Part shown: one piece after another, positions 1 through 64,000 of the stretch
Numbering within the stretch: the first letter of the stretch is position 1
Layout of the letters: every line of letters starts with the position of its first letter
Assembly: GCF_003790525.1 (NCBI RefSeq)
Contig: NZ_CP033635.1
Direction: 5' to 3' (one strand)
Length of the DNA stretch: 64,000 nucleotides
Source of the DNA: Escherichia coli
Lineage (GTDB): Bacteria > Pseudomonadota > Gammaproteobacteria > Enterobacterales > Enterobacteriaceae
Translations under genes and position numbers: made by a program
The notes under the pieces: generated by a model
Seen by the model: only the letters and a program-made list of their open reading frames with translations
The model's database searches: none
Told to the model about the DNA's origin: nothing

Positions 1-45
1 TTTACCTTTAGCGATATCAGCGGTAGTAATCGGTGTAGAGGTCAT
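1..45 (-). CDS. 5' end of an unidentified gene that continues beyond the window edge (N-terminus MTSTPITTADIAKGK)
   Basis: Reverse complement of 1..60 gives GAGGAA Shine-Dalgarno followed by ATG ACC TCT ACA CCG ATT ACT ACC GCT GAT ATC GCT AAA GGT AAA; divergent from the AraC-family gene; product not recognised. Confidence 0.4.
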   Translation of the reverse strand, partial: MTSTPITTADIAKGK

Positions 46-270
46 AGATATTCCTCGTGAATAGGGAGCAATTTTTAGTTTTATTGCAATGACATGATTA
101 ATTCTGCCGTGAACGGGAATATCAACAAGGCGAGAAAAGAGTAAAAAAAGGTGACGATTCCGACCTGAATTTAAAAGTGTGAATTGGATCAGGTGAAATT
201 AATGTTTTTGATTAATAATCAAAAGGTAATGTGTTTAATCATTAATGAATAAGCGGAAAATTACATATCA

Positions 271-1086
271 ATGCTCGAATTATCCATGACGTTACCGATT
301 AAAGTGCAAAATGGTGGATTATTTATTTCCCGTGGCGTAGGGAGGCATCCGGCAAGGCGGCTGGAGTCATGGGAAATTATCTTTGTCGAAAAAGGTCGAT
401 TAGCGATTCAGGAAGAAGAGCGGATATTTCTGGTCGATGCGGGAGAGAGTTTATTACTCTGGCCGAACCGACAGCATGTTGGGGTAGAGGATTTTCCCGC
501 CGATCTCAAATTTTACTGGCTGCATTTTGAGGTTAAAGCGCCGGATAGCGACCCGCGCTGGCTCACTCATCTTAGCGTGCCGCAACAAACTAAGGTTGCC
601 GATCCGCAGGTGCTGGTGGCCTTGTTTCGCCAGTTCTTAAGCGAACAGGAAAAGCATCAACGCACTCCGGCGCTGGAGTTTATTGTGCTGCTGATTTTGC
701 AGCAGCTCACCCGTGACGCGCGTCTTGATGAACAGGCCGATGGTGCAGGCACCACCCTTGCCTGGAAAGCGCAGAAACTGATTCGCACGCAATATCACCG
801 CCCGCTTTCCACGGCGCTTTTAGCCCGCGAGCTGTACTGCAATGCCGATTATCTTGGGCGCGTCTATCGGCGGGTGTTTCATCTGACGTTAACAGAAGCA
901 ATCCACCGCCAGCGAGTGCGCGAAGCCGAAAAGCTGTTAATTAGCGAAGCGCGATCGCTCACGGAAGTGGCGGCGTTGTGCGGGTTTAATGACGTCGGCT
1001 ATTTCCGGCAGATTTTTCGCAAGCACACCGGTTTAACGCCAGCAGCGTGGAAGCGGCGTTACAGCAAGGAACATATCAATTCGTAG
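271..1086 (+). CDS. AraC/XylS-family transcriptional regulator (N-terminal cupin-like sensing domain, C-terminal HTH)
   Basis: 271 aa ORF; C-terminal region with typical AraC HTH signature (…YLGRVYRRVFHLTLTEAIHRQRVREAEKLL…GFNDVGYFRQIFRKHTG); not recognised as a named K-12 gene at this position. Confidence 0.8.
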   Translation: MLELSMTLPIKVQNGGLFISRGVGRHPARRLESWEIIFVEKGRLAIQEEERIFLVDAGESLLLWPNRQHVGVEDFPADLKFYWLHFEVKAPDSDPRWLTHLSVPQQTKVADPQVLVALFRQFLSEQEKHQRTPALEFIVLLILQQLTRDARLDEQADGAGTTLAWKAQKLIRTQYHRPLSTALLARELYCNADYLGRVYRRVFHLTLTEAIHRQRVREAEKLLISEARSLTEVAALCGFNDVGYFRQIFRKHTGLTPAAWKRRYSKEHINS

Positions 1087-1117
1087 TGCCGGGGCGATGA
1101 AGCCCCGGTCTGAGAGA

Positions 1118-1813
1118 TTACTGCCCGTAATAGGCATTGGCCCCATGTTTACGCAGGTAGTGCTTATCCAGCAGTTCGTTTTGCATCGCAGGGAGCAGCG
1201 GTGCAAGCTGGCGCGAGAACAGGCCCATATAGGCGCACTCTTCCAGCACCACGGCGTTATGCACCGCATCGGCGGCGTTTTTTCCCCAGGCGAACGGGCC
1301 GTGAGAATGCACCAGTACAGCCGGGATTTGTGCCGGGTTCAACCCACGTTCTTCGAAGGTTTTAATGATCACTTCGCCGGTCTGGTATTCATACTCGCCG
1401 TTGATCTCCTCTGCGGTCATCTGTCGCGTGCAGGGGATGGCACCATAGAAGTAATCAGCGTGCGTGGTGCCCCAGGCGGGGAGATCCAGCCCGGCCTGCG
1501 ACCAGATGGTGGCGTGGCGCGAGTGGGTATGCACAATACCGCCAATTTCGGCATAGCGACGGTAAAGCGCCAGATGCGTTGGCGTGTCGGACGAGGGCTT
1601 TTTGCTGCCTTCCACCACTTTACCGCTGGCTATCTCAACCACCACCATATCGTCGGCGGTCATCACGTCGTACTCGACGCCGGAAGGTTTGATTACCATC
1701 CATTGCCGCGTTTCGTCTACCGCGCTGACATTGCCCCAGGTGAACGTCACCAGATGGTGAGCGGGAAGCGCCAGATTCGCCGCCAGCACGTCGGCTTTTA
1801 GTTGCTCTAACAT
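1118..1813 (-). CDS. sgbE: L-ribulose-5-phosphate 4-epimerase (class II aldolase family)
   Basis: 231 aa ORF, class II aldolase/epimerase; last gene of the yia-sgb operon by context. Confidence 0.9.
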
Positions 1814-2667
1814 ATAAATCCGGCCTCCTGCATACGCGCTTCAATCCAGCGCCGCGCCTGAATAATCTCCAGCACCGGCTCTTTGGCTTTTTCGGTCCAC
1901 ATCTCAATCAGAAATGATCCGCGATAGTTCAGTTCATGCAGCGTTTTGAAGATGCCAACGAAATCGACGCAGCCTTCGCCAAACGGCACATCACGGAACT
2001 GTCCGGGGCTTTGCTCGGTCACTGGCTGGGTGTCTTTCAGGTGGATCGCGGCGATACGGTCAATGCCCAGTTTCAGTTCGGCGGGAACATCATTGCCCCA
2101 GGCGCTGAGGTTGCCGACGTCCGGGTAGACGGTGAACCACGGCGAGGCGAGCATCTCGTCCCATTTTTTCCATTTGCTGATGGAGTTCATAAACGCGGTA
2201 TCCATAATCTCCACCGCCAGCATTACTTGTGATGCCGCCGCCTGTTCGACTGCCCACGCCAGCCCTTCAGCAAAACGTTGTTGGGTGCCTTCGTCGTGGT
2301 CTTCGTAATAGACGTCATAACCTGCCAGCTGGATGGTGCGAATGCCGAGATCGCGCGCCAGGCGAATCGCTTTACTCATGATTTCCCGCGCCCGTTCGCG
2401 CACTGCCTCGTCCCGGCTGCCAAAGGGAAAACGACGATGGGCAGACAGGCACATTGACGGAATGGCAACACCCGTTTCGATCATCGCAGTGACCAGCGAA
2501 GCACGTTGTGCGGCGCTCCAGTCAAGACGTGAGAGCCGTTCGTCGGTTTCATCCACCGACATTTCGACAAAATCAAAGCCACAGCTTTTTGCCAGCACCA
2601 GCCGCTCCGGCCAGGAGAGATCTTTCGCCAGCGCTTTTTCATAAATCCCTAACGGATGATTACGCAC
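1807..2667 (-). CDS. sgbU: L-xylulose-5-phosphate 3-epimerase
   Basis: ORF track 1807..2757; likely GTG start at 2667 giving 286 aa beginning (V)[14 protein letters not shown]; overlaps the sgbH stop. Confidence 0.85.
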
Positions 2668-3322
2668 GCGCACCTCCCCAGATGGCATCAATTTGTGCAT
2701 GGAAATCGCCAGCCACCTGCGCCGGATTTGCTGCGCCTGCCAGCGCCCGCCCGGCAATAAAGGCTTTCACGCGGATATCTTTAAACAGCGGCAGGTCAGC
2801 AGGGGTAATCCCGCCGGTAATGGAAAGCTCAAGGCCGATATCGGAAAGCGCCTTCATGCGTGCCAGATCGGCCTCGCCCCACTGTTGCCCGCTGGCCTGC
2901 GCGTCGCGACCGCGATGATAAATGGCCTGCCGCACGCCAAGACGATGCCAGTCGCGGGCGTCGTCCAGCGTCCAGTTACCGAACAGCTCTATCTGAATTT
3001 CACCACCGCAGCGTTGCGCCATGGCGTGGCCTTTTTCCACCGTCGCGAGCGGCGCAGCGCAGATGATGGTCATCCAGTTGGCACCCGCGCCAAACGCCTG
3101 TTGTGCGAGCGTTTCACCCGCGTCGGCGACCTTCCAGTCAGCAACGATGATTTTATCCGGGCACTGTTCGCGCAAGGCTTTCACCGCGCCAAGCCCTTCG
3201 TTTAAACAGAGAATGGTGCCCGCTTCGACGATATCGACGCTGCCTTTTAACAGCATCACGTCGCGCTGTGCGTCTTCAAGTGATGAGTGGTCGAGGGCCA
3301 GTTGCAGAAGTGGTCGGCTCAT
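2660..3322 (-). CDS. sgbH: 3-keto-L-gulonate-6-phosphate decarboxylase
   Basis: 220 aa, OMP-decarboxylase-like; operon position. Confidence 0.9.
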
Positions 3323-4815
3323 AATGTGTGCTCCTTGATGCGGGCGTGAAAGCCCTCAAGTGCGGCAATGAGATGCTGATAGCGTTGGTATTTTTGTTGG
3401 TAAAGCTGATGTGCGGTCATATCCGGCAGCAGGGTGCGTACCGGGTGCTGTAAATCACGTTGGGCTTCGCTGAAATCGCGATAAACTCCGGTGCCGACGC
3501 GGGCGGCAAGTGCCGCACCAAAGCAGCCGGTTTCTTCCACCTGCGGCAGCTCGATACGCAGACCGCTGACGTCCGCCAGCATTTGCATCCAGACATCGGA
3601 ATGCGCCGGGCCGCCAGTGACGCGCAGGGTGTGCACATCAGTAAAACGTTCGCGCATCCGGTTGAGATGGGTCATATGGCTGAACACCACGCCTTCATAA
3701 ATGGCCTGCAACAGGTGTGCGCGGGTATGAATGGCCTGCATCCCGTAGAAACCGCTGGTCATCTCCAATCCGGCGTTGCTGCCGTACAGGAACGGCAGGA
3801 AAAAGAGATCGCCCCCGGCCTTCGGCAAGCTGGCAACGGCCTGGTTAATCTCATCAAACGAGATTTCTCCCCACTGTGCGGTAAACCATTCGAGGTTGCC
3901 GGAAGAGGTGGGGCTGGCTTCGTGAACGATAAATTGACCATCGTTAACGTAGCGACCATAGACATACGGATGCGCTTCACCGTCACGTAAACCACGGGTT
4001 ATGCCGCTGGTCACCGCCCAGGTGCCCATCACCGCATTGAGGGTAAATTCGTCTTCGATCCCGGCACAGAGTGCGGTGGAAACCACATCAAACAGGCCGC
4101 CGACAACGGGCGTACCCGCTTTCAGACCGGTCAGTGCGGCTGTCTGAGCGGTGATTTCCCCGCAAATTTCGGCAGATCCGACAACAGGCGGCAGGGCGTG
4201 GTTGATTTCAGCGATCCCCAGCCAGTCGGTGAGGCACGGGTCATATTCCTCAAGACTCATGTTGTAGAGGTTGGACTCGGAAATATTGCTCTCTTCGCAA
4301 CCTTTGACGCCGGTTAAACACCAGCGCAGATAGTCGTGCGTCATCATTACGCAGCCAATTTGCGCGTAGCGTTCCGGTTCGTGCTCTTTCAGCCAGCGTA
4401 ACAGCGACACCGGATGCCCGGTCCACAAGGTTTGTCGGGTCAGCGGGTAGAGTTTTTCCGGGATGCCATCTTCCTGCCAGCGACGAACGATTTCCATCGC
4501 CCGGCGGTCCGAGGACAAAATAGCATTCCCGAGCGGCTTGTCGTTTTTATCCAGCAAAAACAAGCCCTTTCCCTGTGCGGAGATACCGATACCCACTATT
4601 TGCTCCCCGCTGACACCAGAATGAGTAAGCAGGGTGCGAATGACAGCCATGCAGCATTGCCACAGTTCTGCCATATCGCGCTCTGCCCAGCCTGGCTGCG
4701 GGCTTAATGCGCACAGCGGCAGGCGCTGCACGCCTGCCTCCCGGCCTTCGCGGTCATACAGCCCGGCTTTCAGCCAGCTACCGCCACAATCTAACCCCAG
4801 CCAGTATTGCGTCAT
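3319..4815 (-). CDS. lyxK: L-xylulose kinase (FGGY carbohydrate kinase)
   Basis: 498 aa FGGY kinase; 4 bp overlap with sgbH. Confidence 0.9.
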   Translation of the reverse strand: MTQYWLGLDCGGSWLKAGLYDREGREAGVQRLPLCALSPQPGWAERDMAELWQCCMAVIRTLLTHSGVSGEQIVGIGISAQGKGLFLLDKNDKPLGNAILSSDRRAMEIVRRWQEDGIPEKLYPLTRQTLWTGHPVSLLRWLKEHEPERYAQIGCVMMTHDYLRWCLTGVKGCEESNISESNLYNMSLEEYDPCLTDWLGIAEINHALPPVVGSAEICGEITAQTAALTGLKAGTPVVGGLFDVVSTALCAGIEDEFTLNAVMGTWAVTSGITRGLRDGEAHPYVYGRYVNDGQFIVHEASPTSSGNLEWFTAQWGEISFDEINQAVASLPKAGGDLFFLPFLYGSNAGLEMTSGFYGMQAIHTRAHLLQAIYEGVVFSHMTHLNRMRERFTDVHTLRVTGGPAHSDVWMQMLADVSGLRIELPQVEETGCFGAALAARVGTGVYRDFSEAQRDLQHPVRTLLPDMTAHQLYQQKYQRYQHLIAALEGFHARIKEHTL

Positions 4816-4818
4816 GGT

Positions 4819-5805
4819 TTATTGCACCTCATCCACGGCTTTCAGCAGATCAGCTCCCTGCGGCACATCTTTAACAAACATGTCGCGAACCTGATTCCCC
4901 AGTGCGTCGCTAAAGGCTTTGCGGTCGAGATCGGTGATGACTTCCACGCCCGCTTCTTTCATGCCGTCGATGATTTTTTGCTGATCTTCGGCAACCAGTT
5001 TGCGCTGGTAGTTACCCGCTTCCTGCGCAGATGAAATTAGCGCTTGCTGGAACTCCGGGGTTAAGCCGTCAAACTTCGCTTTGTTGATCACCACCAGAAG
5101 TGGCGAATAGGCGTGGTGCGTCAGAGAAAGGTACTTCTGTACTTCATAAAATTTTGCTGACCAGACGACGTTGATCGGGTGTTCCTGAGCGTCGATAGTG
5201 CGCGTTTCCAGCCCGGTATAGACTTCGGCAAACGGCATCGGGATCGGGTTAGCGCCAAAGACTTTGAATGCTGCGATATTCATCGGACTATTGTTGGTGC
5301 GGATTTTCAGCCCTTTCAGGTCGGCGGGGGTTTTAACCGGTGCGCGCGAGTTGGTGACATCGCGCCAGCCGTTTTCCCAGTAGGCCAGTACTTTCAGTCC
5401 TTTACCTTCAAGTGAGGCTTTCAGATCATCACCGACTTTGCCGTCGAGCGTTTTATGCGCGTGAGCGGTATCGCGGAACAGGAAAGGGACATCAAGCAAG
5501 TTCATCACTGGTGATAACCCGGCAAAGTTATTCGAGCCGGACATTTCCATATCGATGGTGCCGCCACGTACGCCGCTGATCATCGCCTGCGCGTTACCGA
5601 GAGTGCTGTCCGGGAACAGTTTTAATTTCAGCTCGCCTTTGGTTCTCTCCTGCAATAAATCATTGAATTTTTTCGCCGCAATATGTTGCGAGTCGGTTTG
5701 TGAGGTTTCATAACCGAAACGTAAAGATTGCGCCGCCATTGAAGATGTACTAAATGCAGCCAGGCCAGCAATGAATAATGCGTAGGTTACAGAGCGTAAT
5801 TTCAT
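4819..5805 (-). CDS. yiaO: TRAP transporter periplasmic solute-binding protein
   Basis: 328 aa with signal peptide; DctP-type binding protein. Confidence 0.9.
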   Translation of the reverse strand: MKLRSVTYALFIAGLAAFSTSSMAAQSLRFGYETSQTDSQHIAAKKFNDLLQERTKGELKLKLFPDSTLGNAQAMISGVRGGTIDMEMSGSNNFAGLSPVMNLLDVPFLFRDTAHAHKTLDGKVGDDLKASLEGKGLKVLAYWENGWRDVTNSRAPVKTPADLKGLKIRTNNSPMNIAAFKVFGANPIPMPFAEVYTGLETRTIDAQEHPINVVWSAKFYEVQKYLSLTHHAYSPLLVVINKAKFDGLTPEFQQALISSAQEAGNYQRKLVAEDQQKIIDGMKEAGVEVITDLDRKAFSDALGNQVRDMFVKDVPQGADLLKAVDEVQ

Positions 5806-5817
5806 AATATTTTCCTT

Positions 5818-7095
5818 TTAATTAATCCATTTCAAAGGGAGGATGATGAGATCGGGAATAAAAACAAATACGACTAATAATGAATATAAAACCAGGACGT
5901 AAGGGAAAACGCCTCTGACTGCATCATCGAATTTGAGTTTTGCCACCCCTGAAATAACGTTAAGCACATTACCGATAGGCGGTGTAATTAAGCCGATTGA
6001 GCAGTTAATGATAAACATGACACCGAAATAAATCGGATCGATTCCTGCCTCTTTAACTAAAGGCATTAATACCGGAGTAAGAATTAACACCGTCGGCGTT
6101 AAATCCATGACCATGCCGACAATCAGGATAGCCAGCATAATAACGATAAACAGCAGACGCGGTGAATCGACCAACGGTTGCAGTAAATCAGAAACCATCA
6201 TCGGCAATTCAGCAATGGTAATCAGCCAGGCAGAAACTTGTGCCGAGGCCACCAGAAACATTACCACTGAGGTGGTTTTCGCCGCGCCAATGAGTACATG
6301 CCAAAGTGTGGCGAAGGTCATTTCACGGTAAATAACTGTGGCGACAAACAGCGCATAGAAAGCAGCAACGGCCCCGGCTTCGGTAGGGGTAAACAGACCG
6401 GAGCGAAACCCGCCAATAATGATGACTGGAAGAAACAGCGCCCAGATACCGGAGACAAAAGAGTGCCAGATTTCCTGCATCGTTGCTTTTTGCTGGCGGG
6501 GTAAATTAAGGCGACTGGCCTGCCACCACCAGGTAAGCATCAGCGTTGCGCCCATCATCATGCCAGGGGCAATGCCCGCCATAAACAGCTTACTGATGGA
6601 TAATCCGCTGGAAACGCCGAAAATAATAAACGGAATGGAAGGGGGAATAATTGGCGCGATAATGCCGCCAGAGGCAATCAGCCCCGCCGCCCGGTTGACC
6701 GGGTAGTTGGCGCTGCGCATCATCGGCACCAGTAGAGCGGCAACGGCGGCGGTATCCGCAACGGCAGAACCAGAAAGGCTTGCCATAATCATAGCCGCCA
6801 GCACGCCGACGTAGCCCAGCCCGCCTGGTTTATGCCCCACCAGTTTCATCGGCAGGTCAACAATGCGTTTTGACAAGCCGCCCGCATTCATGATTTCACC
6901 CGCCAGCACAAAGAACGGAATCGCCAGCAGGGAGAAGCTGTCGGCTCCGTTCACCAGCGTTTGTGCCATGATCTGGACATCAAACATGCCCAGCCAGAAC
7001 ATTAACGCCGCCCCGCACAACAACAGTGCCCAGGCAATAGGCAAACCGATAGCAATACCACCCAACAGACAGCCCAGAAAAATCAGCACAGCCAT
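5818..7095 (-). CDS. yiaN: TRAP transporter large permease (DctM-type)
   Basis: 425 aa polytopic membrane protein. Confidence 0.9.
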   Translation of the reverse strand: MAVLIFLGCLLGGIAIGLPIAWALLLCGAALMFWLGMFDVQIMAQTLVNGADSFSLLAIPFFVLAGEIMNAGGLSKRIVDLPMKLVGHKPGGLGYVGVLAAMIMASLSGSAVADTAAVAALLVPMMRSANYPVNRAAGLIASGGIIAPIIPPSIPFIIFGVSSGLSISKLFMAGIAPGMMMGATLMLTWWWQASRLNLPRQQKATMQEIWHSFVSGIWALFLPVIIIGGFRSGLFTPTEAGAVAAFYALFVATVIYREMTFATLWHVLIGAAKTTSVVMFLVASAQVSAWLITIAELPMMVSDLLQPLVDSPRLLFIVIMLAILIVGMVMDLTPTVLILTPVLMPLVKEAGIDPIYFGVMFIINCSIGLITPPIGNVLNVISGVAKLKFDDAVRGVFPYVLVLYSLLVVFVFIPDLIILPLKWIN

Positions 7096-7097
7096 GA

Positions 7098-7571
7098 TTA
7101 AGCTCCTTGCGGTGGCGACGTTAGAGAATTGCTACGCGTGATGAGTTGATATAAATGACGCAGTTCAAAGAATGCGATAACGAGGCTGGTGGGCAGACAA
7201 GCGGCATACATCAGGCCGATGGGCAAACCGAGGATCGGTGAATAATCGCTCCAGTCCTGAATTGTTTTTAGCGTTGCGCCCCAGGCCAGTGCGCCACAAA
7301 TAAATAAGATTAAGGAATGGGTAACCAGAGCGACTCGTCGCTGCCATGCGGGGGAGAGTTTCTCCACCAGAAAGGTGACCTGAACGTGGGCGTTATCCAT
7401 AAAAGCCACAATCGCGCCAATAAATGTTAACCAGACAAATAAATAACGTGACAATTCATCTACAGATAAAATGCTTGTCTGAAAACCATATCTTAAAATA
7501 ATGTTTATAAACACAATACAGGAAAGTACGGCGAGATTAATCGCCAGTATTGCTTCAAGTATTTTTTTCAT
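7098..7571 (-). CDS. yiaM: TRAP transporter small permease (DctQ-type)
   Basis: 157 aa membrane protein directly upstream of yiaN. Confidence 0.88.
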
Positions 7572-7688
7572 AGCTATTCCTTGAGGCTATGTCTGTCATA
7601 ATTAAAGTTGCATGTGCAGCAACCTAAATTATTAATATAGTTAGAGCAATAACATTACCCAGGCGTTCTGGCGTAGACGATTATTCGA

Positions 7689-8159
<471 letters not shown>

Positions 8160-8167
8160 TTATCTCC

Positions 8168-9166
8168 TTATAACGCCTGGATTTTTGCCCACACGCTGTC
8201 ATCAACGGTGATGCCGTTACGGCGGTTTTCGGCCAGCAGGGTAGTAAATTCGTGGCCGGGTAAGCGGATGGCCTGGTTTTCGTCAGCGCGTTCAGCGGTA
8301 GTAACGTAATCCATGATGCGTTGCAGCTTGGCATCGCGGGTGGGGCCGTCGATCAATTTATCCACTTCGATGGCGATAAAGATTTGCGAAACGCCGTATT
8401 CGTCGCTGTTGTCCTGGGTGACTTCGGCAACCGATGCGCCGTCGGAAAGGAGAGTGGCGATCATATCCAGCACAATCGACATGCCAGAACCTTTCCAGTA
8501 GCCCATCGGCAAAATGCGGCGATTCTTCTCGATAACGCCAGGTTCTTTGGTCAAATTGCCCTCATCATCAAAGCCACCATCGACCGGGAGCTGACGGCCT
8601 GCCAGACGGTTAACTTCTAACATGCCGTAAGAGAACATCGACATCGACATATCGACCATGGTGATTGGGGTAGAAGGAATGGCGACGATCAGCGGGTTGG
8701 TGCCGATGCGACACTCTTTTGCGCCCCACGGCGGCATTACGGCGATGGAGTTGGTCCAGCAAATGCCAATATAGCCTTTTTCCGCCGCCTGCCAGCCGTA
8801 GCTGCCGCCGCGCATCCAGTGGTTGGCATTACGTAGTGCCACCAGACCAATACCGTGATCGGCAGCCAGTTCAATGGCGCGATCCATCATCTTTTTCGCT
8901 GTCAGGTTACCGATCGAACGCTGGGCGTCCCACTGTTCAATTGCGCCGAGGCTGGTTATACGTTTGGGTTGGGCATCAGGAATGATATCGCCGTTTTCCA
9001 GTTGTTGAATGAAACGAGGGAAACGATTAACGCCGTGAGAATAAACGCCGGATTCGGTGGTGCGGGCGAACATCTCTGCACAGGCGTCAGCCGTTTCGCT
9101 GTCAACGCCGCGTGAAATTAAGACCCGATTAAAGGCTGCTTTTAACTGCTCAAATGTCACTTTCAT
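8168..9166 (-). CDS. yiaK: 2,3-diketo-L-gulonate reductase
   Basis: 332 aa; first gene of the yia operon. Confidence 0.9.
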
Positions 9167-9366
9167 CCCAGGCTTCCTTGTTTTTTTGAACGCTTTTTTG
9201 GCTTAAAATTTCAATATACGAAACTTGATTTCAAATATATCGATCACTTTTTAACAAAGCAATCTGATTGATGAATTTCAAAAAACTTAAAAATCAAGTG
9301 GTTATAAATTATCTGTCGAGATCGTGAACTACGGCACACTTTGCGCTACCATCAGGACGCGACAAA

Positions 9367-10215
9367 ATGGGGAAAGAAGTGATGGGAAAAAAAGAGAACG
9401 AGATGGCGCAGGAAAAAGAGCGTCCAGCCGGAAGCCAGAGTCTGTTTCGTGGGTTGATGCTGATTGAGATTTTGAGCAACTATCCAAACGGTTGTCCGTT
9501 GGCGCATCTTTCGGAACTGGCTGGTTTAAATAAGAGTACCGTCCATCGCTTATTGCAGGGATTACAGTCCTGCGGCTATGTGACCACCGCGCCCGCCGCA
9601 GGGAGTTACCGCCTGACCACCAAATTTATTGCCGTCGGGCAGAAGGCGCTGTCTTCGCTGAATATCATTCATATCGCCGCTCCGCATCTTGAGGCATTGA
9701 ACATCGCCACTGGTGAAACCATTAACTTCTCCAGCCGCGAAGACGATCACGCTATTTTGATTTATAAGCTGGAACCCACAACCGGGATGCTGCGAACCCG
9801 TGCCTATATAGGCCAGCATATGCCGCTCTACTGTTCCGCAATGGGCAAGATCTACATGGCGTTTGGTCACCCGGACTACGTGAAGTCATACTGGGAAAGC
9901 CATCAGCATGAGATCCAGCCGTTAACCCGCAATACCATTACCGAGCTGCCCGCGATGTTCGACGAACTGGCGCACATTCGTGAAAGCGGAGCGGCGATGG
10001 ACAGAGAAGAAAACGAACTCGGCGTCTCCTGTATTGCTGTTCCGGTGTTTGATATTCATGGGCGGGTGCCGTACGCCGTGTCGATTTCGCTTTCGACATC
10101 ACGTCTGAAACAGGTGGGGGAGAAAAATCTCCTGAAACCACTGCGTGAAACCGCGCAGGCTATTTCTAATGAACTGGGATTTACTGTCAGGGACGACCAG
10201 GGCGCGATCACATAA
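9367..10215 (+). CDS. yiaJ: IclR-family transcriptional repressor of the yiaK-sgbE operon
   Basis: 282 aa IclR-type (N-terminal HTH, C-terminal effector domain); divergent from yiaK. Confidence 0.9.
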   Translation: MGKEVMGKKENEMAQEKERPAGSQSLFRGLMLIEILSNYPNGCPLAHLSELAGLNKSTVHRLLQGLQSCGYVTTAPAAGSYRLTTKFIAVGQKALSSLNIIHIAAPHLEALNIATGETINFSSREDDHAILIYKLEPTTGMLRTRAYIGQHMPLYCSAMGKIYMAFGHPDYVKSYWESHQHEIQPLTRNTITELPAMFDELAHIRESGAAMDREENELGVSCIAVPVFDIHGRVPYAVSISLSTSRLKQVGEKNLLKPLRETAQAISNELGFTVRDDQGAIT

Positions 10216-10316
10216 CGCTTTGGACAAGTGCCAAAACTTTAACATTTCCTTCGTTGGATCAAAGCAGTAGAGACGCGCTCTCTGGCACTCTGCTGTTTTA
10301 GTGCAAAGGAGTGATC

Positions 10317-10790
10317 ATGAACCGGTTTATTATTGCGGATGCGACGAAATGTATCGGTTGCCGTACCTGTGAAGTGGCTTGCGCAGTGTCGCATCAGGAG
10401 AATCAGGATTGCGCTGCGTTGTCACCAGACGAGTTTATTTCCCGTATTCGTGTCATTAAAGACCACAGCTGGACCACGGCAGTAGCCTGTCATCAGTGTG
10501 AAGATGCACCGTGCGCGAATGTCTGCCCTGTTGACGCGATAAGCCGTGAACATGGGCATATTTTCGTTGAACAATCACGTTGCATTGGCTGTAAAAGCTG
10601 TATGCTGGCTTGCCCGTTTGGTGCGATGGAGGTCGTTTCTTCGCGCAAAAAGGCGAGGGCGATTAAGTGCGATCTGTGCTGGCATCGGGCGACGGGACCG
10701 GCCTGTGTTGAAGCCTGCCCGACAAAGGCGTTGCAGTGCATGGATGTCGAGAAAGTGCAGCGGCATCGGCTACGACAGCAGTCTGTTTGA
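10317..10790 (+). CDS. ysaA: 4Fe-4S ferredoxin-type protein
   Basis: ATG at 10317 gives 157 aa; multiple CxxCxxCxxxCP motifs. Confidence 0.88.
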   Translation: MNRFIIADATKCIGCRTCEVACAVSHQENQDCAALSPDEFISRIRVIKDHSWTTAVACHQCEDAPCANVCPVDAISREHGHIFVEQSRCIGCKSCMLACPFGAMEVVSSRKKARAIKCDLCWHRATGPACVEACPTKALQCMDVEKVQRHRLRQQSV

Positions 10791-10837
10791 AACGTTTTTC
10801 CGGCGTTTTTTAACGCAGGAATAGTGCGCTTTGTTTA

Positions 10838-10945
10838 TGCCGGATGCGGCTTAAACGCCTTATCCGGCCTACAAATTCTTCCAAATTCAATATATTGCAG
10901 AAATGATGTAGGCCTGATAAGCGTAGCGCATCAGGCAATTTTTAA
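10838..10945. repeat. REP/BIME palindromic elements between convergent ysaA and avtA
   Basis: tgccggatgcggc…gccttatccggcctaca and inverted tgtaggcctgataagcg…gcatcaggca REP-type sequences. Confidence 0.75.
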
Positions 10946-12195
10946 TGACTTTCAGCCCAGGCGCGTTCAATCTCTTCCGCCAGAATCTTCACCCCCGCCT
11001 CAATTTTATCCGGCTCCGGCACGTAGTTCATGCGCATACATTGATGTGTATGTGGCCACGGTTTATCCAGCCCTGGGAAGAAGTTGTGCCCCGGCACCAT
11101 CAGCACGCCCCGTGCTTTCAGGCGCTGGTAGAGCTGCTCGGTCGTAATTGGCAAATCCTTAAACCATAGCCAGAGGAAAATGGCTCCTTCCGGTTTATGA
11201 ATCAGGCAGCGATCTTCCGGTAAATAGCGGCGAATGATGGCGATAGTTTCCTGAACACGCTGGTAATAAAACGGTTTGATAACCGTTTCAGACAGGCGCA
11301 GCAGATCGTTACGCTTAATCATTTCACACATTATCGCCGGACCAATACCGCCAGGCGCCAGGCTGATAATGCCGTTCATGTTGGTGATTGCGGTGATGAT
11401 TTTTTCATTGGCGATGATAATGCCGCAGCGCGAACCCGGTAGTCCCAGCTTGGAAAGACTCATGCACAGTACAATATTCGGATTCCACAGCGGGCGCGCT
11501 TCGCTGAAGATGATACCCGGGAACGGGACGCCATAAGCGTTATCAATCACCAGCGGAATGCCGTGTTGATTCGCCAGCGCGTCAAGCTTCAGCAACTCTT
11601 CGTCAGTAATCACATTGCCTGTTGGATTCGTCGGCCGGGAGACGCAAATCATCCCGGTTTCTTCGCCAATATGCAGATGCTCAAAATCGACGTGGTATTT
11701 AAACTGGCCTTCCGGCAGCAGTTCAATATTCGGACGCGCAGAGACAAACAGATCTTCTTCCAGTCCGGCGTCAGCGTAGCCAATATATTCCGGTGCCAGC
11801 GGAAACAGCACTTTTTTGATCCGACCATCGGCACGGCGTCCGGCAAACAGATTAAATAAGTAGAAAAACGCGCTCTGGCTGCCGTTTGTTAGTGCAATAT
11901 TCTGTGGTTCGATATCCCAACCCAACTTCTCGCGCAGCATTCCGGCAAGCAGTGTGAGTAGCTCCGTTTTCCCCTGTGGACCGTCGTAATTGCACAGTGC
12001 ATCAGTCGCTTTGCCACTTTCCAGCATGTCGGTCAGTAGCGTCTGGAAGTAGTCCTGCATTTCCGGGATCTGCGCTGGATTACCGCCGCCGAGCATAATC
12101 GCGCCAGGCGTGCGTAAACCGTCGTTCAGATCTTCCATCAGCAGCGTAATGCCGGAGTGGCGGGTAAATTTGTCACCAAAAAGGGAGAATGTCAT
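10942..12195 (-). CDS. avtA: valine-pyruvate aminotransferase (transaminase C)
   Basis: ATG (complement) at 12193..12195 gives 417 aa starting MTFSLFGDKF; ORF track over-extends the N-terminus. Confidence 0.9.
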   Translation of the reverse strand: MTFSLFGDKFTRHSGITLLMEDLNDGLRTPGAIMLGGGNPAQIPEMQDYFQTLLTDMLESGKATDALCNYDGPQGKTELLTLLAGMLREKLGWDIEPQNIALTNGSQSAFFYLFNLFAGRRADGRIKKVLFPLAPEYIGYADAGLEEDLFVSARPNIELLPEGQFKYHVDFEHLHIGEETGMICVSRPTNPTGNVITDEELLKLDALANQHGIPLVIDNAYGVPFPGIIFSEARPLWNPNIVLCMSLSKLGLPGSRCGIIIANEKIITAITNMNGIISLAPGGIGPAIMCEMIKRNDLLRLSETVIKPFYYQRVQETIAIIRRYLPEDRCLIHKPEGAIFLWLWFKDLPITTEQLYQRLKARGVLMVPGHNFFPGLDKPWPHTHQCMRMNYVPEPDKIEAGVKILAEEIERAWAESH

Positions 12196-12372
12196 AGCGG
12201 GATATCTGTCGAACTCTGTAGCAAGGAAGGTAACAATAACGCTACATTTGCTGGGGTGCAAATCGCTCTGTTGAAGAGGGAGCGGTGCTTTATCCTGCAA
12301 CGCTGATTAGAGCTGACATTTTATCCTGGTTGGCGGCTTCCCGAGGTACTGACGAACGGGAAGCCGGAAAAG

Positions 12373-14403
12373 TCACTGTTGCCCAGCCCAGATGACCAGC
12401 ACTTTATCGTCGCCATGCTCACGAACAAAGCCGTAGCCCTGCTTCATCGAAAGTGTCGTTTGTTTGCCCTCGCCAATTGCGGGATGGCGGGCGCGGAACT
12501 GGCTGATTTTCTGCCAGTGCGCGACGCTGGCGGCAGATTTACCGCTAACATCCTGCCAGTTCATATCCGAACGCGTACCTTGCAGCGGATCCGAACCGGT
12601 GGGGCCGAACGGACGCGAGGATTCATCACCATAAAAGATTTGTACCGCGCCTGGCGCTAATAACAATAACTCTGCTGCTTTATTACCACCTTCGCGGAAC
12701 AGGCGGGTATCATGCGATGAGAGGTAGCTCAACACGTTGAAATCCTGCAATTTCTCCGCCATTTGCTGCCAGGTCGTATCCATCTGCGCCAGACAATCGA
12801 CTGCTTTCGCCGCCTGCTCCTGATAATCGAAATTGATCATCGCATCGAAGCCGTGGCGATAGTAGTCACTTTGCATCACGCCGTGGCCCCAGGCTTCACC
12901 GGTCATCCAGAAAGGTTTGTCATCTAATGCTTTGTCGGAGTTAGCTTTTTTCCATTCGCGAAGCGCGGCGCTGGCTTCGGTTTTCAGTTGCTGCCAGGCG
13001 GGCAACTCAACATGTTTGGCGGTGTCGACCCGAAAACCATCAATCCCATAGTCGCGAACCCACTGACTTAACCAGTGGGTTAAGTAATCGCGAGGGGTAA
13101 AGCCGTCGATGACTTTAGCGTGGGTATCCGTTTTGTTTTTATAGAACACCGGCAGACCAGAAGCGGTCGTTGATTCGGTTTTGATATCCGGCAAAAAGGC
13201 CAGCGACATAGTGAGATCGTCGAATCCAGGATTGTCGTAATCGCCGATATCGGTTCTGATCCAGTTTTTTCCCCACCATTTATCCCAGCCTGTTTTGTCG
13301 CTGAAATTAATGTAATCGTTAAAGCTATGCCAGGTTTGCCCGGCGGCAGGTTTCCAGTCGCTCCAGCGTTCACCCAGCGTTTTTTTCACTTCGTCACCAG
13401 AAAGATATAACGCGCCAAACTGAAACTCCTGCATATCCGCCAGTGTGGCGTAACCGGTGTGGTTCATCACGACATCAAAGAGAATACGAATACCGCGCTG
13501 ATGCGCGCTATCAACCAGCGTCCGTAGATCGGCTTCGCGGCCCATATTGGCATCAAGATTCGTCCAGTCCTGTGTGTAATAACCGTGGTAGGCATAATGC
13601 GGGAAATCGCCTTTTGTACCGCCGCCGACCCAGCCGTGAATTTGCTCAAATGGGGCACTTATCCATAAAGCATTGACGCCCAGCTGCTGGAGGTAATCCA
13701 GTTTGTTGGTCAGGCCGCGTAAATCGCCGCCGTGAAAAGTGCCAATTTCTGCCATACCGTCTTTATGACGTCCGTAACTCTGGTCATTACTGGGATCGCC
13801 GTTTTCGAAACGATCTGTCAGCACAAAGTAAACCGTGGCGTTATGCCAGTCGAAAGGGGCAGAGGCGTCAGTTTCTGCCCGTTCCAGCAGGAGTAAACCG
13901 TTGCTGGTGGCAGCGGGTTGTAACGTTATTTGACCGTTCTTCACTATCGCAATTTGCTGGCTGTAATAATCCCGGACGGCGGCTCCCTCCGGAAAAGTGG
14001 CGCTGACATCCAGTGTGAGCGGTAATCCATCCCATTTCGGGCATTCACGGACCAGGCTTGCTACCGGTTCGACGGCGTTCTGGATGGAAATCATCAATGT
14101 TGGTGTACCGGAGCGGGTGTCTAGTTGCAGCGTATATTCGCCGTCCCTGAACAATCGCCATTGAGGCGGCGTGTTGCTACAAGGTTGCAGGGAAAGCATC
14201 TGATTGAGTTTTATCGCATCCGCAGGCTGCCAGCACTGTTGGTCAAAATTTAGCGTTAGTGGACGCGTACCTTTGGGCAACTGTGCGTGGCTGACAAATG
14301 TTCCCGTCCCCTGTTCGCTAAAGGCGGGAAACCCCGGAGAAGTCCAGCTGGCGGCAACGGCGAAGCCAGGAAGGAGTGTCAGAAAACAGGCGGCGAGTTT
14401 CAT
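12373..14403 (-). CDS. malS: periplasmic alpha-amylase
   Basis: 676 aa with signal peptide; GH13 alpha-amylase. Confidence 0.92.
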   Translation of the reverse strand: MKLAACFLTLLPGFAVAASWTSPGFPAFSEQGTGTFVSHAQLPKGTRPLTLNFDQQCWQPADAIKLNQMLSLQPCSNTPPQWRLFRDGEYTLQLDTRSGTPTLMISIQNAVEPVASLVRECPKWDGLPLTLDVSATFPEGAAVRDYYSQQIAIVKNGQITLQPAATSNGLLLLERAETDASAPFDWHNATVYFVLTDRFENGDPSNDQSYGRHKDGMAEIGTFHGGDLRGLTNKLDYLQQLGVNALWISAPFEQIHGWVGGGTKGDFPHYAYHGYYTQDWTNLDANMGREADLRTLVDSAHQRGIRILFDVVMNHTGYATLADMQEFQFGALYLSGDEVKKTLGERWSDWKPAAGQTWHSFNDYINFSDKTGWDKWWGKNWIRTDIGDYDNPGFDDLTMSLAFLPDIKTESTTASGLPVFYKNKTDTHAKVIDGFTPRDYLTHWLSQWVRDYGIDGFRVDTAKHVELPAWQQLKTEASAALREWKKANSDKALDDKPFWMTGEAWGHGVMQSDYYRHGFDAMINFDYQEQAAKAVDCLAQMDTTWQQMAEKLQDFNVLSYLSSHDTRLFREGGNKAAELLLLAPGAVQIFYGDESSRPFGPTGSDPLQGTRSDMNWQDVSGKSAASVAHWQKISQFRARHPAIGEGKQTTLSMKQGYGFVREHGDDKVLVIWAGQQ

Positions 14404-14722
14404 GGCGGATGAGTCCTTATTGCTGCGATTTCAGACAGTTTGCCAGCGATAAGCCAGACAAAACTCATCCCTGAGCGGTAAGTCCACAGGATGAGAAGCA
14501 AGGGTGAGCGATCGCGCGCAAAAAACGGCTGAATTTTGCGATAAACCCCACATTTTCTGCGATTTAGCGCCAATCTGAATCGTTAACTCGTGACATAGTT
14601 TCAGATTTGGACTATTCCTTGGGGTGCTCTTGACAGCTATTTTTGATATGATTTGAGATTCAACTCTCAAATTTGTGAAAAATATAAGGTGTTGGAATGA
14701 TTAAATCCGACCAGGAGACCTG
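14404..14722. promoter_or_regulatory. malS/bax divergent control region with MalT-box-like GGATGA motifs
   Basis: GGATGA at 14489..14494 and its reverse complement at 14465..14470; malS is MalT-dependent in K-12; exact boxes not verified. Confidence 0.3.
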
Positions 14723-15547
14723 ATGATTTTGACTCCCATACGACGATATGGGGCGATGATTCTTATGTTACTCACTCTGGTGTTTTCGAGTGAGGTGTTA
14801 GCGAAGACGCACACAACAACAGCGAGTCAAAAGTCCCACTTAACTAAAGCTAGTAATAAACAGGTAAGCAGTAAACAAGAGTATTCTCGCAATAGTGCAA
14901 AGAGTAGTTCACTTCCTGATTTGCGAAAATACCCTTCCGGAACACCAAGGAAAAAGGCGTTTCTCCGGACCGTAATGCCTTACATTACCAGCCAAAATGC
15001 GGCCATTACTGCGGAACGTAACTGGCTGATTTCAAAACAGTATCAGGGCCAATGGTCACCTGCTGAGCGTGCGCGTCTGAAAGACATCGCCAAACGCTAC
15101 AAGGTGAAGTGGTCTGGTAATACGCGAAAAATCCCGTGGAATACTTTCCTTGAACGCGTAGACATTATCCCTACCAGTATGGTGGCGACGATGGCTGCAG
15201 CAGAAAGCGGTTGGGGAACGTCGAAGCTGGCGCGCAACAACAACAACCTGTTCGGCATGAAATGCATGAAAGGACGTTGTACCAATGCGCCGGGTAAAGT
15301 GAAAGGGTACTCACAGTTTAGTTCTGTCAAAGAATCGGTGAGCGCCTATGTCACTAACCTCAATACGCACCCGGCTTACTCTTCGTTCCGTAAATCGCGT
15401 GCACAACTGCGTAAAGCGGATCAGGAAGTGACTGCCACAGCGATGATTCACAAGCTGAAGGGCTACTCGACCAAAGGGAAGAGTTATAACAACTACCTGT
15501 TCGCAATGTACCAGGATAACCAACGGTTAATCGCGGCGCATATGTAA
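14723..15547 (+). CDS. bax: Bax protein (glucosaminidase-like domain)
   Basis: 274 aa; K-12 gene order. Confidence 0.85.
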   Translation: MILTPIRRYGAMILMLLTLVFSSEVLAKTHTTTASQKSHLTKASNKQVSSKQEYSRNSAKSSSLPDLRKYPSGTPRKKAFLRTVMPYITSQNAAITAERNWLISKQYQGQWSPAERARLKDIAKRYKVKWSGNTRKIPWNTFLERVDIIPTSMVATMAAAESGWGTSKLARNNNNLFGMKCMKGRCTNAPGKVKGYSQFSSVKESVSAYVTNLNTHPAYSSFRKSRAQLRKADQEVTATAMIHKLKGYSTKGKSYNNYLFAMYQDNQRLIAAHM

Positions 15548-15561
15548 TTGCATTTCCTCGA

Positions 15562-15597
15562 GCCTTATCCGACTTGTCAGGCGGATAAGGCTTTTGC
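15562..15597 (+). terminator. stem-loop with T-tract downstream of bax
   Basis: gccttatccg-acttgtcag-gcggataaggc followed by ttttg. Confidence 0.6.
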
Positions 15598-15654
15598 TCG
15601 TATCGGGTGGTTGTGCTGAGTTACCTGATGCGACGCCGACAATTCTCATCATCG

Positions 15655-16833
15655 CTACAACATGACCTCGCTATTTACATCGCGATACTCTTTTGGCGTC
15701 GTGTCATATGCTTTTTTAAAAACAGAGTAGAAATATTGCAGCGATGGATAACCGCACATTTGCGATATCTCATTGATCGACAAGGTGGTTGAAATCAGCA
15801 GACTGCGCGCTTTCTCCAACTTCTCGGCATGAATCATTGCATGGATGGTTTCACCCACCTCTTCTTTAAAACGCTTCTCAAGATTGGAGCGTGATATGCC
15901 CACCGCATCCAGTACCTGATCCACTTTAATCCCTTTACAGGCGTGATTACGAATGTAATGCATGGCCTGAATAACGGCGGGATCGGTCAGCGAGCGGTAA
16001 TCTGTTGAGCGCCGTTCAATGACGCGAACTGGTGGGACCAAAATCCGCTGTAGCGGCATTTCTTCTTTATCTAATAATCGATGCAACAGTTTTGCCGCCT
16101 GATAGCCCATTTGCCGTGCGCCCTGAGCGACCGAAGAAAGGGCGACACGCGACAGATAGCGGGTCAGTTCTTCGTTATCGATGCCAATCACGCATAATTT
16201 TTCCGGTACGGGAATGTGTAGATGTTCACATACTTGCAGAATATGCCGTGCCCGGGCGTCAGTAACGGCAATAATCCCGGTTTGCGGTGGCAGCGTTTGT
16301 AGCCAGTCTGCCAGCCGATTTTGCGCGTGTTGCCAGTTCTCTGGCGCGGTTTCTAACCCCTGATAAACCACTCCGCGATACTTTTCTTCGGCGACAAGCT
16401 GACGAAATGCATATTCGCGTTCAGTGGCCCAACGTTTGCCGCTTGATTCCGGAAGACCATAAAAAGCAAAGCGGTTAACGCCTTTCTCTTTTAAATGCAA
16501 AAATGCGCTTTCAACCAGCGCATAGTTATCGGTGGCAATGTAATGAACGGGTGGGTAACTTTCGGCAAGGTGATACGAACCACCAACCCCAACAATGGGG
16601 ACGTCGACATCAGCCAGCGCTTGCTCGATTTGTTTGTCGTCGAAGTCGGCAATGACGCCATCTCCTAACCAGTCCTTGATTTTATCAATGCGGGCGCGGA
16701 AATCTTCTTCAATGAAAATATCCCATTCCGATTGTGACGCCTGTAAATATTCCCCTACGCCTTCTACTACCTGCCGGTCATAGGCTTTATTGGCATTGAA
16801 CAGTAATGTGATGCGGTGACGTTTAGTAAACAT
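15655..16833 (-). CDS. xylR: xylose operon transcriptional activator (periplasmic-binding-like domain plus AraC HTH)
   Basis: 392 aa. Confidence 0.93.
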   Translation of the reverse strand: MFTKRHRITLLFNANKAYDRQVVEGVGEYLQASQSEWDIFIEEDFRARIDKIKDWLGDGVIADFDDKQIEQALADVDVPIVGVGGSYHLAESYPPVHYIATDNYALVESAFLHLKEKGVNRFAFYGLPESSGKRWATEREYAFRQLVAEEKYRGVVYQGLETAPENWQHAQNRLADWLQTLPPQTGIIAVTDARARHILQVCEHLHIPVPEKLCVIGIDNEELTRYLSRVALSSVAQGARQMGYQAAKLLHRLLDKEEMPLQRILVPPVRVIERRSTDYRSLTDPAVIQAMHYIRNHACKGIKVDQVLDAVGISRSNLEKRFKEEVGETIHAMIHAEKLEKARSLLISTTLSINEISQMCGYPSLQYFYSVFKKAYDTTPKEYRDVNSEVML

Positions 16834-16910
16834 GGTTCTTTTCCTGCTGAATCATGCAAAAACTCAAAACCGGTAATACGTTACCGGCTTTGAGAAAATT
16901 TTTATCAAAA

Positions 16911-18092
16911 TCAAGAACGGCGTTTGGTTGCGGAGTCCATCCATACTGCCAGCAACAGAATCGCACCTTTAACGATATACTGCCAGAAGGTCGGTACATC
17001 CATCATACTCATGCCGTTATCCAGTGAAGCCATGATGAATGCCCCCATTACCGCTCCGGCCACGCTCCCGACGCCGCCTGCCAGACTGGTGCCGCCAATC
17101 ACACATGCGGCAATTGCGTCCAGTTCGGCGATATTTCCCGCAGAAGGTGAACCAGCGCCAAGTCGAGAACTGAGGATTAATCCGGCGATGGCTACCATTA
17201 ATCCGTTAATAGCGAACACGGCAAGTTTGGTGCGTTCAACGTTAATCCCGGAGAGCCGTGCTGCTTCCAGATTGCCGCCGATGGCATAAATGCGTCGTCC
17301 AAATGCCGTCCGCGTTGCCATAAACATTCCGCCGAGTAACAGCAACGTCAGCAGCAGAACAGGAGTGGGAACGCCACGGTAATCATTCAACAGCCAGATT
17401 GCGCCTAATACGATGATAGCGGTTAAAGCCTGGCGACCGACTACTGCGGTAGAAGCCGGAGACTGCAAACCCAAAGCCTGACGGCGCATTCTTCCGCGCC
17501 ATTGCCAGCCAACAAAAGCCATTAAGCCAAGCGCGCCAATGATGAAGCCGGTGCTGGCGGGTAGATAGCTTTGCCCGATTTGTGACATCGCGGCGCTGGT
17601 GGGGGAAACAGTCGTGCCGTTGGTGATGCCAATGAGTATGCCGCGAAATGCCAACATGCCCGCGAGGGTGACAATAAATGAAGGGACTTTGCGGTACGCG
17701 ACCCACCATCCGTTCCAGGCACCGAGAAGCAGTCCCAGAACCAAAGTCACAATGATGGTAAGTGGCAAAGGCCAGCCTAGCCAGACGTCACAAATCGCCG
17801 CGACGCCACCTAACAGCCCCATCATTGAGCCGACGGAAAGGTCGATTTCAGCAGAAATTATGACGAACACCATTCCTACCGCGAGGATGCCGGTAATCGC
17901 GGTTTGGCGTAACAGGTTGGAGACGTTACGGGCGCTTAAGTAGGCACCATCGGTGGTCCAGGTAAAGAACAGCATGATTGCGATGATAGCTGCAATCATC
18001 ACGAAGACCTGCAAATTCAGTGATTTCAGCCCGGAAAAGCCACCGGATGTCGGTACGGCTAATTTCACTTCAGACGGATTGCTTTTCGACAT
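16911..18092 (-). CDS. xylH: D-xylose ABC transporter permease
   Basis: 393 aa. Confidence 0.93.
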
Positions 18093-19611
18093 GATGTTCG
18101 CTCCTCAATGCGGCTTCCATCACCTGCTCCTGAGTCAGGTTATGATTTATCAGGTTGGCTTTTAGTTTCCCTTCATGCATCACCAGTACACGATCGCTAA
18201 GGCCGAGCACTTCAGGTAATTCGGAAGAGATGACAATAACGGCAATACCCTGCTGGACGAGTTGGTTAATTAATTTGTAGATCTCGTATTTCGCGCCAAT
18301 ATCGATACCCCTGGTGGGTTCATCAAGAATGAGAATGCGCGGGTTAAGTAACAGACAGCGAGCGAGGATCGCTTTTTGTTGATTGCCGCCGCTCAAACGT
18401 CCAATAGCAAGGTCGGAGGACGACGTTTTAACTTTGAGTTGCTGGATTGATTCCAGAATACATTTTTGCTCTGCCGCGTCATCAAGCTGGCTAATACCGC
18501 CGGTAAATTTATTGAGTGCGGCGAGGGTAATATTTTTACCAACCGCCATTACCGGAACGATGCCGTCGCGCTTTCTGTCTTCGGGTACCATCGCAATCCC
18601 CTGGGCGATGGCTTGCTGACAGTTACGAATATCTACCTGTTTGCCGTCAATATAAATTTTCCCTTCCCATTGTCCGGGCCACACACCAAACAGGCACTGA
18701 ATAGTCTCGGTACGTCCGGCACCAACGAGTCCGGCGATACCCAGTATTTCGCCACGTTTCAGGGAAAACGAGACATCATTAACTCGTTTAATATGACGAT
18801 TAACCGGATGCCATGCCGTCAGATGTTCAATACGTAATATTTCATCTCCGGTGGTATGTGGTTCATTAGGGTAAAGCGCGGTTAACTCTCGCCCGACCAT
18901 CATGGTGATAATATCGTCTTCACTCATTCCAGCAGCATCACGCGTGCCAATGTGCTGACCGTCGCGAATAACGAAAATCGTATCGGAAATCGCTTTGACT
19001 TCGTTGAGTTTGTGCGAAATATAAATACAGGCGATACCGTGCTGTTGTAGATCGCGAATAATATCCAGTAAAACCGACGTTTCCTGCTCAGTTAATGAGG
19101 CTGTCGGCTCATCGAGAATTAACAAACGCACCTGTTTATTAAGTGCCTTGGCAATTTCAACCAGTTGTTGTTGCCCAAGTCCTAAATCGCCAACGCGGGT
19201 ATCAGGTGAAATGGATAAACTGACCTGTGCGAGCAGCTTCTGACAGCGTAGCGTCATCAGGTCATAATCCATAATGCCATTATGGGTTATTTCGTTACCC
19301 AGGAAGATATTTTCCAGCACGGTCAGTTCTTTCACCAGCGCCAATTCCTGGTGAATAATGGCGATACCTTTGCGTTCGGTATCGCGGATGTGACTCGCCT
19401 GAATCTCTTCTCCCGCAAAAATAATTTCGCCTTCGTAGGAACCATGGGGATAAATACCACACAGCACTTTCATCAGCGTTGATTTACCTGACCCATTTTC
19501 CCCACAGAGTGAGACGATTTCGCCAGCATTCAACCGCAAGCTGACGTTATCAATCGCCTTCACACTGCCGAAGGTTTTGGTAATATTTTTCATTTCAAGT
19601 AGATAAGGCAT
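18070..19611 (-). CDS. xylG: D-xylose ABC transporter ATP-binding protein (two ABC domains)
   Basis: ATG (complement) at 19609..19611 gives 513 aa starting [12 protein letters not shown]; Walker [10 protein letters not shown]. Confidence 0.93.
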
Positions 19612-19688
19612 AACGACTCCACCTAAGCCAATTAATTCACGCGGCATGGAGAGAAATCACGCCCCCGCTCCGCGCCGGGGCGTAACGC

Positions 19689-20681
19689 TTACAGCTCGCT
19701 CTCTTTGTGGAATCCGTCTTTAACTACCGTATCTTTGATGTTGTTTTTATTCACATCGATCGGTGTCAGCAGGCGGGAGGGAACATCTTTCAGGCCATTA
19801 TTCAGTGTGGTATCCGCTTTTGGCTCCTGACCATTGCCCAACTCAACGGCAATTTCTGCGGCAGTATTTGCCAACAATGTAATAGGTTTATACACCGTCA
19901 TAGTTTGCGTACCGGCAGCAATACGTTTAATACCTGCAAGATCCGCATCCTGGCCGGAAATTGCTACTTTCCCTGATAAACCTTGCGCGCTTAATGCCTG
20001 AATTGCTCCTCCTGCGGTGGCATCGTTTGAGGCAACTACAGCATCAATTTTGTTATTATTGGCGGTTAGCGCGTTTTCCATAATTTTCAATGCGTTTTCC
20101 GGTAACCAGCCATCAACCCATTGGTCACCAACGACTTTAATTTTTCCGGAATCAACATAAGGTTTTAATACTTTCATTTGCCCGGCGCGGAACAGCTTGG
20201 CGTTGTTATCTACCGGCGAGCCGCCCATCAGGAAGTAATTACCTTGCGGAACAATATCGACCAGGGCTTTTGCCTGCAGTTCGCCGACTTTTTCGTTATC
20301 GAAAGAAATATAAAAATCGATATCCGCATCGTTAATCATACGGTCGTAAGCTAATACTTTAATACCTTCTTGTTTGGCTTCTTTTACAACGTTACTTAAT
20401 ACCTGACCGTTATACGGAATAATAACAAGAACATCGACGCCCCGGTTAATCATGTTTTCAATCTGCGACATTTGTGTTTCTTCATTGCCATTTGCAGACT
20501 GTACAAATACTTTCGCGCCGAGAGATTCTGCCTTTTTCACAAAAATATCTCGATCTTTTTGCCAGCGTTCAAGACGGAGATCATCAATCGCCATACCTAT
20601 TTTGACTTCTTTGGCGTGAGCCGCAACGTTGGTAAGCAGAAGTGAGGTGCAAAGGGTGAGTAGAATGTTCTTTATTTTCAT
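19689..20681 (-). CDS. xylF: D-xylose ABC transporter periplasmic binding protein
   Basis: start at 20681 gives 330 aa beginning MKIKNILLTLCTSLLL (signal peptide). Confidence 0.93.
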   Translation of the reverse strand: MKIKNILLTLCTSLLLTNVAAHAKEVKIGMAIDDLRLERWQKDRDIFVKKAESLGAKVFVQSANGNEETQMSQIENMINRGVDVLVIIPYNGQVLSNVVKEAKQEGIKVLAYDRMINDADIDFYISFDNEKVGELQAKALVDIVPQGNYFLMGGSPVDNNAKLFRAGQMKVLKPYVDSGKIKVVGDQWVDGWLPENALKIMENALTANNNKIDAVVASNDATAGGAIQALSAQGLSGKVAISGQDADLAGIKRIAAGTQTMTVYKPITLLANTAAEIAVELGNGQEPKADTTLNNGLKDVPSRLLTPIDVNKNNIKDTVVKDGFHKESEL

Positions 20682-21046
20682 GGTGTAGGGCCTTCTGTAG
20701 TTAGAGGACAGCTTTAATAAGTAACAATCACCGCGATAAACGTAACCAATTTTTAGCAACTAAACAGGGGAAAACAATTACAGATTTTTATCTTTCGATT
20801 ACGATTTTTGGTTTATTTCTTGATTTATGACAGAGATCTTACTTTTGTTGCGCAATTGTACTTATTGCATTTTTCTCTTCGAGGAATTACCCAGTTTCAT
20901 CATTCCATTTTATTTTGCGAGCGAGCGCACACTTGTGAATTATCTCAATAGCAGTGTGAAATAACATAATTGAGCAACTGAAAGGGAGTGCCCAATATTA
21001 CGACATCATCCATCACCCGCGGCATTACCTGATTATGGAGTTCAAT
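20682..21046. promoter_or_regulatory. xylF/xylA divergent promoter region (expected XylR and CRP sites)
   Basis: 365 bp AT-rich divergent intergenic region; individual operator sites not resolved by eye. Confidence 0.5.
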
Positions 21047-22369
21047 ATGCAAGCCTATTTTGACCAGCTCGATCGCGTTCGTTATGAAGGCTCAAAATCC
21101 TCAAACCCGTTAGCATTCCGTCACTACAATCCCGACGAACTGGTGTTGGGCAAGCGTATGGAAGAGCATTTGCGTTTTGCCGCCTGCTACTGGCACACCT
21201 TCTGCTGGAACGGGGCGGATATGTTTGGTGTGGGGGCGTTTAATCGTCCGTGGCAGCAGCCTGGTGAGGCACTGGCGTTGGCGAAGCGTAAAGCAGATGT
21301 CGCATTTGAGTTTTTCCACAAGTTACATGTGCCATTTTATTGCTTCCACGATGTAGATGTTTCCCCTGAGGGCGCGTCGTTAAAAGAGTACATCAATAAT
21401 TTTGCGCAAATGGTTGATGTCCTGGCAGGCAAGCAAGAAGAGAGCGGCGTGAAGCTGCTGTGGGGAACTGCTAACTGCTTTACAAACCCTCGCTATGGCG
21501 CGGGTGCGGCGACGAACCCAGATCCTGAAGTCTTCAGTTGGGCGGCAACGCAAGTTGTTACAGCGATGGAAGCAACCCATAAATTGGGCGGTGAAAACTA
21601 TGTCCTGTGGGGTGGTCGTGAAGGTTACGAAACGCTGTTAAATACCGACTTGCGCCAGGAGCGTGAACAGCTGGGCCGCTTTATGCAGATGGTGGTTGAG
21701 CATAAACATAAAATCGGTTTCCAGGGCACGTTGCTTATCGAACCGAAACCGCAAGAACCGACCAAACATCAATATGATTACGATGCTGCGACGGTCTATG
21801 GCTTCCTGAAACAGTTTGGTCTGGAAAAAGAGATTAAACTGAATATTGAAGCTAACCACGCGACGCTGGCAGGTCACTCTTTCCATCATGAAATAGCCAC
21901 CGCCATTGCGCTTGGCCTGTTCGGTTCTGTCGACGCCAACCGTGGCGATGCGCAACTGGGCTGGGACACCGACCAGTTCCCGAACAGTGTGGAAGAGAAT
22001 GCGCTGGTGATGTATGAAATTCTCAAAGCAGGCGGTTTCACCACCGGTGGTCTGAACTTCGATGCCAAAGTACGTCGTCAAAGTACTGATAAATATGATC
22101 TGTTTTACGGTCATATCGGCGCGATGGATACGATGGCGTTGGCGCTGAAAATTGCAGCGCGCATGATTGAAGATGGCGAGCTGGATAAACGCATCGCGCA
22201 GCGTTATTCCGGCTGGAATAGCGAATTAGGCCAGCAAATCCTGAAAGGCCAAATGTCACTGGCAGATTTAGCCAAATATGCTCAGGAACATAATTTGTCT
22301 CCGGTGCATCAGAGTGGTCGCCAGGAGCAACTGGAAAATCTGGTAAATCATTATCTGTTCGACAAATAA
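21047..22369 (+). CDS. xylA: xylose isomerase
   Basis: ATG at 21047 gives 440 aa starting [16 protein letters not shown]. Confidence 0.95.
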
Positions 22370-22440
22370 CGGCTAACTGTGCAGTCCGTTGGCCCGGTTA
22401 TCAGTAGCGATACCGGGCATTTTTTTAAGGAACGATCGAT

Positions 22441-23895
22441 ATGTATATCGGGATAGATCTTGGCACCTCGGGCGTAAAAGTTATTTTGCTCAATGAGCAG
22501 GGTGAGGTGGTTGCTGCGCAAACGGAAAAGCTGACCGTTTCGCGCCCGCATCCACTCTGGTCGGAACAAGACCCGGAACAGTGGTGGCAGGCAACTGATC
22601 GCGCAATGAAAGCTCTGGGCGTTCAGCATTCTCTGCAAGACGTTAAAGCATTAGGTATTGCCGGACAGATGCACGGTGCAACCTTACTGGATGCCCAGCA
22701 ACGGGTATTACGCCCTGCCATTTTGTGGAACGACGGGCGCTGTGCGCAAGAGTGCACTTTGCTGGAAGCGCGAGTTCCGCAATCACGGGTGATTACCGGT
22801 AACCTGATGATGCCCGGATTTACTGCGCCTAAATTGCTATGGGTTCATCGGCATGAGCCGGAGATATTCCGTCAAATCGATAAAGTATTATTACCGAAAG
22901 ATTACTTGCGTCTGCGTATGACGGGGGAGTTTGCCAGCGATATGTCTGACGCAGCTGGCACTATGTGGCTGGATGTCGCAAAGCGTGACTGGAGCGATCT
23001 CATGCTGCAGGCTTGCCACTTATCTCGTGACCAGATGCCCGCATTATACGAAGGCAGCGAAATTACTGGTGCTTTGCTACCTGAAGTTGCGAAAGCGTGG
23101 GGTATGGCGACGGTGCCAGTTGTCGCAGGCGGTGGCGATAATGCAGCTGGTGCGGTTGGTGTGGGAATGGTTGATGCTAATCAGGCAATGTTATCGCTGG
23201 GGACGTCGGGGGTCTATTTTGCTGTCAGCGAAGGATTCTTAAGCAAGCCAGAAAGCGCCGTACACAGCTTTTGCCATGCGCTCCCGCAGCGTTGGCATTT
23301 AATGTCTGTGATGCTGAGTGCGGCTTCTTGCCTGGATTGGGCCGCAAAATTAACCGGTCTGAGCAATGTTCCAGCTTTAATCGCGGCTGCTCAACAGGCT
23401 GATGAAAGTACCGAGCCTGTCTGGTTTCTGCCTTATCTTTCCGGTGAACGTACGCCACACAACAATCCCCAGGCGAAGGGGGTTTTCTTTGGTTTGACCC
23501 ATCAACATGGTGCTAATGAACTGGCGCGAGCAGTGCTGGAAGGCGTGGGTTATGCGCTGGCAGATGGCATGGATGTCGTACATGCCTGCGGCATTAAACC
23601 GCAAAGTGTTACGCTGATTGGTGGCGGGGCTCGTAGTGAGTACTGGCGTCAGATGCTGGCGGATATCAGCGGTCAGCAGCTCGATTACCGCACAGGGGGA
23701 GATGTGGGGCCAGCACTGGGTGCAGCAAGGCTGGCGCAGATTGCGACGAATCCAGAGAAATCGCTCATTGAATTGTTGCCACAACTACCGTTAGAACAGT
23801 CGCATCTACCAGATGCGCAGCGTTATGCCGCTTATCAGCCACGACGAGAAACGTTCCGTCGCCTCTATCAGCAACTTCTGCCATTAATGGCGTAA
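22441..23895 (+). CDS. xylB: xylulokinase (FGGY family)
   Basis: 484 aa. Confidence 0.95.
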   Translation: MYIGIDLGTSGVKVILLNEQGEVVAAQTEKLTVSRPHPLWSEQDPEQWWQATDRAMKALGVQHSLQDVKALGIAGQMHGATLLDAQQRVLRPAILWNDGRCAQECTLLEARVPQSRVITGNLMMPGFTAPKLLWVHRHEPEIFRQIDKVLLPKDYLRLRMTGEFASDMSDAAGTMWLDVAKRDWSDLMLQACHLSRDQMPALYEGSEITGALLPEVAKAWGMATVPVVAGGGDNAAGAVGVGMVDANQAMLSLGTSGVYFAVSEGFLSKPESAVHSFCHALPQRWHLMSVMLSAASCLDWAAKLTGLSNVPALIAAAQQADESTEPVWFLPYLSGERTPHNNPQAKGVFFGLTHQHGANELARAVLEGVGYALADGMDVVHACGIKPQSVTLIGGGARSEYWRQMLADISGQQLDYRTGGDVGPALGAARLAQIATNPEKSLIELLPQLPLEQSHLPDAQRYAAYQPRRETFRRLYQQLLPLMA

Positions 23896-24063
23896 ACGTT
23901 ATCCCCTGCCTGACCGGGTGGGGGATAATTCACATCTATATATCTCAGTAATTAATTAATATTTAGTATGAATTTATTCTGAAAATCATTTGTTAATGGC
24001 ATTTTTCAGTTTTGTCTTTCGTTGGTTACTCGTAATGTATCGCTGGTAGATATGGAGATCGTT

Positions 24064-24405
24064 ATGAAAACCTCAAAGACTGTGGCAAAACTATTATTTG
24101 TTGTCGGGGCGCTGGTTTATCTGGTTGGGCTATGGATCTCATGCCCATTGTTAAGTGGAAAAGGCTATTTTCTTGGCGTGTTAATGACAGCAACTTTTGG
24201 CAATTATGCATATCTTCGCGCAGAAAAACTCGGGCAACTGGATGATTTTTTTATCCGCGTCTGCCAGTTGCTGGCGTTAATCACTATCGGTCTCTTGTTT
24301 ATCGGTGTTTTAAACGCACCTATCAATGCTTATGAAATGGTGATCTATCCCATCGCCTTTTTTGTCTGCTTGTTTGGTCAAATGCGTTTGTTTCGCTCGG
24401 CATGA
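24064..24405 (+). CDS. yiaB: small inner-membrane protein of the YiaA/YiaB family
   Basis: ATG at 24064 gives 113 aa; two hydrophobic segments; symbol assigned from size and K-12 order. Confidence 0.7.
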   Translation: MKTSKTVAKLLFVVGALVYLVGLWISCPLLSGKGYFLGVLMTATFGNYAYLRAEKLGQLDDFFIRVCQLLALITIGLLFIGVLNAPINAYEMVIYPIAFFVCLFGQMRLFRSA

Positions 24406-24450
24406 GCAACATAAACCTCTTACACATTCAGGAATGAAAGGAATACTGTG

Positions 24451-24888
24451 ATGGACAACAAAATATCAACCTATTCACCGGCATTTAGTATTGTGTCATG
24501 GATAGCTCTCGTTGGTGGTATCGTTACCTATCTGTTAGGACTATGGAATGCAGAGATGCAGTTAAATGAAAAAGGATATTATTTTGCCGTACTGGTATTA
24601 GGACTGTTTTCTGCGGCGTCTTATCAAAAGACCGTTCGGGACAAGTATGAAGGCATACCGACCACCTCCATTTATTATATGACTTGCCTGACGGTCTTTA
24701 TTATCTCTGTTGCGTTATTGCTGGTAGGTCTGTGGAATGCAACGTTATTACTCAGCGAAAAAGGCTTTTATGGGCTGGCTTTCTTCTTAAGCTTGTTTGG
24801 TGCAGTAGCGGTGCAGAAGAATATTCGTGATGCCGGAATAAACCCACCAAAAGAAACACAGGTTACCCAGGAAGAATACAGCGAATAA
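24451..24888 (+). CDS. yiaA: inner-membrane protein of the YiaA/YiaB family (internally duplicated)
   Basis: 145 aa; contains two copies of a GLWN…EKG(Y/F)Y…QK..RD module related to yiaB. Confidence 0.7.
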
Positions 24889-24929
24889 TTCACATAAGCC
24901 CGGTCAGTCCAATGTGACCGGGCTTTTAT

Positions 24930-25925
24930 TTAACTCACTAGTCTGTTTCTGTCGATTCGTTGTACCAGCATAGAAAGTAACAAACTCGCTGCCAACGTCG
25001 CGCAAAAGATCCAAATAATATCGAGTATTGGCCAGTTTTTAAGCTCAATCCCCCGGGTACGCAGCGCATGGATAATCAATGCATGGAACCCGTATATACC
25101 TAAAGAATGGCGTGATATCAGCCCAAGCCCGGGAACAGTGTGTGTATCCAGCGTGTTTTTAACCAGAGTCAATAGCGTGATTGCGCAGATAAAAACCATC
25201 GGCCCACAGTAAAGATACCAGGTATCGGCAAAATTTCCGCGCCACTGCAATTCATATAATGTCCCGCGAGAGATAATAAATACCCCCGTCGCAAACAGTG
25301 CGGCGCACACCCACGACAGTGCTTTATGCTGTGTGTCCATCATCCCTATAGCGCGGCCCAACATGCCATACAGGATGTAGTAAAAAGTATCGCCATTGAT
25401 ATATAAGTTAATTGGCAGCCATTCAAAACCGTCAATTTTCTGCGGCACTGTGTTTGGGTTAGCGATAATGCCAATCACCACCATTAGCACCAGCAACATT
25501 TTTCCGCCGACGTTCTTCACCTGAATCAGCGGTGAAACCAGATAAATCACCGCAATCGCGAAGAAAAACCACAAGTGGTAAAACACTGGCTTTTGCAGCA
25601 GGTTTTTCAGCGCTAACTCCATATTGATGGAGGTAAACAGCGCAATGTAGAGCAGCGCAACAGTGCTATAAAACAGCAGGCATAAGCCGATGCGCAAGAA
25701 ATGGCGCGGCTGGGCGCTGCGTTCGCCAAAAAAGAGATAGCCGGAAATCATGAAAAATAGCGGCACGCTGACACGAGAGGCAGAATTCAGAACATTGGCG
25801 ATATCCCATGTGACGGGGCTAACACTATGAGCATTGGTCACATACCAGGTAGTGGTGTGAATCATCACCACCATTAAACACGCTATCCCTCGCAGGTTAT
25901 CAATCCAGTAAATTTTGGGCTGCAT
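24930..25925 (-). CDS. wecH: membrane O-acetyltransferase (acyltransferase 3 family; enterobacterial common antigen acetylation)
   Basis: 331 aa polytopic acyltransferase_3 protein. Confidence 0.85.
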
Positions 25926-26099
25926 CTGTGTCTCTGTATCTGGTTAAAAAAAGTCTGACCGATAAATCATTCGGTTGGCGCACTGGAATAATCTGAGTTT
26001 TATCACTACAGCTTATAGAGGCTTAAGGAAATTCGTAAGATATCAGCCACTATACCGATATAAATAATAAGACTCACCTGCAAACCAGACGGTAATTTA

Positions 26100-26408
26100 A
26101 TGATGATGAACTCTTTCTTTCCGGCAATGGCGCTTATGGTGCTTATGGCGCTAGTGGGTTGTTCTACACCGCCACCCGTGCAGAAAGCACAACGGGTAAA
26201 GGTTGATCCTCTGCGTTCGTTGAATATGGAAGGGCTATGCAAAGATCAGGCGGCAAAACGCTATAATACAGGTGCGCAAAAAATCGACGTCACCGCATTT
26301 GAACAGTTCCAGGGGAGCTACGAAATGCGCGGTTATACCTTCCGTAAAGAGCAGTTTGTCTGTTCTTTTGACGCAGATGGCCATTTTTTGCATCTTTCCA
26401 TGCGTTAA
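26100..26408 (+). CDS. ysaB: small lipoprotein
   Basis: about 100 aa with lipobox LVGC; position upstream of glyQ. Confidence 0.7.
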   Translation: MMMNSFFPAMALMVLMALVGCSTPPPVQKAQRVKVDPLRSLNMEGLCKDQAAKRYNTGAQKIDVTAFEQFQGSYEMRGYTFRKEQFVCSFDADGHFLHLSMR

Positions 26409-26502
26409 GCCCTGCTTTTTCCCGTTTCGTACTGTATATCTTCCATCCAGCGGGTATACTGATCCCTTCCTTTAAATCCACACGTATCCAGCACGAAATA
26501 AT

Positions 26503-27414
26503 ATGCAAAAGTTTGATACCAGGACCTTCCAGGGCTTGATCCTGACCTTACAGGATTACTGGGCTCGCCAGGGCTGCACCATTGTTCAACCATTGGACAT
26601 GGAAGTCGGCGCGGGAACCTCTCACCCAATGACCTGTCTGCGCGCGCTGGGGCCAGAACCGATGGCGGCTGCTTATGTTCAGCCTTCTCGTCGCCCGACC
26701 GATGGTCGCTACGGCGAAAACCCCAACCGTTTACAGCACTACTATCAGTTCCAGGTGGTCATTAAGCCATCGCCGGACAATATTCAGGAGCTGTACCTTG
26801 GTTCTCTGAAAGAGCTGGGCATGGACCCGACCATCCACGACATCCGTTTCGTGGAAGATAACTGGGAAAACCCGACGCTGGGTGCCTGGGGGCTGGGCTG
26901 GGAAGTGTGGCTGAACGGCATGGAAGTGACGCAGTTCACTTACTTCCAGCAGGTTGGTGGTCTGGAGTGTAAACCGGTTACCGGCGAGATCACCTACGGT
27001 CTGGAACGTCTGGCAATGTACATTCAGGGCGTAGACAGCGTTTACGACCTGGTCTGGAGCGACGGCCCGCTGGGTAAAACCACCTACGGCGACGTGTTCC
27101 ATCAGAACGAAGTGGAGCAGTCCACTTACAACTTCGAATACGCGGATGTGGATTTCCTGTTCACCTGCTTTGAGCAGTACGAGAAAGAAGCGCAGCAGCT
27201 GCTGGCGCTGGAAAATCCGCTGCCGCTGCCAGCCTACGAGCGTATTCTGAAAGCCGCCCACAGCTTCAACCTGCTGGATGCGCGTAAAGCCATCTCCGTC
27301 ACCGAGCGTCAGCGCTATATTCTGCGCATTCGCACCCTGACCAAAGCAGTGGCAGAAGCATACTACGCTTCCCGTGAAGCCCTCGGCTTCCCGATGTGCA
27401 ACAAAGATAAGTAA
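26503..27414 (+). CDS. glyQ: glycyl-tRNA synthetase alpha subunit
   Basis: 303 aa. Confidence 0.96.
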
Positions 27415-27423
27415 GAGGCGGCT

Positions 27424-29493
27424 ATGTCTGAGAAAACTTTTCTGGTGGAAATCGGCACTGAAGAGCTGCCACCAAAAGCACTGCGCAGCCTGGCTGAGTC
27501 CTTTGCTGCGAACTTTACTGCGGAGCTGGATAACGCTGGCCTCGCACACGGCACCGTTCAATGGTTTGCTGCTCCGCGTCGTCTGGCGCTGAAAGTGGCT
27601 AACCTGGCGGAAGCGCAACCGGATCGTGAAATCGAAAAACGCGGCCCGGCAATTGCCCAGGCGTTCGACGCTGAAGGCAAACCGAGCAAAGCGGCAGAAG
27701 GTTGGGCGCGTGGTTGCGGTATTACCGTTGACCAGGCTGAGCGTCTGACTACCGATAAAGGCGAATGGCTGCTGTATCGCGCCCATGTGAAGGGCGAAAG
27801 CACCGAAGCACTGCTGCCGAATATGGTTGCGACTTCGCTGGCGAAACTGCCGATCCCGAAACTGATGCGTTGGGGCGCAAGCGACGTGCACTTCGTGCGT
27901 CCGGTTCACACCGTGACCCTGCTGCTGGGCGACAAAGTTATTCCGGCTACCATTCTGGGTATTCAGTCCGATCGCGTGATTCGCGGTCACCGCTTTATGG
28001 GCGAGTCGGAATTCACTATCGACAATGCCGATCAGTATCCGGAAATTCTGCGTGAGCGCGGGAAAGTCATCGCCGATTACGAAGAACGTAAGGCGAAGAT
28101 TAAAGCCGATGCCGAAGAAGCGGCGCGTAAGATTGGCGGTAACGCTGACTTAAGCGAAAGCCTGTTGGAAGAAGTCGCTTCGCTGGTGGAATGGCCGGTT
28201 GTGCTGACCGCAAAATTCGAAGAGAAATTCCTCGCGGTGCCGTCTGAAGCGCTGGTTTACACCATGAAAGGTGACCAGAAATACTTCCCGGTGTATGCGA
28301 ACGACGGCAAACTGCTGCCGAACTTTATCTTCGTTGCCAATATCGAATCGAAAGATCCGCAGCAAATTATCTCTGGTAACGAGAAAGTCGTTCGTCCACG
28401 TCTGGCGGATGCCGAGTTCTTCTTCAACACCGACCGTAAAAAACGTCTGGAAGATAACCTGCCGCGCCTGCAAACCGTGTTGTTCCAGCAACAGCTGGGT
28501 ACACTGCGCGACAAAACTGACCGCATCCAGGCGCTGGCTGGCTGGATTGCTGAACAGATTGGCGCTGACGTTAACCACGCAACCCGTGCGGGCCTGCTGT
28601 CCAAGTGCGACCTGATGACCAACATGGTCTTCGAGTTCACCGACACCCAGGGCGTTATGGGGATGCACTACGCGCGTCACGATGGCGAAGCGGAAGATGT
28701 TGCCGTGGCGCTGAACGAGCAGTATCAGCCGCGCTTTGCCGGTGATGACCTGCCGTCTAACCCGGTAGCCTGTGCGCTGGCGATTGCTGACAAGATGGAT
28801 ACTCTGGCGGGTATCTTCGGTATCGGCCAGCATCCGAAAGGCGACAAAGACCCGTTTGCGTTGCGTCGTGCCGCACTTGGCGTGCTGCGTATTATCGTTG
28901 AGAAGAACCTCAATCTTGACCTGCAAACCCTGACCGAAGAAGCAGTGCGTCTGTATGGCGATAAGCTGACTAATGCCAACGTGGTTGATGATGTTATCGA
29001 CTTTATGCTCGGTCGCTTCCGCGCCTGGTATCAGGACGAAGGTTACACCGTTGACACCATCCAGGCGGTACTGGCGCGTCGTCCGACTCGTCCGGCTGAT
29101 TTCGATGCCCGAATGAAAGCGGTATCGCACTTCCGTACCCTGGATGCAGCTGCAGCACTGGCGGCGGCGAACAAGCGTGTATCTAACATTCTGGCGAAAT
29201 CTGACGAAGTGCTGAGCGACCGCGTGAATGCCTCTACTCTGAAAGAGCCGGAAGAAATTAAACTGGCGATGCAGGTTGTGGTGCTACGTGACAAGCTAGA
29301 GCCGTACTTTGCTGAAGGTCGTTACCAGGATGCGCTGGTCGAACTGGCTGAGCTGCGTGAACCGGTTGATGCCTTCTTCGATAAAGTGATGGTCATGGTT
29401 GATGACAAAGAATTGCGAATCAACCGTCTTACCATGCTGGAGAAACTGCGCGAATTATTCCTGCGAGTTGCGGATATTTCGCTGTTGCAGTAA
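27424..29493 (+). CDS. glyS: glycyl-tRNA synthetase beta subunit
   Basis: 689 aa. Confidence 0.96.
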
Positions 29494-29506
29494 TAACGTC
29501 GTTATT

Positions 29507-29536
29507 AAAAAGCCTGCCATCTGGCAGGCTTTTTTA
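29507..29536 (+). terminator. rho-independent terminator of glyQS
   Basis: agcctgcc-atct-ggcaggct followed by ttttttat. Confidence 0.8.
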
Positions 29537-29770
29537 TCGCTAAATAATAGAGCAACCTTTAATAATCTTCTGCTGAATAAAGATTGTCTCATATATTAAT
29601 TTTATGAGATTTTTTTAGGATTATATCAAGGAGAAGAAACGAACTTATTAAGCTAGAATAGCTGCGGGTGCTTGAGACTGTTTGTCTCAGGTATTCACCG
29701 AAAGGCAGACAGAGAAAAGCCCCACCTGACTATAAATCAAAGTGTGTACTGACCCCAGAAAGTTGGACAG

Positions 29771-30622
29771 TTAAACACGAGGCATATAGGTCTGATTCCG
29801 ATATTCAATTGGAGTCAGACCTTTTAATTTCAGGCTAATTCTTCTGCTGTTGTAGTATTCAATATATTCCGTAACAGCATCCTTCAGCTCGCTTATATTA
29901 CTGAACTCATCAAGATAAAAACACTCCGACTTTAAGGTTCCAAAGAAACACTCCACCACAGCATTATCCAGACAATTGCCTTTTCTGGACATGCTTTGTT
30001 TAATACCATGTTCTTTAAGGATATTTTGATATCTTCTCATACGATACTGCCATCCCTGGTCAGAGTGCAGAACAGGATGCTCGTGAGGATTAAGCTTTTT
30101 GAATGCCTGATCGAGCATATTCTCGACCATGTTCATCACTGGTCTTTCCGAAAGGCTGTAAGAAATAACTTCGTTGTTGAAGAGATCTATTACTGGAGAC
30201 AAATACAGCTTGCGCCCATTGACTGCAAATTCAGTAACATCGGTAACCCACTTCTCGTTTGGCCGCGTAGCCTTGAAATCTCTTTGGAGAACATTGGGGG
30301 CGGTTTGCCCTACCTCTCCTCTGTAAGAGCGGTATCGCTTGACCTTAATCGCTGCCTTCAGTGAGAGGATTCCCATCAGGCGCTGAACAGCTTTATGGTT
30401 AATCTGTTTCCCTTCTCGATGAAGAGACAGCGTTACCCTACGGTATCCGTATCGGCCTCTATTCTCATGATAAATCTCACCAATACGCTTTTTAACGTCC
30501 GCATACTTGTCAGGCTTGCTGAGAGCCTTTAGATGGTAATAAAACGTACTGCGCGGTATCTCCGCAGCCCTGAGAAGCTCATCAAGAGGATAAAACTGCC
30601 TTAGCTCGTTGAGTACTTTCAC
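29771..30622 (-). CDS. insK: IS150 transposase OrfB (DDE catalytic domain)
   Basis: 283 aa. Confidence 0.92.
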
Positions 30623-31140
30623 TTTTTCGTGGGATGAGCTAAGGCTTTCAGCTTTTTTAGATACACAAGCCGCGTTTCAAGAAATCGAACTTGCCTTTCA
30701 AGATCCTCAATGCGTCGGTCTTTTGACAGCTCCAATGCTGATGCCGCTTTTTCTGGATCAACTGATATTGCAATGTTTCTTTTGGTGCCAATCTTGAGCG
30801 CGCGTAAACCAGCTTCTCCGCGCTCTTCATAAACCTTCAGCCACCTGGCTACAGAACCACTACCAGCAAGCATAAAGTGAGCAGCAGCCTGATTAAGAGA
30901 CATGTGCTGCTCGATCACAGCTTTCACGACCTTAATACGCAACTCAGGATCAGCACTAACACCTTTAGGTTTGGGAATTAAACCTTTTTCTCCATGTTTT
31001 TCATAGAGGGCAACCCATGTCCTGACCTGGGTTCGGGGGACACCAAAACGTGCCGAGATGATCCTGTAACCATCATCAGTAGTGAAGTAGTGATTCACGA
31101 CTTCAAGGCGCTTTTCAAAAGGGTATTTTGGCTTTGACAT
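30619..31140 (-). CDS. insJ: IS150 OrfA (HTH DNA-binding)
   Basis: 173 aa; overlaps insK as in IS3-family elements. Confidence 0.92.
   Translation of the reverse strand: MSKPKYPFEKRLEVVNHYFTTDDGYRIISARFGVPRTQVRTWVALYEKHGEKGLIPKPKGVSADPELRIKVVKAVIEQHMSLNQAAAHFMLAGSGSVARWLKVYEERGEAGLRALKIGTKRNIAISVDPEKAASALELSKDRRIEDLERQVRFLETRLVYLKKLKALAHPTKK
30652..30658 (-). promoter_or_regulatory. A-AAA-AAG slippery heptamer for the programmed -1 frameshift producing the InsJK fusion transposase
   Basis: reverse complement of cttttttag at 30652..30660 reads ctaAAAAAG, near the 3' end of insJ. Confidence 0.6.
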
Positions 31141-31219
31141 ATCAGGGGCTATTCCATTTCATCGTCCAACAAAATGGGTGCAGTACATACTCGTTGGAAA
31201 TCAACACAGGAGGCTGGGA

Positions 31220-31372
31220 ATGCCGCAGAAATATAGATTACTTTCTTTAATAGTGATTTGTTTCACGCTTTTATTTTTCACCTGGATGATAAGAGATTCA
31301 CTGTGTGAATTGCATATTAAACAGGGGAGTTATGAGCTGGCGGCGTTTTTAGCCTGCAAATTGAAAGAGTAA
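31220..31372 (+). CDS. hokA: Hok-family type I toxin; locus disrupted because IS150 lies 32 bp upstream
   Basis: 50 aa MPQKYRLLSLIVICFTLLFFTWMIRDSLCELHIKQGSYELAAFLACKLKE; hok-like mRNA 5' sequence (gtgcttgagactgtttgtctcag) is found on the far side of IS150 near 29675. Confidence 0.85.
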   Translation: MPQKYRLLSLIVICFTLLFFTWMIRDSLCELHIKQGSYELAAFLACKLKE

Positions 31373-31505
31373 GCGTCTTCGGCGGGAAGTTATTCCCGCC
31401 TTTCTTACGGCGTTGCGCATTCTCATTGCACCCAAATTTATTCTTCACAAAAATAATAATAGATTTTATTACGCGAACGATTATTTATTTCCTGAATAAA
31501 CAAAT

Positions 31506-31536
31506 AAAAAAATCCCCGCCATTTGGCAGGGATCTT
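31506..31536 (-). terminator. rho-independent terminator of cspA
   Basis: minus-strand hairpin atccctgcc-aaat-ggcggggat followed by T-tract. Confidence 0.7.
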
Positions 31537-31560
31537 AGATTCTGTGCTTTTAAGCAGAGA

Positions 31561-31773
31561 TTACAGGCTGGTTACGTTACCAGCTGCCGGGCCTTTAGCG
31601 CCGCTTTCGATGGTGAAGGACACTTTCTGACCTTCGTCCAGAGATTTGTAACCATCGTTCTGGATAGCAGAGAAGTGTACGAACACGTCTTTAGAGCCAT
31701 CGTCAGGAGTGATGAAGCCGAAGCCTTTGTCAGCGTTGAACCATTTTACGATACCAGTCATTTTACCGGACAT
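31561..31773 (-). CDS. cspA: major cold-shock protein CspA
   Basis: 70 aa [70 protein letters not shown]. Confidence 0.98.
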
Positions 31774-31932
31774 AGTGTATTACCTTTAATAATTAAGTGT
31801 GCCTTTCGGCGATATGGCGTGCTTTACAGATTTTGAAGCGTTAAAGGAATGTGCACTACGAGGGGTATCAACGATAACTCTTGAAGGGACTTGCCTTACT
31901 ACACTGCTTTAATGGTCTGTACGTCAAACCGT
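31774..31932 (-). promoter_or_regulatory. cspA long 5' untranslated leader (cold-responsive RNA thermosensor region)
   Basis: about 160 nt between the expected promoter and the cspA start codon; boundaries approximate. Confidence 0.55.
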
Positions 31933-32053
31933 TGATGTGCATTAAGCCACGCATTGGCGGGTGATGCAACAATTATTTTTCATATTTATGATTAATCGGT
32001 TGGAAAACGGTCCTGTCATCAGGACCGTAAACAGCAATAAAGTGGATAAAAGT

Positions 32054-32344
32054 CTATTCCATCAACTGCTTACTTAATGCCGGGTTGGCTTGAATCAAAC
32101 GCATCAATTTTAGTTCGGCACTTGAAGGCTTCACGCGTCTGGATTCCCATTCCTTTACCATGGCGACTGATACGCCCAAAACCCGGGCGAAATCATCGAT
32201 TTTTAACCCTGTCCCTTTTCGTAACTGCTCAATTTCGGTACAGGACGTTGTTCTGTGCGTCAGGGTAATTTTCTGCGTTTCATCTTTAAAAACAATCTGT
32301 TCCAGGCTGCTCAACAGCTCATGCATTGGATCTTTATATTCCAT
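32054..32344 (-). CDS. yiaG: HTH (XRE/Cro-type) domain protein
   Basis: 96 aa. Confidence 0.85.
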   Translation of the reverse strand: MEYKDPMHELLSSLEQIVFKDETQKITLTHRTTSCTEIEQLRKGTGLKIDDFARVLGVSVAMVKEWESRRVKPSSAELKLMRLIQANPALSKQLME

Positions 32345-32777
32345 TGAAAACTCCTCAAATCACACTGCGGGATCGTGAATTGCATCGAAGCTCATTAAGA
32401 ATAGTCGGGAAAAACAGACACAGCGGGGTGTAGTCAGGGCATGCTCTGGCTATGATTCGATTCAGCCAGTCATTTAGCGTGACTTATAGCCACCTAACGA
32501 TCTGATAAATGCCGATATATCTCTTACCACTCCCGGTTTGTAAAGATTTCGAAAATCTAACGTTCTGAGAAGGCGTAAATCTCTGGCTACAAAAAAAGCA
32601 ACGGCACTATCATTTTTTAACAATGAAACAACAAATTAACCTTGTTTCATTTTCTCCATGATTTTACCAGGAAGATTACGTAGAAAGGGTATCCTGCAAG
32701 CCTGTCCTGGACTATCCTTGTCACGTCAGACACGCGTGTGTCGTTGTGCGCTTTTTTTGGGTGAAAGGAGTAAGAAA

Positions 32778-33488
32778 ATGGCGACAGGAAAGTCCTGCTC
32801 TCGCTGGTTTGCGCCTCTTGCGGCGTTATTAATGGTAGTTAGCCTGAGTGGGTGTTTTGATAAAGAAGGCGATCAGCGTAAAGCGTTTATCGACTTCCTG
32901 CAGAATACAGTGATGCGTAGCGGTGAACGTCTACCAACCCTGACTGCCGATCAGAAAAAACAGTTTGGTCCTTTTGTCTCTGATTACGCGATTCTGTATG
33001 GTTATTCTCAGCAGGTGAATCAGGCGATGGATTCCGGTCTGCGCCCGGTTGTAGACAGCGTTAACGCAATTCGCGTACCGCAGGATTACGTTACGCAAAG
33101 CGGCCCACTGCGTGAAATGAACGGTTCTCTGGGTGTGCTGGCGCAACAGCTGCAAAATGCGAAGTTGCAGGCCGATGCTGCACACTCTGCGCTAAAACAG
33201 AGCGATGACCTGAAACCGGTTTTCGATCAGGCATTCACCAAAGTGGTAACGACGCCAGCTGATGCATTGCAACCGTTGATTCCGGCGGCACAAACTTTCA
33301 CGCAACAACTGGTGATGGTTGGAGACTACATTGCTCAGCAAGGTACTCAGGTGAGCTTTGTCGCAAATGGCATCCAGTTCCCGACGTCACAGCAGGCAAG
33401 TGAATATAACAAACTGATTGCGCCATTACCGGCACAGCATCAGGCGTTTAATCAGGCCTGGACTACAGCAGTTACTGCAACCCAATAA
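32778..33488 (+). CDS. yiaF: lipoprotein (DUF3053)
   Basis: ATG at 32778 gives 236 aa starting MATGKSCSRWFAPLAALLMVVSLSGC (lipobox). Confidence 0.85.
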   Translation: MATGKSCSRWFAPLAALLMVVSLSGCFDKEGDQRKAFIDFLQNTVMRSGERLPTLTADQKKQFGPFVSDYAILYGYSQQVNQAMDSGLRPVVDSVNAIRVPQDYVTQSGPLREMNGSLGVLAQQLQNAKLQADAAHSALKQSDDLKPVFDQAFTKVVTTPADALQPLIPAAQTFTQQLVMVGDYIAQQGTQVSFVANGIQFPTSQQASEYNKLIAPLPAQHQAFNQAWTTAVTATQ

Positions 33489-33492
33489 AGAG

Positions 33493-33522
33493 TAAAAGCC
33501 CGAGCGATTATCGGGCTTTACT
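33493..33522. terminator. bidirectional terminator between convergent yiaF and ghrB
   Basis: aaagcccga-gcgattat-tcgggcttt flanked by A-run and T-run. Confidence 0.7.
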
Positions 33523-33537
33523 CCACGCAGTCGCGGC

Positions 33538-34512
33538 TTAGTCCGCGACGTGCGGATTCACACAGTTCTTCTCAACCTTTCCTTGTAACGCATCAATCAA
33601 ATTATCCACGGCACAGGCGGCCATGCCATAACGCGTCTCATGGGTGGCAGATCCAATATGCGGTACTGCGACGACGTTGGCCATTGAGAGCAACGGCGAA
33701 TCTACAGACAGTGGCTCTTGTTCGAAGACATCCAGCCCGGCGGCGTGAATTTCCCCTTTCTGCAATGCAGCAATCAGTGCATTTTCATCAACCACCGGGC
33801 CACGTCCGGCATTAATGAAAATAGCGGAGGATTTCATTTTGGCGAATTGTTCTGCGCCAAACAGATGATGCGTTTCATCAGTTAACGGCAGGATCAGGCA
33901 AACGAAATCTGACTCTTGTAACAGTGTATCCAAATCGCAGTAGCGGGCGTTGAAGCGTTCTTCTGCTTCTTTATGGTGGCGACGTGCGTTATAGAGGATG
34001 GGCATGTTGAAGCCAAATTGCGCACGTTGTGCCAGCGCCATGCCGATCCGTCCCATCCCGACAATGCCCAGTGTTTTATGGTGAACGTCAGTGCCGTACC
34101 AGTCCGGGCCTATGCTCGCGGTCCATTCGCCTGCTTTTACCCGTTCTGCTACCTCCACAACCCGACGAGCGGTAGACAACACCAGCGCCATCAGCGTATC
34201 GGCGACGGTTTCTGTTAATACGGTTGGTGTGTGCATCAGCAGAATTTTTCGGGCGGTAAGCGCATCGACATCAAAATTGTCATAGCCGACGGAGATCGTT
34301 GATGTGGCACGCAGTTTCGGCATTTTTTCCAGCAATGCGGCATCAACATTCTCATTTGAACCCAGCAAGCCTTCAGCTTCGGCAAAAATTGCTGCATTTT
34401 GTTCGACGGTTTGTGGGCTGAGGTTTGCCACCTGGTGAACGGTGAAATGTTCTTGCAGGCGTTGCAGTAAATCATCAGGTAAGGCTTTGTAGAGGATAAC
34501 GGACGGCTTCAT
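33538..34512 (-). CDS. ghrB: glyoxylate/hydroxypyruvate reductase B (2-ketogluconate reductase)
   Basis: start at 34512 gives 324 aa beginning [12 protein letters not shown]; D-2-hydroxyacid dehydrogenase family. Confidence 0.9.
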
Positions 34513-34615
34513 GCTTCTCTCCATTCACTGATAAGGCGATCACCTTAGCCTGAAATATGATGAAGGAAAACTGAAGAATGCCAGGTGATTTCTGTATCAC
34601 CTGACATGAAAGGGA

Positions 34616-35275
34616 TTACAGTGGGCTTAAGGTAATTTCTACACGGCGGTTTTGCGCCTTACCTTCTGCGGTGCTGTTGCTGGCGATTGGGTTAGCCGGG
34701 CCAAGGCCTTGAGTACGGATGCGGCTGGCGTCCACGCCCTGGGTGATCAACGCGCTGGCAACGGAATCCGCACGCTGCTGGGAGAGACGCATGTTCAGGT
34801 CGTGCCCCCCCGTGCTGTCGGTATAACCAATCACGTTAACCGCCGTTTTCGGATACTCTTTCAGTACCATTGCCACGCCGGTCAGGGTGTTAGCGCCCGC
34901 CGGTTTCAGGGTTGCGCTGCTGCTGTCGAAGGTCACATTGTTCGGCATATTGAGGATAATGTTATCCCCGCTGCGGGTTACGCTAACACCAGTGCCGCGC
35001 ATTTTGTCACGCAGCTTCGCTTCCTGCACATCCATGTAATAACCAACGCCGCCGCCCAGAGCTGCGCCTGCTGCTGCGCCAATGAGCGCGCCTTTACCGC
35101 GATCTTTCTTCGAAGAAGAGAGCGCACCAATACCCGCGCCAACGAGAGAGCCCAGACCTGCGCCGATAGCAGATTTACCTGCTTCGCGTTCGCCGGTGTA
35201 AGGGTTAGTTGTACAGCCAGATACCGCCAGAGCGCCACTCACTACGGCGGCAATAAGATAAACACGTTTCTTCAT
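34616..35275 (-). CDS. yiaD: OmpA-domain outer-membrane lipoprotein
   Basis: 219 aa; lipobox VSGC; glycine-rich linker; C-terminal OmpA-like domain. Confidence 0.88.
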   Translation of the reverse strand: MKKRVYLIAAVVSGALAVSGCTTNPYTGEREAGKSAIGAGLGSLVGAGIGALSSSKKDRGKGALIGAAAGAALGGGVGYYMDVQEAKLRDKMRGTGVSVTRSGDNIILNMPNNVTFDSSSATLKPAGANTLTGVAMVLKEYPKTAVNVIGYTDSTGGHDLNMRLSQQRADSVASALITQGVDASRIRTQGLGPANPIASNSTAEGKAQNRRVEITLSPL

Positions 35276-35427
35276 TGTTAATCCTTAATAACCTTTTTAT
35301 TCTTTGCCACGGGTTCCGTGGCGGGAGATTATGCCGCGTGAACATGAAGATTATTCCTGGGAATACTCGGAAATTTGTAAGTAATATTTAACTGCTCAAT
35401 ACATCTAACCTTTCAGGAGTCTTCGGT

Positions 35428-37761
35428 TTGGCCAACTCATCCTCACGATATTCCGTTCTGACTGCCGCCCACTGGGGGCCTATGCTGGTTGAAACCGACG
35501 GCGAAACCGTGTTTAGCTCGCGTGGCGCGTTAGCCACAGGAATGGAAAACTCCTTGCAGAGCGCGGTTCGCGACCAGGTTCACAGCAATACGCGGGTGCG
35601 ATTTCCAATGGTGCGCAAAGGCTTTCTTGCGTCACCGGAAAATCCGCAAGGCATTCGTGGGCAGGATGAATTTGTTCGCGTGAGTTGGGATGAGGCGCTG
35701 GAGCTTATTCACCATCAACATAAACGCATTCGTGAGGCTTATGGTCCGGCATCGATTTTTGCGGGTTCCTACGGCTGGCGTTCAAACGGCGTGCTGCATA
35801 AGGCCTCGACATTATTACAACGCTATATGGCGCTGGCAGGCGGTTATACTGGGCATCTGGGGGATTATTCGACCGGCGCGGCACAGGCGATCATGCCGTA
35901 TGTCGTGGGGGGCAGCGAAGTTTATCAACAGCAAACCAGTTGGCCGCTGGTGCTGGAACATAGCGATGTCGTGGTGCTGTGGAGTGCTAACCCACTCAAT
36001 ACGCTGAAAATTGCGTGGAATGCATCCGATGAGCAGGGGCTTTCTTACTTTTCCGCACTGCGTGACAGCGGGAAAAAGCTGATCTGCATTGATCCAATGC
36101 GATCGGAAACCGTCGATTTCTTTGGCGATAAAATGGAATGGGTGGCACCGCACATGGGCACCGATGTTGCGCTGATGCTGGGGATCGCCTATACGCTGGT
36201 GGAAAATGGTTGGCACGACGAAGCGTTTCTGGCGCGTTGCACCACAGGTTATGCCGTCTTCGCCTCTTATTTGCTGGGCGAGAGTGACGGAATAGCGAAA
36301 AACGCCGAATGGGCGGCAGAGATTTGTGGTGTTGGCGCAGCGAAAATCCGCGAGCTGGCGGCTCTTTTCCACCAAAATACCACCATGCTGATGGCTGGCT
36401 GGGGAATGCAACGTCAACAGTTTGGCGAGCAAAAGCACTGGATGATCGTCACGCTGGCGGCAATGTTGGGGCAAATCGGCACACCCGGCGGCGGTTTTGG
36501 TCTTTCTTACCATTTTGCCAATGGTGGTAACCCCACGCGCCGCGCTGCGGTGCTCTCTTCCATGCAGGGTAGCTTGCCTGGCGGCACCGATGCGGTGGAT
36601 AAAATCCCTGTTGCCCGCATTGTTGAAGCACTGGAAAACCCCGGTGGCGCATATCAACATAACGGTATGGACCGACATTTCCCGGATATTCGTTTTATCT
36701 GGTGGGCGGGCGGTGCCAACTTTACTCATCATCAGGATACCAATCGCCTGATCCGTGCCTGGCAAAAACCGGAGCTGGTGGTGATCTCTGAATGCTTCTG
36801 GACGGCTGCGGCGAAACACGCGGATATCGTTCTGCCTGCGACCACTTCGTTTGAGCGTAATGATCTCACCATGACCGGCGATTACAGTAATCAGCATCTG
36901 GTGCCGATGAAGCAAGTGGTGCCTCCACGTTATGAAGCGCGTAATGATTTTGATGTCTTTGCCGAGTTGAGTGAACGTTGGGAGAAGGGCGGCTATGCGC
37001 GGTTTACGGAAGGAAAAAGTGAGCTGCAATGGCTGGAAACGTTTTATAACGTTGCCCGGCAGCGCGGGGCAAGCCAGCAGGTTGAATTGCCGCCATTTGC
37101 TGAGTTCTGGGAAGCCAACCAGTTAATTGAGATGCCGGAAAACCCGGACAGCGAGCGGTTTATTCGCTTCGCCGATTTTCGCCGCGATCCGCAGGCGCAT
37201 CCATTAAAAACCGCCAGCGGTAAGATTGAAATCTTCTCGCAGCGTATTGCCGATTACGCTTATCCGGATTGCCCTGGGCATCCAATGTGGCTGGAGCCGG
37301 ACGAATGGCAGGGCAATGCCGAACCGGAACAGTTGCAGGTACTTTCTGCTCATCCGGCACATCGTCTGCACAGCCAGCTGAATTACAGTTCTCTGCGCGA
37401 ATTGTACGCGGTGGCAAATCGTGAGCCTGTCACCATTCATCCTGACGATGCCCAGGCGCGCGGCATACAAGATGGCGATATTGTTCGGTTGTGGAACGCA
37501 CGCGGGCAAATTCTTGCCGGAGCGGTCATTAGCGAGGGAATTAAACCTGGCGTGATTTGCATTCATGAAGGGGCATGGCCGGATCTGGATTTAACCGCTG
37601 ACGGTATTTGTAAAAACGGCGCGGTGAACGTTCTGACCAAAGATCTCCGCAGCTCGCGGCTGGGGAATGGCTGTGCGGGTAATACGGCGCTGGCATGGCT
37701 GGAAAAATACAACGGTCCGGAACTGACACTTACAGCGTTTGAACCACCGGCCAGCTCATAA
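35428..37761 (+). CDS. bisC: biotin sulfoxide reductase (molybdopterin oxidoreductase)
   Basis: 777 aa. Confidence 0.93.
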
Positions 37762-38170
37762 TCCAGGTGGGTAGTTGGGTTTCATCTTGCCATGCGCAGT
37801 CGACAATGTGAAAACCCTGCGCATGGTAAAAATCTATCGCCGGTTGATTTTTTTGATAAACCTCCAGCATCAGATGGGGATGGCGCTGCTGCACATACTG
37901 CATTAGCGCCTTACCAATACCGCGTCTGACGGCCTTCGGTGCGACAAACATTGCAGCCAGAAACCGGCCTTCCATAATGCTGACAAAACCGAGAAGCTTA
38001 CCGTCTTCTTCCCAGACCCAGTTTTGCGCGTTGGCAAGATAGGCATCCCGCACCAGCGGAATGCAATCACGCCAGTAATTCGCTTTTATAAAGGGATGCC
38101 CCCAGGTTGTACTTTCCAGCCACAGTTCGAGGATCGCGGGGAGTTCTGAACGTTGCGCTTCCCGAATCAT
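37730..38170 (-). CDS. yiaC: GNAT-family N-acetyltransferase
   Basis: 146 aa; 3' end overlaps the bisC 3' end by 32 bp. Confidence 0.88.
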
Positions 38171-38730
38171 GGTTTATTTCCCGGATAGCAACAGCAGCCA
38201 ACCACATGATCATTCACCAGCCCACATGCCTGCATAAAGGAGTAACAGATTGTGGTACCAACAAACTTAAAACCACGCTTTTTCAGGGCTTTAGATAGAG
38301 CGTCGGAGGCGGGCGTAGATGTAGGGATTTCGCTCAACGTTGTGGCTTGTGTCACCTGTGGTTGATGATTGACAAACGACCAGACAAAGTCGGCAAACGG
38401 TTCGCCGTTCTGTTCCATTTGCAGGTACGCCCGCGCATTACCAATAATTGCCTGAATTTTCCCGCGATGGCGGATAATCCCGGCGTCCTGTACCAGTCTT
38501 TCGACATCCTCTTCCTGCATTGCTGCCACCTTCACCGGATCGAACTGATGAAAGCTGGCGCGATAGTTTTCGCGTTTTTTGAGGACGGTGATCCACGATA
38601 ATCCAGCCTGCTGCCCTTCCAGGCAGATCATTTCGAACAGTTTTTTACTGTCAGTTTCAGGCACGCCCCATTCATTATCATGGTAGGCAATATAAAGCGG
38701 ATCCTGACTCACCCAGCCGCAACGTTCCAT
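38167..38730 (-). CDS. tag: DNA-3-methyladenine glycosylase I
   Basis: ATG (complement) at 38728..38730 gives 187 aa starting MERCGWVSQDPLYIAYHDNEWGVP; ORF track over-extends the N-terminus. Confidence 0.93.
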   Translation of the reverse strand: MERCGWVSQDPLYIAYHDNEWGVPETDSKKLFEMICLEGQQAGLSWITVLKKRENYRASFHQFDPVKVAAMQEEDVERLVQDAGIIRHRGKIQAIIGNARAYLQMEQNGEPFADFVWSFVNHQPQVTQATTLSEIPTSTPASDALSKALKKRGFKFVGTTICYSFMQACGLVNDHVVGCCCYPGNKP

Positions 38731-38881
38731 ACTTTCCCTCGCTATGTACCCGATCGTAAAAATTTCAGCCGCTTTTCTTGACGCATCGGTGAAAAAGTCA
38801 ATATTTAATACAGGGCTACTATGCCCGATATCCTTCATACAATGACAATAATATTGCCGAATTCGGCTCTTCCCTGGAGTC

Positions 38882-39586
38882 GTGTTAATGATCATAAAAA
38901 AAAGCGGTGGTCGCTGGCAGCTAAGCCTGCTGGTGAGCGTGGTAATCAGTGCCTTTTTTCTCAACACAGCTTACGCCTGGCAACAAGAATATATCGTTGA
39001 TACGCAACCCGGACATTCCACAGAGCGTTACACCTGGGATAGCGATCATCAACCTGATTACAACGATATTTTGTCGCAACGTATTCAAAGTAGCCAAAGG
39101 GCGCTGGGACTGGAAGTCAATCTGGCGGAAGAAACCCCTGTGGATGTCACCAGTAGTATGAGTATGGGGTGGAATTTTCCTTTATATCAACAGGTTACAA
39201 CCGGTCCGGTCGCGGCATTACATTACGATGGCACAACCACCTCGATGTATAACGAGTTTGGCGACAGTACTACCACGCTGACCGATCCGTTATGGCATGC
39301 CAGCGTGAGTACTTTAGGCTGGCGTGTTGACTCCCGGCTTGGCGATCTCCGACCCTGGGCGCAAATCAGCTATAACCAGCAATTTGGCGAGAATATCTGG
39401 AAGGCGCAATCAGGCCTGAGCCGGATGACGGCGACAAACCAGAACGGCAACTGGCTGGATGTCACCGTAGGCGCTGATATGTTGCTCAATCAAAATATTG
39501 CTGCCTATGCGGCGCTATCTCAGGCAGAAAATACCACTAACAATAGCGACTATCTGTATACGATGGGGGTTAGTGCCAGATTTTAA
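38882..39586 (+). CDS. yhjY: outer-membrane autotransporter beta-domain-like protein
   Basis: 234 aa with signal peptide and C-terminal aromatic residue (…GVSARF). Confidence 0.75.
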   Translation: MLMIIKKSGGRWQLSLLVSVVISAFFLNTAYAWQQEYIVDTQPGHSTERYTWDSDHQPDYNDILSQRIQSSQRALGLEVNLAEETPVDVTSSMSMGWNFPLYQQVTTGPVAALHYDGTTTSMYNEFGDSTTTLTDPLWHASVSTLGWRVDSRLGDLRPWAQISYNQQFGENIWKAQSGLSRMTATNQNGNWLDVTVGADMLLNQNIAAYAALSQAENTTNNSDYLYTMGVSARF

Positions 39587-39680
39587 CGTTATAGATACAA
39601 TTGAAACCCATAAATAACAACTAATGTGGCGATAGTGGGGACTAACTTACTAAATAATAAATTTGGCGAATAATTGTCGA

Positions 39681-39731
39681 GTCATTCATTCCTGAACTAA
39701 TGCATTTCATTCCGTTCTGATGGCATTTCAT
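39681..39731 (+). promoter_or_regulatory. yhjX promoter direct repeats (YpdB-type response-regulator binding site)
   Basis: TGCATTTCAT (39701..39710), 11 bp spacer, GGCATTTCAT (39722..39731), plus a degenerate third copy GTCATTCATT at 39681; about 85 bp upstream of the yhjX ATG. Confidence 0.7.
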
Positions 39732-39814
39732 GCCGTTTTTCCCCAGGCATAAAGCGCACTTCGTTATGGTTGTCAGCAGAGATTTTTCCTTTTTATTACT
39801 GCAGGAATACTGCC

Positions 39815-41023
39815 ATGACACCTTCAAATTATCAGCGTACTCGCTGGCTGACACTCATCGGTACTATCATTACCCAGTTTGCTCTGGGGTCGGTTTATAC
39901 CTGGAGTCTGTTTAACGGTGCGCTTTCTGCCAAGCTGGGGGCTCCTGTAAGCCAGGTTGCTTTCTCTTTCGGCTTGTTAAGTCTGGGGCTGGCAATTTCA
40001 TCTTCTGTTGCGGGCAAATTGCAGGAACGTTTTGGTGTTAAACGCGTCACTATGGCTTCCGGCATTTTGCTGGGATTAGGTTTCTTCCTGACAGCACATT
40101 CCAACAACCTGATGATGCTGTGGTTAAGCGCCGGTGTGTTGGTTGGTCTGGCGGATGGTGCGGGTTACCTGTTGACGCTCTCTAACTGCGTGAAGTGGTT
40201 TCCGGAGCGTAAGGGACTTATCTCTGCTTTTGCTATCGGTTCTTATGGTCTGGGCAGCCTGGGTTTTAAATTTATCGACACGCACCTGCTCGAAACGGTG
40301 GGTCTGGAAAAAACCTTTGTTATTTGGGGCGCGATTGTACTGGTGATGATTGTCTTTGGCGCAACGTTAATGAAAGATGCGCCGAAGCAGGAAGTGAAAA
40401 CCAGCAATGGTGTGGTGGAGAAGGACTACACCCTGGCAGAGTCGATGCGTAAACCGCAGTACTGGATGTTAGCGGTTATGTTCCTGACTGCGTGCATGAG
40501 TGGTCTGTATGTGATTGGTGTAGCGAAAGATATCGCTCAAAGTCTGGCGCATCTTGATGCAATTTCCGCAGCCAATGCTGTGACGGTTATTTCCATCGCC
40601 AACCTTTCTGGTCGTCTGGTGCTGGGCATTCTGTCTGACAAAATCGCCCGTATCCGTGTTATCACCATTGGTCAGGTGATATCGCTGGTGGGTATGGCGG
40701 CCCTGCTGTTTGCACCATTGAATGCAGTGACGTTCTTTGCAGCGATTGCCTGCGTGGCGTTTAACTTTGGCGGCACTATCACGGTGTTCCCGTCACTGGT
40801 CAGTGAGTTCTTCGGCCTCAATAACCTGGCGAAAAACTACGGTGTGATTTATCTCGGTTTCGGTATCGGCAGCATTTGTGGGTCGATTATCGCCTCACTG
40901 TTTGGCGGCTTCTATGTGACTTTCTACGTCATTTTTGCCCTGCTGATTCTGTCTCTGGCGCTTTCAACGACCATTCGCCAGCCAGAGCAGAAAGTATTGC
41001 GTGAAGCGCATGGCTCCCTTTAA
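39815..41023 (+). CDS. yhjX: MFS transporter (oxalate/formate antiporter family), pyruvate-inducible
   Basis: ATG at 39815 gives 402 aa starting MTPSNYQRTRWLTLIGT. Confidence 0.9.
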   Translation: MTPSNYQRTRWLTLIGTIITQFALGSVYTWSLFNGALSAKLGAPVSQVAFSFGLLSLGLAISSSVAGKLQERFGVKRVTMASGILLGLGFFLTAHSNNLMMLWLSAGVLVGLADGAGYLLTLSNCVKWFPERKGLISAFAIGSYGLGSLGFKFIDTHLLETVGLEKTFVIWGAIVLVMIVFGATLMKDAPKQEVKTSNGVVEKDYTLAESMRKPQYWMLAVMFLTACMSGLYVIGVAKDIAQSLAHLDAISAANAVTVISIANLSGRLVLGILSDKIARIRVITIGQVISLVGMAALLFAPLNAVTFFAAIACVAFNFGGTITVFPSLVSEFFGLNNLAKNYGVIYLGFGIGSICGSIIASLFGGFYVTFYVIFALLILSLALSTTIRQPEQKVLREAHGSL

Positions 41024-41105
41024 TCATCTGCCGCGAGCTACTGGGCTTTAACCTTAGTGTGAATCAAACGCATCAACGCAATGTATAAACAATGACGCGT
41101 AAAAT

Positions 41106-41131
41106 TTGGGCCAGTTAACTGGCCCTTTTTA
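41106..41131 (+). terminator. rho-independent terminator of yhjX
   Basis: gggccag-ttaa-ctggccc followed by tttttac. Confidence 0.75.
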
Positions 41132-41346
41132 CTGCTTTTTGTAACGCTAAAGTCTCTTTTCAAACTTGCATTTTTGTAAATTTGTGCTTCATGCACACTC
41201 TTTCCCCACACTTTTTCCCTTTGCTGTGGTCTACTTATTCGCGCGTGTAGATTTTACTTATCTGACTACCTCCGCACTTTTCCCCTGCCGGGCCTGAAAA
41301 GCCGCTAAGCAGGGTGTTATCACCTGTTTGTCCAGGGTTTGTTTGC

Positions 41347-43038
41347 ATGAGATACATCAAATCGATTACACAGCAGAAGCTGAGCTTTTTGCTTGCAATC
41401 TATATTGGCCTTTTTATGAATGGCGCGGTTTTTTACCGCCGCTTCGGCAGCTATGCGCACGATTTTACCGTCTGGAAAGGTATTTCTGCTGTTGTTGAAC
41501 TGGCCGCCACCGTACTGGTGACCTTCTTTTTACTGCGTCTTCTTTCGCTGTTTGGCCGCCGCAGCTGGCGTATTCTGGCATCGCTGGTGGTGCTCTTTTC
41601 CGCAGGTGCCAGCTATTACATGACCTTCCTTAATGTAGTCATTGGTTATGGCATCATCGCATCCGTCATGACCACCGATATCGACCTGTCAAAAGAAGTT
41701 GTTGGTCTGAACTTTATTCTCTGGTTAATCGCCGTAAGCGCGTTGCCTCTTATCCTTATCTGGAATAACCGCTGTCGTTACACCTTGCTCCGACAACTGC
41801 GAACCCCAGGGCAGCGTATTCGCAGCCTGGCGGTCGTCGTACTGGCAGGTATTATGGTTTGGGCACCGATTCGTTTGCTGGATATCCAGCAGAAGAAAGT
41901 GGAGAGGGCGACAGGTGTTGATTTGCCGAGTTATGGCGGCGTCGTCGCGAACTCTTATCTGCCATCAAACTGGCTTTCGGCATTAGGTCTTTATGCCTGG
42001 GCGCGGGTCGATGAATCTTCCGATAACAATTCTCTCCTTAACCCTGCGAAGAAGTTTACGTACCAGGCTCCACAAAACGTTGATGATACATATGTCGTTT
42101 TCATTATTGGTGAAACCACGCGCTGGGATCATATGGGCATTTTCGGCTATGAACGCAATACCACACCGAAACTGGCTCAGGAGAAAAATCTGGCGGCGTT
42201 CCGTGGTTACTCCTGTGATACTGCAACCAAACTCTCACTGCGTTGCATGTTTGTACGTCAGGGTGGAGCAGAAGATAATCCGCAGCGCACATTAAAAGAA
42301 CAGAATATTTTCGCGGTGCTGAAGCAGTTAGGATTCACTTCTGATCTCTACGCTATGCAAAGCGAAATGTGGTTCTACAGCAATACGATGGCGGACAACA
42401 TTGCTTATCGTGAGCAGATTGGTGCGGAGCCACGTAACCGTGGCAAACCGGTAGATGATATGTTGCTGGTAGACGAAATGCAGCAGTCGCTGGGGCGCAA
42501 CCCGGATGGTAAGCATCTGATCATTCTGCATACCAAAGGCTCACACTTTAACTACACCCAGCGTTACCCGCGCAGCTTTGCGCAGTGGAAGCCGGAATGT
42601 ATTGGTGTTGATAGCGGCTGTACCAAAGCGCAGATGATCAACTCATACGACAACTCGGTGACCTATGTGGATCACTTTATTTCCAGCGTGATTGATCAGG
42701 TTCGCGATAAGAAAGCGATTGTGTTCTATGCAGCTGACCACGGTGAGTCAATTAATGAACGCGAGCACCTGCACGGCACGCCGCGTGAACTGGCACCGCC
42801 GGAACAGTTCCGTGTGCCGATGATGGTCTGGATGTCGGATAAATATCTGGAAAATCCGGTCAATGCGCAGGCATTTGCGCAGCTGAAAAAAGAAGCCGAC
42901 ATGAAAGTGCCACGCCGTCATGTAGAGCTGTACGACACCATCATGGGGTGTCTTGGCTATACTTCACCGGATGGTGGAATTAACGAAAACAACAACTGGT
43001 GCCACATCCCGCAGGCAAAAGAGGCAGCGGCTAACTAA
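41347..43038 (+). CDS. eptB: Kdo2-lipid A phosphoethanolamine transferase
   Basis: ATG at 41347 gives 563 aa starting [19 protein letters not shown]; membrane domain plus sulfatase-like domain. Confidence 0.92.
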
Positions 43039-43088
43039 GAAGCCTGCTGACTTTCTCGCCGATCAAAAGGCATTTTGCTATTAAGGGA

Positions 43089-43117
43089 TTGACGAGGGCG
43101 TATCTGCGCAGTAAGAT
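43089..43117 (+). promoter_or_regulatory. proK promoter (sigma70 -35 TTGACG, 17 bp spacer, -10 TAAGAT, GC-rich discriminator)
   Basis: ttgacg at 43089..43094 and taagat at 43112..43117, followed by gcgccccgc before the tRNA 5' end. Confidence 0.7.
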
Positions 43118-43129
43118 GCGCCCCGCATT

Positions 43130-43206
<77 letters not shown>

Positions 43207-43214
43207 AATTCGAA

Positions 43215-43241
43215 AAGCCTGCTCAACGAGCAGGCTTTTTT
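43215..43241 (+). terminator. rho-independent terminator of proK
   Basis: aagcctgct-caacg-agcaggctt followed by ttttttg. Confidence 0.85.
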
Positions 43242-43296
43242 GCATCTGTAGCTCATGAGGAAGAGAACCCCCGGGGGCGGGGAGGTTCGATTCGAC

Positions 43297-43385
43297 GTAG
43301 GCCTGATAAGACGCGCCAGCGTCGCATCAGGCAAATGTACCGGCCCATTGTCGGATGCGGCGCGACCGCCTTATCCGATCTACAC
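43297..43385. repeat. REP/BIME palindromic element pair
   Basis: gtaggcctgataagacgcg…gcatcaggca and …tcggatgcggcgcgaccgccttatccgatctaca. Confidence 0.7.
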
Positions 43386-43899
43386 ACCACACATTTCCCT
43401 GCCAAATTTGCGCCCCATATCTCACTATCCATTAACGGATTTGTGACAGAAACCATTGTCTTTTTTTATATTTGCTTAAATCTTTTTTTGCGTTACTTAT
43501 GGCTGGCGCTGGCATTTTCCGCTGTGCGTTTTAGCGTTCATGGTATTAATCGCTCAGATATCCACCTTTACCTCAGATTTTTTTCATTAAATGCATAAAA
43601 CTTAATCACCAAATGTTGCTAAATATTAAGCTGATTGTTCTGGTTGTGTTGGCGTAGCACAAATTTCTCTGCTGCAAATAGCTGTTTGAAGTTTTTTTAA
43701 TCTTTGTTTGTGGATTCTCACCGTTGGTGTAAATCCCGGTTGGCTGTATTGACGTTTTCACATTCTGTTGACAGATTGTAGGTCACGAGGGGCATTTTAT
43801 GGAGGATCCGCACTGTTACACTGATGTTAATTAGTACGGCATCCCCACCTCATAACGTTGACCCGACCGGGCAAAAAACAAAAAAGGTCAGGCAGCGAC

Positions 43900-43940
43900 A
43901 ACCCACTGCAAAGGGTTAAAACAACAAACATCACAATTGG
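43900..43940 (+). promoter_or_regulatory. C/A-rich segment of the dppA 5' leader (GcvB sRNA target-type sequence)
   Basis: aaaacaacaaacatcacaatt immediately upstream of the dppA RBS. Confidence 0.55.
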
Positions 43941-43949
43941 AGCAGAATA

Positions 43950-45557
43950 ATGCGTATTTCCTTGAAAAAGTCAGGGATGCTGAAGCTTGGTCTCAGCCTG
44001 GTGGCTATGACCGTCGCAGCAAGTGTTCAGGCTAAAACTCTGGTTTATTGCTCAGAAGGATCTCCGGAAGGGTTTAACCCGCAGCTGTTTACCTCCGGTA
44101 CCACCTATGACGCCTCTTCCGTACCGCTTTATAACCGCCTGGTTGAATTTAAAATCGGCACCACCGAAGTGATCCCGGGCCTCGCTGAAAAGTGGGAAGT
44201 CAGCGAAGACGGTAAAACCTATACCTTCCATCTGCGTAAAGGTGTGAAGTGGCACGACAATAAAGAATTCAAACCGACGCGCGAACTGAACGCCGATGAC
44301 GTGGTGTTCTCGTTCGATCGTCAGAAAAACGCGCAAAACCCGTACCATAAAGTTTCTGGCGGCAGCTACGAATACTTTGAAGGCATGGGCTTGCCGGAGC
44401 TGATCAGCGAAGTGAAAAAGGTGGACGATAACACCGTTCAGTTTGTGCTGACTCGCCCGGAAGCGCCGTTCCTCGCTGACCTGGCAATGGACTTCGCCTC
44501 TATTCTGTCAAAAGAATATGCTGACGCGATGATGAAAGCCGGTACACCGGAAAAACTGGATCTCAACCCAATCGGTACCGGCCCGTTCCAGTTACAGCAG
44601 TACCAGAAAGATTCCCGTATTCGCTATAAAGCGTTTGATGGCTACTGGGGCACCAAACCGAAGATCGATACGCTGGTCTTCTCTATTACTCCTGACGCTT
44701 CCGTGCGTTACGCGAAATTGCAGAAGAACGAATGCCAGGTGATGCCGTACCCGAACCCGGCAGATATCGCCCGCATGAAGCAGGATAAATCCATCAACCT
44801 GATGGAAATGCCGGGGCTGAATGTCGGTTATCTCTCGTATAACGTGCAGAAAAAACCACTGGATGACGTGAAAGTTCGCCAGGCTCTGACCTACGCGGTG
44901 AACAAAGACGCCATCATCAAAGCAGTTTATCAGGGCGCGGGCGTATCAGCGAAAAACCTGATCCCGCCAACCATGTGGGGCTATAACGACGACGTTCAGG
45001 ACTACACTTACGATCCTGAAAAAGCGAAAGCCTTGCTGAAAGAAGCGGGTCTGGAAAAAGGTTTCTCCATCGACTTGTGGGCAATGCCGGTACAACGTCC
45101 GTATAACCCGAACGCTCGCCGCATGGCGGAGATGATTCAGGCAGACTGGGCGAAAGTCGGCGTGCAGGCCAAAATCGTCACCTACGAATGGGGTGAGTAC
45201 CTCAAGCGTGCGAAAGATGGCGAGCATCAGACGGTAATGATGGGCTGGACTGGCGATAACGGGGATCCGGATAACTTCTTCGCCACCCTGTTCAGCTGCG
45301 CCGCCTCTGAACAAGGCTCCAACTACTCAAAATGGTGCTACAAACCGTTTGAAGATCTGATTCAACCGGCGCGTGCTACCGACGACCACAATAAACGTGT
45401 TGAACTGTACAAACAAGCACAGGTCGTGATGCACGATCAGGCTCCGGCACTGATCATCGCTCACTCCACCGTGTTTGAACCGGTACGCAAAGAAGTTAAA
45501 GGCTATGTGGTTGATCCATTAGGCAAACATCACTTCGAAAATGTCTCTATCGAATAA
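43950..45557 (+). CDS. dppA: dipeptide ABC transporter periplasmic binding protein
   Basis: 535 aa with signal peptide. Confidence 0.96.
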   Translation: MRISLKKSGMLKLGLSLVAMTVAASVQAKTLVYCSEGSPEGFNPQLFTSGTTYDASSVPLYNRLVEFKIGTTEVIPGLAEKWEVSEDGKTYTFHLRKGVKWHDNKEFKPTRELNADDVVFSFDRQKNAQNPYHKVSGGSYEYFEGMGLPELISEVKKVDDNTVQFVLTRPEAPFLADLAMDFASILSKEYADAMMKAGTPEKLDLNPIGTGPFQLQQYQKDSRIRYKAFDGYWGTKPKIDTLVFSITPDASVRYAKLQKNECQVMPYPNPADIARMKQDKSINLMEMPGLNVGYLSYNVQKKPLDDVKVRQALTYAVNKDAIIKAVYQGAGVSAKNLIPPTMWGYNDDVQDYTYDPEKAKALLKEAGLEKGFSIDLWAMPVQRPYNPNARRMAEMIQADWAKVGVQAKIVTYEWGEYLKRAKDGEHQTVMMGWTGDNGDPDNFFATLFSCAASEQGSNYSKWCYKPFEDLIQPARATDDHNKRVELYKQAQVVMHDQAPALIIAHSTVFEPVRKEVKGYVVDPLGKHHFENVSIE

Positions 45558-45570
45558 TTAAAAGCCATAC

Positions 45571-45612
45571 CCGGTGGCGCTGTGCCTCTGCGTGCAGCGC
45601 CATCCGGCAGCA
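45571..45612 (+). terminator. REP-like stem-loop in the dppA-dppB intergenic region (likely attenuator/mRNA stabiliser)
   Basis: tggcgctg-tgcctctgcgtg-cagcgcca palindrome. Confidence 0.5.
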
Positions 45613-45707
45613 ATACTTCATTCCCTGTCCCACAAGGGCGGGAATTGATTTGTGAGCAATACAGACACGCAGTTCCAGGCTGCGGGTCATTATAGAGAAT
45701 CCGGGTT

Positions 45708-46727
45708 ATGTTGCAGTTTATTCTCCGACGTTTGGGACTCGTCATCCCCACGTTTATCGGTATTACCCTTCTCACATTTGCCTTTGTCCACATGATCCCG
45801 GGCGATCCGGTGATGATCATGGCGGGCGAGCGTGGGATCTCCCCAGAGCGTCACGCGCAATTGCTGGCTGAACTCGGCTTAGATAAACCGATGTGGCAGC
45901 AGTATCTCCATTACATTTGGGGCGTAATGCACGGTGATTTAGGCATTTCCATGAAAAGCCGAATTCCGGTATGGGAAGAGTTCGTGCCGCGCTTTCAGGC
46001 TACGCTGGAACTTGGCGTCTGCGCGATGATTTTTGCGACGGCAGTCGGTATTCCGGTTGGTGTGCTGGCTGCGGTTAAACGTGGTTCCATTTTCGATCAC
46101 ACAGCGGTTGGCCTGGCGCTGACCGGCTACTCGATGCCAATTTTCTGGTGGGGCATGATGCTGATCATGCTGGTTTCGGTGCACTGGAACCTGACGCCTG
46201 TCTCCGGTCGTGTGAGCGACATGGTGTTCCTCGATGATTCCAATCCGTTAACCGGTTTTATGCTGATCGACACCGCCATCTGGGGTGAAGACGGTAACTT
46301 TATCGATGCCGTCGCCCATATGATCCTACCCGCCATTGTGCTGGGTACCATCCCGCTGGCGGTCATTGTGCGTATGACGCGCTCCTCGATGCTGGAAGTG
46401 CTGGGCGAAGATTATATCCGCACCGCGCGTGCCAAAGGTCTTACCCGGATGCGGGTGATTATCGTCCATGCGCTGCGTAACGCGATGCTGCCGGTGGTGA
46501 CCGTTATCGGCCTGCAGGTGGGAACATTGCTGGCGGGGGCGATTCTGACTGAAACCATCTTCTCGTGGCCCGGTCTGGGGCGTTGGTTGATTGACGCACT
46601 GCAACGCCGCGATTATCCGGTAGTGCAGGGCGGCGTATTGCTGGTGGCGACGATGATTATCCTCGTCAACCTGCTGGTCGATTTGCTGTACGGCGTGGTG
46701 AACCCGCGTATTCGTCATAAGAAGTAA
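45708..46727 (+). CDS. dppB: dipeptide ABC transporter permease
   Basis: 339 aa. Confidence 0.95.
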   Translation: MLQFILRRLGLVIPTFIGITLLTFAFVHMIPGDPVMIMAGERGISPERHAQLLAELGLDKPMWQQYLHYIWGVMHGDLGISMKSRIPVWEEFVPRFQATLELGVCAMIFATAVGIPVGVLAAVKRGSIFDHTAVGLALTGYSMPIFWWGMMLIMLVSVHWNLTPVSGRVSDMVFLDDSNPLTGFMLIDTAIWGEDGNFIDAVAHMILPAIVLGTIPLAVIVRMTRSSMLEVLGEDYIRTARAKGLTRMRVIIVHALRNAMLPVVTVIGLQVGTLLAGAILTETIFSWPGLGRWLIDALQRRDYPVVQGGVLLVATMIILVNLLVDLLYGVVNPRIRHKK

Positions 46728-46736
46728 GGGGACATC

Positions 46737-47639
46737 ATGTCACAGGTTACTGAAAATAAAGTGATTAGCGCACCGGTGCCGATGACCCCGTTACAGGAGT
46801 TCTGGCACTATTTTAAACGCAACAAAGGCGCGGTTGTCGGGCTGGTTTACGTCGTCATCGTGCTGTTTATCGCGATCTTTGCCAACTGGATTGCACCCTA
46901 TAACCCGGCGGAACAGTTCCGCGATGCACTGCTCGCCCCGCCAGCCTGGCAGGAAGGCGGCAGCATGGCGCACTTGCTGGGCACTGATGACGTGGGGCGT
47001 GATGTGCTGTCGCGGCTGATGTACGGCGCGCGCTTGTCGCTGCTGGTTGGCTGTCTGGTAGTGGTGTTATCGCTGATTATGGGCGTTATTCTCGGCCTGA
47101 TCGCTGGTTACTTTGGCGGTCTGGTCGATAACATCATCATGCGCGTGGTCGATATCATGCTGGCGCTGCCAAGTCTACTGCTGGCACTGGTGCTGGTGGC
47201 GATTTTCGGCCCGTCGATTGGTAACGCCGCGCTGGCGCTAACCTTCGTTGCGCTGCCGCATTATGTGCGCTTAACCCGCGCCGCCGTGCTGGTGGAAGTT
47301 AACCGCGATTACGTCACCGCGTCTCGCGTGGCGGGTGCCGGGGCAATGCGCCAGATGTTTATTAACATCTTCCCGAACTGCCTTGCGCCGCTGATTGTTC
47401 AGGCGTCGCTCGGTTTCTCTAACGCTATTCTCGATATGGCCGCCCTTGGCTTCCTCGGCATGGGGGCGCAGCCGCCAACGCCGGAGTGGGGCACCATGCT
47501 CTCTGACGTGTTGCAGTTCGCGCAAAGCGCCTGGTGGGTCGTGACCTTCCCGGGTCTGGCGATCCTGCTGACGGTGCTGGCATTTAACCTGATGGGTGAC
47601 GGTCTGCGTGACGCGCTCGATCCCAAACTGAAGCAGTAA
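46737..47639 (+). CDS. dppC: dipeptide ABC transporter permease
   Basis: 300 aa. Confidence 0.95.
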
Positions 47640-47649
47640 GAGGTTCGAG

Positions 47650-48633
47650 ATGGCGTTATTAAATGTAGATAAATTATCGGTGCATTTCGGCGACGAAAGC
47701 GCACCGTTCCGCGCCGTAGACCGCATCAGCTACAGCGTAAAACAGGGCGAAGTAGTCGGGATTGTGGGTGAGTCCGGCTCTGGTAAATCGGTCAGTTCGC
47801 TGGCGATTATGGGGCTGATTGATTATCCGGGCCGCGTAATGGCGGAAAAGCTGGAGTTTAACGGTCAGGATTTACAGCGTATCTCAGAAAAAGAGCGCCG
47901 CAACCTGGTGGGTGCCGAAGTGGCGATGATCTTCCAGGACCCGATGACCAGCCTTAACCCGTGCTACACCGTGGGTTTCCAGATTATGGAAGCGATTAAG
48001 GTGCATCAGGGCGGCAACAAAAGTACCCGCCGTCAGCGGGCGATTGACCTGCTGAATCAGGTCGGTATTCCCGATCCGGCATCGCGTCTGGATGTTTACC
48101 CGCATCAGCTTTCCGGCGGCATGAGCCAGCGCGTGATGATCGCCATGGCGATTGCCTGTCGGCCAAAACTGCTGATTGCCGATGAACCAACCACTGCGCT
48201 GGACGTGACCATTCAGGCGCAAATCATTGAACTACTGCTGGAGCTACAGCAGAAAGAGAACATGGCGCTGGTGTTAATTACCCATGACCTGGCGCTGGTG
48301 GCGGAAGCGGCACATAAAATCATCGTGATGTATGCAGGTCAGGTGGTGGAAACGGGCGATGCGCACGCCATCTTCCATGCGCCGCGTCACCCGTATACTC
48401 AGGCATTGCTGCGTGCGCTGCCGGAATTTGCTCAGGATAAAGAACGTCTGGCGTCGTTGCCAGGTGTTGTTCCCGGCAAGTATGACCGTCCGAACGGCTG
48501 CCTGCTTAACCCGCGCTGTCCCTACGCCACTGACAAATGCCGCGCTGAAGAACCGGCGCTGAATATGCTCGCTGACGGGCGTCAGTCCAAATGCCACTAC
48601 CCACTTGATGATGCCGGGAGGCCGACACTATGA
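47650..48633 (+). CDS. dppD: dipeptide ABC transporter ATP-binding protein
   Basis: 327 aa; Walker A GESGSGKS. Confidence 0.95.
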
Positions 48634-49634
48634 GTACGCAAGAGGCCACCTCGCAACAACCGCTGTTGCAGGCTATCGACCTGAAAAAACATTATCCGGT
48701 GAAGAAAGGTATGTTCGCGCCGGAACGTCTGGTGAAGGCGCTGGACGGCGTTTCGTTTAACCTTGAACGTGGCAAAACGCTGGCAGTAGTAGGTGAATCT
48801 GGCTGCGGTAAATCGACCCTCGGTCGGTTACTGACGATGATCGAAACGCCCACCGGTGGTGAGCTGTATTACCAGGGGCAGGATCTGCTCAAGCACGATC
48901 CGCAGGCGCAGAAGTTGCGTCGGCAGAAAATCCAGATCGTCTTTCAGAATCCCTATGGTTCGCTAAATCCGCGTAAAAAAGTTGGGCAAATTCTTGAAGA
49001 GCCGCTGCTTATTAATACCAGCTTAAGCAAAGATCAGCGTCGGGAAAAAGCCCTGTCGATGATGGCGAAAGTCGGCCTGAAAACCGAGCATTACGACCGC
49101 TATCCGCATATGTTCTCCGGCGGTCAGCGTCAGCGTATCGCCATTGCCCGTGGTCTGATGCTCGACCCGGATGTGGTGATTGCCGATGAGCCGGTTTCCG
49201 CGCTGGACGTCTCAGTGCGTGCGCAGGTGCTGAATCTGATGATGGATTTGCAGCAGGAGTTGGGGCTGTCTTATGTCTTTATCTCCCACGACCTGTCAGT
49301 GGTTGAGCACATTGCCGATGAAGTGATGGTGATGTACCTGGGCCGCTGCGTGGAGAAGGGAACGAAGGACCAAATCTTCAATAACCCGCGTCATCCGTAC
49401 ACTCAGGCGCTACTCTCCGCGACGCCGCGCCTGAACCCGGACGATCGCCGCGAGCGCATCAAGCTCACCGGTGAACTGCCAAGCCCGCTCAATCCACCGC
49501 CGGGTTGCGCCTTCAACGCCCGCTGTCGTCGGCGCTTCGGCCCCTGCACCCAGTTGCAGCCGCAGCTAAAAGACTACGGCGGTCAACTGGTAGCTTGTTT
49601 TGCTGTTGATCAGGATGAAAATCCGCAGCGTTAA
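48630..49634 (+). CDS. dppF: dipeptide ABC transporter ATP-binding protein
   Basis: 334 aa; Walker [10 protein letters not shown]; 4 bp overlap with dppD. Confidence 0.95.
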
Positions 49635-49663
49635 CTCACAAAACCGGGGCCGTGCGCTCCGGT

Positions 49664-50935
49664 TTACTCAATCAGCTTCAACAGTGGCGACAAGCATAGC
49701 AAAATGCCGTAAAGCAGAATCAGCCAGGCTTTAAATCCGCGAAGTTTTTCCAGTTGTGCGACTTTATAGATCAGGAAAAACGGAATGAGGCACGACACAA
49801 TGCCATATAACGGGCTTCCCAACTGAAAGAACACCAGCACCGATACACGAAACGAAACCCAAATCGTCAACGTAATGACGATAAAAGCGCAGATCGCCAG
49901 AGTCAGCACGCGTGAATTAATTTTCTTGGTATCAATAATTCGGCTTAACAGATTGAGAATAATGCCTTTAATGGCCTCGTGGAAACCGAGATAAATGCCA
50001 AAGAATGCGGTCAGTACGGCAAAGATATTCAGCACCGTAGAGGTGATATGAATGATATGCCCAGGGATCACCTGCGCGGCCAGTGCCAGTGCCGAGATAT
50101 TTTGTTCAAAGGCAGAAACGGCTTCTTCGTGGCTAATTGAGAAGGTAAACGAAAAGGCAAAAAACAGGATCACCGCGATGAGCGTGACATAACTAATTCG
50201 GTGGGTACGCAGCGCGAGCCGGGTTGCCAGTACTTTATCCGCTTCCCGTTTACGATAGGCAATATTCATTGGGTTAAGTACCTGAATAAATACCGCAGAA
50301 AAGAAGCAAAAGGGAATGGTAAGCAGGACATCGCGGAAAAAGACGGAGGCTTGCGGGAAGGCGGTTATATTGGCGAAATTCCAGTGCGGGATCATCGCAA
50401 AACCGAACACGACGATAATCCCTACTTTGACCACCACCATTGGCCCGGAAATCTTAAACAGTAATCGTTCACCACCAGACGCAATTGCCACCAGTACGGC
50501 GAAAATGGCGACTTTATAAAGTAGAGATTGTGAAAGATCGGCATCGGTTAAACCGAAGGTTTTCAGGTACGAGGCGCTGTCGAAAACCACGGAGAGAGAG
50601 TAGATAAAAATCCCGTGGATAATCATCAAAAAGTAGATAACCCCGAGGAAAATTCCCCAGTTCTTCCCCAGGTAATGACTGATAATATCGGTGTAGTCAT
50701 TACAGGAATCGCTTTCAGAAAGGGTTTTTAAATAAATGTCCTGCACTACCCAGGTGGCAGGATAAGCAATGATCGCTGCGGTAATAAATACCCAAATTCC
50801 CTTCAAGCCAATTTGTACTGGCATCAGCACGGTTCCGGCACCAATCGCCATGCCTATGCATAATAAAACCCAGCCGAAGTCGTAGCGTGTAAACGGCAAT
50901 TTCTGATCGTGTTTCGGTAGTGTGTTGTGCTGCAT
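49664..50935 (-). CDS. yhjV: HAAAP-family (serine/aromatic amino acid-type) transporter
   Basis: ATG (complement) at 50933..50935 gives 423 aa starting [15 protein letters not shown]. Confidence 0.85.
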
Positions 50936-51410
50936 AAAGTCCTGTCCAGAAAGAAGTCGGCCTCGCAAAAATGAATAAACCCAGTTTCTCTTGCGCAACA
51001 GGTGGAGAAGTCGAATACGCAGTATGTAAAAAATGAGGCAACAGATTCACTGGGGAGGTCGCGAGGAGGCGCAATTCTACAAAATTGCGCATTTCACTAC
51101 CAGTCTGGAGTCAGCCCGGATATGAACTGCAACTATTGCAAATAAAGAAATTAAGCTGGAATGCATCACGCAATGAGGAAGATTGCCGGGTGCTGACGGT
51201 AAAAAGCAATCGTAGAATCAGCGGCAAGCCGGAAAGGTTCCGGTGAGGCGCAATGTTGCGGGGGCTTAATCCCTGGTGGCATTGGTTGCTGGAGAGAGAA
51301 AACCCCCGCATATTGCAGGTATGCACCTGACAACATCACGGGGGCTAATCTTGAACCTAGACCACTCAAGAATAGCCGCGAAACGTTGTCATTACAACAC
51401 AGGCGGCTAT

Positions 51411-51518
51411 ATGACGCTCGCAGAACTGGGCATGGCCTTCTGGCATGATTTAGCGGCTCCGGTCATTGCTGGCATTCTTGCCAGCATGATCGTGAACTGG
51501 CTGAATAAGCGGAAGTAA
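51411..51518 (+). CDS. ldrD: Ldr-family type I toxin peptide (35 aa), copy 1
   Basis: MTLAELGMAFWHDLAAPVIAGILASMIVNWLNKRK. Confidence 0.85.
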   Translation: MTLAELGMAFWHDLAAPVIAGILASMIVNWLNKRK

Positions 51519-51893
51519 CGTGTCAGACGGGCGTCAGGCTGCCGTAATGGCAATTTGCGCCCGGACCAGGCCGCAGGGATAAAACTCTGCGGCCTTTTTC
51601 GTAAGAAAAATGCAACGGTTGCAAGCGGATAATATTCTGCGGAATGCGCAGCACAGAGTGAAGACGTGACGGATTCCGGAACAGAAAAACAGTCGTAGAA
51701 TCAGCGGCAAGCCGGAAAGGTTCCGGTGAGGCGCAATGTTGCGGGGGCTTTATCCCTGGTGGCATTGGTTGCTGGAGAGAGAAAACCCCCGCACGTTGCA
51801 GGTATGCACCTGACAACACCACGGGGGCTAATCTTGACTCTAGACCACTCAAGAATAGCCGCGAAACGTTGTCATTACAACACAGGCGGCTAT

Positions 51894-52001
51894 ATGACGC
51901 TCGCAGAGCTGGGCATGGCCTTCTGGCATGATTTAGCGGCTCCGGTCATTGCTGGCATTCTTGCCAGCATGATCGTGAACTGGCTGAACAAGCGGAAGTA
52001 A
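51894..52001 (+). CDS. Ldr-family type I toxin peptide (35 aa), copy 2
   Basis: identical peptide to copy 1. Confidence 0.85.
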   Translation: MTLAELGMAFWHDLAAPVIAGILASMIVNWLNKRK

Positions 52002-52377
52002 CGTGTCAGACGGGCGTCAGGCTGCCGTAATGGCAATTTGCGCCCGGACCAGGCCGCAGGGATAAAACTCTGCGGCCTTTTTCGTAAGAAAAATGCAACG
52101 GTTGCAAGCGGATAATATTCTGCGGAATGCGCAGCACAGAGTGAAGAAGTGATGGATTTCGACGAACAAAAATGGCCGTAGAATCAGCGGCAAGCCGGAA
52201 GGGTTCCGGTGAGGCGCAATGTTGCGGGGGGCTTTATCCCTGGTGGCATTGGTTGCTGGAGAGAGAAAACCCCCGCACGTTGCAGGTATGCACCTGACAA
52301 CACCACGGGGGCTAATCTTGACTCTAGACCACTCAAGAATAGCCGCGAAACGTTGTCATTACAACACAGGCGGCTAT

Positions 52378-52485
52378 ATGACGCTCGCAGAGCTGGGCAT
52401 GGCCTTCTGGCATGATTTAGCGGCTCCGGTCATTGCTGGCATTCTTGCCAGTCTGATCGTGAACTGGCTGAACAAGCGGAAGTAA
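52378..52485 (+). CDS. Ldr-family type I toxin peptide (35 aa), copy 3 (M26L)
   Basis: MTLAELGMAFWHDLAAPVIAGILASLIVNWLNKRK. Confidence 0.85.
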   Translation: MTLAELGMAFWHDLAAPVIAGILASLIVNWLNKRK

Positions 52486-52861
52486 CGTGTCAGACGGGCG
52501 TCAGGCTGCCGTAATGGCAATTTGCGCCCGGATCAGGCCGCAGGGATAAAACTCTGCGGCCTTTTTCGTAAGAAAAATGCAACGGTTGCAAGCGGATAAT
52601 ATTCTGCGGAATGCGCAGCACAGAGTGAAGACGTGACGGATTCCGGAACAGAAAAACAGTCGTAGAATCAGTGGCAAGCCGGAAGGGTTCCGGTGAGGCG
52701 CAATGTTGCGGGGGGCTTAATCCCTGGTGGCATTGGTTGCTGGAGAGAGAAAACCCCCGCACGTTGCAGGTATGCACCTGACAACATCACGGGGGCTAAT
52801 CTTGAACCTTAACAACTCAAGAATAGCCGCGAAACGTTGTCATTACAACAGAGGCGGCTAT

Positions 52862-52969
52862 ATGACGCTCGCAGAACTGGGCATGGCCTTCTGGCATGAT
52901 TTAGCGGCTCCGGTCATTGCTGGCATTCTTGCCAGTCTGATCGTGAACTCGCTGAATAAGCGGAAGTAA
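52862..52969 (+). CDS. Ldr-family type I toxin peptide (35 aa), copy 4 (M26L, W31S)
   Basis: MTLAELGMAFWHDLAAPVIAGILASLIVNSLNKRK; tgg to tcg change. Confidence 0.8.
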   Translation: MTLAELGMAFWHDLAAPVIAGILASLIVNSLNKRK

Positions 52970-53055
52970 CGTGTCATGCGGGCGTCAGGCTGCCGTAATG
53001 GCAAGTTGCGCCCGGACCAGGCCGCAGGGGTGAAACTCTGCGGCCTTTTTCGTTC

Positions 53056-54735
53056 TTATTGCGGGTAAGGCACCCAGTCGCCGCCGTTCAGGCGAACGTA
53101 CGGTTTATCCTGGTATTGAATAACTACTGCATTTGAGTTCTCGGAGACCGGTGCTGTTTGTGGCAACCCACTGGTGAGTTTTTTCCAGTCAACATTGTCT
53201 TCGGTGAAAATCTTGCCATCAAGAACCCGAACCACCAGATCGGAGATAGCCAGGAAGCTGCTCGGTTGGTCGATGACAATCGGTGCCCCCTGATGTGGTG
53301 CCTTCATGCCGAAGAATTTCACCCCAACGGGGACGTCTGTGATAGACGGGCTAGGGATATCACGTAGGCCAGATACCTGCATTCTGTCGCCCTTCAGCGC
53401 GCCGCCGTGTTCTGGCACCACGACCACCATCACTTTACGACCCGATTTCTCCAGTTCAGTAAAGAAGGCGTCCAGTTCATCAAAGAATTTCTGCGCCCGC
53501 GCTTTGTAATCCGCTGTTTTGCTGACGCCCGGATAATGGTTGCCGTCATGCAGTGGAAGCGTGTTGTAGAACGTGGCACTACGGCTGTTTTTATCTTTTT
53601 CGGTAACGTCCAGCCAGCGGTTAAGCACGGCGGTATCGTCATAAACCGGCGAACCATCAAAGCCCAGCAAAATAACCGGCAGATTTGTTTGATCCATCAA
53701 TTCGGTCTGCATGCCACCATTTTCGCGAACTTCTTTCAAAAAACCGCCGAACTGGCCGTTATGTCCCATCATCAGGTGCTGGGTAAAGCCCAGTTTCGAC
53801 AGGTTATCAAACAGATAGCAGTCATTATTTGCCGGTTGATACAGATTAGTGTGCGAAGTCTGCCCGCAGCTGGCGCGCAGTAAACGGATCGCCGCCGGGC
53901 CACTGTGGGAGGTGGCGGAGTTAAAGTTCTTGAACTCAATATCGAAATGCGACCACAGCGGATGCGACATCAACCCGGCGGCTTCAATATCCGACCAGGA
54001 AAGCGAACAGATATTAATCACCAGTAGTTCAAATGGCTGAGCATCAGCGGGCAGCGAAGACGGGAAGGTCGATTTACGTTTCGCCTCCGCGTTATAGAAA
54101 TTATTCAGCCAGGCGTTAAGGTTCGCCGTTGTTGGCGGTGCAGTTTGTGCGGGCATATCACCCACTACCGGTGCGCCACCCGTCGCCGCAACGGTTGCCG
54201 CTGCGTTACCACCCGTCGTTGTTACAGTGGTCGTCGGTTGACCGGCAGGCCACAAGGAGAAACTTGGTCCCGCCAGGGTAAGTACGTTCAGCCATAGCAG
54301 AATGGCAACCACAAAAACGGTAATGCGAATCCATTGTGACAGGAATAACCAGGCCACTAATAAAACAAAAATGGCCCCAATCATCTGCCAGTTAATAAAG
54401 CGTGTGACAAGGTCGATTAAATAATCGGTACTGAACCCCGCCACCTGCGAACCCTGGCTCATTATGCTTTCCGGGCCAGGCAACCAGGTGTCATGCCAGA
54501 ACAAAGCAAAGCCGATCGGCAGGGCAATCCAGTGGCGTAAGCGATGCAGGCTGTAGCGCGGAATGGGCATCAGCAGAAACGCGGCAAACACCAGATTGAG
54601 GAGCGGATGGAAGTTAAGATATCCTGCCCACAACAGGCCGAACTTAACCAGAAAATAGAAGTTCCAGCCGGAAAGGCCGCGCCAGTATTGCCAGAGGGAA
54701 GAAGGCATGGCGGTATTTTGCGTAAATTGAGTCAT
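53056..54735 (-). CDS. bcsG: cellulose phosphoethanolamine transferase
   Basis: 559 aa; N-terminal membrane domain plus alkaline-phosphatase-superfamily domain. Confidence 0.92.
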
Positions 54736-54923
54736 TTTTTGGTTGCCCTGGCTTTTTCCGTGCGGCGTAACGTCCCGGCCGGTTTAACATAACGAGGTTT
54801 AGCAAAGAACAAACGTAAGGTGTCGCGAATGCGTCGCAAAGAGTGCCGCGCCAGATAGCCCAGCGGGAAAAATATCAGTGCGCAAACGACAATAATTTCA
54901 ATGATATCGCTGATGGTCATCAT
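54732..54923 (-). CDS. bcsF: cellulose biosynthesis small membrane protein
   Basis: 63 aa, single TM; overlaps bcsG and bcsE. Confidence 0.88.
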
Positions 54924-56491
54924 GATGAGCGCTCCACAGCATCATCTAACAGTCGCATTGGTTCTGGTATTCGTCGCCAGTGGCGACCATCGTGCTCGGC
55001 ATTGATGACCGGTTTAGAACTTTGCGTTAAAGGCAGCGGCATGCCCCATTGTTCTGGGGCAAGCAGGCGCATCTGCACCAGCTCGGCACTGATTTGATCA
55101 TCTTCAAACCAGACCATACGGTTTGAGAAAATGTCGCCAGTCGGCAATGGGAAAATATGATTCAACGCGGTATCCAGATCGTTAATCCGACAGAATGAGA
55201 GAAACAGCACCAGCCGATTACCGCCAATGGTCATGATATCGCCAGTGCGATTAGGGCGACATAGCGTCAGGGCTTGCTCAACGCGGATACCCGGTACCGG
55301 ACGTAGGGCAACCAGAACGCCTTTACCGTGGGCAGGTAATAGAGGGTTATTCATCATGTTGTTGACGGCATTACAGAACACATCCCACTTCTGGAAACCA
55401 CGCAGTTTGAGCGGCTGGGTCATTGACAGCAAGGTAGTGATATCTTCCGGCACATAGCGACTAAACTTCTGCCCTTGCACGCTTTCGATCATCGTCAGAC
55501 AGCGGGAGAGTGGGGCATTCCATGGGATAACCATATTTGCACCGCAGGCCAATAACAAACGTTCATCGGTGGCGCGCAGGCTAGCGGTATTTTCCCGTAC
55601 GAGGATTTTCATCGCACTACCGCGCTGGCGACGCAGAGTATGAATGCTGCGGGCCAGTGGCTCGATTTGCGCATTTTGTTGTAAAGAAAAGACCACCGTC
55701 GCCGCCTGAGCGGTACGGGCTTCATTAAACAGGACTTCGTTATTGTTGAACAGTTGCCAGTGTTCCGATAGCGGCGGCGCACCTTCAAGTACAGAAACAT
55801 TACTCAGAATGCGTTTTTCGTCGCTGCGTGGTTGGATTTCCGCCTCTTGGTGTTGAACTAATGTCCAGCAACCATTTTGTTGCTGAACGCTAAGCTGCTG
55901 ACGGGCGCTGACCCCTTTTTCGTTGCACCAGAAAGCAATATCCAGCAAATGTTGGTCGCCCTGAAAACGCAAACTGGCAAGACCAAAAAGTGAACGGTAT
56001 TCCTCAAGTAACAATGAAAATTGTTTATCGTTATTATTTCCGGAATTAATTACCAAAAGCGAACAATGGTTTAGCCGGCTCCATTTATTCATTTTATCCA
56101 ACCATGAGCGAAGCCGCTCGGCAGGAATGTTTTGCCATGCGTTATTTGCGCAAACAAGAATAAAAAGGTAATTATGGGGATCAATAGAACACTGCAAATC
56201 ACGGGCCAAATAGTATAGACCTTTTTCATGATTTAGCATTGAAAATAATGTTATTTTTCCCGGCCCTTGAGAATCATCTAATTGAAAGATTTTCGCTGGA
56301 TCGCTGTCCATGCTAATGACCGCGACGTGTGCGGTTTCAGCCTGGGATGCAATTGTTTGATTCGCCAGACTGATAGCATCTTCATGGCGATCGACGTTAA
56401 ACCACCAGACGCCGCCTGCTGGCATATGTCGCAGCTCATCCCATAATGATGAGATACCGATAGAGAATACAGGGTCCACAATGTCCCTCAT
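54920..56491 (-). CDS. bcsE: cellulose biosynthesis protein BcsE (c-di-GMP-binding GIL domain)
   Basis: 523 aa. Confidence 0.92.
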
Positions 56492-56762
56492 GTCAACATT
56501 TTGTCTGATTATCAGTTTACTAGCGAAAGCTAAGAAATAAACCTACCATTGAAATTAAAACTTATCAGATTTAGCATGTGAATCAATTTAGCAGGTCACA
56601 AGACATGTGATTTTAGTCTTTTCGTTTTTAACTTTTTCTGTTGCGTAACGGAAAGTCAAAAAGTGAGCACATTCCCGTCTCGCCGTAAACAATAAACCGG
56701 CGAAATGCTCACGGTTAGAATTGTCTCATGAACGGTACGGTTATTTCATAGGGATCAAGCAA

Positions 56763-56951
56763 ATGAATAACAATGAACCAGATACTCTGCCTGATCCCGC
56801 GATAGGCTATATCTTCCAGAATGATATTTTGGCGTTAAAGCAGGCATTTTCACTGCCTGATATTGATTATGCCGATATTTCCCAACGCGAACAGTTGGCC
56901 GCGGCATTAAAACGCTGGCCGTTGCTGGCAGAGTTTGCGCAACAAAAGTAG
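56763..56951 (+). CDS. bcsR: cellulose biosynthesis protein BcsR
   Basis: ATG at 56763 gives 62 aa MNNNEPDTLPDPAIGYIFQNDILALKQAFSLPDIDYADISQREQLAAALKRWPLLAEFAQQK. Confidence 0.88.
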   Translation: MNNNEPDTLPDPAIGYIFQNDILALKQAFSLPDIDYADISQREQLAAALKRWPLLAEFAQQK

Positions 56952-56962
56952 GGGATTGGTGA

Positions 56963-57715
56963 ATGGCCGTACTGGGATTGCAGGGGGTGCGGGGAGGCGT
57001 GGGGACAACAACCATCACCGCCGCATTAGCCTGGTCATTACAAATGTTGGGAGAAAATGTCCTGGTGGTCGATGCCTGCCCGGACAACTTGTTGCGCCTG
57101 TCATTTAACGTTGATTTTACCCACCGTCAGGGCTGGGCCAGAGCTATGCTGGATGGCCAGGACTGGCGTGACGCCGGGTTGCGCTATACCTCGCAGCTCG
57201 ATTTGCTGCCTTTTGGTCAGTTATCCATTGAAGAACAAGAAAATCCACAGCACTGGCAAACCCGGCTGAGCGATATTTGCTCCGGCTTACAGCAACTAAA
57301 AGCCAGCGGGCGTTACCAGTGGATTTTAATTGACTTACCGCGTGATGCCTCACAGATAACCCACCAGCTGCTGAGTTTGTGCGATCACTCGCTGGCAATC
57401 GTCAATGTGGATGCCAACTGCCATATCCGACTGCATCAGCAAGCGCTGCCGGATGGCGCGCATATTTTGATTAATGACTTCCGTATCGGCAGTCAGGTTC
57501 AGGACGATATTTACCAGCTTTGGTTGCAAAGCCAGCGCCGATTACTGCCAATACTCATTCATCGTGATGAAGCGATGGCTCAATGCCTGGCGGCTAAGCA
57601 ACCAGTCGGTGAATACCGCAGTGATGCGCTGGCGGCTGAAGAGATACTGACGCTGGCTAACTGGTGCCTGTTGAACTATTCCGGGCTGAAAACGCCAGTC
57701 GGGAGTGCATCATGA
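56963..57715 (+). CDS. bcsQ: cellulose biosynthesis protein BcsQ (MinD/ParA-type ATPase), intact reading frame
   Basis: 250 aa uninterrupted; codon 6 is TTG (56978..56980); deviant Walker A GVRGGVGTTT. Confidence 0.92.
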   Translation: MAVLGLQGVRGGVGTTTITAALAWSLQMLGENVLVVDACPDNLLRLSFNVDFTHRQGWARAMLDGQDWRDAGLRYTSQLDLLPFGQLSIEEQENPQHWQTRLSDICSGLQQLKASGRYQWILIDLPRDASQITHQLLSLCDHSLAIVNVDANCHIRLHQQALPDGAHILINDFRIGSQVQDDIYQLWLQSQRRLLPILIHRDEAMAQCLAAKQPVGEYRSDALAAEEILTLANWCLLNYSGLKTPVGSAS

Positions 57716-60330
57716 GTATCCTGACCCGGTGGTTGCTTATCCCGCCGGTCAACGCGCGGCTTATCGGGCGTTATCGCGATTATCGTCGTCACGGTGCGTC
57801 GGCTTTCAGCGCGACGCTCGGCTGTTTTTGGTTGATCCTGGCCTGGATTTTTATTCCGCTGGAGCACCCGCGCTGGCAGCGTATTCGCGCAGAACATAAA
57901 AACCTGTATCCGCATATCAACGCCTCGCGTCCGCGTCCGCTGGACCCGGTCCGTTATCTCATTCAAACATGCTGGTTACTGATCGGTACATCGCGCAAAG
58001 AAACGCCGAAACCGCGCAGGCGGACATTTTCAGGTCTGCAGAATATTCGTGGACGTTACCATCAATGGATGAACGAGCTGCCTGAGCGCGTTAGCCATAA
58101 AACACAGCATCTCGATGAGAAAAAAGAACTCGGCCATTTGAGCGCCGGGGCGCGGCGGTTGATCCTCGGTATCATCGTCACCTTCTCGCTGATTCTGGCG
58201 TTAATCTGCGTTACCCAGCCGTTTAACCCGCTGGCGCAGTTTATCTTCCTGATGCTGCTGTGGGGTGTAGCGCTGATCGTACGGCGGATGCCGGGGCGCT
58301 TCTCGGCGCTAATGTTGATTGTGCTGTCGCTGACCGTTTCTTGCCGTTATATCTGGTGGCGCTACACCTCTACGCTGAACTGGGACGATCCGGTCAGCCT
58401 GGTGTGCGGGCTTATTCTGCTGTTCGCCGAAACGTACGCGTGGATTGTGCTGGTGCTCGGTTACTTCCAGGTGGTATGGCCGCTGAATCGTCAGCCGGTG
58501 CCATTGCCGAAAGATATGTCGCTGTGGCCGTCGGTGGATATCTTTGTCCCGACTTACAACGAAGATCTCAACGTGGTGAAAAATACGATTTACGCCTCGC
58601 TGGGTATCGACTGGCCGAAAGACAAGCTGAACATCTGGATCCTCGATGACGGCGGCAGGGAAGAGTTTCGCCAGTTTGCGCAAAACGTGGGGGTGAAATA
58701 TATCGCCCGTACCACTCATGAACATGCGAAAGCGGGCAACATCAACAATGCGCTGAAATATGCCAAAGGCGAGTTCGTGTCGATTTTCGACTGCGACCAC
58801 GTACCAACGCGATCGTTCCTGCAAATGACCATGGGCTGGTTCCTGAAAGAAAAACAACTGGCGATGATGCAGACGCCGCACCACTTCTTCTCACCGGACC
58901 CGTTTGAACGCAACCTGGGACGTTTCCGTAAAACACCGAACGAAGGCACGCTGTTCTATGGTCTGGTGCAGGACGGCAACGATATGTGGGACGCCACCTT
59001 CTTCTGCGGTTCATGTGCGGTGATTCGCCGTAAACCGCTGGATGAAATTGGCGGCATTGCTGTCGAAACGGTAACTGAAGATGCGCATACTTCTCTGCGT
59101 TTGCACCGTCGTGGCTATACCTCCGCGTATATGCGTATTCCGCAGGCGGCGGGGCTGGCGACCGAAAGTCTGTCGGCGCATATCGGTCAGCGTATTCGCT
59201 GGGCGCGCGGGATGGTACAAATCTTCCGTCTCGATAACCCGCTCACCGGTAAAGGGCTGAAGTTTGCTCAGCGGCTATGTTACGTCAACGCCATGTTCCA
59301 CTTCTTGTCGGGCATTCCACGGCTGATCTTCCTGACTGCGCCGCTGGCGTTCCTGCTGCTTCATGCCTACATCATCTATGCGCCAGCGTTGATGATTGCC
59401 CTGTTCGTGCTGCCGCATATGATCCATGCCAGCCTGACCAACTCCAAGATCCAGGGCAAATATCGCCACTCTTTCTGGAGTGAAATCTACGAAACGGTGC
59501 TGGCGTGGTATATCGCACCACCGACGCTGGTGGCGCTGATTAACCCGCACAAAGGCAAATTTAACGTCACCGCCAAAGGTGGACTGGTGGAAGAAGAGTA
59601 CGTCGACTGGGTGATCTCGCGGCCCTACATCTTCCTTGTTCTGCTCAACCTGGTGGGCGTTGCGGTAGGCATCTGGCGCTACTTCTATGGCCCGCCAACC
59701 GAGATGCTCACCGTGGTCGTCAGTATGGTGTGGGTGTTCTACAACCTGATTGTTCTTGGCGGCGCAGTTGCGGTATCGGTAGAAAGCAAACAGGTACGCC
59801 GATCGCACCGCGTGGAGATGACGATGCCCGCGGCAATTGCCCGCGAAGATGGTCACCTCTTTTCGTGTACCGTTCAGGATTTCTCCGACGGTGGTTTGGG
59901 GATCAAGATCAACGGTCAGGCGCAGATTCTGGAAGGGCAGAAAGTGAATCTGTTGCTTAAACGTGGTCAGCAGGAATACGTCTTCCCGACCCAGGTGGCG
60001 CGCGTGATGGGTAATGAAGTTGGGCTGAAATTAATGCCGCTCACCACCCAGCAACATATCGATTTTGTGCAGTGTACGTTTGCCCGTGCGGATACATGGG
60101 CGCTCTGGCAGGACAGCTATCCGGAAGATAAGCCGCTGGAAAGTCTGCTGGATATTCTGAAGCTCGGCTTCCGTGGCTACCGCCATCTGGCGGAGTTTGC
60201 GCCTTCTTCGGTGAAGGGCATATTCCGTGTGCTGACTTCTCTGGTTTCCTGGGTTGTATCGTTTATTCCGCGCCGCCCGGAGCGGAGCGAAACGGCACAA
60301 CCATCGGATCAGGCTTTGGCTCAACAATGA
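57712..60330 (+). CDS. bcsA: cellulose synthase catalytic subunit (GT2 plus PilZ)
   Basis: ATG at 57712 (ATGA overlap with the bcsQ stop) gives 872 aa starting MSILTRWLLIPPVNARL. Confidence 0.95.
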   Translation: MSILTRWLLIPPVNARLIGRYRDYRRHGASAFSATLGCFWLILAWIFIPLEHPRWQRIRAEHKNLYPHINASRPRPLDPVRYLIQTCWLLIGTSRKETPKPRRRTFSGLQNIRGRYHQWMNELPERVSHKTQHLDEKKELGHLSAGARRLILGIIVTFSLILALICVTQPFNPLAQFIFLMLLWGVALIVRRMPGRFSALMLIVLSLTVSCRYIWWRYTSTLNWDDPVSLVCGLILLFAETYAWIVLVLGYFQVVWPLNRQPVPLPKDMSLWPSVDIFVPTYNEDLNVVKNTIYASLGIDWPKDKLNIWILDDGGREEFRQFAQNVGVKYIARTTHEHAKAGNINNALKYAKGEFVSIFDCDHVPTRSFLQMTMGWFLKEKQLAMMQTPHHFFSPDPFERNLGRFRKTPNEGTLFYGLVQDGNDMWDATFFCGSCAVIRRKPLDEIGGIAVETVTEDAHTSLRLHRRGYTSAYMRIPQAAGLATESLSAHIGQRIRWARGMVQIFRLDNPLTGKGLKFAQRLCYVNAMFHFLSGIPRLIFLTAPLAFLLLHAYIIYAPALMIALFVLPHMIHASLTNSKIQGKYRHSFWSEIYETVLAWYIAPPTLVALINPHKGKFNVTAKGGLVEEEYVDWVISRPYIFLVLLNLVGVAVGIWRYFYGPPTEMLTVVVSMVWVFYNLIVLGGAVAVSVESKQVRRSHRVEMTMPAAIAREDGHLFSCTVQDFSDGGLGIKINGQAQILEGQKVNLLLKRGQQEYVFPTQVARVMGNEVGLKLMPLTTQQHIDFVQCTFARADTWALWQDSYPEDKPLESLLDILKLGFRGYRHLAEFAPSSVKGIFRVLTSLVSWVVSFIPRRPERSETAQPSDQALAQQ

Positions 60331-60340
60331 TGATAACGCG

Positions 60341-62680
60341 ATGAAAAGAAAACTATTCTGGATTTGTGCAGTGGCTATGGGGATGAGTGCGTTCCCCTCT
60401 TTCATGACGCAGGCGACGCCAGCAACGCAACCACTGATCAATGCTGAGCCAGCTGTAGCCGCCCAGACGGAACAAAATCCGCAGGTGGGGCAAGTGATGC
60501 CGGGCGTGCAGGGCGCTGATGCCCCCATCGTGGCGCAGAACGGTCCTTCGCGTGATGTGAAGCTGACCTTTGCGCAAATTGCGCCGCCGCCGGGCAGCAT
60601 GGTGCTACGTGGCATTAACCCGAACGGCAGCATTGAGTTTGGTATGCGCAGTGATGAAGTGGTGACGAAGGCGATGCTCAACCTCGAATACACGCCATCG
60701 CCATCGTTACTGCCTGTCCAGTCGCAGTTAAAGGTTTATCTCAATGATGAACTGATGGGCGTGCTGCCAGTGACCAAAGAACAGTTGGGTAAAAAAACGC
60801 TGGCGCAAATGCCCATTAACCCACTGTTTATTACCGACTTCAACCGTGTGCGGCTGGAGTTTGTCGGCCATTATCAGGACGTGTGCGAAAACCCGGCCAG
60901 CACCACGCTTTGGCTGGATGTTGGGCGGAGCAGTGGACTGGATTTGACCTATCAGACCCTGAATGTGAAGAATGACCTGTCACACTTCCCGGTGCCATTC
61001 TTTGACCCGCGTGATAACCGCACCAACACCTTGCCGATGGTCTTTGCGGGTGCGCCGGATGTTGGGCTGCAACAAGCATCTGCCATTGTCGCCTCGTGGT
61101 TTGGTTCGCGTTCTGGCTGGCGTGGGCAGAACTTCCCGGTGCTCTATAACCAACTGCCGGATCGCAATGCCATTGTTTTTGCCACTAATGACAAACGGCC
61201 GGACTTCCTGCGCGATCATCCGGCGGTAAAAGCCCCGGTGATTGAAATGATCAACCATCCGCAGAATCCTTACGTCAAACTGCTGGTGGTCTTTGGTCGT
61301 GACGACAAAGACCTGTTGCAGGCAGCGAAAGGTATCGCTCAGGGTAACATTCTGTTCCGTGGTGAAAGCGTGGTAGTGAATGAAGTGAAACCGCTGCTAC
61401 CGCGTAAGCCGTACGATGCGCCGAACTGGGTGCGTACCGATCGTCCGGTCACCTTTGGTGAACTGAAAACCTATGAAGAACAGTTACAATCCAGCGGTCT
61501 TGAGCCAGCAGCGATTAACGTTTCGCTAAATCTGCCGCCGGATCTCTACCTGATGCGCAGTACCGGCATTGATATGGATATCAACTATCGCTACACCATG
61601 CCGCCGGTGAAAGACAGTTCGCGGATGGATATCAGCCTGAATAACCAGTTCCTGCAATCCTTCAACCTGAGCAGTAAACAGGAGGCGAACCGCCTGCTGC
61701 TGCGGATTCCGGTATTACAAGGTTTGCTGGATGGCAAAACGGATGTCTCTATTCCGGCGCTGAAACTGGGCGCGACCAACCAGTTGCGGTTCGACTTTGA
61801 GTATATGAACCCGATGCCGGGCGGTTCGGTGGATAACTGTATTACCTTCCAGCCGGTGCAGAATCATGTGGTGATTGGTGACGACTCCACCATCGACTTC
61901 TCGAAGTATTACCACTTCATCCCGATGCCGGATCTACGCGCCTTTGCTAACGCGGGCTTCCCGTTCAGCCGGATGGCGGATCTGTCACAAACCATCACCG
62001 TGATGCCGAAAGCGCCTAACGAAGCACAGATGGAAACCTTGCTGAATACCGTTGGCTTTATCGGTGCGCAGACGGGCTTCCCGGCGATTAACCTGACGGT
62101 GACCGATGATGGCAGCACCATTCAGGGCAAAGATGCCGACATCATGATCGTCGGTGGTATCCCGGACAAACTGAAAGACGACAAGCAGATCGACCTGTTG
62201 GTGCAGGCGACCGAAAGCTGGGTGAAAACGCCGATGCGCCAGACCCCATTCCCCGGCATTGTACCGGACGAGAGCGATCGCGCGGCAGAAACTCAGTCAA
62301 CGCTGACCTCTTCCGGTGCGATGGCAGCGGTGATTGGCTTCCAGTCGCCGTATAACGACCAGCGTAGCGTGATTGCGCTGCTGGCAGATAGCCCACGCGG
62401 TTATGAAATGCTTAACGATGCGGTGAACGATAGCGGCAAACGCGCCACCATGTTCGGTTCGGTCGCGGTGATCCGCGAGTCCGGTATCAATAGCCTGCGT
62501 GTTGGCGACGTCTATTACGTTGGCCATCTGCCGTGGTTCGAACGCTTATGGTATGCCCTGGCAAACCATCCGATTCTGCTGGCGGTGCTGGCGGCAATCA
62601 GCGTCGTGCTGCTGGCATGGGTACTGTGGCGTTTGCTGCGTATTATCAGCCGTCGTCGTCTTAACCCGGATAACGAGTAA
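60341..62680 (+). CDS. bcsB: cellulose synthase periplasmic subunit
   Basis: ATG at 60341 gives 779 aa starting MKRKLFWICAVAMGMSAFP. Confidence 0.95.
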   Translation: MKRKLFWICAVAMGMSAFPSFMTQATPATQPLINAEPAVAAQTEQNPQVGQVMPGVQGADAPIVAQNGPSRDVKLTFAQIAPPPGSMVLRGINPNGSIEFGMRSDEVVTKAMLNLEYTPSPSLLPVQSQLKVYLNDELMGVLPVTKEQLGKKTLAQMPINPLFITDFNRVRLEFVGHYQDVCENPASTTLWLDVGRSSGLDLTYQTLNVKNDLSHFPVPFFDPRDNRTNTLPMVFAGAPDVGLQQASAIVASWFGSRSGWRGQNFPVLYNQLPDRNAIVFATNDKRPDFLRDHPAVKAPVIEMINHPQNPYVKLLVVFGRDDKDLLQAAKGIAQGNILFRGESVVVNEVKPLLPRKPYDAPNWVRTDRPVTFGELKTYEEQLQSSGLEPAAINVSLNLPPDLYLMRSTGIDMDINYRYTMPPVKDSSRMDISLNNQFLQSFNLSSKQEANRLLLRIPVLQGLLDGKTDVSIPALKLGATNQLRFDFEYMNPMPGGSVDNCITFQPVQNHVVIGDDSTIDFSKYYHFIPMPDLRAFANAGFPFSRMADLSQTITVMPKAPNEAQMETLLNTVGFIGAQTGFPAINLTVTDDGSTIQGKDADIMIVGGIPDKLKDDKQIDLLVQATESWVKTPMRQTPFPGIVPDESDRAAETQSTLTSSGAMAAVIGFQSPYNDQRSVIALLADSPRGYEMLNDAVNDSGKRATMFGSVAVIRESGINSLRVGDVYYVGHLPWFERLWYALANHPILLAVLAAISVVLLAWVLWRLLRIISRRRLNPDNE

Positions 62681-62686
62681 TTGAAG

Positions 62687-63793
62687 ATGAATGTGTTGCG
62701 TAGTGGACTCGTGACGATGCTGCTGCTGGCTGCCTTTAGTGTTCAGGCAGCCTGCAACTGGCCTGCCTGGGAGCAATTCAAAAAGGATTACATCAGTCAG
62801 GAAGGGCGCGTCATTGACCCAAGTGACGCGCGTAAAATCACCACTTCCGAAGGGCAAAGTTACGGCATGTTCTTTGCCCTGGCGGCTAACGACCGTGCAG
62901 CTTTCGATAATATTCTCGACTGGACGCAGAACAATCTCGCTCAGGGTTCTTTAAAAGAACGTTTGCCCGCATGGCTGTGGGGCAAGAAAGAGAACAGTAA
63001 GTGGGAAGTGCTGGACAGCAATTCGGCCTCCGATGGTGATGTCTGGATGGCCTGGTCGTTGCTGGAGGCGGGGCGTTTGTGGAAAGAGCAGCGTTATACC
63101 GACATCGGCAGCGCGTTGTTAAAACGTATTGCGCGGGAGGAAGTGGTGACGGTGCCTGGGCTGGGTTCCATGTTGTTGCCGGGCAAAGTGGGATTTGCAG
63201 AGGATAACAGCTGGCGTTTTAACCCCAGCTACCTGCCGCCGACGCTGGCGCAGTATTTCACCCGCTTTGGCGCGCCGTGGACTACGCTGCGCGAAACCAA
63301 TCAACGTTTATTGCTGGAAACCGCCCCGAAAGGCTTTTCGCCAGACTGGGTGCGCTATGAGAAAGACAAAGGCTGGCAGCTAAAAGCCGAAAAAACATTG
63401 ATCAGCAGCTACGACGCGATCCGCGTTTACATGTGGGTAGGCATGATGCCTGACAGCGATCCGCAAAAAGCGCGGATGCTCAACCGGTTTAAACCGATGG
63501 CGACATTCACCGAGAAAAACGGTTATCCGCCGGAAAAAGTGGATGTGGCTACGGGGAAAGCACAGGGTAAAGGACCGGTCGGTTTTTCTGCCGCCATGCT
63601 GCCCTTTTTACAAAACCGCGATGCGCAGGCCGTTCAGCGCCAGCGCGTGGCCGATAACTTTCCCGGCAGCGATGCCTATTACAACTATGTGCTGACCCTG
63701 TTTGGACAAGGCTGGGATCAACACCGTTTCCGCTTCTCGACAAAAGGTGAGTTATTACCTGACTGGGGCCAGGAATGCGCAAATTCACACTAA
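62687..63793 (+). CDS. bcsZ: endo-1,4-beta-glucanase (GH8)
   Basis: 368 aa starting [21 protein letters not shown]. Confidence 0.93.
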
Positions 63794-64000
63794 ACATATT
63801 CACGCTTTCCCTCGGTCTGGCCGTCATGCCGATGGTCGAGGCAGCACCAACCGCTCAGCAACAGTTGCTGGAGCAAGTTCGGTTAGGCGAAGCGACCCAT
63901 CGTGAAGACCTGGTGCAACAGTCGTTGTATCGTCTGGAACTTATTGATCCGAATAACCCGGACGTCGTTGCCGCCCGTTTCCGTTCTCTGTTACGTCAGG
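63776..64000 (+). CDS. bcsC: cellulose synthase outer-membrane/TPR subunit, 5' portion only (continues beyond the window)
   Basis: ATG at 63776 overlapping the bcsZ 3' end; [40 protein letters not shown]…; no stop codon within the window. Confidence 0.88.

Follow-up and report, generated by a model that had tools for sequence, protein, structure and literature searches.

A conserved third repeat next to the YpdB sites of the yhjX promoter, probably an additional operator element

How many binding sites make up the operator from which the response regulator YpdB activates yhjX? In Escherichia coli K-12 this operator, located in the promoter PyhjX, was published as two 10-mers (Fried et al. 2013, as relayed in PMC4847170), whereas the conserved unit described here consists of three 12-13-mers. 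The published model, in which YpdB fills site A and then site B and is rapidly cleared, leading to pulsed expression, rests on two sites, and the oligonucleotide behind it was tethered at the end next to the third repeat. In the stretch of E. coli DNA analysed here (the window, 64 kb long) we find a known system that probably has an unrecognised third operator element. If this is true, the third site would alter the stoichiometry to be expected, the way in which cooperativity is modelled and how pyruvate biosensors are designed from these promoters.

The repeats lie in the yhjY-yhjX intergenic region, directly 5' of yhjX, where the window reads cgAGTCATTCATTCCtgaactaaTGCATTTCATTCCgttctgatGGCATTTCATGCCgttttt. 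A 1-kb stretch around them is 100% identical in SMS-3-5 and several other E. coli chromosomes. Of 5426 complete E. coli genomes, 5422 contain it, with yhjX annotated under the match in 5419. The coding sequence (39815-41023, plus strand) specifies 402 amino acids with a Pfam match to MFS transporters, and both the annotation and this family match bear out the initial annotation, which had named the downstream gene as yhjX. The RefSeq name of the YhjX protein encoded here is 'L-lactate MFS transporter'. Upstream, yhjY (38882-39586) has an autotransporter beta-domain according to Pfam. The regulator genes ypdA-ypdB are not within the 64-kb window. A terminator-like hairpin was not found between yhjY and yhjX in the window, so that read-through from yhjY is possible, and no Rfam family was found in 39450-39950. 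Synteny of yhjY and yhjX holds in 74 of 80 species, and in some of them (e.g. Yokenella) the third repeat is within ~10 bp of the yhjY stop codon. Over the 1 kb, identity to the window is only 90-95% in 3632 of the 5422 genomes, and a preprint that includes a mutational scan of PyhjX (bioRxiv 2021.07.18.452581) counts the intergenic region, which has up to 27 SNPs, as one of the more variable promoters of E. coli. Compared with K-12, the window has about 13 differing positions in the DNA 5' of the repeats (39587-39680) and two in the 55-bp repeat block.

Two of the three repeats are the published sites. Site A, the high-affinity YpdB site, is found at 39701-39713 on the plus strand (TGCATTTCAT at 39701-39710, followed by a conserved TCC), and site B, the low-affinity site, at 39722-39734 on the same strand (GGCATTTCAT at 39722-39731, followed by a conserved GCC). 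They are 21 bp apart from start to start, with 11 bp between the 10-mers, and a repeat finder reports the pair as a 15-nt direct repeat with 14 of 15 positions identical. Behr et al. (2016, PMC4847170) describe the target of YpdB (also PyrR) in PyhjX as a direct repeat of GGCATTTCAT, to which it binds, and name the two copies A and B. The K-12 oligonucleotide that they used for surface plasmon resonance (SPR), CGCGTCATTCATTCCTGAACTAAGGCATTTCATTCCGTTCTGATGGCATTTCATGCCG, is identical to the window at 56 of 58 bases. The initial annotation had taken TGCATTTCAT and GGCATTTCAT, 11 bp apart, for the YpdB site, with the proviso that a reference might give a different motif; the motif stated in PMC4847170 is that very direct repeat, and the claim holds. 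Since the published K-12 sites match the window, the interpretation of A and B is both correct and already known: locus, gene, the A/B pair and the 11-bp spacer are those of the K-12 operator (Fried et al. 2013, to the extent that it is reported in PMC4847170). The feature is the known YpdB operator, and the pair as such adds nothing new.

The two bases at which the window differs from the K-12 oligonucleotide are 39680 (A for C), which is the base preceding GTCATTCAT in the third repeat, and 39701 (T for G), which is the first base of site A. Exact 61-mer matches in complete E. coli genomes number 1626 for the window allele and 3581 for the K-12 allele. The T with which A begins in the window is a common natural allele at a freely varying position: among 81 sequences (described below), the published 10-mer starts with G in 52 and with T in 29 at site A, and with T in 44 and G in 30 at site B. 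The three bases 3' of the published 10-mer, (T/G)CC, are fixed across the species compared. Conservation thus redefines the YpdB motif, with its first G free and the following (T/G)CC fixed. Strain FDAARGOS_1283 (L002:446) has an A instead of G as the first base of site B (AGCATTTCAT), again at the position that is not conserved. In E. coli DX6 (NZ_CP126345.1, L003:449-853), an IS1 element is inserted inside site B, with GGCATTTC followed by the IS1 end GGTAATGACTCC; the insertion separates the operator from whatever is downstream.

The third repeat, called U here, is located upstream of A at 39680-39692 on the plus strand (AGTCATTCATTCC), with the conserved core GTCATTCATTCC at 39681-39692. 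It starts exactly 21 bp upstream of A, and the two have the contiguous stretch TTCATTCC in common. The initial annotation had described a triplet at a spacing of roughly 21 bp, the third copy being a degenerate 10-mer, GTCATTCATT, at 39681-39690, which is 20 bp before A. The copy exists, but its register has to be corrected, as it is in phase from 39680; read in that way, the spacing of the triplet is exactly 21/21 bp. The 8-mer TTCAT[G/T]CC that the three repeats have in common begins at 39685, 39706 and 39727. It occurs 10 times in the whole 64-kb window against 6.7 expected, a total that is not unusual, whereas the spaced pattern TTCATKCC-N13-TTCATKCC has two matches in the window, both of them here, against 0.00 expected from 100 shuffles.

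The case for U comes from its conservation. Promoters were compared for 80 species-level genome representatives that carry yhjX, from about 25 enterobacterial genera (Escherichia, Citrobacter, Enterobacter, Klebsiella, Kosakonia, Buttiauxella, Cedecea, Kluyvera, Lelliottia and others), giving 81 sequences together with the window. Information content was computed over 80 unique sequences, with positions relative to the start of A. The upstream flank (-60 to -22) has 0.28 bits per column and a mean pairwise identity of 34%, and its highest 12-column window does not exceed 0.39 bits. The U 12-mer (-20 to -9) then reaches 1.72 bits per column and 92% identity, next to 1.87 bits and 99% for the A 12-mer and 1.73 bits and 93% for the B 12-mer; the spacers between U and A and between A and B have 0.52 and 0.63 bits per column. 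When the sequences are anchored on A and B only, nG(T/C)C(A/G)TTCAT(T)CC appears exactly 21 bp 5' of A in essentially every genus, and the DNA upstream of U is unrelated between genera. Without any anchoring, a search for TCAT[TGA]C[CT] finds a triple at 21/21 bp in 80 of the 81 upstream regions, compared with 0.18 per shuffled region. The G, the TTCAT and the C of U are invariant in all 81 sequences, and the same columns are invariant in an independent MAFFT alignment of 26 genera. The conserved block has a sharp start at 39681 and runs into the core promoter. No fourth direct copy was found at -42 or +42, and the columns there are not conserved.

The word degenerate therefore does not apply to U. 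At its fourth position it has C in 79 of 81 sequences, whereas both published sites always have A there (81 of 81), and its third base is T or C; a C kept in this way shows U to be a selected variant of its own, not a decayed copy of A. It also belongs to yhjX and not to the gene upstream, as U is present in all six loci that lack yhjY upstream and its conservation far exceeds that of the YhjY protein, for which identity outside Escherichia is 43-75%. The conserved unit is thus not a pair of 10-mers; it comprises three 12-13-bp repeats, nG(C/T)(A/C)nTTCAT(T/G)CC, placed exactly 21 bp apart, and since 21 bp correspond to two helical turns, all three are on one face of the DNA. Judged by these alignments, U is conserved as strictly as the published sites across enteric bacteria, which makes it probable that the operator has three parts and not two. 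The suggestion in the initial annotation that a third copy could extend the operator gains support from this: U is conserved like B in about 25 genera and lies within the footprint-sized fragment. What is added to the known system is a third repeat that is real, in phase and selected as strongly as B, in a layout that is the same at the BtsR operator.

Published binding data bear directly on what U may do. According to Behr et al. (PMC4847170), phosphorylated YpdB binds as monomers, first to A with high affinity (1.2 nM) and then, cooperatively, to the low-affinity site B (about ten-fold weaker); in K-12, filling of A and B leads to activation of yhjX on external pyruvate. The SPR oligonucleotide is described as resembling all DNase I-protected nucleotides (PMC4847170, after Fried et al. 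2013, insofar as the footprint is reported there). It extends from 3 nt 5' of U to 1 nt past the GCC of B, so that all three copies are inside. An oligonucleotide mutated in A only, which still carries U and B, was not bound by YpdB-D53E, and one mutated in B only, which still carries U and A, showed a single binding event of 23 nM, compared with 1.2 nM for the high-affinity class of the wild type; on the wild type, binding fell into two kinetic classes and not three (PMC4847170). It follows from the two mutants that U is not bound alone and does not substitute for B in vitro. A caveat is that the oligonucleotide was tethered at its 5' end through biotin-streptavidin, with U only 7 bp away. 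Nucleotides flanking the sites are reported to affect expression in vivo (PMC4847170).

On balance we favour, with moderate confidence, the reading that U is a weak third YpdB contact that is filled cooperatively after A. Such a contact would be intrinsically weak and occupied only once A is bound. Either the array would grow to three protomers, or an alternative U+A register would keep YpdB at the promoter; RNA polymerase would be contacted from B, which is next to a poor -35 region. U agrees with A and B in core, phase and orientation, and the footprint-sized fragment reaches exactly from U to B. Against this, U differs systematically from A and B at its third and fourth bases, and it is therefore possible that U is read differently, or by something else.

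The main alternative is an operator of two sites. YpdB may have A and B only, as published, and U may be kept as the site of another protein or as a structural element of the DNA (for bending or phasing) that is needed for activation but not directly recognised by YpdB. The SPR results agree with this, as U and B together are unbound, U and A together give one event and the wild type gives two classes, and so does the fact that U holds its own conserved variant, GTCATTCAT, and not GCATTTCAT. We regard it as unlikely, although it has to be taken seriously: an unrelated factor is hard to fit with an invariant TTCAT(T)CC, a 21-bp period and an orientation that U, A and B share in 80 of 81 sequences. 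Moreover, the literature accessible to search names no further protein that regulates transcription of yhjX, and one study treats yhjX as regulated solely by activation (bioRxiv 2021.07.18.452581). A further argument against it is that the operator of the paralogous regulator BtsR has the same third repeat, written in BtsR's own motif.

BtsR (YehT) is part of a paralogous pyruvate-sensing LytS/LytTR system, and its published site in the btsT (yjiY) promoter consists of two ACC[G/A]CT[C/T]A repeats separated by 13 bp. The published PyjiY oligonucleotide (PMC4847170) in fact contains three ACCRCTYA-like 8-mers, GCCGCTCA, ACCGCTTA and ACCACTCA, which are 20 and 21 bp apart, and the published BtsR site corresponds to the last two of them. 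The btsT promoters of 11 Enterobacterales genera (E. coli, Salmonella, Klebsiella, Cronobacter, Rahnella, Erwinia, Dickeya, Pectobacterium, Xenorhabdus, Proteus and Serratia; L084:2606-2654 and, for L085-L094, upstream of position 601) were obtained by protein search and contig look-ups; a btsT search of viral contigs found nothing. Three ACCRCTYA-like repeats at 20-21 bp are present in all 11, scoring 21-24 of 24 positions, where the best of 300 shuffles scores 19. The two operators are alike in having a third upstream repeat, and they differ in motif and in the state of that repeat: at btsT it is the perfect consensus ACCGCTTA in Salmonella, Klebsiella and Erwinia, and at yhjX it is a fixed variant. 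With three repeats in 11 of 11 btsT promoters, a three-repeat operator seems to be the rule for both paralogues, as far as promoter comparison can tell. The broader proposal is that three in-phase repeats are the conserved operator architecture of both YpdB/yhjX and BtsR/btsT, which would accommodate a third protomer or alternative dimer registers sharing the central site and would leave the two-site 'AB-BA' pulse model incomplete; we put this forward tentatively, at somewhat under an even chance. Searchable full texts present the YpdB and BtsR sites as pairs and contain no description of a third repeat, and the primary papers might mention one. Together, the conservation of U and the BtsR layout make mutating or deleting the third repeat a well-motivated experiment.

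How unusual would such an operator be among LytTR regulators? The canonical sites, such as those of AgrA, ComE, PlnC/D, VirR and FsrA, are pairs of 9-11-nt repeats with 11-13 nt between them. The yhjX operator resembles these in repeat length, 21-bp period, direct orientation and a position just 5' of a weak -35 region; as a pair it has 10-13-nt repeats, an 8-11-nt spacer and a period of 21 bp, with B ending 30 bp before the putative -10 element. It is unlike the canonical pairs in that a third in-phase repeat is conserved. LytTR operators of three direct repeats have been described for RcoM-1 from Paraburkholderia xenovorans and CoxC from Afipia carboxidovorans, with spacers of 12-13 bp and a period of 20-21 bp, and CoxC needs all three repeats for efficient binding (PMC11347149). 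At the sequence level yhjX is similar, with three evenly spaced direct repeats of one motif. The regulators themselves differ, as RcoM-1 and CoxC are one-component gas sensors, CoxC being a repressor that overlaps the -35 box, whereas YpdB is a two-component response regulator and an activator, with an unrelated motif. These precedents mean that the three-repeat LytTR operator is a kind already known, even though pairs are called canonical.

Much weaker than the two-site alternative is the idea that U is a chance resemblance or the decaying, functionless relic of a duplication. In phase, U matches the published 10-mer GGCATTTCAT at only 6 of 10 positions, which alone is not significant and would suit such an origin, but the idea is very improbable in view of a core that is (nearly) invariant over about 25 genera beside flanks with identity down to 34%, and of the zero chance expectation of the in-phase 8-mer pattern in the window. 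A chance origin of U is excluded by the conservation data, and recent horizontal copies are excluded by the diverged flanks of the 80 loci.

The weakest proposal is that the minus-strand open reading frame across the repeats (39642-39854, 70 aa) encodes a real small protein with GMKC repeats, which we consider practically out of the question: an open frame of 70 codons does exist, and its translation contains ...NGMKCHQNGMKCISSGMND... with NGMKC twice and SGMN once, but it overlaps the start and promoter of yhjX, has no Pfam match, varies from 21 to 100 open codons in the same frame among species, and owes its peptide repeat automatically to a DNA period of 21 bp, which is seven codons. It is a mechanical frame and not a gene, and the initial annotation was right to call it spurious.

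A conserved T-tract and C-run, GTTTTTCCCCA, at 39735-39745 (plus strand) lies between site B and the core promoter and spans most of the expected -35 region. Columns +35 to +38 (TTTT) and +41 to +43 (CCC) are 84-100% conserved, and no TTGACA-like hexamer is found in 39735-39745. A sigma-70 consensus scan gave no site at the yhjX promoter, its sole match being within the end of yhjY, and for this reason the -10 element and the start were located by conservation. In the 26-genus alignment, TATGGT at 39765-39770 (plus strand), of which TAT is invariant or nearly so, is the putative -10, and a conserved CAG at 39777-39779 (plus strand) marks the likely transcription start region. These features suggest an activator-dependent promoter. 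If +1 is taken to be near 39778, B, A and U would be centred at about -49.5, -70.5 and -91.5.

Between B and the putative -10, and thus overlapping the core-promoter spacer, there is also a degenerate inverted copy of the repeat at 39746-39757 on the minus strand, GGCATAAAGCGC, which has three mismatches in the window to GGCATGAAATGC, the reverse complement of GCATTTCATGCC. Of 81 species compared at this one offset, 9 have a perfect inverted 12-mer (Yokenella, Pseudescherichia, Kosakonia, Phytobacter and others) and 38 have one with three or fewer mismatches, and it is absent in Enterobacter, Lelliottia and Klebsiella. That it might serve as a shut-off site is speculation. Further downstream, the Shine-Dalgarno sequence of yhjX, AGGA at 39803-39806 on the plus strand, is covered by a near-palindrome, TATTACTGCAGGAATA, at 39794-39809, with GGA within the palindrome; CsrA has been reported to act on yhjX (PMC11508082).

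Follow-up and report, generated by a model that had tools for sequence, protein, structure and literature searches.

The repeats of 178 bp that are linked to tyrT correspond to RtT RNA, encoded by rttR in K-12 (Bosl & Kersten 1991, as summarized in PMC3318445 and PMC4986893). According to the literature, RtT RNA arises as a by-product when tyrT is processed, and an effect on the stringent response has been proposed for it; the papers that mention it restate the tyrT origin and leave its function unsettled (PMC3318445, PMC4986893, PMC7542023, 10.1101/2024.07.17.603846). Both the RtT family (Rfam RF00391) and RtT units behind the tRNA-Pro gene proK are already known from public annotation; for RtT at proK, we found no open-access description in the literature. 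Two other kinds of described system bear on the same location. tRNA genes are common integration sites, and partial tRNA copies left as att scars in K-12 include ptwF, pawZ and pauD. In addition, REP elements and the BIMEs that they form are targeted by insertion sequences, namely: IS621 and IS1397.

Here, we analysed a 64,000-nt stretch of E. coli DNA (hereafter the window; all positions without a locus label are numbered within it), and in particular the spacer between proK and dppA. An original prediction had pointed to a tRNA-like fragment in this spacer and had proposed for it a relic att site, a tRNA pseudogene or chance similarity. We consider it highly probable that positions 43240-43295 are instead the truncated last unit of an RtT tandem array behind proK.

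Organization of the proK-dppA spacer

The features of the locus are as follows.

41314-43038: eptB, upstream of proK
43130-43206, plus strand: proK, tRNA-Pro(CGG) (ARAGORN; Rfam tRNA, 60.7 bits; tRNA-Pro in the RefSeq record of strain SMS-3-5)
43188-43206, plus strand: last 19 nt of proK, the start of the RtT tandem unit as delimited by the K-12 direct repeat
43213-43241, plus strand: intrinsic terminator of proK (12-bp stem, 3-nt loop, T-run), belonging to the repeated unit
43240-43295, plus strand: RtT 5′ remnant, approximately positions 1-55 of the RF00391 model
43256-43272, plus strand: decayed antisense copy of the proK T-arm, TGAGGAAGAGAACCCCC (family consensus GAGGATGAGAACCTCC)
43281-43293, plus strand: copy, in sense orientation, of the 5′ half of the T-arm of proK, GGAGGTTCGA followed by TTC (direct repeat D1 with 43179-43191, 92% identical)
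43297-43332, plus strand: first REP of the pair, GTAGGCCTGATAAGACGCGCCAGCGTCGCATCAGGC (inverted repeat I2), adjoining the RtT cut point
43350-43383, minus strand: second REP, in opposite orientation (naRNA4 alignment), forming a BIME with the first
43950-45557: dppA, downstream of the REP pair

The window does not differ from strain SMS-3-5 at any of the 961 nt compared (43000-43960), and the RefSeq record of that strain has nothing annotated between tRNA-Pro and dppA. The arms of the proK terminator (43213-43224 and 43228-43239; inverted repeat I1) are 100% complementary and are followed by the T-run, and the hairpin was also recovered by folding. A simple terminator scan missed it on the plus strand; its one call, a weak site on the minus strand within the fragment (43283-43268), does not exceed what shuffled sequences give. 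The 53-nt string quoted in the original prediction is present at 43245-43297, although the span given for it, 43243-43297, starts 2 nt too early; the string includes GTAGCTCA at 43248-43255 and GGTTCGATTC at 43284-43293. ARAGORN, Rfam and the inverted repeats all place it as described, i.e. directly after the proK terminator and directly before the REP pair. The latter (43297-43383) was recognized as a BIME through a match to Rfam naRNA4 (RF02564) at 43300-43380, with 70.5 bits vs. a gathering score of 59.5.

Identity of the stretch behind the proK terminator

Positions 43207-43300 were compared by BLAST with 5,426 complete E. coli genomes. The stretch is present in 5,409 of them, and some of the matches are annotated as "RtT sRNA". 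In strain AR_0015, the RefSeq RtT sRNA lies immediately behind the proK terminator and matches RF00391 with 99.4 bits (E 4e-21, model positions 1-130). RefSeq also has a full RtT at this position in the K-12 strains JM83 and MG1655, among others. The window and the AR_0015 RtT align base for base from the terminator to 43295; beyond that position, the window continues with REP sequence and AR_0015 with the RtT core. With the full AR_0015 RtT as query, at least 80% was covered in 2,680 of the 5,426 genomes, so that about half carry a full RtT at proK, while genomes that resemble the window match query positions 1-56 only, at 92.9-98.2% identity. The BLAST matches to RtT 5′ halves reach E values of 1e-13 to 2e-17 (against 28 Gb).

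We also built a covariance model, R1, from the RtT 5′ halves of 16 non-Escherichia genomes representing 16 genera, all linked to proK or proM (alignment A3). R1 matches the window at 43238-43295 over its full length (positions 1-56), with 60.7 bits and an E value of 2.5e-14, and the runner-up in the 64 kb scores 8.8 bits. RF00391 finds no RtT in the window that reaches its gathering score of 45 bits, and none at E≤10 either in 43100-43500 or in 43207-43295, where the end was cut to allow for truncated matches. The Rfam searches of the fragment returned only terminator look-alikes. Since RF00391 is blind to the fragment, its identity rests on the comparative alignment and on the purpose-built model; the R1 match and the collinear alignment together indicate that the fragment is the 5′ 56 nt of an RtT unit.

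The position of the fragment is that of an RtT unit: it begins 34 nt past the 3′ end of proK, at the terminator T-run and on the same strand, and the same layout of tRNA, trailer and T-run is found in 62 RtT copies beside 8 kinds of tRNA. Its content is that of an RtT 5′ half, with a homologous antisense T-arm segment and a homologous GAACC...GGTTCGA hairpin. It has neither the core hairpins nor the 3′ tail in which the end of the tRNA is copied and the outer helix closed; the homology stops at 43295, where REP sequence follows. It is because of this truncation that the fragment falls below the family threshold, and it is classed here as a truncated RtT relic and not as an intact member of the family.

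The RtT identity accounts for most of the resemblance to tRNA. The original prediction saw no foldable cloverleaf, and this is borne out: ARAGORN finds proK only in the 64 kb, and the Rfam tRNA model is silent here at E≤10. The minimum free energy of the fragment is at the level of its shuffles (z = -0.02). The T-loop-like motif is beyond chance, in that GGAGGTTCGATTC (43281-43293) agrees with the proK T-arm GGAGGTTCGAATC (43179-43191) at 12 of 13 positions, a match reached in 1 of 5000 shuffles of the fragment. By alignment, GGAGGTTCGA is genuinely copied from the 5′ half of the T-arm of proK and is a standard part of RtT units. This sense copy is kept in all 16 genera of A3, and in full units it is predicted to pair with GAACCTCC to form the first hairpin. 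Read directly as a tRNA T-arm, i.e. as a 5-bp stem around a TTCGAAT loop, the sequence GGAGG TTCGATT CGACG gives 2 of 5 pairs; in the predicted fold of the remnant, GGAGGTTC pairs upstream with GAACCCCC. The D-arm-like motif GTAGCTCA is a different matter, and its likeness to a tRNA is fortuitous: it lies in a variable linker and reads GCAGCTCA in K-12, and its aligned columns vary freely across the 16 genera. The neighbouring GG.AGAG is part of the antisense T-arm segment (43256-43272). When compared with the proK T-arm in reverse complement, this segment matches at 12 of 17 positions, and 13 of 5000 shuffles reach that level.

Tandem RtT units behind proK vary in number among strains

The RtT unit at proK is 168 bp long and starts inside the T-loop of proK, 19 nt before the tRNA 3′ end; the classical tyrT repeat likewise begins with the last 19 nt of its tRNA. 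From 5′ to 3′, the tRNA end is followed by the trailer and terminator, the antisense T-arm, the 5′ half of the sense T-arm (GGAGGTTCGA), a core of about 60 nt consisting of GC-rich hairpins, and finally the 3′ half of the T-arm, the 3′ strand of the acceptor and CCA.

The alleles differ in the number of such units, with 0.64 in the window, 1.64 in K-12 and 2.64 in O111:H8. In the window, 108 nt (43188-43295) lie directly before the REP pair, and the core and the copy of the tRNA 3′ end are missing. In K-12 (JM83, MG1655), proK and its terminator are followed by a full RtT and then by a second proK 3′ end and terminator, the terminator being copied along with the unit; this second unit continues with an identical 56-nt RtT 5′ half and then runs into the REP pair. 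A direct-repeat finder accordingly returns a perfect 108-nt repeat in K-12 with a spacing of 168 nt (locus L003, 1449-1556 and 1617-1724), and O111:H8 has three copies of the 108-nt repeat, one unit more than K-12. Tandem Repeats Finder gave no array for either the window or K-12, probably since arrays of fewer than 2 units escape it.

The RtT/REP junction of the window is the same as that of the last unit in K-12, and this truncated junction is found in 4,817 of the 5,426 E. coli genomes. By rough subtraction, about 51% of the genomes carry the truncated unit alone, about 38% at least one full unit plus the truncated one, and about 11% are without the junction. AR_0015 belongs to the last group: its one full unit is followed by a 24-nt tail and by one degenerate REP, which occupies the position of the second REP, the first being absent.

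Full proK-linked units also occur in Salmonella diarizonae (2 units), Klebsiella pneumoniae, Kluyvera, Enterobacter, Phytobacter and Trabulsiella, as well as in E. whittamii (2 units) and Escherichia sp. E1V33. The Salmonella records have "RtT RNA" annotated beside tRNA-Pro. In E. whittamii the last unit is cut at a different point, and in E1V33 the same REP stands right behind a complete unit. Because full units are spread across other genera, they are probably ancestral and the window allele derived; we infer this direction of change from the genera that carry full units.

Two further observations concern RtT arrays in general. The terminal partial copy of the proK 3′ end reads TGGCACCGACCA rather than TATCACCGACCA in AR_0015, E1V33, Phytobacter and an Enterobacteriaceae MAG (L001, 3145-3175; L036, 443-470; L016; L029), an old, shared difference from the functional tRNA. 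At the tyrT-tyrV locus, the number of annotated RtT units ranges from 1 to 5 in three strains (L004, 1335-2424; L005, 1038-1950; L006, 1214-1594), and one strain has two units between both tRNA-Tyr genes.

RtT units mimic the adjacent tRNA

A search for the core pattern, together with the E. coli loci, gave the 62 RtT copies mentioned above, the former from 53 loci (L010-L062). They adjoin tRNA-Pro(CGG), Pro(UGG), Tyr, Lys(UUU), Lys(CUU), Ser(UGA), Ser(GGA) and Gly. The units linked to tyrT and to proK share a common core, and their flanks follow the adjacent tRNA. For 7 of the 8 kinds, the 3′ tail agrees with the last 20 nt of the cognate tRNA at 16-19 positions, vs. 10-13 for the other tRNAs; the single Lys(CUU) copy scores 8/20 in the ungapped comparison, yet the cognate CCACCCGGCTCACCA can be seen at the end of its tail. 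In the well-sampled kinds, the five bases that precede TTCGA largely match the cognate T-stem (means out of 5: proK, 4.6; Pro(UGG), 5.0; Tyr, 3.9; Lys(UUU), 3.8), and the single Ser and Gly copies score 1-3 of 5. The segment with the consensus GAGGATGAGAACCTCC is an antisense copy of the cognate T-arm, since intact Pro(CGG)-linked segments match it at a mean of 14.3 of 17 positions and Tyr-linked segments at 14.0, compared with 10.7 for non-cognate T-arms. In the predicted fold of a full unit, this antisense segment pairs with both halves of the T-arm, which the core splits at A58.

Shorter forms resembling RtT were seen behind tRNA-Ser, tRNA-Gly and tRNA-Lys(CUU) in three bins, of which two are assigned to Saccharibacteria and one is from rumen (L018, about 5221-5243, minus strand; L035, 317-339, plus strand; L052, 620-642, minus strand). 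In these, the split T-arm copy is followed by the cognate tRNA 3′ end, the cassettes are much shorter than the enterobacterial core (17 nt in L035, 22 nt in L052 and about 45 nt in L018), and the Rfam RtT model is blind to them. Hybrids of another kind occur in Xenorhabdus japonica, where a near-complete 5′ part of a Lys tRNA is fused to an RtT core (L026, 283-352, minus strand; Rfam tRNA, 29.9 bits), and in Raoultella terrigena, where a Tyr-like 5′ part with a changed anticodon precedes an RtT core (L058, 2796-2940, plus strand; Rfam RtT, 76.9 bits). Both are joined at the T-loop and could be recombinants between a tRNA gene and the RtT unit downstream of it.

In every case, the copied T-arm is interrupted at A58, and the interrupting cassette begins with TCGAGCGAAGCGAGA. 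One reading of this is that RtT units, the relic included, are footprints of a small non-autonomous element that inserts at A58 of the T-loop in tRNA-derived DNA and spreads between tRNA loci. It would fit the constant split point and the cassette hairpin TCGAGCGAAGCGAGA, which contains GCGAAGC, a very stable DNA mini-hairpin. It would also fit the T-arm and acceptor bases on the flanks, which match the upstream tRNA for Pro(CGG), Pro(UGG), Tyr, Lys, Ser and Gly, as well as the minimal hairpin cassettes of 17-22 nt in the Saccharibacteria and rumen bins and the antisense T-arm ahead of each well-sampled unit. Tandem duplication and gene conversion with the tRNA explain most of these observations, and for that reason we hold the insertion of such an element to be improbable.

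Alternative explanations of the fragment

If the fragment were a relic att site, one of the options of the original prediction, it would be a partial tRNA copy left by a phage or island that integrated at, or was excised from, proK. The full-RtT alleles do have a direct repeat of the proK 3′ end, e.g. ATCCTCTGGCACCGACCAAATTCG in AR_0015, and the terminal copy differs from proK by AT>GG in 4 genomes from at least 3 genera, as would be the case for a displaced old 3′ end. An att scar, however, would hold the tRNA 3′ end, whereas the fragment holds the 5′ half of the T-arm, and in other strains only one or more 168-bp RtT units, with no integrase or cargo, stand between the repeats. The flanks are core genes (eptB and dppABCDF), again with no integrase. 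When a phage collection was searched for a partial proK attP, the matches were all either whole phage tRNA-Pro genes or Salmonella records with the proK-RtT locus, and an even sample of about 40 E. coli genomes has no island at proK. The variation sampled consists of RtT copy number and of IS621 or IS1397 in the REP pair. Among the collinearity breaks, H105, H108 and H109 were opened and found to correspond to RtT copy number (L008), IS621 (L007) or IS1397 (L009), while H103, H104, H106 and H107 were judged by their table rows only. With the wrong half of the T-arm, core genes on both sides, no phage attP and no island in the sample, an integration relic is highly unlikely.

A degenerate pseudogene, i.e. 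a second tRNA copy that lacks the anticodon arm, is also highly unlikely. It would draw on the T-arm 5′ half, which matches proK at 12 of 13 positions, on the D-arm-like GTAGCTCA..GG.AGAG, and on the existence in X. japonica and R. terrigena of hybrids between a tRNA 5′ part and an RtT core. On the other hand, neither ARAGORN nor the Rfam tRNA model at E≤10 gives a match, the D-arm-like bases are unconserved, and the whole stretch is collinear with RtT units, being the first 56 nt of one. The consensus GAGGATGAGAACCTCC fits an antisense T-arm better than any sense part of a tRNA (14.3/17 vs. 10.0/17), and a derivation of the RtT 5′ segment from an internally deleted tRNA 5′ half was discarded on the same ground. 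Among the Pro-linked copies examined, none formed a graded intermediate on the way to a full tRNA-Pro 5′ half. Chance resemblance within a REP-rich spacer describes the D-arm-like 8-mer, which varies across strains and genera, and could be read into a folding energy at shuffle level (z = -0.02). For the fragment as a whole its probability is negligible, given an E value of 2.5e-14 with R1, E values of 1e-13 to 2e-17 in the BLAST matches to RtT 5′ halves, and a T-arm match that only 1 of 5000 shuffles attains. What survives of the initial interpretation is a T-loop motif derived from a tRNA; the named explanations, namely pseudogene, att relic and pure chance, find no support.

The test that accompanied that interpretation would have dismissed the fragment if covariance models gave no hit and no island polymorphism were found at proK. 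Public models are indeed negative and the sampled genomes have no island, yet such a test is blind to the RtT identity. Because the covariance screens of Rfam and PGAP miss truncated RtT units, it would wrongly have read that nothing is there.

Origin and decay of the remnant

We return to the truncated RtT unit as the preferred reading. The simplest origin of the window allele would be the loss of one unit from a K-12-like allele of 1.64 units, by homologous recombination (unequal crossing-over) between the two perfect 108-nt repeats. A single exchange between these repeats would yield exactly the arrangement of the window. The RtT/REP junction itself could have arisen through insertion of a REP or through a deletion. 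We also considered a simple deletion at a TCGA microhomology in an E1V33-like allele, for which the predicted junction is off by one A.

Compared with the 16-genus alignment, the remnant has three substitutions, namely: T>A at 43264, T>C at 43272 and C>T at 43291. The column of 43272 is invariant in A3, that of 43264 nearly invariant, and that of 43291 invariant or nearly so; changes at such positions fit relaxed constraint. Since the remnant stands behind the terminator, has no 3′ strand for the outer helix and is changed at invariant sites, it is most likely non-functional DNA, although transcripts that read through the terminator could include it. It might conversely retain a function, as part of the proK 3′ trailer/terminator region or, together with the REP pair, as a structured element on read-through towards dppA. 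The junction allele is very common (4,817 of 5,426 genomes) and the GAACCCCC-GGGGAGGTTC hairpin is still predicted in the remnant fold. Against this, the remnant lies downstream of a strong terminator, about 11% of genomes do without the junction, the last unit of E. whittamii ends at another point, and invariant positions are substituted. We therefore consider a retained function very unlikely.

Insertion sequences in the REP pair and other features of the window

The REP pair is interrupted by insertion sequences in several strains. IS621 (IS110 family) lies inside the pair in ECOR29 (L007, 4829-5809) and IS1397 in EC6868 (L009, 4620-5968), and FDAARGOS_497 has an IS3-family transposase at the pair (L002, 3164-4512).

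Elsewhere in the window, four tandem Rfam rdlD matches of 86-88 bits, spaced by about 484 nt, lie at 51297-52813 on the minus strand, downstream of the dpp operon. They indicate a four-copy ldr/rdl toxin-antitoxin array; in K-12, a single ldrD/rdlD pair is present there. Rfam also identifies the cspA thermoregulator at 31506-31933 (minus strand, 500.9 bits), the sok antitoxin at 29666-29762 (plus strand, 68.8 bits) and the ES036 sRNA at 10873-10915 (plus strand, 45.3 bits).

Taken together, the RtT reading explains, as a decayed known repeat, a 56-nt stretch that is left unannotated in about half of E. coli genomes, and it disposes of a misleading trail at proK, that of a tRNA pseudogene or att scar. 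The proK-dppA spacer illustrates compactly how three sources of intergenic variation meet: unequal crossing-over in a tRNA-linked array, gain and loss of REPs, and insertion of REP-targeting IS elements. The mimicry by RtT units of whichever tRNA lies upstream may merit a dedicated study.

Comparison with known systems

Like att scars, the fragment is short, derived from a tRNA and placed next to an intact tRNA gene, and the full-unit alleles share with them a direct repeat of the tRNA 3′ end. It departs from them in that proK shows no integrase, cargo or occupied/empty polymorphism in about 40 genomes, in that the fragment contains the 5′ half of the T-arm, and in that the repeat is part of a 168-bp unit kept across genera. 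The sequence directly 3′ of the fragment (43297-43383) is a canonical inverted REP pair, i.e. a BIME, whereas the fragment itself is not REP sequence and the REP marks only the RtT cut point.

The closest system remains RtT, with the repeats linked to tyrT. As there, the fragment lies right behind a tRNA gene in the same orientation, and its 56 nt consist of the GGTTCGA hairpin, preceded by the antisense T-arm segment and by the linker that follows the T-run. It also belongs to a tandem array of variable length, as is the case at tyrT, where three strains have 1-5 copies. It differs from RtT in amounting to 0.64 of a unit, with a REP standing where the core hairpins and the copied tRNA 3′ end would be, and from RtT at tyrT in carrying GGAGG/CCTC of tRNA-Pro where the latter carries GAAGG/CCTTC of tRNA-Tyr.

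Follow-up and report, generated by a model that had tools for sequence, protein, structure and literature searches.

Structures behind the binding-protein cistron of ABC importer operons are a described means by which that cistron is stabilised, with malEFG and four other ABC systems as examples (PMC5927463). Precise RNA 3' ends that follow a stable stem without a U-tract have also been reported and were attributed to protection from exonucleases, i.e., PNPase and RNase II (Dar and Sorek 2018, PMC6061677). For iscRSUA, the account in PMC12533949, which cites Desnoyers et al. 2009 (PMC2693151), describes RyhB-induced differential degradation together with a protective intergenic structure. At the dpp operon itself, GcvB was shown to repress a dppA::gfp fusion via the dppA 5' UTR (Urban and Vogel 2007, PMC1807950).

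The small RNA RyhB has also been connected with dpp, and the connection concerns only part of the operon. Among 31 operons with a RyhB-dependent fall in RNA, dppBCDF was listed and not dppABCDF; the loss of dppBCDF RNA seen in fur mutants is reversed in fur ryhB mutants, an effect that was drawn at the operon level from transcriptome data and was mostly about 2-fold (Beauchene et al. 2015, PMC4676285). The same paper mentions oppBCDF, again without the binding-protein gene, with possible RyhB effects. In an iron-restriction time course of Salmonella, dppB, dppD, and dppF were down at the first time point and dppA was unchanged, which is circumstantial (PMC5428311). DppD and DppF were recently found to carry one essential [4Fe-4S] cluster each (2025 cryo-EM, PMC12136057).

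In this study, the spacer between dppA and dppB was analysed in a 64-kb stretch of Escherichia coli DNA, called the window below; coordinates refer to the window, and the features of the dpp locus lie on its plus strand. In a partial literature search, no paper was found that describes this spacer, and none that defines a RyhB site in it. We lean towards reading the spacer as a composite region for post-transcriptional control, in which an upstream functional half has a stabilising hairpin and a downstream one a conserved complement of RyhB. The GcvB site upstream of dppA is already known, the hairpin is known in kind, and the RyhB motif in the spacer is so far undescribed.

Layout of the dppA-dppB spacer

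The coding sequence of dppA (43950-45557), a periplasmic dipeptide-binding protein of 535 aa, ends with the stop codon TAA at 45555-45557, and that of dppB (45708-46727), the first gene of the dppBCDF translocator segment, begins with ATG at 45708. Both assignments come from the list of open reading frames and from the annotation of matching E. coli genomes. When a 501-nt query spanning the junction was compared by BLAST with 5,426 complete E. coli genomes, 5,422 of them matched (95-100% identity), and their annotation names the flanks dppA and dppB. The spacer (45558-45707) is exactly 150 nt, and RNA folding of a 181-nt region spanning it predicted three hairpins (z = -2.9), which confirms the original prediction of a structured 150-bp spacer between dppA and dppBCDF. 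No promoter was found within the spacer by a promoter scan, and an Rfam scan of 43000-46500 at E <= 10 returned nothing within the spacer, the RyhB motif and the third hairpin included.

Hairpin 1 and the RNA 3' end

Hairpin 1 (45571-45607) was defined by folding, copy number, and arm alignment. Its arms, tggcgctg and cagcgcca, extend to a GC-rich stem of 15 bp (45571-45585 with 45592-45607), which includes two G-U pairs and a bulged U at 45603 and closes a loop of 6 nt. The hairpin is 37 nt long and extragenic, in a 3' position, with 13 unpaired nt between the dppA stop and the stem. Its predicted stability of -27.3 kcal/mol, compared with -16.0 +/- 2.6 kcal/mol for dinucleotide shuffles (z = -4.4), was reached by none of the 200 shuffles. 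A palindrome directly after the dppA stop, at 45571-45612, had been predicted earlier; the stem is real, although 13 nt intervene and the range overshoots the stem end at 45607 by 5 nt.

In K-12, a steady-state RNA 3' end maps beside this stem. The curated Term-seq table of Adams et al. (2021, PMC7815308), which covers three growth conditions, lists MG1655 3705889 on the minus strand three times. When the coordinate was checked on NC_000913.3, it was the final A of CCAUCCGGC-A, which corresponds to 45609 in the window, 2 nt past the last paired base. The position was transferred from a strain with a longer allele of the spacer (see below) to the short allele of the window, and the two are nearly identical in alignment from hairpin 1 onward. 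The sequence downstream of the end is GCAAUACUUC, without a U-tract; likewise, no U-rich tract was seen 3' of the hairpin, where the flank is CAGCAAUACUUC, and hairpin 1 was not called by a consensus terminator scan. A region of Rho termination is placed by the same table at MG1655 3705667, about 45831 in the window and inside dppB, with a marginal score of 2.06 (PMC7815308).

Strong hairpins behind dppA are common to the family. In each of the 78 distinct spacers of Enterobacteriaceae, a hairpin at least as stable as -17 kcal/mol (the median being -35) separates the dppA stop from the conserved motif described below, and the palindromes that form them are not homologous between lineages.

REP ancestry and a BIME polymorphism

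With a 47-nt query, hairpin 1 was found at a median of 1 place per genome, and at 3 places at the highest, across 5,421 E. coli genomes; no further copies occurred in the 64-kb window at up to 3 mismatches. The GTAG/CTAC head is absent from 45560-45615, and a search with the head GTAGGCCKGATAAG detected true REPs at 10859, 10908, 43297, and 43370 and none at hairpin 1. As a single-copy element without the GTAG/CTAC head, hairpin 1 was rejected as an active member of the REP family. At the same site, an inverted, GTAG-bearing REP doublet is present in Trabulsiella, Leclercia, Lelliottia, Superficieibacter, Pluralibacter, and Citrobacter, with the form ...GGCGCTxCGCTT..GGCCTAC-GTAGGCCGGGTAAGCGxAGCGCCACCCGGCAGCAGTGCTT. 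The arms of hairpin 1 and its unique flank GCAGCAATACTTCATTCC align to the outer halves of this doublet, with about 27 central alignment columns missing, and the 16-mer at the head of hairpin 1 recurs elsewhere in two loci. Judged from these alignments, hairpin 1 is probably a REP-derived, internally deleted, and immobile remnant of a REP doublet, so that the term REP-like used for it earlier would be right for its ancestry and is not for its present identity. A canonical BIME, in contrast to hairpin 1, is present upstream of dppA, where a proK-like tRNA gene (43130-43203) is followed by a REP pair at 43297-43383 that matches Rfam naRNA4 above threshold (70.5 bits, minus strand).

The spacer is also polymorphic within E. 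coli. In K-12 and strain FEX669, as well as in E. albertii, an extra 157 bp flanked by CATAC lies between the dppA stop and hairpin 1. This insert, a BIME of two REPs, scores 47 bits against Rfam ES036 and has a partial match to naRNA4. Its insertion point, placed by alignment with FEX669 and K-12, is the CATAC at 45566-45570, and the insert is absent in the window. The long allele was found in 3,249 of 5,423 E. coli genomes (about 60%) and the short allele, as in the window, in about 40%. The polymorphism shifts hairpin 1 from 13 nt to 170 nt past the stop codon; in the short allele 13 nt separate the stop from the stem, vs. about 37 nt before the first REP of the long one. More generally, the stretch directly behind the dppA stop is a hotspot of palindromic repeats that are unrelated across the Enterobacteriaceae loci. 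Besides REP doublets, elements of the type CCCTCTCCC...GGGAGAGGG are found there in Klebsiella, Raoultella, and Enterobacter; Buttiauxella, Yersinia, and Entomohabitans have large insertions. The last ~60 nt before dppB are fixed.

The role of hairpin 1

The original prediction had offered two functions for the palindrome, a partial terminator or a 3' stabiliser. A leaky intrinsic (Rho-independent) terminator, at which some of the RNA polymerases leaving dppA would stop, would fit a stable, GC-rich stem-loop placed right after a highly expressed gene, and also the K-12 RNA 3' end that maps beside it. However, the flank CAGCAAUACUUC offers no U-tract, the terminator scan picks hairpin 2 instead, and an end 2 nt past a stem is the pattern of processed ends (PMC6061677); this reading is most unlikely and the terminator part of the prediction was rejected. 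It could also be argued that hairpin 1 is a neutral fossil of a mobile element in a permissive spacer, with an incidental 3' end and no effect on the stoichiometry of Dpp, as its arms align with halves of a REP doublet at the orthologous site, unrelated palindromes litter the 5' half of the spacer in different genera, and some E. coli strains but not others have a further BIME at that spot. On the other hand, every lineage keeps at least one strong hairpin in spite of the sequence turnover, the end at the base of the stem is reproducible (listed three times in the three-condition table), and 4,784 of 5,422 E. coli records have hairpin 1 at 99% identity or more, the last being a weak sign of selection given the low divergence within the species. 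We regard a neutral fossil as unlikely, though less so than a terminator. A different possibility concerns the short allele only. Liang, Rudd, and Deutscher reportedly proposed in 2015 that REPs within 15 nt of stop codons impede terminating ribosomes, and the 13 nt between stop and stem (~37 nt for the first REP of the long allele) would place hairpin 1 in that range, where it would lower the output of DppA. However, hairpin 1 does not qualify as a canonical REP, the arrangement of the short allele occurs in about 40% of strains, and DppA is a very abundant protein in E. coli, which makes such an impediment very unlikely.

Because the stem is stable, the 3' end lies 2 nt past it, and there is no U-tract, hairpin 1 is accepted here as a probable 3' stabiliser of the dppA segment, which agrees with the second function that had been predicted and with the pattern described in PMC6061677. 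In the folding model it is predicted to be the first strong barrier for an exonuclease arriving from downstream, hairpins 3 and 2 having only about -13 kcal/mol each vs. -27.3 kcal/mol. We infer that hairpin 1 would block 3'-to-5' exonucleases, so that transcripts which end or are cut downstream would be trimmed to its base. Rho-dependent termination early in dppB could be one source of such downstream ends, and endonucleolytic cleavage within the spacer another. The product would be a stable monocistronic dppA mRNA ending at 45609, from which the binding protein could be made in excess over the membrane and ATPase subunits. Neither dppA nor dppB appears in the differential-decay tables of PMC5927463. 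Understood in this way, hairpin 1 would be an ordinary device by which a single operon yields binding protein in excess of transporter; the 3' end at its base was already public data.

The 5' end of dppA

A C/A-rich target of GcvB had been predicted upstream of the dppA ribosome-binding site, and it is confirmed by complementarity and by the published repression. The site, just upstream of the ribosome-binding site in the dppA 5' UTR (43920-43939, AACAACAAACAUCACAAUUG), pairs almost continuously with region R1 of GcvB (nt 62-84 of K-12 gcvB), with a perfect core of 10 nt, or 13 nt when G-U pairs are counted. Given this site and the evidence for a 3' stabiliser, it is fair to say, as the original prediction did, that dppA is controlled at the RNA level at both ends.

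A very abundant RNA 3' end was also noticed in this region, at MG1655 3707800, which corresponds to 43855 in the window, 95 nt before the dppA ATG (Adams et al. 2021). It is not Rho-dependent by score, and its counts of about 0.8-3.5 million are more than 10-fold those at 45609. The end implies an abundant dppA 5' UTR fragment of about 70 nt, whose 3' terminus precedes the GcvB site.

The conserved 3' half of the spacer

For the analysis of conservation, 80 loci of Enterobacteriaceae were found with DppA and their spacers were extracted. The 5' half of the spacer turns over freely across these loci. By contrast, the last ~60 nt are near-invariant bar one stem and read UUUGUGAGCAAUACAGAC, hairpin 3, and GUCAYUAnAGAGAAUCCGGGUU-AUG, the last part including the near-invariant translation-initiation region of dppB in the alignments (45689-45707, AYUAnAGAGAAUCCGGGUU). 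The original prediction had missed this conserved half, with its RyhB-complementary motif and covarying hairpin, as well as the 157-bp BIME polymorphism.

Hairpin 2 (45618-45648; -13.2 kcal/mol, z = -2.8) is followed by UUUGUG and looks like a weak terminator in the terminator scan. Its structure is kept across genera and its sequence is not, different stems being found at the same place. No curated Term-seq end at hairpin 2 was present among the rows retrieved from the table of PMC7815308.

Hairpin 3 (45664-45688; -12.7 kcal/mol, z = -3.9) is a covarying stem-loop between the RyhB motif and the ribosome-binding region of dppB. Covariation was assessed by explicit pair counting in an ungapped alignment of 32 sequences, in which compensatory changes are seen at 8 of the 11 pairs; 88% of cells are paired, vs. 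26-50% with slid partners. On four of five measures the observed value was reached by 0/500 shuffles, and on the fifth by 4/500. RNAalifold gave no structure on the raw 80-sequence MAFFT alignment, in which two outlier loci introduce gap columns.

Several other functions of the conserved motif were tried and rejected. A sigma-70 promoter for dppB fits poorly by eye, and the promoter scan was empty there; half-sites of CRP or FNR fit poorly by eye as well. GcvB as the partner of the motif was also rejected, as only 7 nt are complementary.

A candidate RyhB site

Within the near-invariant block UUUGUGAGCAAUACAGAC lies UGUGAGCAAU (45651-45660), a perfect complement of nt 41-50 of K-12 RyhB with 10 contiguous Watson-Crick pairs. 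The duplex recurs in the minimum free energy structure when the two RNAs are cofolded, and the motif region has a mean unpaired probability of 0.56-0.71. The motif is 48-57 nt upstream of the dppB AUG, which is too far for simple occlusion of the ribosome-binding site.

Since 10-mer complements of the RyhB core number 4 in the 64-kb window, which is about the chance expectation, the match alone is not significant and as a sequence match proves nothing. The other three are at 21348(-), 23360(+), and 33337(-). The comparison between species is a different matter. In 88 spacers from Enterobacteriaceae, Erwiniaceae, Serratia, and Dickeya, with complementarity scored against K-12 RyhB, at least 10 nt of complementarity were found in 80; with 200 shuffled cores the mean was 0.2 and the maximum 10. 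In other families the flanks change in the RyhB register, and the complementary segment is 12 nt in Serratia (UGUGAGCAAUGU), 12 nt in Dickeya (GUGAGCAAUGUC, RyhB nt 38-49), 11 nt in Erwinia (AUGUGAGCAAU), and 10 nt, in a shifted position, in Pantoea (UGAGCAAUGU). The motif is degenerate in Yersinia enterocolitica, and in Morganellaceae it is absent from the spacers of Xenorhabdus, Photorhabdus, and Moellerella. These statistics are counts of exact complements, which were preferred to RNAduplex; with full-length RNAs the latter returned uninformative whole-molecule duplexes and no significance (P = 0.03 with full RyhB, 0.25 with its core).

A second, weaker contact with RyhB was seen in the cofold, in which 45705-45712 (GUUAUGUU) pairs with RyhB nt 33-40 over the dppB start codon and hairpin 3 is looped out; it is a hint only. 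If this contact is true, the site would be bipartite, and translational repression from a distal core site could be explained.

The conservation of the motif could have a cause other than RyhB. The block UUUGUGAGCAAUACAGAC and hairpin 3 may serve as an RNase E processing site (GA|UUU) whose hairpin would stabilise dppBCDF at the 5' end, as a site for Hfq or another protein, as the target of another small RNA, or as a translational enhancer or standby site for the weak ribosome-binding site of dppB. Such a role would be in keeping with an AU-rich single strand between hairpins that fits the RNase E motif RN|WUU (PMC5927463), with a hairpin 3 that covaries on its own account, and with the chance frequency of the RyhB 10-mer in the window. 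However, the flanks in distant families do not drift but extend or shift the complementarity in the RyhB register. The independent reports of RyhB-dependent loss of dppBCDF RNA, together with the Fe-S clusters of DppD and DppF, give a specific rationale for RyhB, and these alternatives would not conflict with an action of RyhB by way of RNase E. A role of the conserved block without RyhB is somewhat unlikely, yet of all the alternatives considered in this paper it deserves the most weight.

With this alternative weighed, the conserved downstream module is a credible candidate for a new RyhB target site, at chances that come close to even. The conserved core complement, the reported RyhB repression of dppBCDF only, and the Fe-S clusters of DppD and DppF suggest, by analogy, a discoordinate regulation of dpp like that of iscRSUA. 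Under iron limitation, RyhB with Hfq would pair at 45651-45660 and trigger the loss of the dppBCDF segment, and the dppA message, protected by hairpin 1, would survive. The loss of dppBCDF would spare two [4Fe-4S] clusters per transporter, those of DppD and DppF, on which the iron-sparing rationale rests. That the spacer is a conserved RyhB-responsive switch, which removes the dppBCDF message under iron starvation while dppA persists, possibly with a contact at the dppB start too, is a tentative proposal to which we give slightly less than an even chance.

If the proposal is true, it would account for the RyhB-repressed behaviour of dppBCDF but not dppA, and the Fe-S clusters recently discovered in DppD and DppF would be tied to an iron-sparing control over the uptake of peptides and haem. 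The mention of oppBCDF hints that a RyhB switch could be general for peptide ABC importers, and the oppA-oppB spacer may hold an analogous site.

Comparison with known systems

At the 5' end of dppA no difference was found from the known regulation by GcvB (Urban and Vogel 2007; Sharma 2007), the site being the same known one upstream of the Shine-Dalgarno sequence. Compared with the REPs and BIMEs of E. coli (Y and Z REPs; REPIN doublets), hairpin 1 is likewise an extragenic imperfect palindrome just 3' of a gene, and its arms resemble the REP halves ...GGCGCTG[CT]GC / GC[AG]CAGCGCCA[CT]CCGGC. It differs in being single-copy and headless and in lacking ~27 central alignment columns relative to the doublets at the orthologous site.

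The REP stabiliser between malE and malF (Newbury 1987; PMC5927463) is similar in several respects: both operons encode ABC importers with the binding-protein gene first, and both have a stable stem-loop in the spacer, an RNA 3' end at the base of the stem, and an expected excess of the binding protein. However, the dpp stem is a probable relic of unique sequence and not a canonical REP. K-12-type dpp does have true REPs further upstream, without a curated 3' end. With the exonuclease-protected ends of PMC6061677, the dpp site shares a precise end past a stable stem without a U-tract and a Rho region downstream, in this case inside dppB; it differs in being internal to the operon and not at its terminus, and the downstream Rho score is only 2.06.

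The closest parallel for the spacer as a whole could be iscRSUA, as far as that system is described in PMC12533949. In both cases a RyhB site, a candidate one in dpp, lies between cistrons 1 and 2, a strong structure would protect the upstream cistron, and the downstream genes are tied to the use of Fe-S. By that description, RyhB pairs in isc at the translation-initiation region of iscS, whereas the match in dpp is 48-57 nt upstream of the start codon with a hairpin in between. If RyhB does pair in the dppA-dppB spacer, dpp would be the second clear case, after iscRSUA, of a small RNA splitting a polycistronic mRNA at a structured spacer.

Follow-up and report, generated by a model that had tools for sequence, protein, structure and literature searches.

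The window analyzed here, a 64,000-nucleotide stretch of Escherichia coli DNA, contains a tandem array of small modules between yhjV (49664..50935, minus strand; in agreement with the SMS-3-5 annotation mapped to the window) and an intact bcsG (53056..54735, minus strand). Tandem Repeats Finder reported a single array at 51202-53053, with a period of 484, 3.8 copies and 96% matches. Unit cores were delimited by two anchors, the conserved unit start CGTAGAATCAG and the terminator end, which resolved the plus-strand array (51211..53053) into four head-to-tail LDR-D-type units with a period of 483/483/484 bp. This agrees with the four units of about 484 bp described in the initial annotation and with the four Ldr coding sequences annotated at this place in the nearest genomes. 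The cores, all on the plus strand, span 51211..51602 (unit 1), 51694..52085 (unit 2), 52177..52569 (unit 3) and 52661..53053 (unit 4, nearest to bcsG), and the first would constitute an ldr transcription unit by homology to K-12 LDR-D. Pairwise identity among the four units is 94.4-97.7%, and unit 4 carries 11 differences that are private with respect to the other units and concentrated at its 3' edge. Three plus-strand spacers of about 91 bp, of a kind confined to multi-copy arrays, separate the cores (51603..51693, 52086-52176 and 52570-52660); spacers 1 and 3 are the same, and spacer 2 is 93.6% identical to both.

Each unit encodes a 35-codon ldr ORF on the plus strand, at 51411..51518, 51894..52001, 52378..52485 and 52862..52969, with start codons exactly where they had initially been placed. 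ORF 1 encodes the peptide MTLAELGMAFWHDLAAPVIAGILASMIVNWLNKRK and ORF 2 the same peptide, ORF 3 an M26L variant, and ORF 4 a variant with M26L and W30S (WP_000170736.1). Comparison of the peptides thus bears out M26L in copies 3 and 4, while the tryptophan substitution of copy 4, previously given as W31S, sits at residue 30. All four peptides differ from K-12 LdrD by F3L. The most divergent copy, that with W30S, is covered over residues 1-35 of 35 by the Pfam family Ldr_toxin (PF13940, E = 1.2e-23), and a match to the LdrD structure PDB 5LBJ was obtained at E = 1e-16. The tryptophan that follows the transmembrane helix throughout the superfamily is present in units 1-3 as W30, followed by LNKRK; unit 4 has S30 in its place and keeps the charged C-terminal tail. 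W30 is the signature tryptophan of the Ldr/Fst superfamily, in which it precedes a charged C-terminus (PMC2887945). Fst of pAD1, the prototype, has a valine at the equivalent position and is toxic nonetheless (PMC7472228), and since Fst also lacks the tryptophan, the unit 4 peptide is still admissible to the superfamily. Loss of the tryptophan may, as initially suggested, weaken the toxicity of copy 4.

On the minus strand, each unit encodes an Rdl RNA, located at 51297..51362 (rdl 1), 51780..51845 (rdl 2), 52264..52329 (rdl 3) and 52748..52813 (rdl 4). The Rfam model rdlD (RF01813) gave four full-length minus-strand matches of 86-88 bits, well above its gathering score, which is 50. Rdl 2 matches K-12 RdlD exactly across the 64 nucleotides annotated for the latter, and rdl 3 is identical to rdl 2; rdl 1 and rdl 4 each differ from K-12 RdlD at five positions, the hairpin being kept in rdl 1 and four of the differences in rdl 4 lying in the 5' tail. 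The changes in Rdl 1 preserve base pairs (G-C to G-U, U-G to U-A). The four RNAs thus fall into three sequence classes (unit 1; units 2 and 3; unit 4), which differ at four to five positions, mainly in the single-stranded 5' tail. Sites that tell the units apart include 51311/51312, 51355/51356 and 51359/51360 and their counterparts in the other units. All four share a hairpin of -29.5 to -31.7 kcal/mol (z = -4.0 to -5.4; none of 200 shuffles was as stable), and four terminator-like sites on the minus strand consist of the Rdl stem-loop followed by a U run. Rdl lies opposite the 5' leader, not the start codon: the RNA is a perfect complement of the stretch from 114 to 49 nt before the ATG, and the distance of 49 nt from the Rdl 5' end to the ldr ATG, found in every unit, is the one annotated in MG1655. 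A scan for sigma-70 consensus sequences found no promoter-like site at a threshold of 9/12; by eye, and below that threshold, an 8/12 promoter-like site precedes every rdl (TTGTAA, 17 nt, TATTCT, 6 nt to +1).

Hairpin terminators with an 11-bp stem and a T run follow all four ldr ORFs on the plus strand, as initially described (51568..51595, 52051-52078, 52535-52562 and 53019-53046). The 70 nt upstream of ldr in unit 1 are unlike those of units 2-4, with 48 of 75 aligned positions matching, and the presence of an ldr promoter is assumed purely by homology. The leaders differ in a run of G residues, for which lengths of five, six and seven had been reported; the lengths do vary, but they are 5, 5, 6 and 6 in units 1-4, and a 7-G run is absent. 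In units 1 and 2 the leader contains a 25-codon ORF preceded by GGTGAGG (51253..51330 and 51736-51813, plus strand), which is also kept in K-12, both in LDR-D and in two units of the LDR-A/B/C triplet. The leader ATG lies 158 or 159 nt ahead of that of ldr. With the sixth G, this ORF becomes an 88-codon fusion in frame with ldr in unit 3 (52219-52485, plus strand) and a 5-codon stub in unit 4 (52703-52720, plus strand). Given these shifted leader ORFs, the four units need not be equally active. Phase variation of the poly-G tract was considered and rejected: tract lengths do not vary across six independent SMS-3-5-lineage genomes, and the tract is therefore not hypermutable on that timescale. 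The 25-codon leader ORF is probably not the published ldrX, because it terminates 81 nt ahead of the ldr ATG, whereas ldrX is reported to overlap the ldrD initiation region (PMC8167048).

Taken at the level of sequence, these features support the assignment of the array to the LdrD group of the Ldr/Rdl (LDR) type I toxin-antitoxin family, and the identity proposed in the initial annotation is backed by Pfam, Rfam, PDB, synteny and 98% identity to K-12 LDR-D. Its account of K-12 was likewise correct: MG1655 has a single ldrD/rdlD between bcsG and yhjV, and the ldrA/B/C triplet lies between kdsA and chaA. A search of the window's Ldr peptides against NCBIfam returned no family for any of them, and the ldr ORFs are short, both of which would fit a non-coding intergenic repeat, REP/BIME-like or the remnant of a mobile element, with small ORFs arising by chance. 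However, the Pfam, PDB and Rfam matches are full-length and already refute this reading, the geometry is the same as that of the experimentally characterized K-12 ldrD/rdlD, and transposase and terminal inverted repeats are absent, so that its probability is practically nil.

A further question is whether live and decaying modules stand side by side, W30S in unit 4 and the 6-G leaders of units 3 and 4 being steps of inactivation tolerated through redundancy. Such a process would account for the loss of a conserved Ldr/Fst signature residue (PMC2887945), for the disruption by the sixth G of a leader ORF that is conserved in K-12, and for the 11 private differences of unit 4. Against it, each of the four units retains an intact ORF, Rdl hairpin, terminator and set of Rdl promoter-like elements, the W30S peptide still scores as a full-length Ldr_toxin, pAD1 Fst is toxic with valine at this very position (PMC7472228), and one of the LDR units of K-12 itself has a run of four G and a leader ORF that is shifted. 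Moreover, the W30S peptide is an old and widespread allele, found on at least 1,000 contigs and in both 2-copy and 4-5-copy arrays, with the exact 89-mer present in 304 complete-genome records (the 89-nt query around W30S undercounts units, at 10,996 places, and was used solely for the frequency of this exact allele). All three peptides (M26, L26 and L26/S30) represent standing alleles that are common, with more than 800 contigs for each. Decay is thus an unlikely explanation, and the initial description of the copies as diverging is misleading: the variants are widespread, and the differences between units represent a recombinant mosaic and not decay in place.

The origin of the four-unit state can be read from a close relative. 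The 64-kb window equals strain SMS-3-5 (NC_010498.1) except for the array and one synonymous base. Five units each are present in seven complete genomes of this lineage, SMS-3-5 included, with an identical array in six of the seven, and the array of the window is the SMS-3-5 five-unit array minus exactly one 484-bp period. Units 1, 2 and 4 are exactly units 1, 2 and 5 of SMS-3-5, while unit 3 is chimeric, its 5' part matching SMS-3-5 unit 3 and its 3' part SMS-3-5 unit 4. The junction of this one-unit difference necessarily lies within 52393..52533 (not assigned to a strand), where any cut leaves zero mismatches; this interval is a 140-bp stretch common to units 3 and 4, and the longest identical stretch between them. 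The four-unit array of IAI39 can likewise be derived from an SMS-3-5-type five-unit array by removal of one period, at a different junction and with one mismatch. Within the window, site partitions 14|23 (six sites) and 12|34 (four sites) are interleaved along the unit, so no single tree of the four units fits. Duplication of a two-unit block was also considered as the origin of the four units and rejected: it would fit the identity of spacers 1 and 3, but the bodies of the units break the pattern.

Within its own lineage, then, the array has contracted, not expanded, through unequal recombination or else through a collapse in the assembly. An assembly artefact, in which the isolate truly has five units and the assembler skipped one period via the 140-bp stretch of units 3 and 4, is quite possible, although we lean slightly against it. 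It would be in keeping with the single base that differs from SMS-3-5 outside the array, with the stability of the five-unit state suggested by all seven complete genomes of the lineage, with a junction placed in the longest run of sequence that units 3 and 4 have in common, a spot at which a graph assembler would face an ambiguity, and with the chimeric unit 3, for which an exact match is absent from 5,426 complete genomes. However, real RecA-dependent unequal crossing-over predicts the same signature, genuine whole-unit differences exist among finished genomes, as in the IAI39 array, which is common to several independent assemblies, and the 64-kb sequence around the array is contiguous and otherwise free of anomalies. 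Were it an artefact, the errors would be confined to the copy number and the chimeric unit 3, and the array would still be of the same nature. We favor a model in which out-of-register homologous exchange between units drives change in the array, with units gained or lost in whole 484-bp steps and sequence patches shuffled among them; the present array would then correspond to the SMS-3-5-lineage array of five units after the removal of one period between units 3 and 4. In sum, the locus very probably comprises four LdrD-type Ldr/Rdl type I modules at the normal LDR-D site, in a contracted array of the SMS-3-5 type that evolves by such exchange.

The Ldr/Rdl family belongs to the textbook type I toxin-antitoxin systems, and its loci have been on record as tandemly duplicated since 2002-2010. 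To place the array within the species, units were counted with a query from the spacer, which is specific to multi-copy arrays and matches one to four places per matching genome; copies were taken as places plus one, a rule verified on one match. Two or more units occur at yhjV-bcsG in 3,304 of 5,426 complete E. coli genomes (61%), and four copies were found in nine of 60 genomes of a systematic sample. Based on samples of 60 rows together with the totals, the estimated distribution of LDR-D units in complete genomes is about 39% with one, 10-13% with two, 33-35% with three, 12-16% with four and 1-2% with five or six. The total unit counts obtained with two independent queries, from the spacer and of 351 nt, are in agreement (12,413 against about 12,380). 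Counting by query coverage was rejected: joined BLAST pieces reuse one stretch, and one-copy genomes showed 91% coverage. Two loci with a seemingly broken match (H48 and H43) proved on inspection to be ordinary three- and two-unit loci.

The array is therefore expanded, as had been suggested, with respect to the single unit of K-12, but neither with respect to a species in which 61% of genomes have at least two units nor with respect to its own five-unit lineage. Multi-copy states, including four units in about 12-16% of genomes, are common enough that the array, as the initial annotation had allowed, is real but unremarkable. It is an ordinary locus of an already known system, with a copy number commonly between one and about six, and standard pipelines annotate such arrays at yhjV-bcsG; PGAP already labels Ldr toxins at multi-copy loci, four of them in IAI39 and others. 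With regard to the frequency estimate for the LDR-D site, no per-locus ldr copy count was found in the literature searched; a BLASTn survey from 2024 was limited to tis, shoB and zor (PMC11264685). The comparison with SMS-3-5 furthermore provides a clean example of unit loss, in which exactly one unit differs on a background otherwise changed by one base in 64 kb, and a practical warning that assemblies may silently lose or gain a unit at the yhjV-bcsG array.

With respect to function, each unit of about 390 bp would be a self-contained module. A long-leader mRNA from the plus strand is predicted to encode the 35-residue hydrophobic inner-membrane peptide, and having its own intrinsic terminator after the toxin ORF, each unit would form its own transcription unit. 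From the minus strand, a 64-66-nt Rdl RNA would be transcribed from its own promoter-like elements (TTGTAA, 17 nt, TATTCT). Pairing of Rdl would prevent Ldr translation, and surplus Ldr would arrest growth, a scheme carried over from K-12 on the published basis for the Ldr/Rdl mechanism (PMC4147584, PMC8309996, PMC2887945). Toxicity upon over-production, relieved by RdlD, is known for K-12 LdrD/RdlD only (PMC4147584, PMC8309996), and expression of the present array and toxicity of its peptides are predicted by extension. The three Rdl classes could confer cognate-only repression by analogy with Sib/Ibs, and the three leader forms (25-codon ORF, 88-codon Ldr fusion and 5-codon stub) could provide different translation routes; in addition, the unit nearest to bcsG encodes a widespread toxin variant devoid of the superfamily tryptophan. 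If the modules were differentiated in this way, the gain or loss of a unit, such as the step from five to four, would alter both the repertoire of specificities and the dose; that the four units are functionally differentiated modules held together by recombination, and not redundant copies, appears distinctly improbable.

Among known systems, K-12 LDR-D occupies the same site in the same orientation with 98% nucleotide identity over the 396-bp unit, as compared with 81% for LDR-A/B/C; its RdlD is the same as Rdl 2 and 3, and its Rdl 5' end likewise lies 49 nt from the ATG. It differs in having one unit instead of four and no spacer of about 91 bp, and the window peptides depart from its LdrD by F3L in four, M26L in two and W30S in one. 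K-12 LDR-A/B/C resembles the array in being composed of tandem Ldr/Rdl modules with the same unit architecture, and the leader from -150 to -91 is 93-100% identical. However, this array lies at another locus (kdsA-chaA), belongs to another subgroup and has a period of about 535 bp, and identity falls to 81% over the unit and to merely 63-73% over the toxin ORF. The IAI39 array (NC_011750.1) has four units at the same site, all four annotated as Ldr toxins by PGAP, with 99.4% identity over 2.7 kb, and its first and last peptides recur in the window; the order runs M26, L26, L26, L26/S30 in IAI39 and M26, M26, L26, L26/S30 in the window, and bcsG is interrupted by IS4 in IAI39 but intact in the window. 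More distantly, Fst/RNAI-RNAII (par of pAD1), Ibs/Sib and Zor/Orz share with Ldr/Rdl small hydrophobic toxins under repression by antisense RNA; Ldr and Fst have a common superfamily signature, and Ibs/Sib and Zor/Orz also occur as tandem duplicates with strain-dependent copy number (PMC2887945, PMC7472228, PMC11264685). DNA-level sequence similarity between these three systems and the array is absent, and Fst-like systems differ from Ldr/Rdl in that their antisense RNA lies opposite the 3' end instead of the 5' leader (PMC2887945).

Tandem Repeats Finder resolved a single tandem array between yhjV and bcsG (51202-53053; period 484, 3.8 copies, 96% matches). With the conserved start of the unit, CGTAGAATCAG, and the terminator end as anchors, four unit cores were delimited, at 51211-51602, 51694-52085, 52177-52569 and 52661-53053, in agreement with the four units reported in the initial annotation. 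The cores are set apart by three spacers of ~91 bp each and show pairwise identities of 94.4-97.7%. Each unit carries a 35-codon plus-strand ldr toxin ORF, with its ATG exactly where it had been placed (51411, 51894, 52378 and 52862), and the terminator proposed to follow each ORF was found in all four units as a hairpin with an 11-bp stem and a subsequent T run. All four peptides carry F3L relative to K-12 LdrD. The 70 nt 5' of unit 1 (51141-51210) form a divergent homologue of the spacer's 3' part (51624-51693, 52107-52176, 52591-52660), matching the spacer-type upstream sequence at 48 of 75 aligned positions, suggesting that the ancestral repeat reached further left. The upstream sequence is K-12-like in unit 1 and of the spacer type in units 2-4, and the promoter-proximal sequence of unit 1 probably differs from that of the other units.

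The most divergent peptide, carrying W30S, matches Pfam Ldr_toxin (PF13940) across 35/35 residues (E = 1.2e-23) and the solved LdrD structure 5LBJ (E = 1e-16). Four full-length matches to the antisense RNA family rdlD (Rfam RF01813; 86-88 bits, gathering score 50) occupy 51297-51362, 51780-51845, 52264-52329 and 52748-52813 of the minus strand. The Rdl 5' end is located 49 nt upstream of the ldr ATG in every unit, which is the annotated geometry of MG1655 ldrD/rdlD, and Rdl 2 and Rdl 3 are identical to K-12 RdlD across its 64 annotated nucleotides. A common hairpin is predicted for all four Rdl RNAs (-29.5 to -31.7 kcal/mol), with none of 200 shuffles as stable. An array unit shares 98% identity with the single K-12 ldrD/rdlD unit (LDR-D) but 81% with the K-12 ldrA/B/C triplet (LDR-A/B/C), identifying these as LdrD-group units at the LDR-D site. 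These sequence-based family tests (Pfam, PDB, Rfam, geometry and identity to LDR-D) all upheld the proposed Ldr/Rdl identity, and by sequence the array is an LdrD-group member of the family at its canonical site.

By homology, each unit may act as an independent module, in which the plus strand would be transcribed into an ldr mRNA made up of a long leader, the 35-codon ORF and a terminator belonging to that unit, and promoter-like elements on the minus strand would drive synthesis of a short Rdl RNA. Upstream of rdl, the arrangement TTGTAA, 17 nt, TATTCT and 6 nt to +1 is kept in all four units, and each Rdl shows perfect complementarity to the leader within the unit that encodes it. A sigma-70 consensus scan returned no site reaching threshold, so the ldr promoter remains putative. 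In K-12, LdrD in excess is toxic, an effect relieved by RdlD; cells producing LdrD quickly stop growing and condense their nucleoids, and LdrA lowers ATP. Translation is inhibited by RdlD through a mechanism still called unknown in reviews, and a coupling model involving the leader ORF ldrX has been proposed without proof (PMC4147584, PMC8309996, PMC8167048). By analogy with this literature, the four units would have the same toxin and antitoxin functions.

A 25-codon leader ORF, MLRGL[N/Y]PWWHWLLERENPR[I/T]LQVCT, starts 158 nt 5' of the ldr ATG and has GGTGAGG, a good Shine-Dalgarno sequence, in front of it. This ORF, which is probably distinct from the published ldrX, is present on the plus strand in units 1 (51253-51330) and 2 (51736-51813), as well as in K-12 LDR-D and two of the three LDR-A/B/C units. 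The leader poly-G run does vary between copies, as initially noted (5, 5, 6 and 6 in units 1 to 4), although the seven-G run listed there is absent. The sixth G shifts the leader frame, giving an 88-codon in-frame fusion with Ldr in unit 3 (52219-52485, plus strand) and a 5-codon stub in unit 4 (52703-52720, plus strand); in one LDR-A/B/C unit, with a 4-G run, the leader ORF is likewise shifted. Between LDR-D and LDR-A/B/C, leader positions -150 to -91 (~51261-51320 in unit 1) are 93-100% identical whereas the toxin ORF is just 63-73% identical, marking the leader as the part under the strongest constraint in the unit. The first 21 leader codons hold a single, synonymous nucleotide difference, too little to separate constraint on the RNA from constraint on the peptide.

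Peptide comparison confirmed M26L in copies 3 and 4, while the substituted tryptophan in copy 4, initially numbered 31, is residue 30. The W30S peptide (RefSeq WP_000170736.1) and the M26/W30 variant each occur on at least 1,000 contigs and L26/W30 on 831; all three are common alleles. W30S is encoded nearest bcsG in IAI39 (four units), MS14387 (two) and the SMS-3-5 lineage (five), and an exact 89-mer spanning it was present in 304 complete-genome records. W30 is the signature tryptophan of the Ldr/Fst superfamily (PMC2887945), but the Fst prototype has valine at this position, where the residue has been called 'not essential for function' (PMC7472228), so that a weakening of toxicity by W30S is possible but unsupported. 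Among 24 variable sites, six group units 1+4 against 2+3 and four group 1+2 against 3+4, interleaved along the unit; since these conflicting groupings cannot share one tree, the units have exchanged segments. The copies, earlier described as diverging, thus do not diverge in the sense of decay in place. Eleven differences are private to unit 4 and lie mostly at its 3' edge, where the unit is similar to the lone K-12 unit, as usually happens when array edges escape homogenisation.

Neither K-12 LDR-D nor ldrABC contains a match to the inter-unit spacer (window 51596-51690), which therefore marks only multi-copy LDR-D arrays. As a probe the spacer matched 3,304 of 5,426 complete E. coli genomes at one to four places each (6,979 in total); copies were taken as places plus one, a rule checked on one match with three places and four annotated Ldr genes. 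A systematic 60-row sample contained one place in 13 genomes, two in 35 and three in 12. A whole-locus query on a separate 60-row sample, read with help of inspected individual loci, gave one copy in 24 genomes, two in 6, three in 20 and four in 9. With a 351-nt query for the unit, 5,405 genomes together yielded 12,413 units (median 3, maximum 6), in agreement with the ~12,380 implied by the spacer counts. Combining the three queries, we estimate that about 39% of complete genomes have one unit at the LDR-D site, 10-13% two, 33-35% three, 12-16% four and 1-2% five or six. The single copy, as in K-12, is the commonest individual state, multi-copy arrays outnumber it overall, and four units, initially taken as an expansion, are not unusual.

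Because SMS-3-5 (NC_010498.1), like several other genomes, matches the segment 28800-30600, 22 kb from the array, at 100% identity, it was chosen for comparison with the whole window. The 64 kb differ by one absent 484-bp period and, outside the array, by one base (62248, A in the window, G in SMS-3-5), a synonymous Pro CCA/CCG change in bcsB. The SMS-3-5 array has five units (M26, M26, L26, L26, L26/S30), and removal of one period reproduces the window array with zero mismatches, the cut lying anywhere in 140 bp common to SMS-3-5 units 3 and 4 (window 52393-52533). Five units were also found in all six further complete genomes (China, Japan, USA; blood, urine, river water, pangolin), and the array is base-for-base identical in six of the seven, SMS-3-5 included. 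The exception, XDL (NZ_CP043033.1), has 12 changes within ~55 bp of the third unit (~285.3-285.7 kb of the record), a pattern suggestive of a short tract of gene conversion between units. Thus the array called expanded is so relative to the single K-12 unit, but relative to its own lineage it is contracted from five units to four.

Unequal homologous recombination would explain this difference, and so would an assembler jump across the shared 140 bp; the signature fits both equally, and we lean only modestly towards recombination. The four-unit array of IAI39 equals the same five-unit array minus one period, with another junction and one mismatch. The chimeric third unit of the window has no exact match among the 5,426 complete genomes (best 99.1%). 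Of modest value are the frequency table for the LDR-D site, the clean difference of one unit against an otherwise identical background, and the warning that copy number in this array is liable to error or change.

Elsewhere in the window, a second type I toxin-antitoxin locus, hokA/sokA (29666-31372), is split by IS150, an arrangement shared with K-12: sok lies at 29666-29762 (Rfam), IS150 at ~29771-31140 and hokA at 31220-31372 (mapped from the SMS-3-5 annotation). Rfam matches to the cspA thermoregulator (31506-31933, minus), a tRNA (43130-43203, plus; tRNA-Pro in SMS-3-5), naRNA4 (43300-43380, minus) and ES036 (10873-10915, plus) are ordinary for this chromosomal region. The neighbouring bcsG is intact; in CUVET19-1704 (5389-8507) and IAI39 (3857-5701), whose array sizes differ, IS4 interrupts it after the same 1,332 nt of its 3' part.

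As initially stated, MG1655 carries a single ldrD/rdlD between bcsG and yhjV and the ldrA/B/C triplet between kdsA and chaA. Lineage-specific duplication of ldr loci was reported in 2010 (PMC2887945), and in the nearest genomes four genes at the locus carry the NCBI pipeline annotation 'type I toxin-antitoxin system toxin Ldr family protein'. The system is therefore already known and annotated as Ldr toxins in public genomes, and it differs from K-12 LDR-D only by copy number and common allelic variants.

Follow-up and report, generated by a model that had tools for sequence, protein, structure and literature searches.

The window, i.e. the whole stretch of Escherichia coli DNA analysed here (64,000 nucleotides), ends in a cluster of bcs genes for the synthesis, secretion and modification of cellulose. 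On the plus strand lie bcsR, bcsQ, bcsA, bcsB and bcsZ, followed by the beginning of bcsC, and diverging from them on the minus strand are bcsE, bcsF and bcsG. Eight of the nine genes are complete and open, while the ninth (bcsC) is cut at position 64000. This gene set, its order and its divergent layout are shared with the E. coli-like (type II) Bcs system described from strain 1094 and Salmonella (the BcsRQABEF macrocomplex along with BcsG, BcsZ and BcsC; PMC8892547), and the catalytic and c-di-GMP-binding motifs of that system are also conserved in the window. The window departs from it in having a His in BcsG in place of the otherwise invariant Tyr277, and its bcsC is visible only in part. 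The overall arrangement, bcsRQABZ(C) with a divergent bcsEFG, suggests that bcsQ sits in a structurally complete type II locus.

Table 1. Features of the bcs region, in window coordinates. Profile scores are given in bits against the curated cut-off of each model.
Feature	Position	Strand	Remarks
bcsG	53056..54735	-	559 aa; phosphoethanolamine transferase modifying cellulose; TIGR03368, 814.6 bits vs cut-off 410.2
bcsG codon 277	53905..53907	-	CAC (His) vs TAC (Tyr) in K-12; adjoins catalytic Ser278
bcsF	54732..54923	-	63 aa; TIGR03493, 116.4 bits vs cut-off 56; identical to K-12
bcsE	54920..56491	-	523 aa; c-di-GMP-binding regulator; NF011619, 1183.6 bits vs cut-off 929
Divergent bcsE/bcsR intergenic (promoter) region	56492..56762		271 nt; four substitutions and one 1-nt indel vs K-12
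bcsR (yhjR)	56763..56951	+	62 aa; NF040717, 75.8 bits vs cut-off 46; V23L vs K-12
bcsQ	56963..57715	+	250 aa, intact; SIMIBI/MinD-like ATPase of the cellulose secretion complex; from ORF and translation
bcsQ codon 6	56978..56980	+	TTG (Leu); TAG in K-12
ATGA overlap of bcsQ stop (TGA) and bcsA start (ATG)	57712..57715	+	direct reading; K-12 arranged alike
bcsA	57712..60330	+	872 aa; cellulose synthase catalytic subunit; NF008558, 1792.8 bits vs cut-off 992, positions 1-872 of 872
bcsB	60341..62680	+	779 aa; periplasmic co-catalytic subunit; NF008325, 1385.4 bits vs cut-off 922; eight conservative differences vs K-12
bcsZ	62687..63793	+	368 aa; periplasmic endoglucanase; NF008305, 595.6 bits vs cut-off 299
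bcsC (first 75 codons, cut by window end)	63775..64000	+	NF008520, positions 1-75 of 1157

Read directly, bcsQ runs from an ATG (56963..56965) to a TGA (57713..57715) with no interruption over its 250 aa, and its codons 2-6 are GCC GTA CTG GGA TTG. It lies between bcsR, which ends upstream at 56951, and bcsA, which starts at 57712 directly downstream and is preceded by a Shine-Dalgarno sequence (GGGAG) located inside bcsQ, 7 nt 5' of the bcsA ATG. In the K-12 strain MG1655 (NC_000913.3) the gene has the same length and the same ATGA overlap with bcsA, but it is annotated as a pseudogene (b3534). The alignment shows the difference at codon 6: K-12 reads ATGGCCGTACTGGGATAG where the window reads ...GGATTG, a lone T-to-A change at nucleotide 17 that separates Leu6 from a stop. 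The K-12-type null allele (17 T>A, TAG at codon 6) is not carried by the window. An earlier note on this DNA had described an intact bcsQ of 250 aa, with TTG at codon 6 and an ATGA overlap, and all of this was confirmed by direct reading. Its further statement that K-12 has TTG changed to TAG at this codon agrees both with the MG1655 alignment, which it had proposed as a check, and with the literature (PMC5944007, PMC7397504, PMC5014196; on the lesion and its repair also PMC5635171); the possibility that MG1655 also has TTG is excluded.

At the protein level, only L6 (a stop in K-12), M197I and E207Q distinguish the BcsQ of the window from that of K-12. BcsQ belongs to the MinD/SIMIBI-type ATPases, and its Walker A motif is a deviant one (PMC8892547). 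The translation (MAVLGLQGVRGGVGTTT...) contains this motif as G8VRGGVGTTT, and the residues T15, C39, N152, R156 and N171 are all kept (motif and residue list from PMC8892547). The NCBIfam equivalog profile for BcsQ, NF007460, matches residues 1-250 of 250 with 540 bits (cut-off 399), and for TIGR03371 the score is 292.7 bits (cut-off 157.85). Cellulose secretion depends on BcsR and on BcsQ, both of them essential; their ATP-bound BcsR2Q2 complexes bind BcsE, BcsF recruits these complexes to the membrane, and the assembly and activity of BcsA-BcsB depend on them (PMC8892547).

The other complete genes (bcsR, bcsA, bcsB, bcsZ, bcsE, bcsF and bcsG) agree exactly with K-12 in length and in their start and stop codons and contain no internal stops, and all eight complete Bcs proteins give end-to-end NCBIfam equivalog matches above the curated cut-offs. 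The claim that these seven genes are full length is upheld by both comparisons. Cellulose synthases of the GT2 type with a PilZ domain are recognized by their D, DxD, TED and QxxRW motifs and by the PilZ RxxxR motif for c-di-GMP. In BcsA we found DCD360, FFCGS430, TED455, QRIRW493 and the PilZ motif RRSHR696, and the differences from K-12 are M41L, A93T and A105T. E55 and D243 of BcsZ, as well as R306/D309 and R415/D418 of BcsE, are also kept. Apart from the two BcsQ substitutions, 29 amino-acid differences from K-12 are spread over the other seven proteins. Every residue of BcsR, BcsQ, BcsA, BcsB and BcsZ in the window occurs either in K-12 or in strain 20, and every difference in BcsE is a polymorphism also present in other strains. 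BcsG differs from K-12 by L58I, Y277H, S344T and E489D.

The effect of the codon 6 stop has been demonstrated by reverting it: changing TAG back to TTG in W3110 (giving strain AR3110) renders the strain cellulose-positive (PMC5944007, PMC7397504, PMC5014196), and the TTG state that was engineered in AR3110 is the one that the window carries. For the stop, PMC5944007 offers two accounts, either an effect on BcsQ function or a polar effect. The earlier note had attributed the loss of cellulose to polarity on bcsA. The ATGA overlap makes this plausible, as do the roughly 735 nt that go untranslated in K-12, but it is one of two non-exclusive explanations, BcsQ itself being essential (PMC5944007, PMC8892547). 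Judging from the overlap, ribosomes ending bcsQ could re-initiate on bcsA, and a TAG at codon 6 would both remove BcsQ and leave that long untranslated stretch upstream of bcsA. Either effect would probably suffice to abolish cellulose, and neither is expected to occur in the window. A consensus scan of 56400..58000 gave no promoter-like or terminator-like matches above shuffled expectation, and the terminator-like hairpins found inside bcsR and bcsQ were no more numerous than in shuffled sequence, so that at the sequence level the scan speaks neither for intrinsic terminators within bcsQ nor against them.

To see how widespread each allele is, we used 41-mers centred on the variable base, with a megablast word of 28 exactly matching bases, such that the other allele cannot match. 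Among 5426 complete E. coli genomes, the TTG 41-mer matched 4891 and the TAG 41-mer 349. In the remaining 186 the region is absent or other variants lie close by, and the bcsRQ stretch had no match in 123 genomes. An even sample of the TAG genomes (n = 60) consisted entirely of genomes of 4.52-4.70 Mb, mostly named K-12 derivatives, and all 60 look like K-12 laboratory derivatives; named examples of the TAG allele include MG1655, BW25113, DH5alpha, DH1, J53, HB101, MC4100, TG1 and XL1-Blue. TTG is the ancestral and majority state; the TAG lesion belongs to the K-12 laboratory lineage. As about 90% of E. coli genomes have TTG, a wild-type bcsQ in the window is true but ordinary. The contrast with K-12 drawn in the earlier note is correct as far as K-12 goes, but it marks nothing special, as it would apply to nearly every natural E. 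coli. The wild-type gene is an already known feature, and the K-12 lesion has reportedly been known since 2013, Serra 2013 being said to be the primary paper. From the sequence comparisons we consider it highly likely that the window carries a wild-type bcsQ, with the rest of the visible bcs locus open, and that this is an ordinary feature, a judgement that leaves the cellulose phenotype aside. Being the default of natural E. coli, an intact bcsQ carries little significance as a finding.

The closest relatives of the window place its lineage in phylogroup F, as ST354-like, together with SMS-3-5 and LS45; SMS-3-5 is a phylogroup F strain of ST354 (PMC5635171, PMC9174282). Over positions 53000..64000 a single base differs between the window and SMS-3-5 (NC_010498.1), G to A at 62248, which is synonymous (CCG to CCA, BcsB Pro636), and the eight complete Bcs proteins are identical in both. 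The bcsE/bcsR intergenic region is also identical in SMS-3-5 and LS45. Beside bcsG, SMS-3-5 has five Ldr/Rdl units whereas the window has four, and relative to K-12 the SMS-3-5 genome shows a large inversion. Against positions 1..47996, LS45 shows not one mismatch and two gaps of a single base each, which both fall within an IS150 copy. SMS-3-5 matches the window at 100% over a stretch of 1.1 kb, but it was rejected as the source. None of the complete genomes compared has an identical 24-kb match; the best is LS45 (99.9%), and its differences over the 24 kb fall mostly in the Ldr repeats. Strain 20 had also been considered as a close relative and was rejected, its bcsRQ being identical but the rest mosaic.

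Since most of bcsC lies beyond the window end, the locus cannot be called complete from the window alone. BcsC is the outer-membrane component required for cellulose export, and a bcsC truncated or interrupted past 64000 would make export fail despite an intact bcsQ. Only 75 of the 1157 codons are visible, and among the bcs lesions on record for ST354 a truncated bcsC is the most frequent, found in 3% of the sampled genomes (PMC10881479, Supplementary Data 3). Against such a lesion, the visible 75 aa are identical to residues 1-75 of K-12 BcsC, and an open 1157-codon bcsC, encoding the same protein (WP_001225150.1), is present in all five lineage genomes examined (SMS-3-5, LS45, 2D, M172-1 and 23CRST013). 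In each of the five an intact pdeK (annotated as hmsP) comes next. We consider a bcsC defect in this strain very improbable. Taking these five genomes as proxies, the strain would be genetically equipped for both polymerisation and export of cellulose, provided that bcsC continues intact past 64000 as it does in them.

The locus is very probably able to polymerise cellulose, and cellulose synthesis by the strain is plausible. The expression used in the earlier note, a cellulose-proficient locus, is right in that bcsQ is intact and eight bcs genes are full length, but it claims more than this permits: bcsC, which the note does not mention, is cut, and BL21 and H10407 are calcofluor-negative on LB with no bcs nonsense mutation (PMC5944007). 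As these two strains show, open bcs frames do not guarantee cellulose. It could therefore be that all the genes are functional and yet no cellulose is detectable under standard conditions, as a result of regulation (csgD/dgcC expression, temperature, c-di-GMP turnover) or of cumulative missense changes. Besides BL21 and H10407, the wide variability of rdar morphotype expression among E. coli isolates (PMC5635171) speaks for this, as does the requirement of cellulose synthesis for RpoS, CsgD and DgcC (PMC7397504, PMC5014196), whose genes all lie outside the window. In the proxy genome SMS-3-5, however, adrA/dgcC (371 aa), rpoS (330 aa), csgD (216 aa, with csgBAC and csgEFG) and pdeK are all full length by annotation, the residues of BcsR, BcsQ, BcsA, BcsB and BcsZ are all known from K-12 or strain 20 as described above, and the bcsE-bcsR promoter region differs from K-12 at only five positions. 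A literature search combining SMS-3-5 and cellulose found no cellulose phenotype data for SMS-3-5 or ST354. A silent but functional locus seems unlikely to us, if well short of negligible. It is in any case compatible with the explanation preferred here, an ordinary wild-type bcsQ in an open locus, and disputes only the phenotype predicted from it.

The one mildly interesting point of the locus is the Y277H substitution in BcsG. The zinc ligands and nucleophile of this enzyme (C243, S278, E442 and H443), as well as H396, R458 and the C290-C306 disulfide, are described in PMC8892547 and PMC10525099, and the window keeps every one of these residues (C243, S278, C290, C306, H396, E442, H443 and R458). 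The Tyr that adjoins the nucleophile, present in the solved BcsG structures of E. coli and Salmonella, is replaced here by His277. PMC8892547 and PMC10525099 describe Tyr277 as part of the lining of the active-site pocket and as a residue found specifically in BcsG homologues, where it probably positions the glucan; a Y277A mutant is reported, with reference to Anderson et al. 2020, to be non-functional in vivo in AR3110. The mutant and the window concern the same residue next to Ser278, but the substitution assayed was Ala, whereas the window has His, which a few distant BcsG-family proteins also have naturally (see below).

The His277 allele is rare in the species. The 41-mer test found it in 25 of the 5426 complete E. 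coli genomes, against 5269 with the Tyr allele. Outside E. coli, we compared 120 enterobacterial BcsG cluster representatives (74-99% identity; Salmonella, Enterobacter, Citrobacter, Klebsiella, Kosakonia, Kluyvera, Cronobacter and others), and all 119 that have a residue at this position have Tyr, an invariance equal to that of Ser278 and the zinc ligands. Within a panel of 16 E. coli genomes, the only changes in BcsE, BcsF and BcsG confined to the lineage of the window were Y277H and BcsE A233S. The latter was rejected as a private change, its 41-mer being found in 158 genomes including IAI39, CE10 and ST648 strains, i.e. it is a phylogroup F polymorphism, which leaves Y277H as the sole BcsE/F/G change private to the lineage. 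The bcs loci of SMS-3-5, LS45, 2D, M172-1 and 23CRST013 have His277 as in the window, and the exact His277 protein is present on at least 1000 contigs, so that it is a fixed feature of a much-sequenced clone and not an error.

One of the 25 His277 genomes, CUWW10, is unrelated to this lineage. Its bcsG has the K-12 sequence plus T829C, without the window variants at nt 777 and 912, and an import of the allele from ST354 was rejected on these grounds. In CUWW10 an IS1 element has removed bcsR and bcsQ together with most of bcsA and the first part of bcsE; with the locus destroyed in this way, the sole independent occurrence of His277 in E. coli is in a non-functioning locus.

The picture is more permissive at larger distances. 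We took 150 distant BcsG-family proteins, one for each 50%-identity cluster, at 32-56% identity. Tyr occupies position 277 in 139 of them and His in six; one has Leu and one has Ile. The Leu277 protein also lacks the catalytic residues and the Ile277 protein is a fragment. All six His277 proteins, in turn, keep C243, S278, H396, E442 and H443, and their nearest neighbours mostly have Tyr, which indicates that His arose several times. His is thus the sole recurrent natural alternative at this position in otherwise intact members of the BcsG family. The two His277 proteins that could be placed on contigs lie beside c-di-GMP or glycosyltransferase genes, outside the canonical enterobacterial bcs operon, and the tolerance seen in such proteins may not transfer to E. 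coli.

The earlier note had held the synthesis of phosphoethanolamine (pEtN) cellulose to be genetically possible on account of the open frames, but it overlooked Y277H, a rare allele at a residue reported to be required. Because of this substitution, pEtN modification of cellulose in the strain is uncertain. Polymerisation could be intact while Y277H substantially impairs the modification: the substitution would weaken the positioning of the glucan beside Ser278 and the zinc ion, resulting in unmodified or under-modified cellulose. Congo red and macrocolony phenotypes would then be weakened or changed although bcsQ is wild type. The pocket location of Tyr277 and the failure of Y277A in AR3110 (PMC8892547, PMC10525099), the rarity of the allele in E. 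coli, the invariance of Tyr among the enterobacterial representatives, the restriction of the change to this lineage and the ruined locus of CUWW10 all point this way. So do the consequences of losing the enzyme, as a BcsG S278A strain gives a Congo red signal at background only (PMC11379886) and non-polar deletions of bcsE, bcsF or bcsG in AR3110 lead to a curli-only morphotype (PMC4287979). Weighing against impairment, the mutant assayed was Ala and not His; His recurs in 6 of the 150 distant homologues, catalytically intact and scattered among Tyr-bearing neighbours; Tyr and His are both planar and both able to donate hydrogen bonds; and the clone in which the allele is fixed is a widespread one, six sampled members of which have all other bcs genes open. 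On balance we hold a substantial impairment to be a real but doubtful prospect. Whatever its outcome, the phenotypes of S278A, of the bcsEFG deletions and of BL21 and H10407 imply that Congo red or calcofluor staining could be negative or altered despite a wild-type bcsQ.

With bcsQ itself being ordinary, the substitution is best seen against what is known of bcs decay in the species. Loss-of-function mutations in bcs genes have been found in 74 of 76 major E. coli sequence types (PMC10881479). That survey scored truncations, and for ST354 it recorded, apart from the truncated bcsC mentioned above, only a truncated bcsB (1%), so that about 96% of ST354 counts as 'intact' in truncation-based screens (PMC10881479), the kind that documented a convergent loss of cellulose functions among pathogenic E. 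coli. Since truncations were what was counted, a functional missense change would escape it. Y277H might be a change of this kind, a cryptic missense substitution by which pEtN modification is reduced or lost, and it would be fixed in ST354, a multidrug-resistant clone of global distribution; to us this broader proposal appears rather unlikely. If it were true, ST354 would make unmodified cellulose, and convergent attenuation would extend to a lineage that is counted as cellulose-proficient.

A prediction of the matrix phenotype from the window should therefore go beyond the observation that all frames are open, as bcsC lies mostly outside and BcsG carries a rare substitution. If Y277H impairs modification, bcs surveys restricted to truncations would underestimate functional loss. 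ST354, which occurs in poultry, dogs, humans and water, would then supply unmodified cellulose in nature and offer a test of what pEtN contributes outside the laboratory.

BcsG, the phosphoethanolamine transferase that modifies cellulose, has a Tyr-to-His change at residue 277 in the window. The residue adjoins the catalytic Ser278, Tyr277 has been reported to be functionally required (PMC8892547, PMC10525099), and tyrosine is invariant here among enterobacterial BcsG homologues, with histidine occupying the position in 6/150 distant family members. The Y277H allele is rare, with 25 carriers among the 5426 complete E. coli genomes. One carrier is E. coli CUWW10 (NZ_CP182145.1; L016 11001..15372), in which an IS1 deletion took bcsR, bcsQ and the 5' parts of bcsA and bcsE, and in which the remaining bcsG has the K-12 sequence except for T829C (Y277H), as in the window. 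In CUWW10 the substitution arose independently, and the bcs locus there is dead.

The nearby bcsE differs from K-12 by an N-terminal cluster in codons 78-233 (E78G, K81T, P150S, I208C, S214H, E215Q and A233S), of which A233S is shared throughout phylogroup F (158 genomes). The cluster is a haplotype common to unrelated strains, and its members are natural polymorphisms rather than changes specific to the lineage. At the far end of the locus, the start of bcsC overlaps bcsZ by 19 nt.

Features of the window discussed in the text
Feature	Position	Strand	Remarks
IS150 copy	about 29.8-31.2 kb		adjoins hokA
Ldr toxin/RdlD antisense RNA array	51158..53010		four tandem units between yhjV and bcsG; type I toxin-antitoxin
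rdlD (Rfam matches)	51297-51362, 51780-51845, 52264-52329, 52748-52813	minus	
bcsG	53056..54735		
BcsG Y277H codon	53905..53907	minus	inside bcsG
bcsE	54920..56491		
bcsC	63775..64000		export component; first 75 codons only, cut by window end

Among the close relatives, the chromosome of SMS-3-5 (NC_010498.1) is extensively inverted compared with that of K-12, as seen in the region of about 1.05-2.26 Mb, with the markers his/gnd (1.05 Mb), csg (2.10 Mb) and serC (2.23 Mb) in reversed order. Comparison with LS45, another relative, revealed only two differences in the first 48 kb, a single extra G at 30555 and at 31035, both within IS150. The LS45 copy carries a frameshift annotation, and therefore that of the window may be the intact form.

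The Ldr/RdlD units, which repeat with a period of ~484 nt in the window, vary in number at this site. K-12 has a single unit versus four in the window; LS45 and strain 20 (identical in bcsRQ, mosaic elsewhere) also have four, whereas SMS-3-5, 2D, M172-1 and 23CRST013 have five. Since the window and LS45 differ almost solely within 51665..52392, inside the array, the sequences suggest that it has undergone copy-number change and gene conversion.
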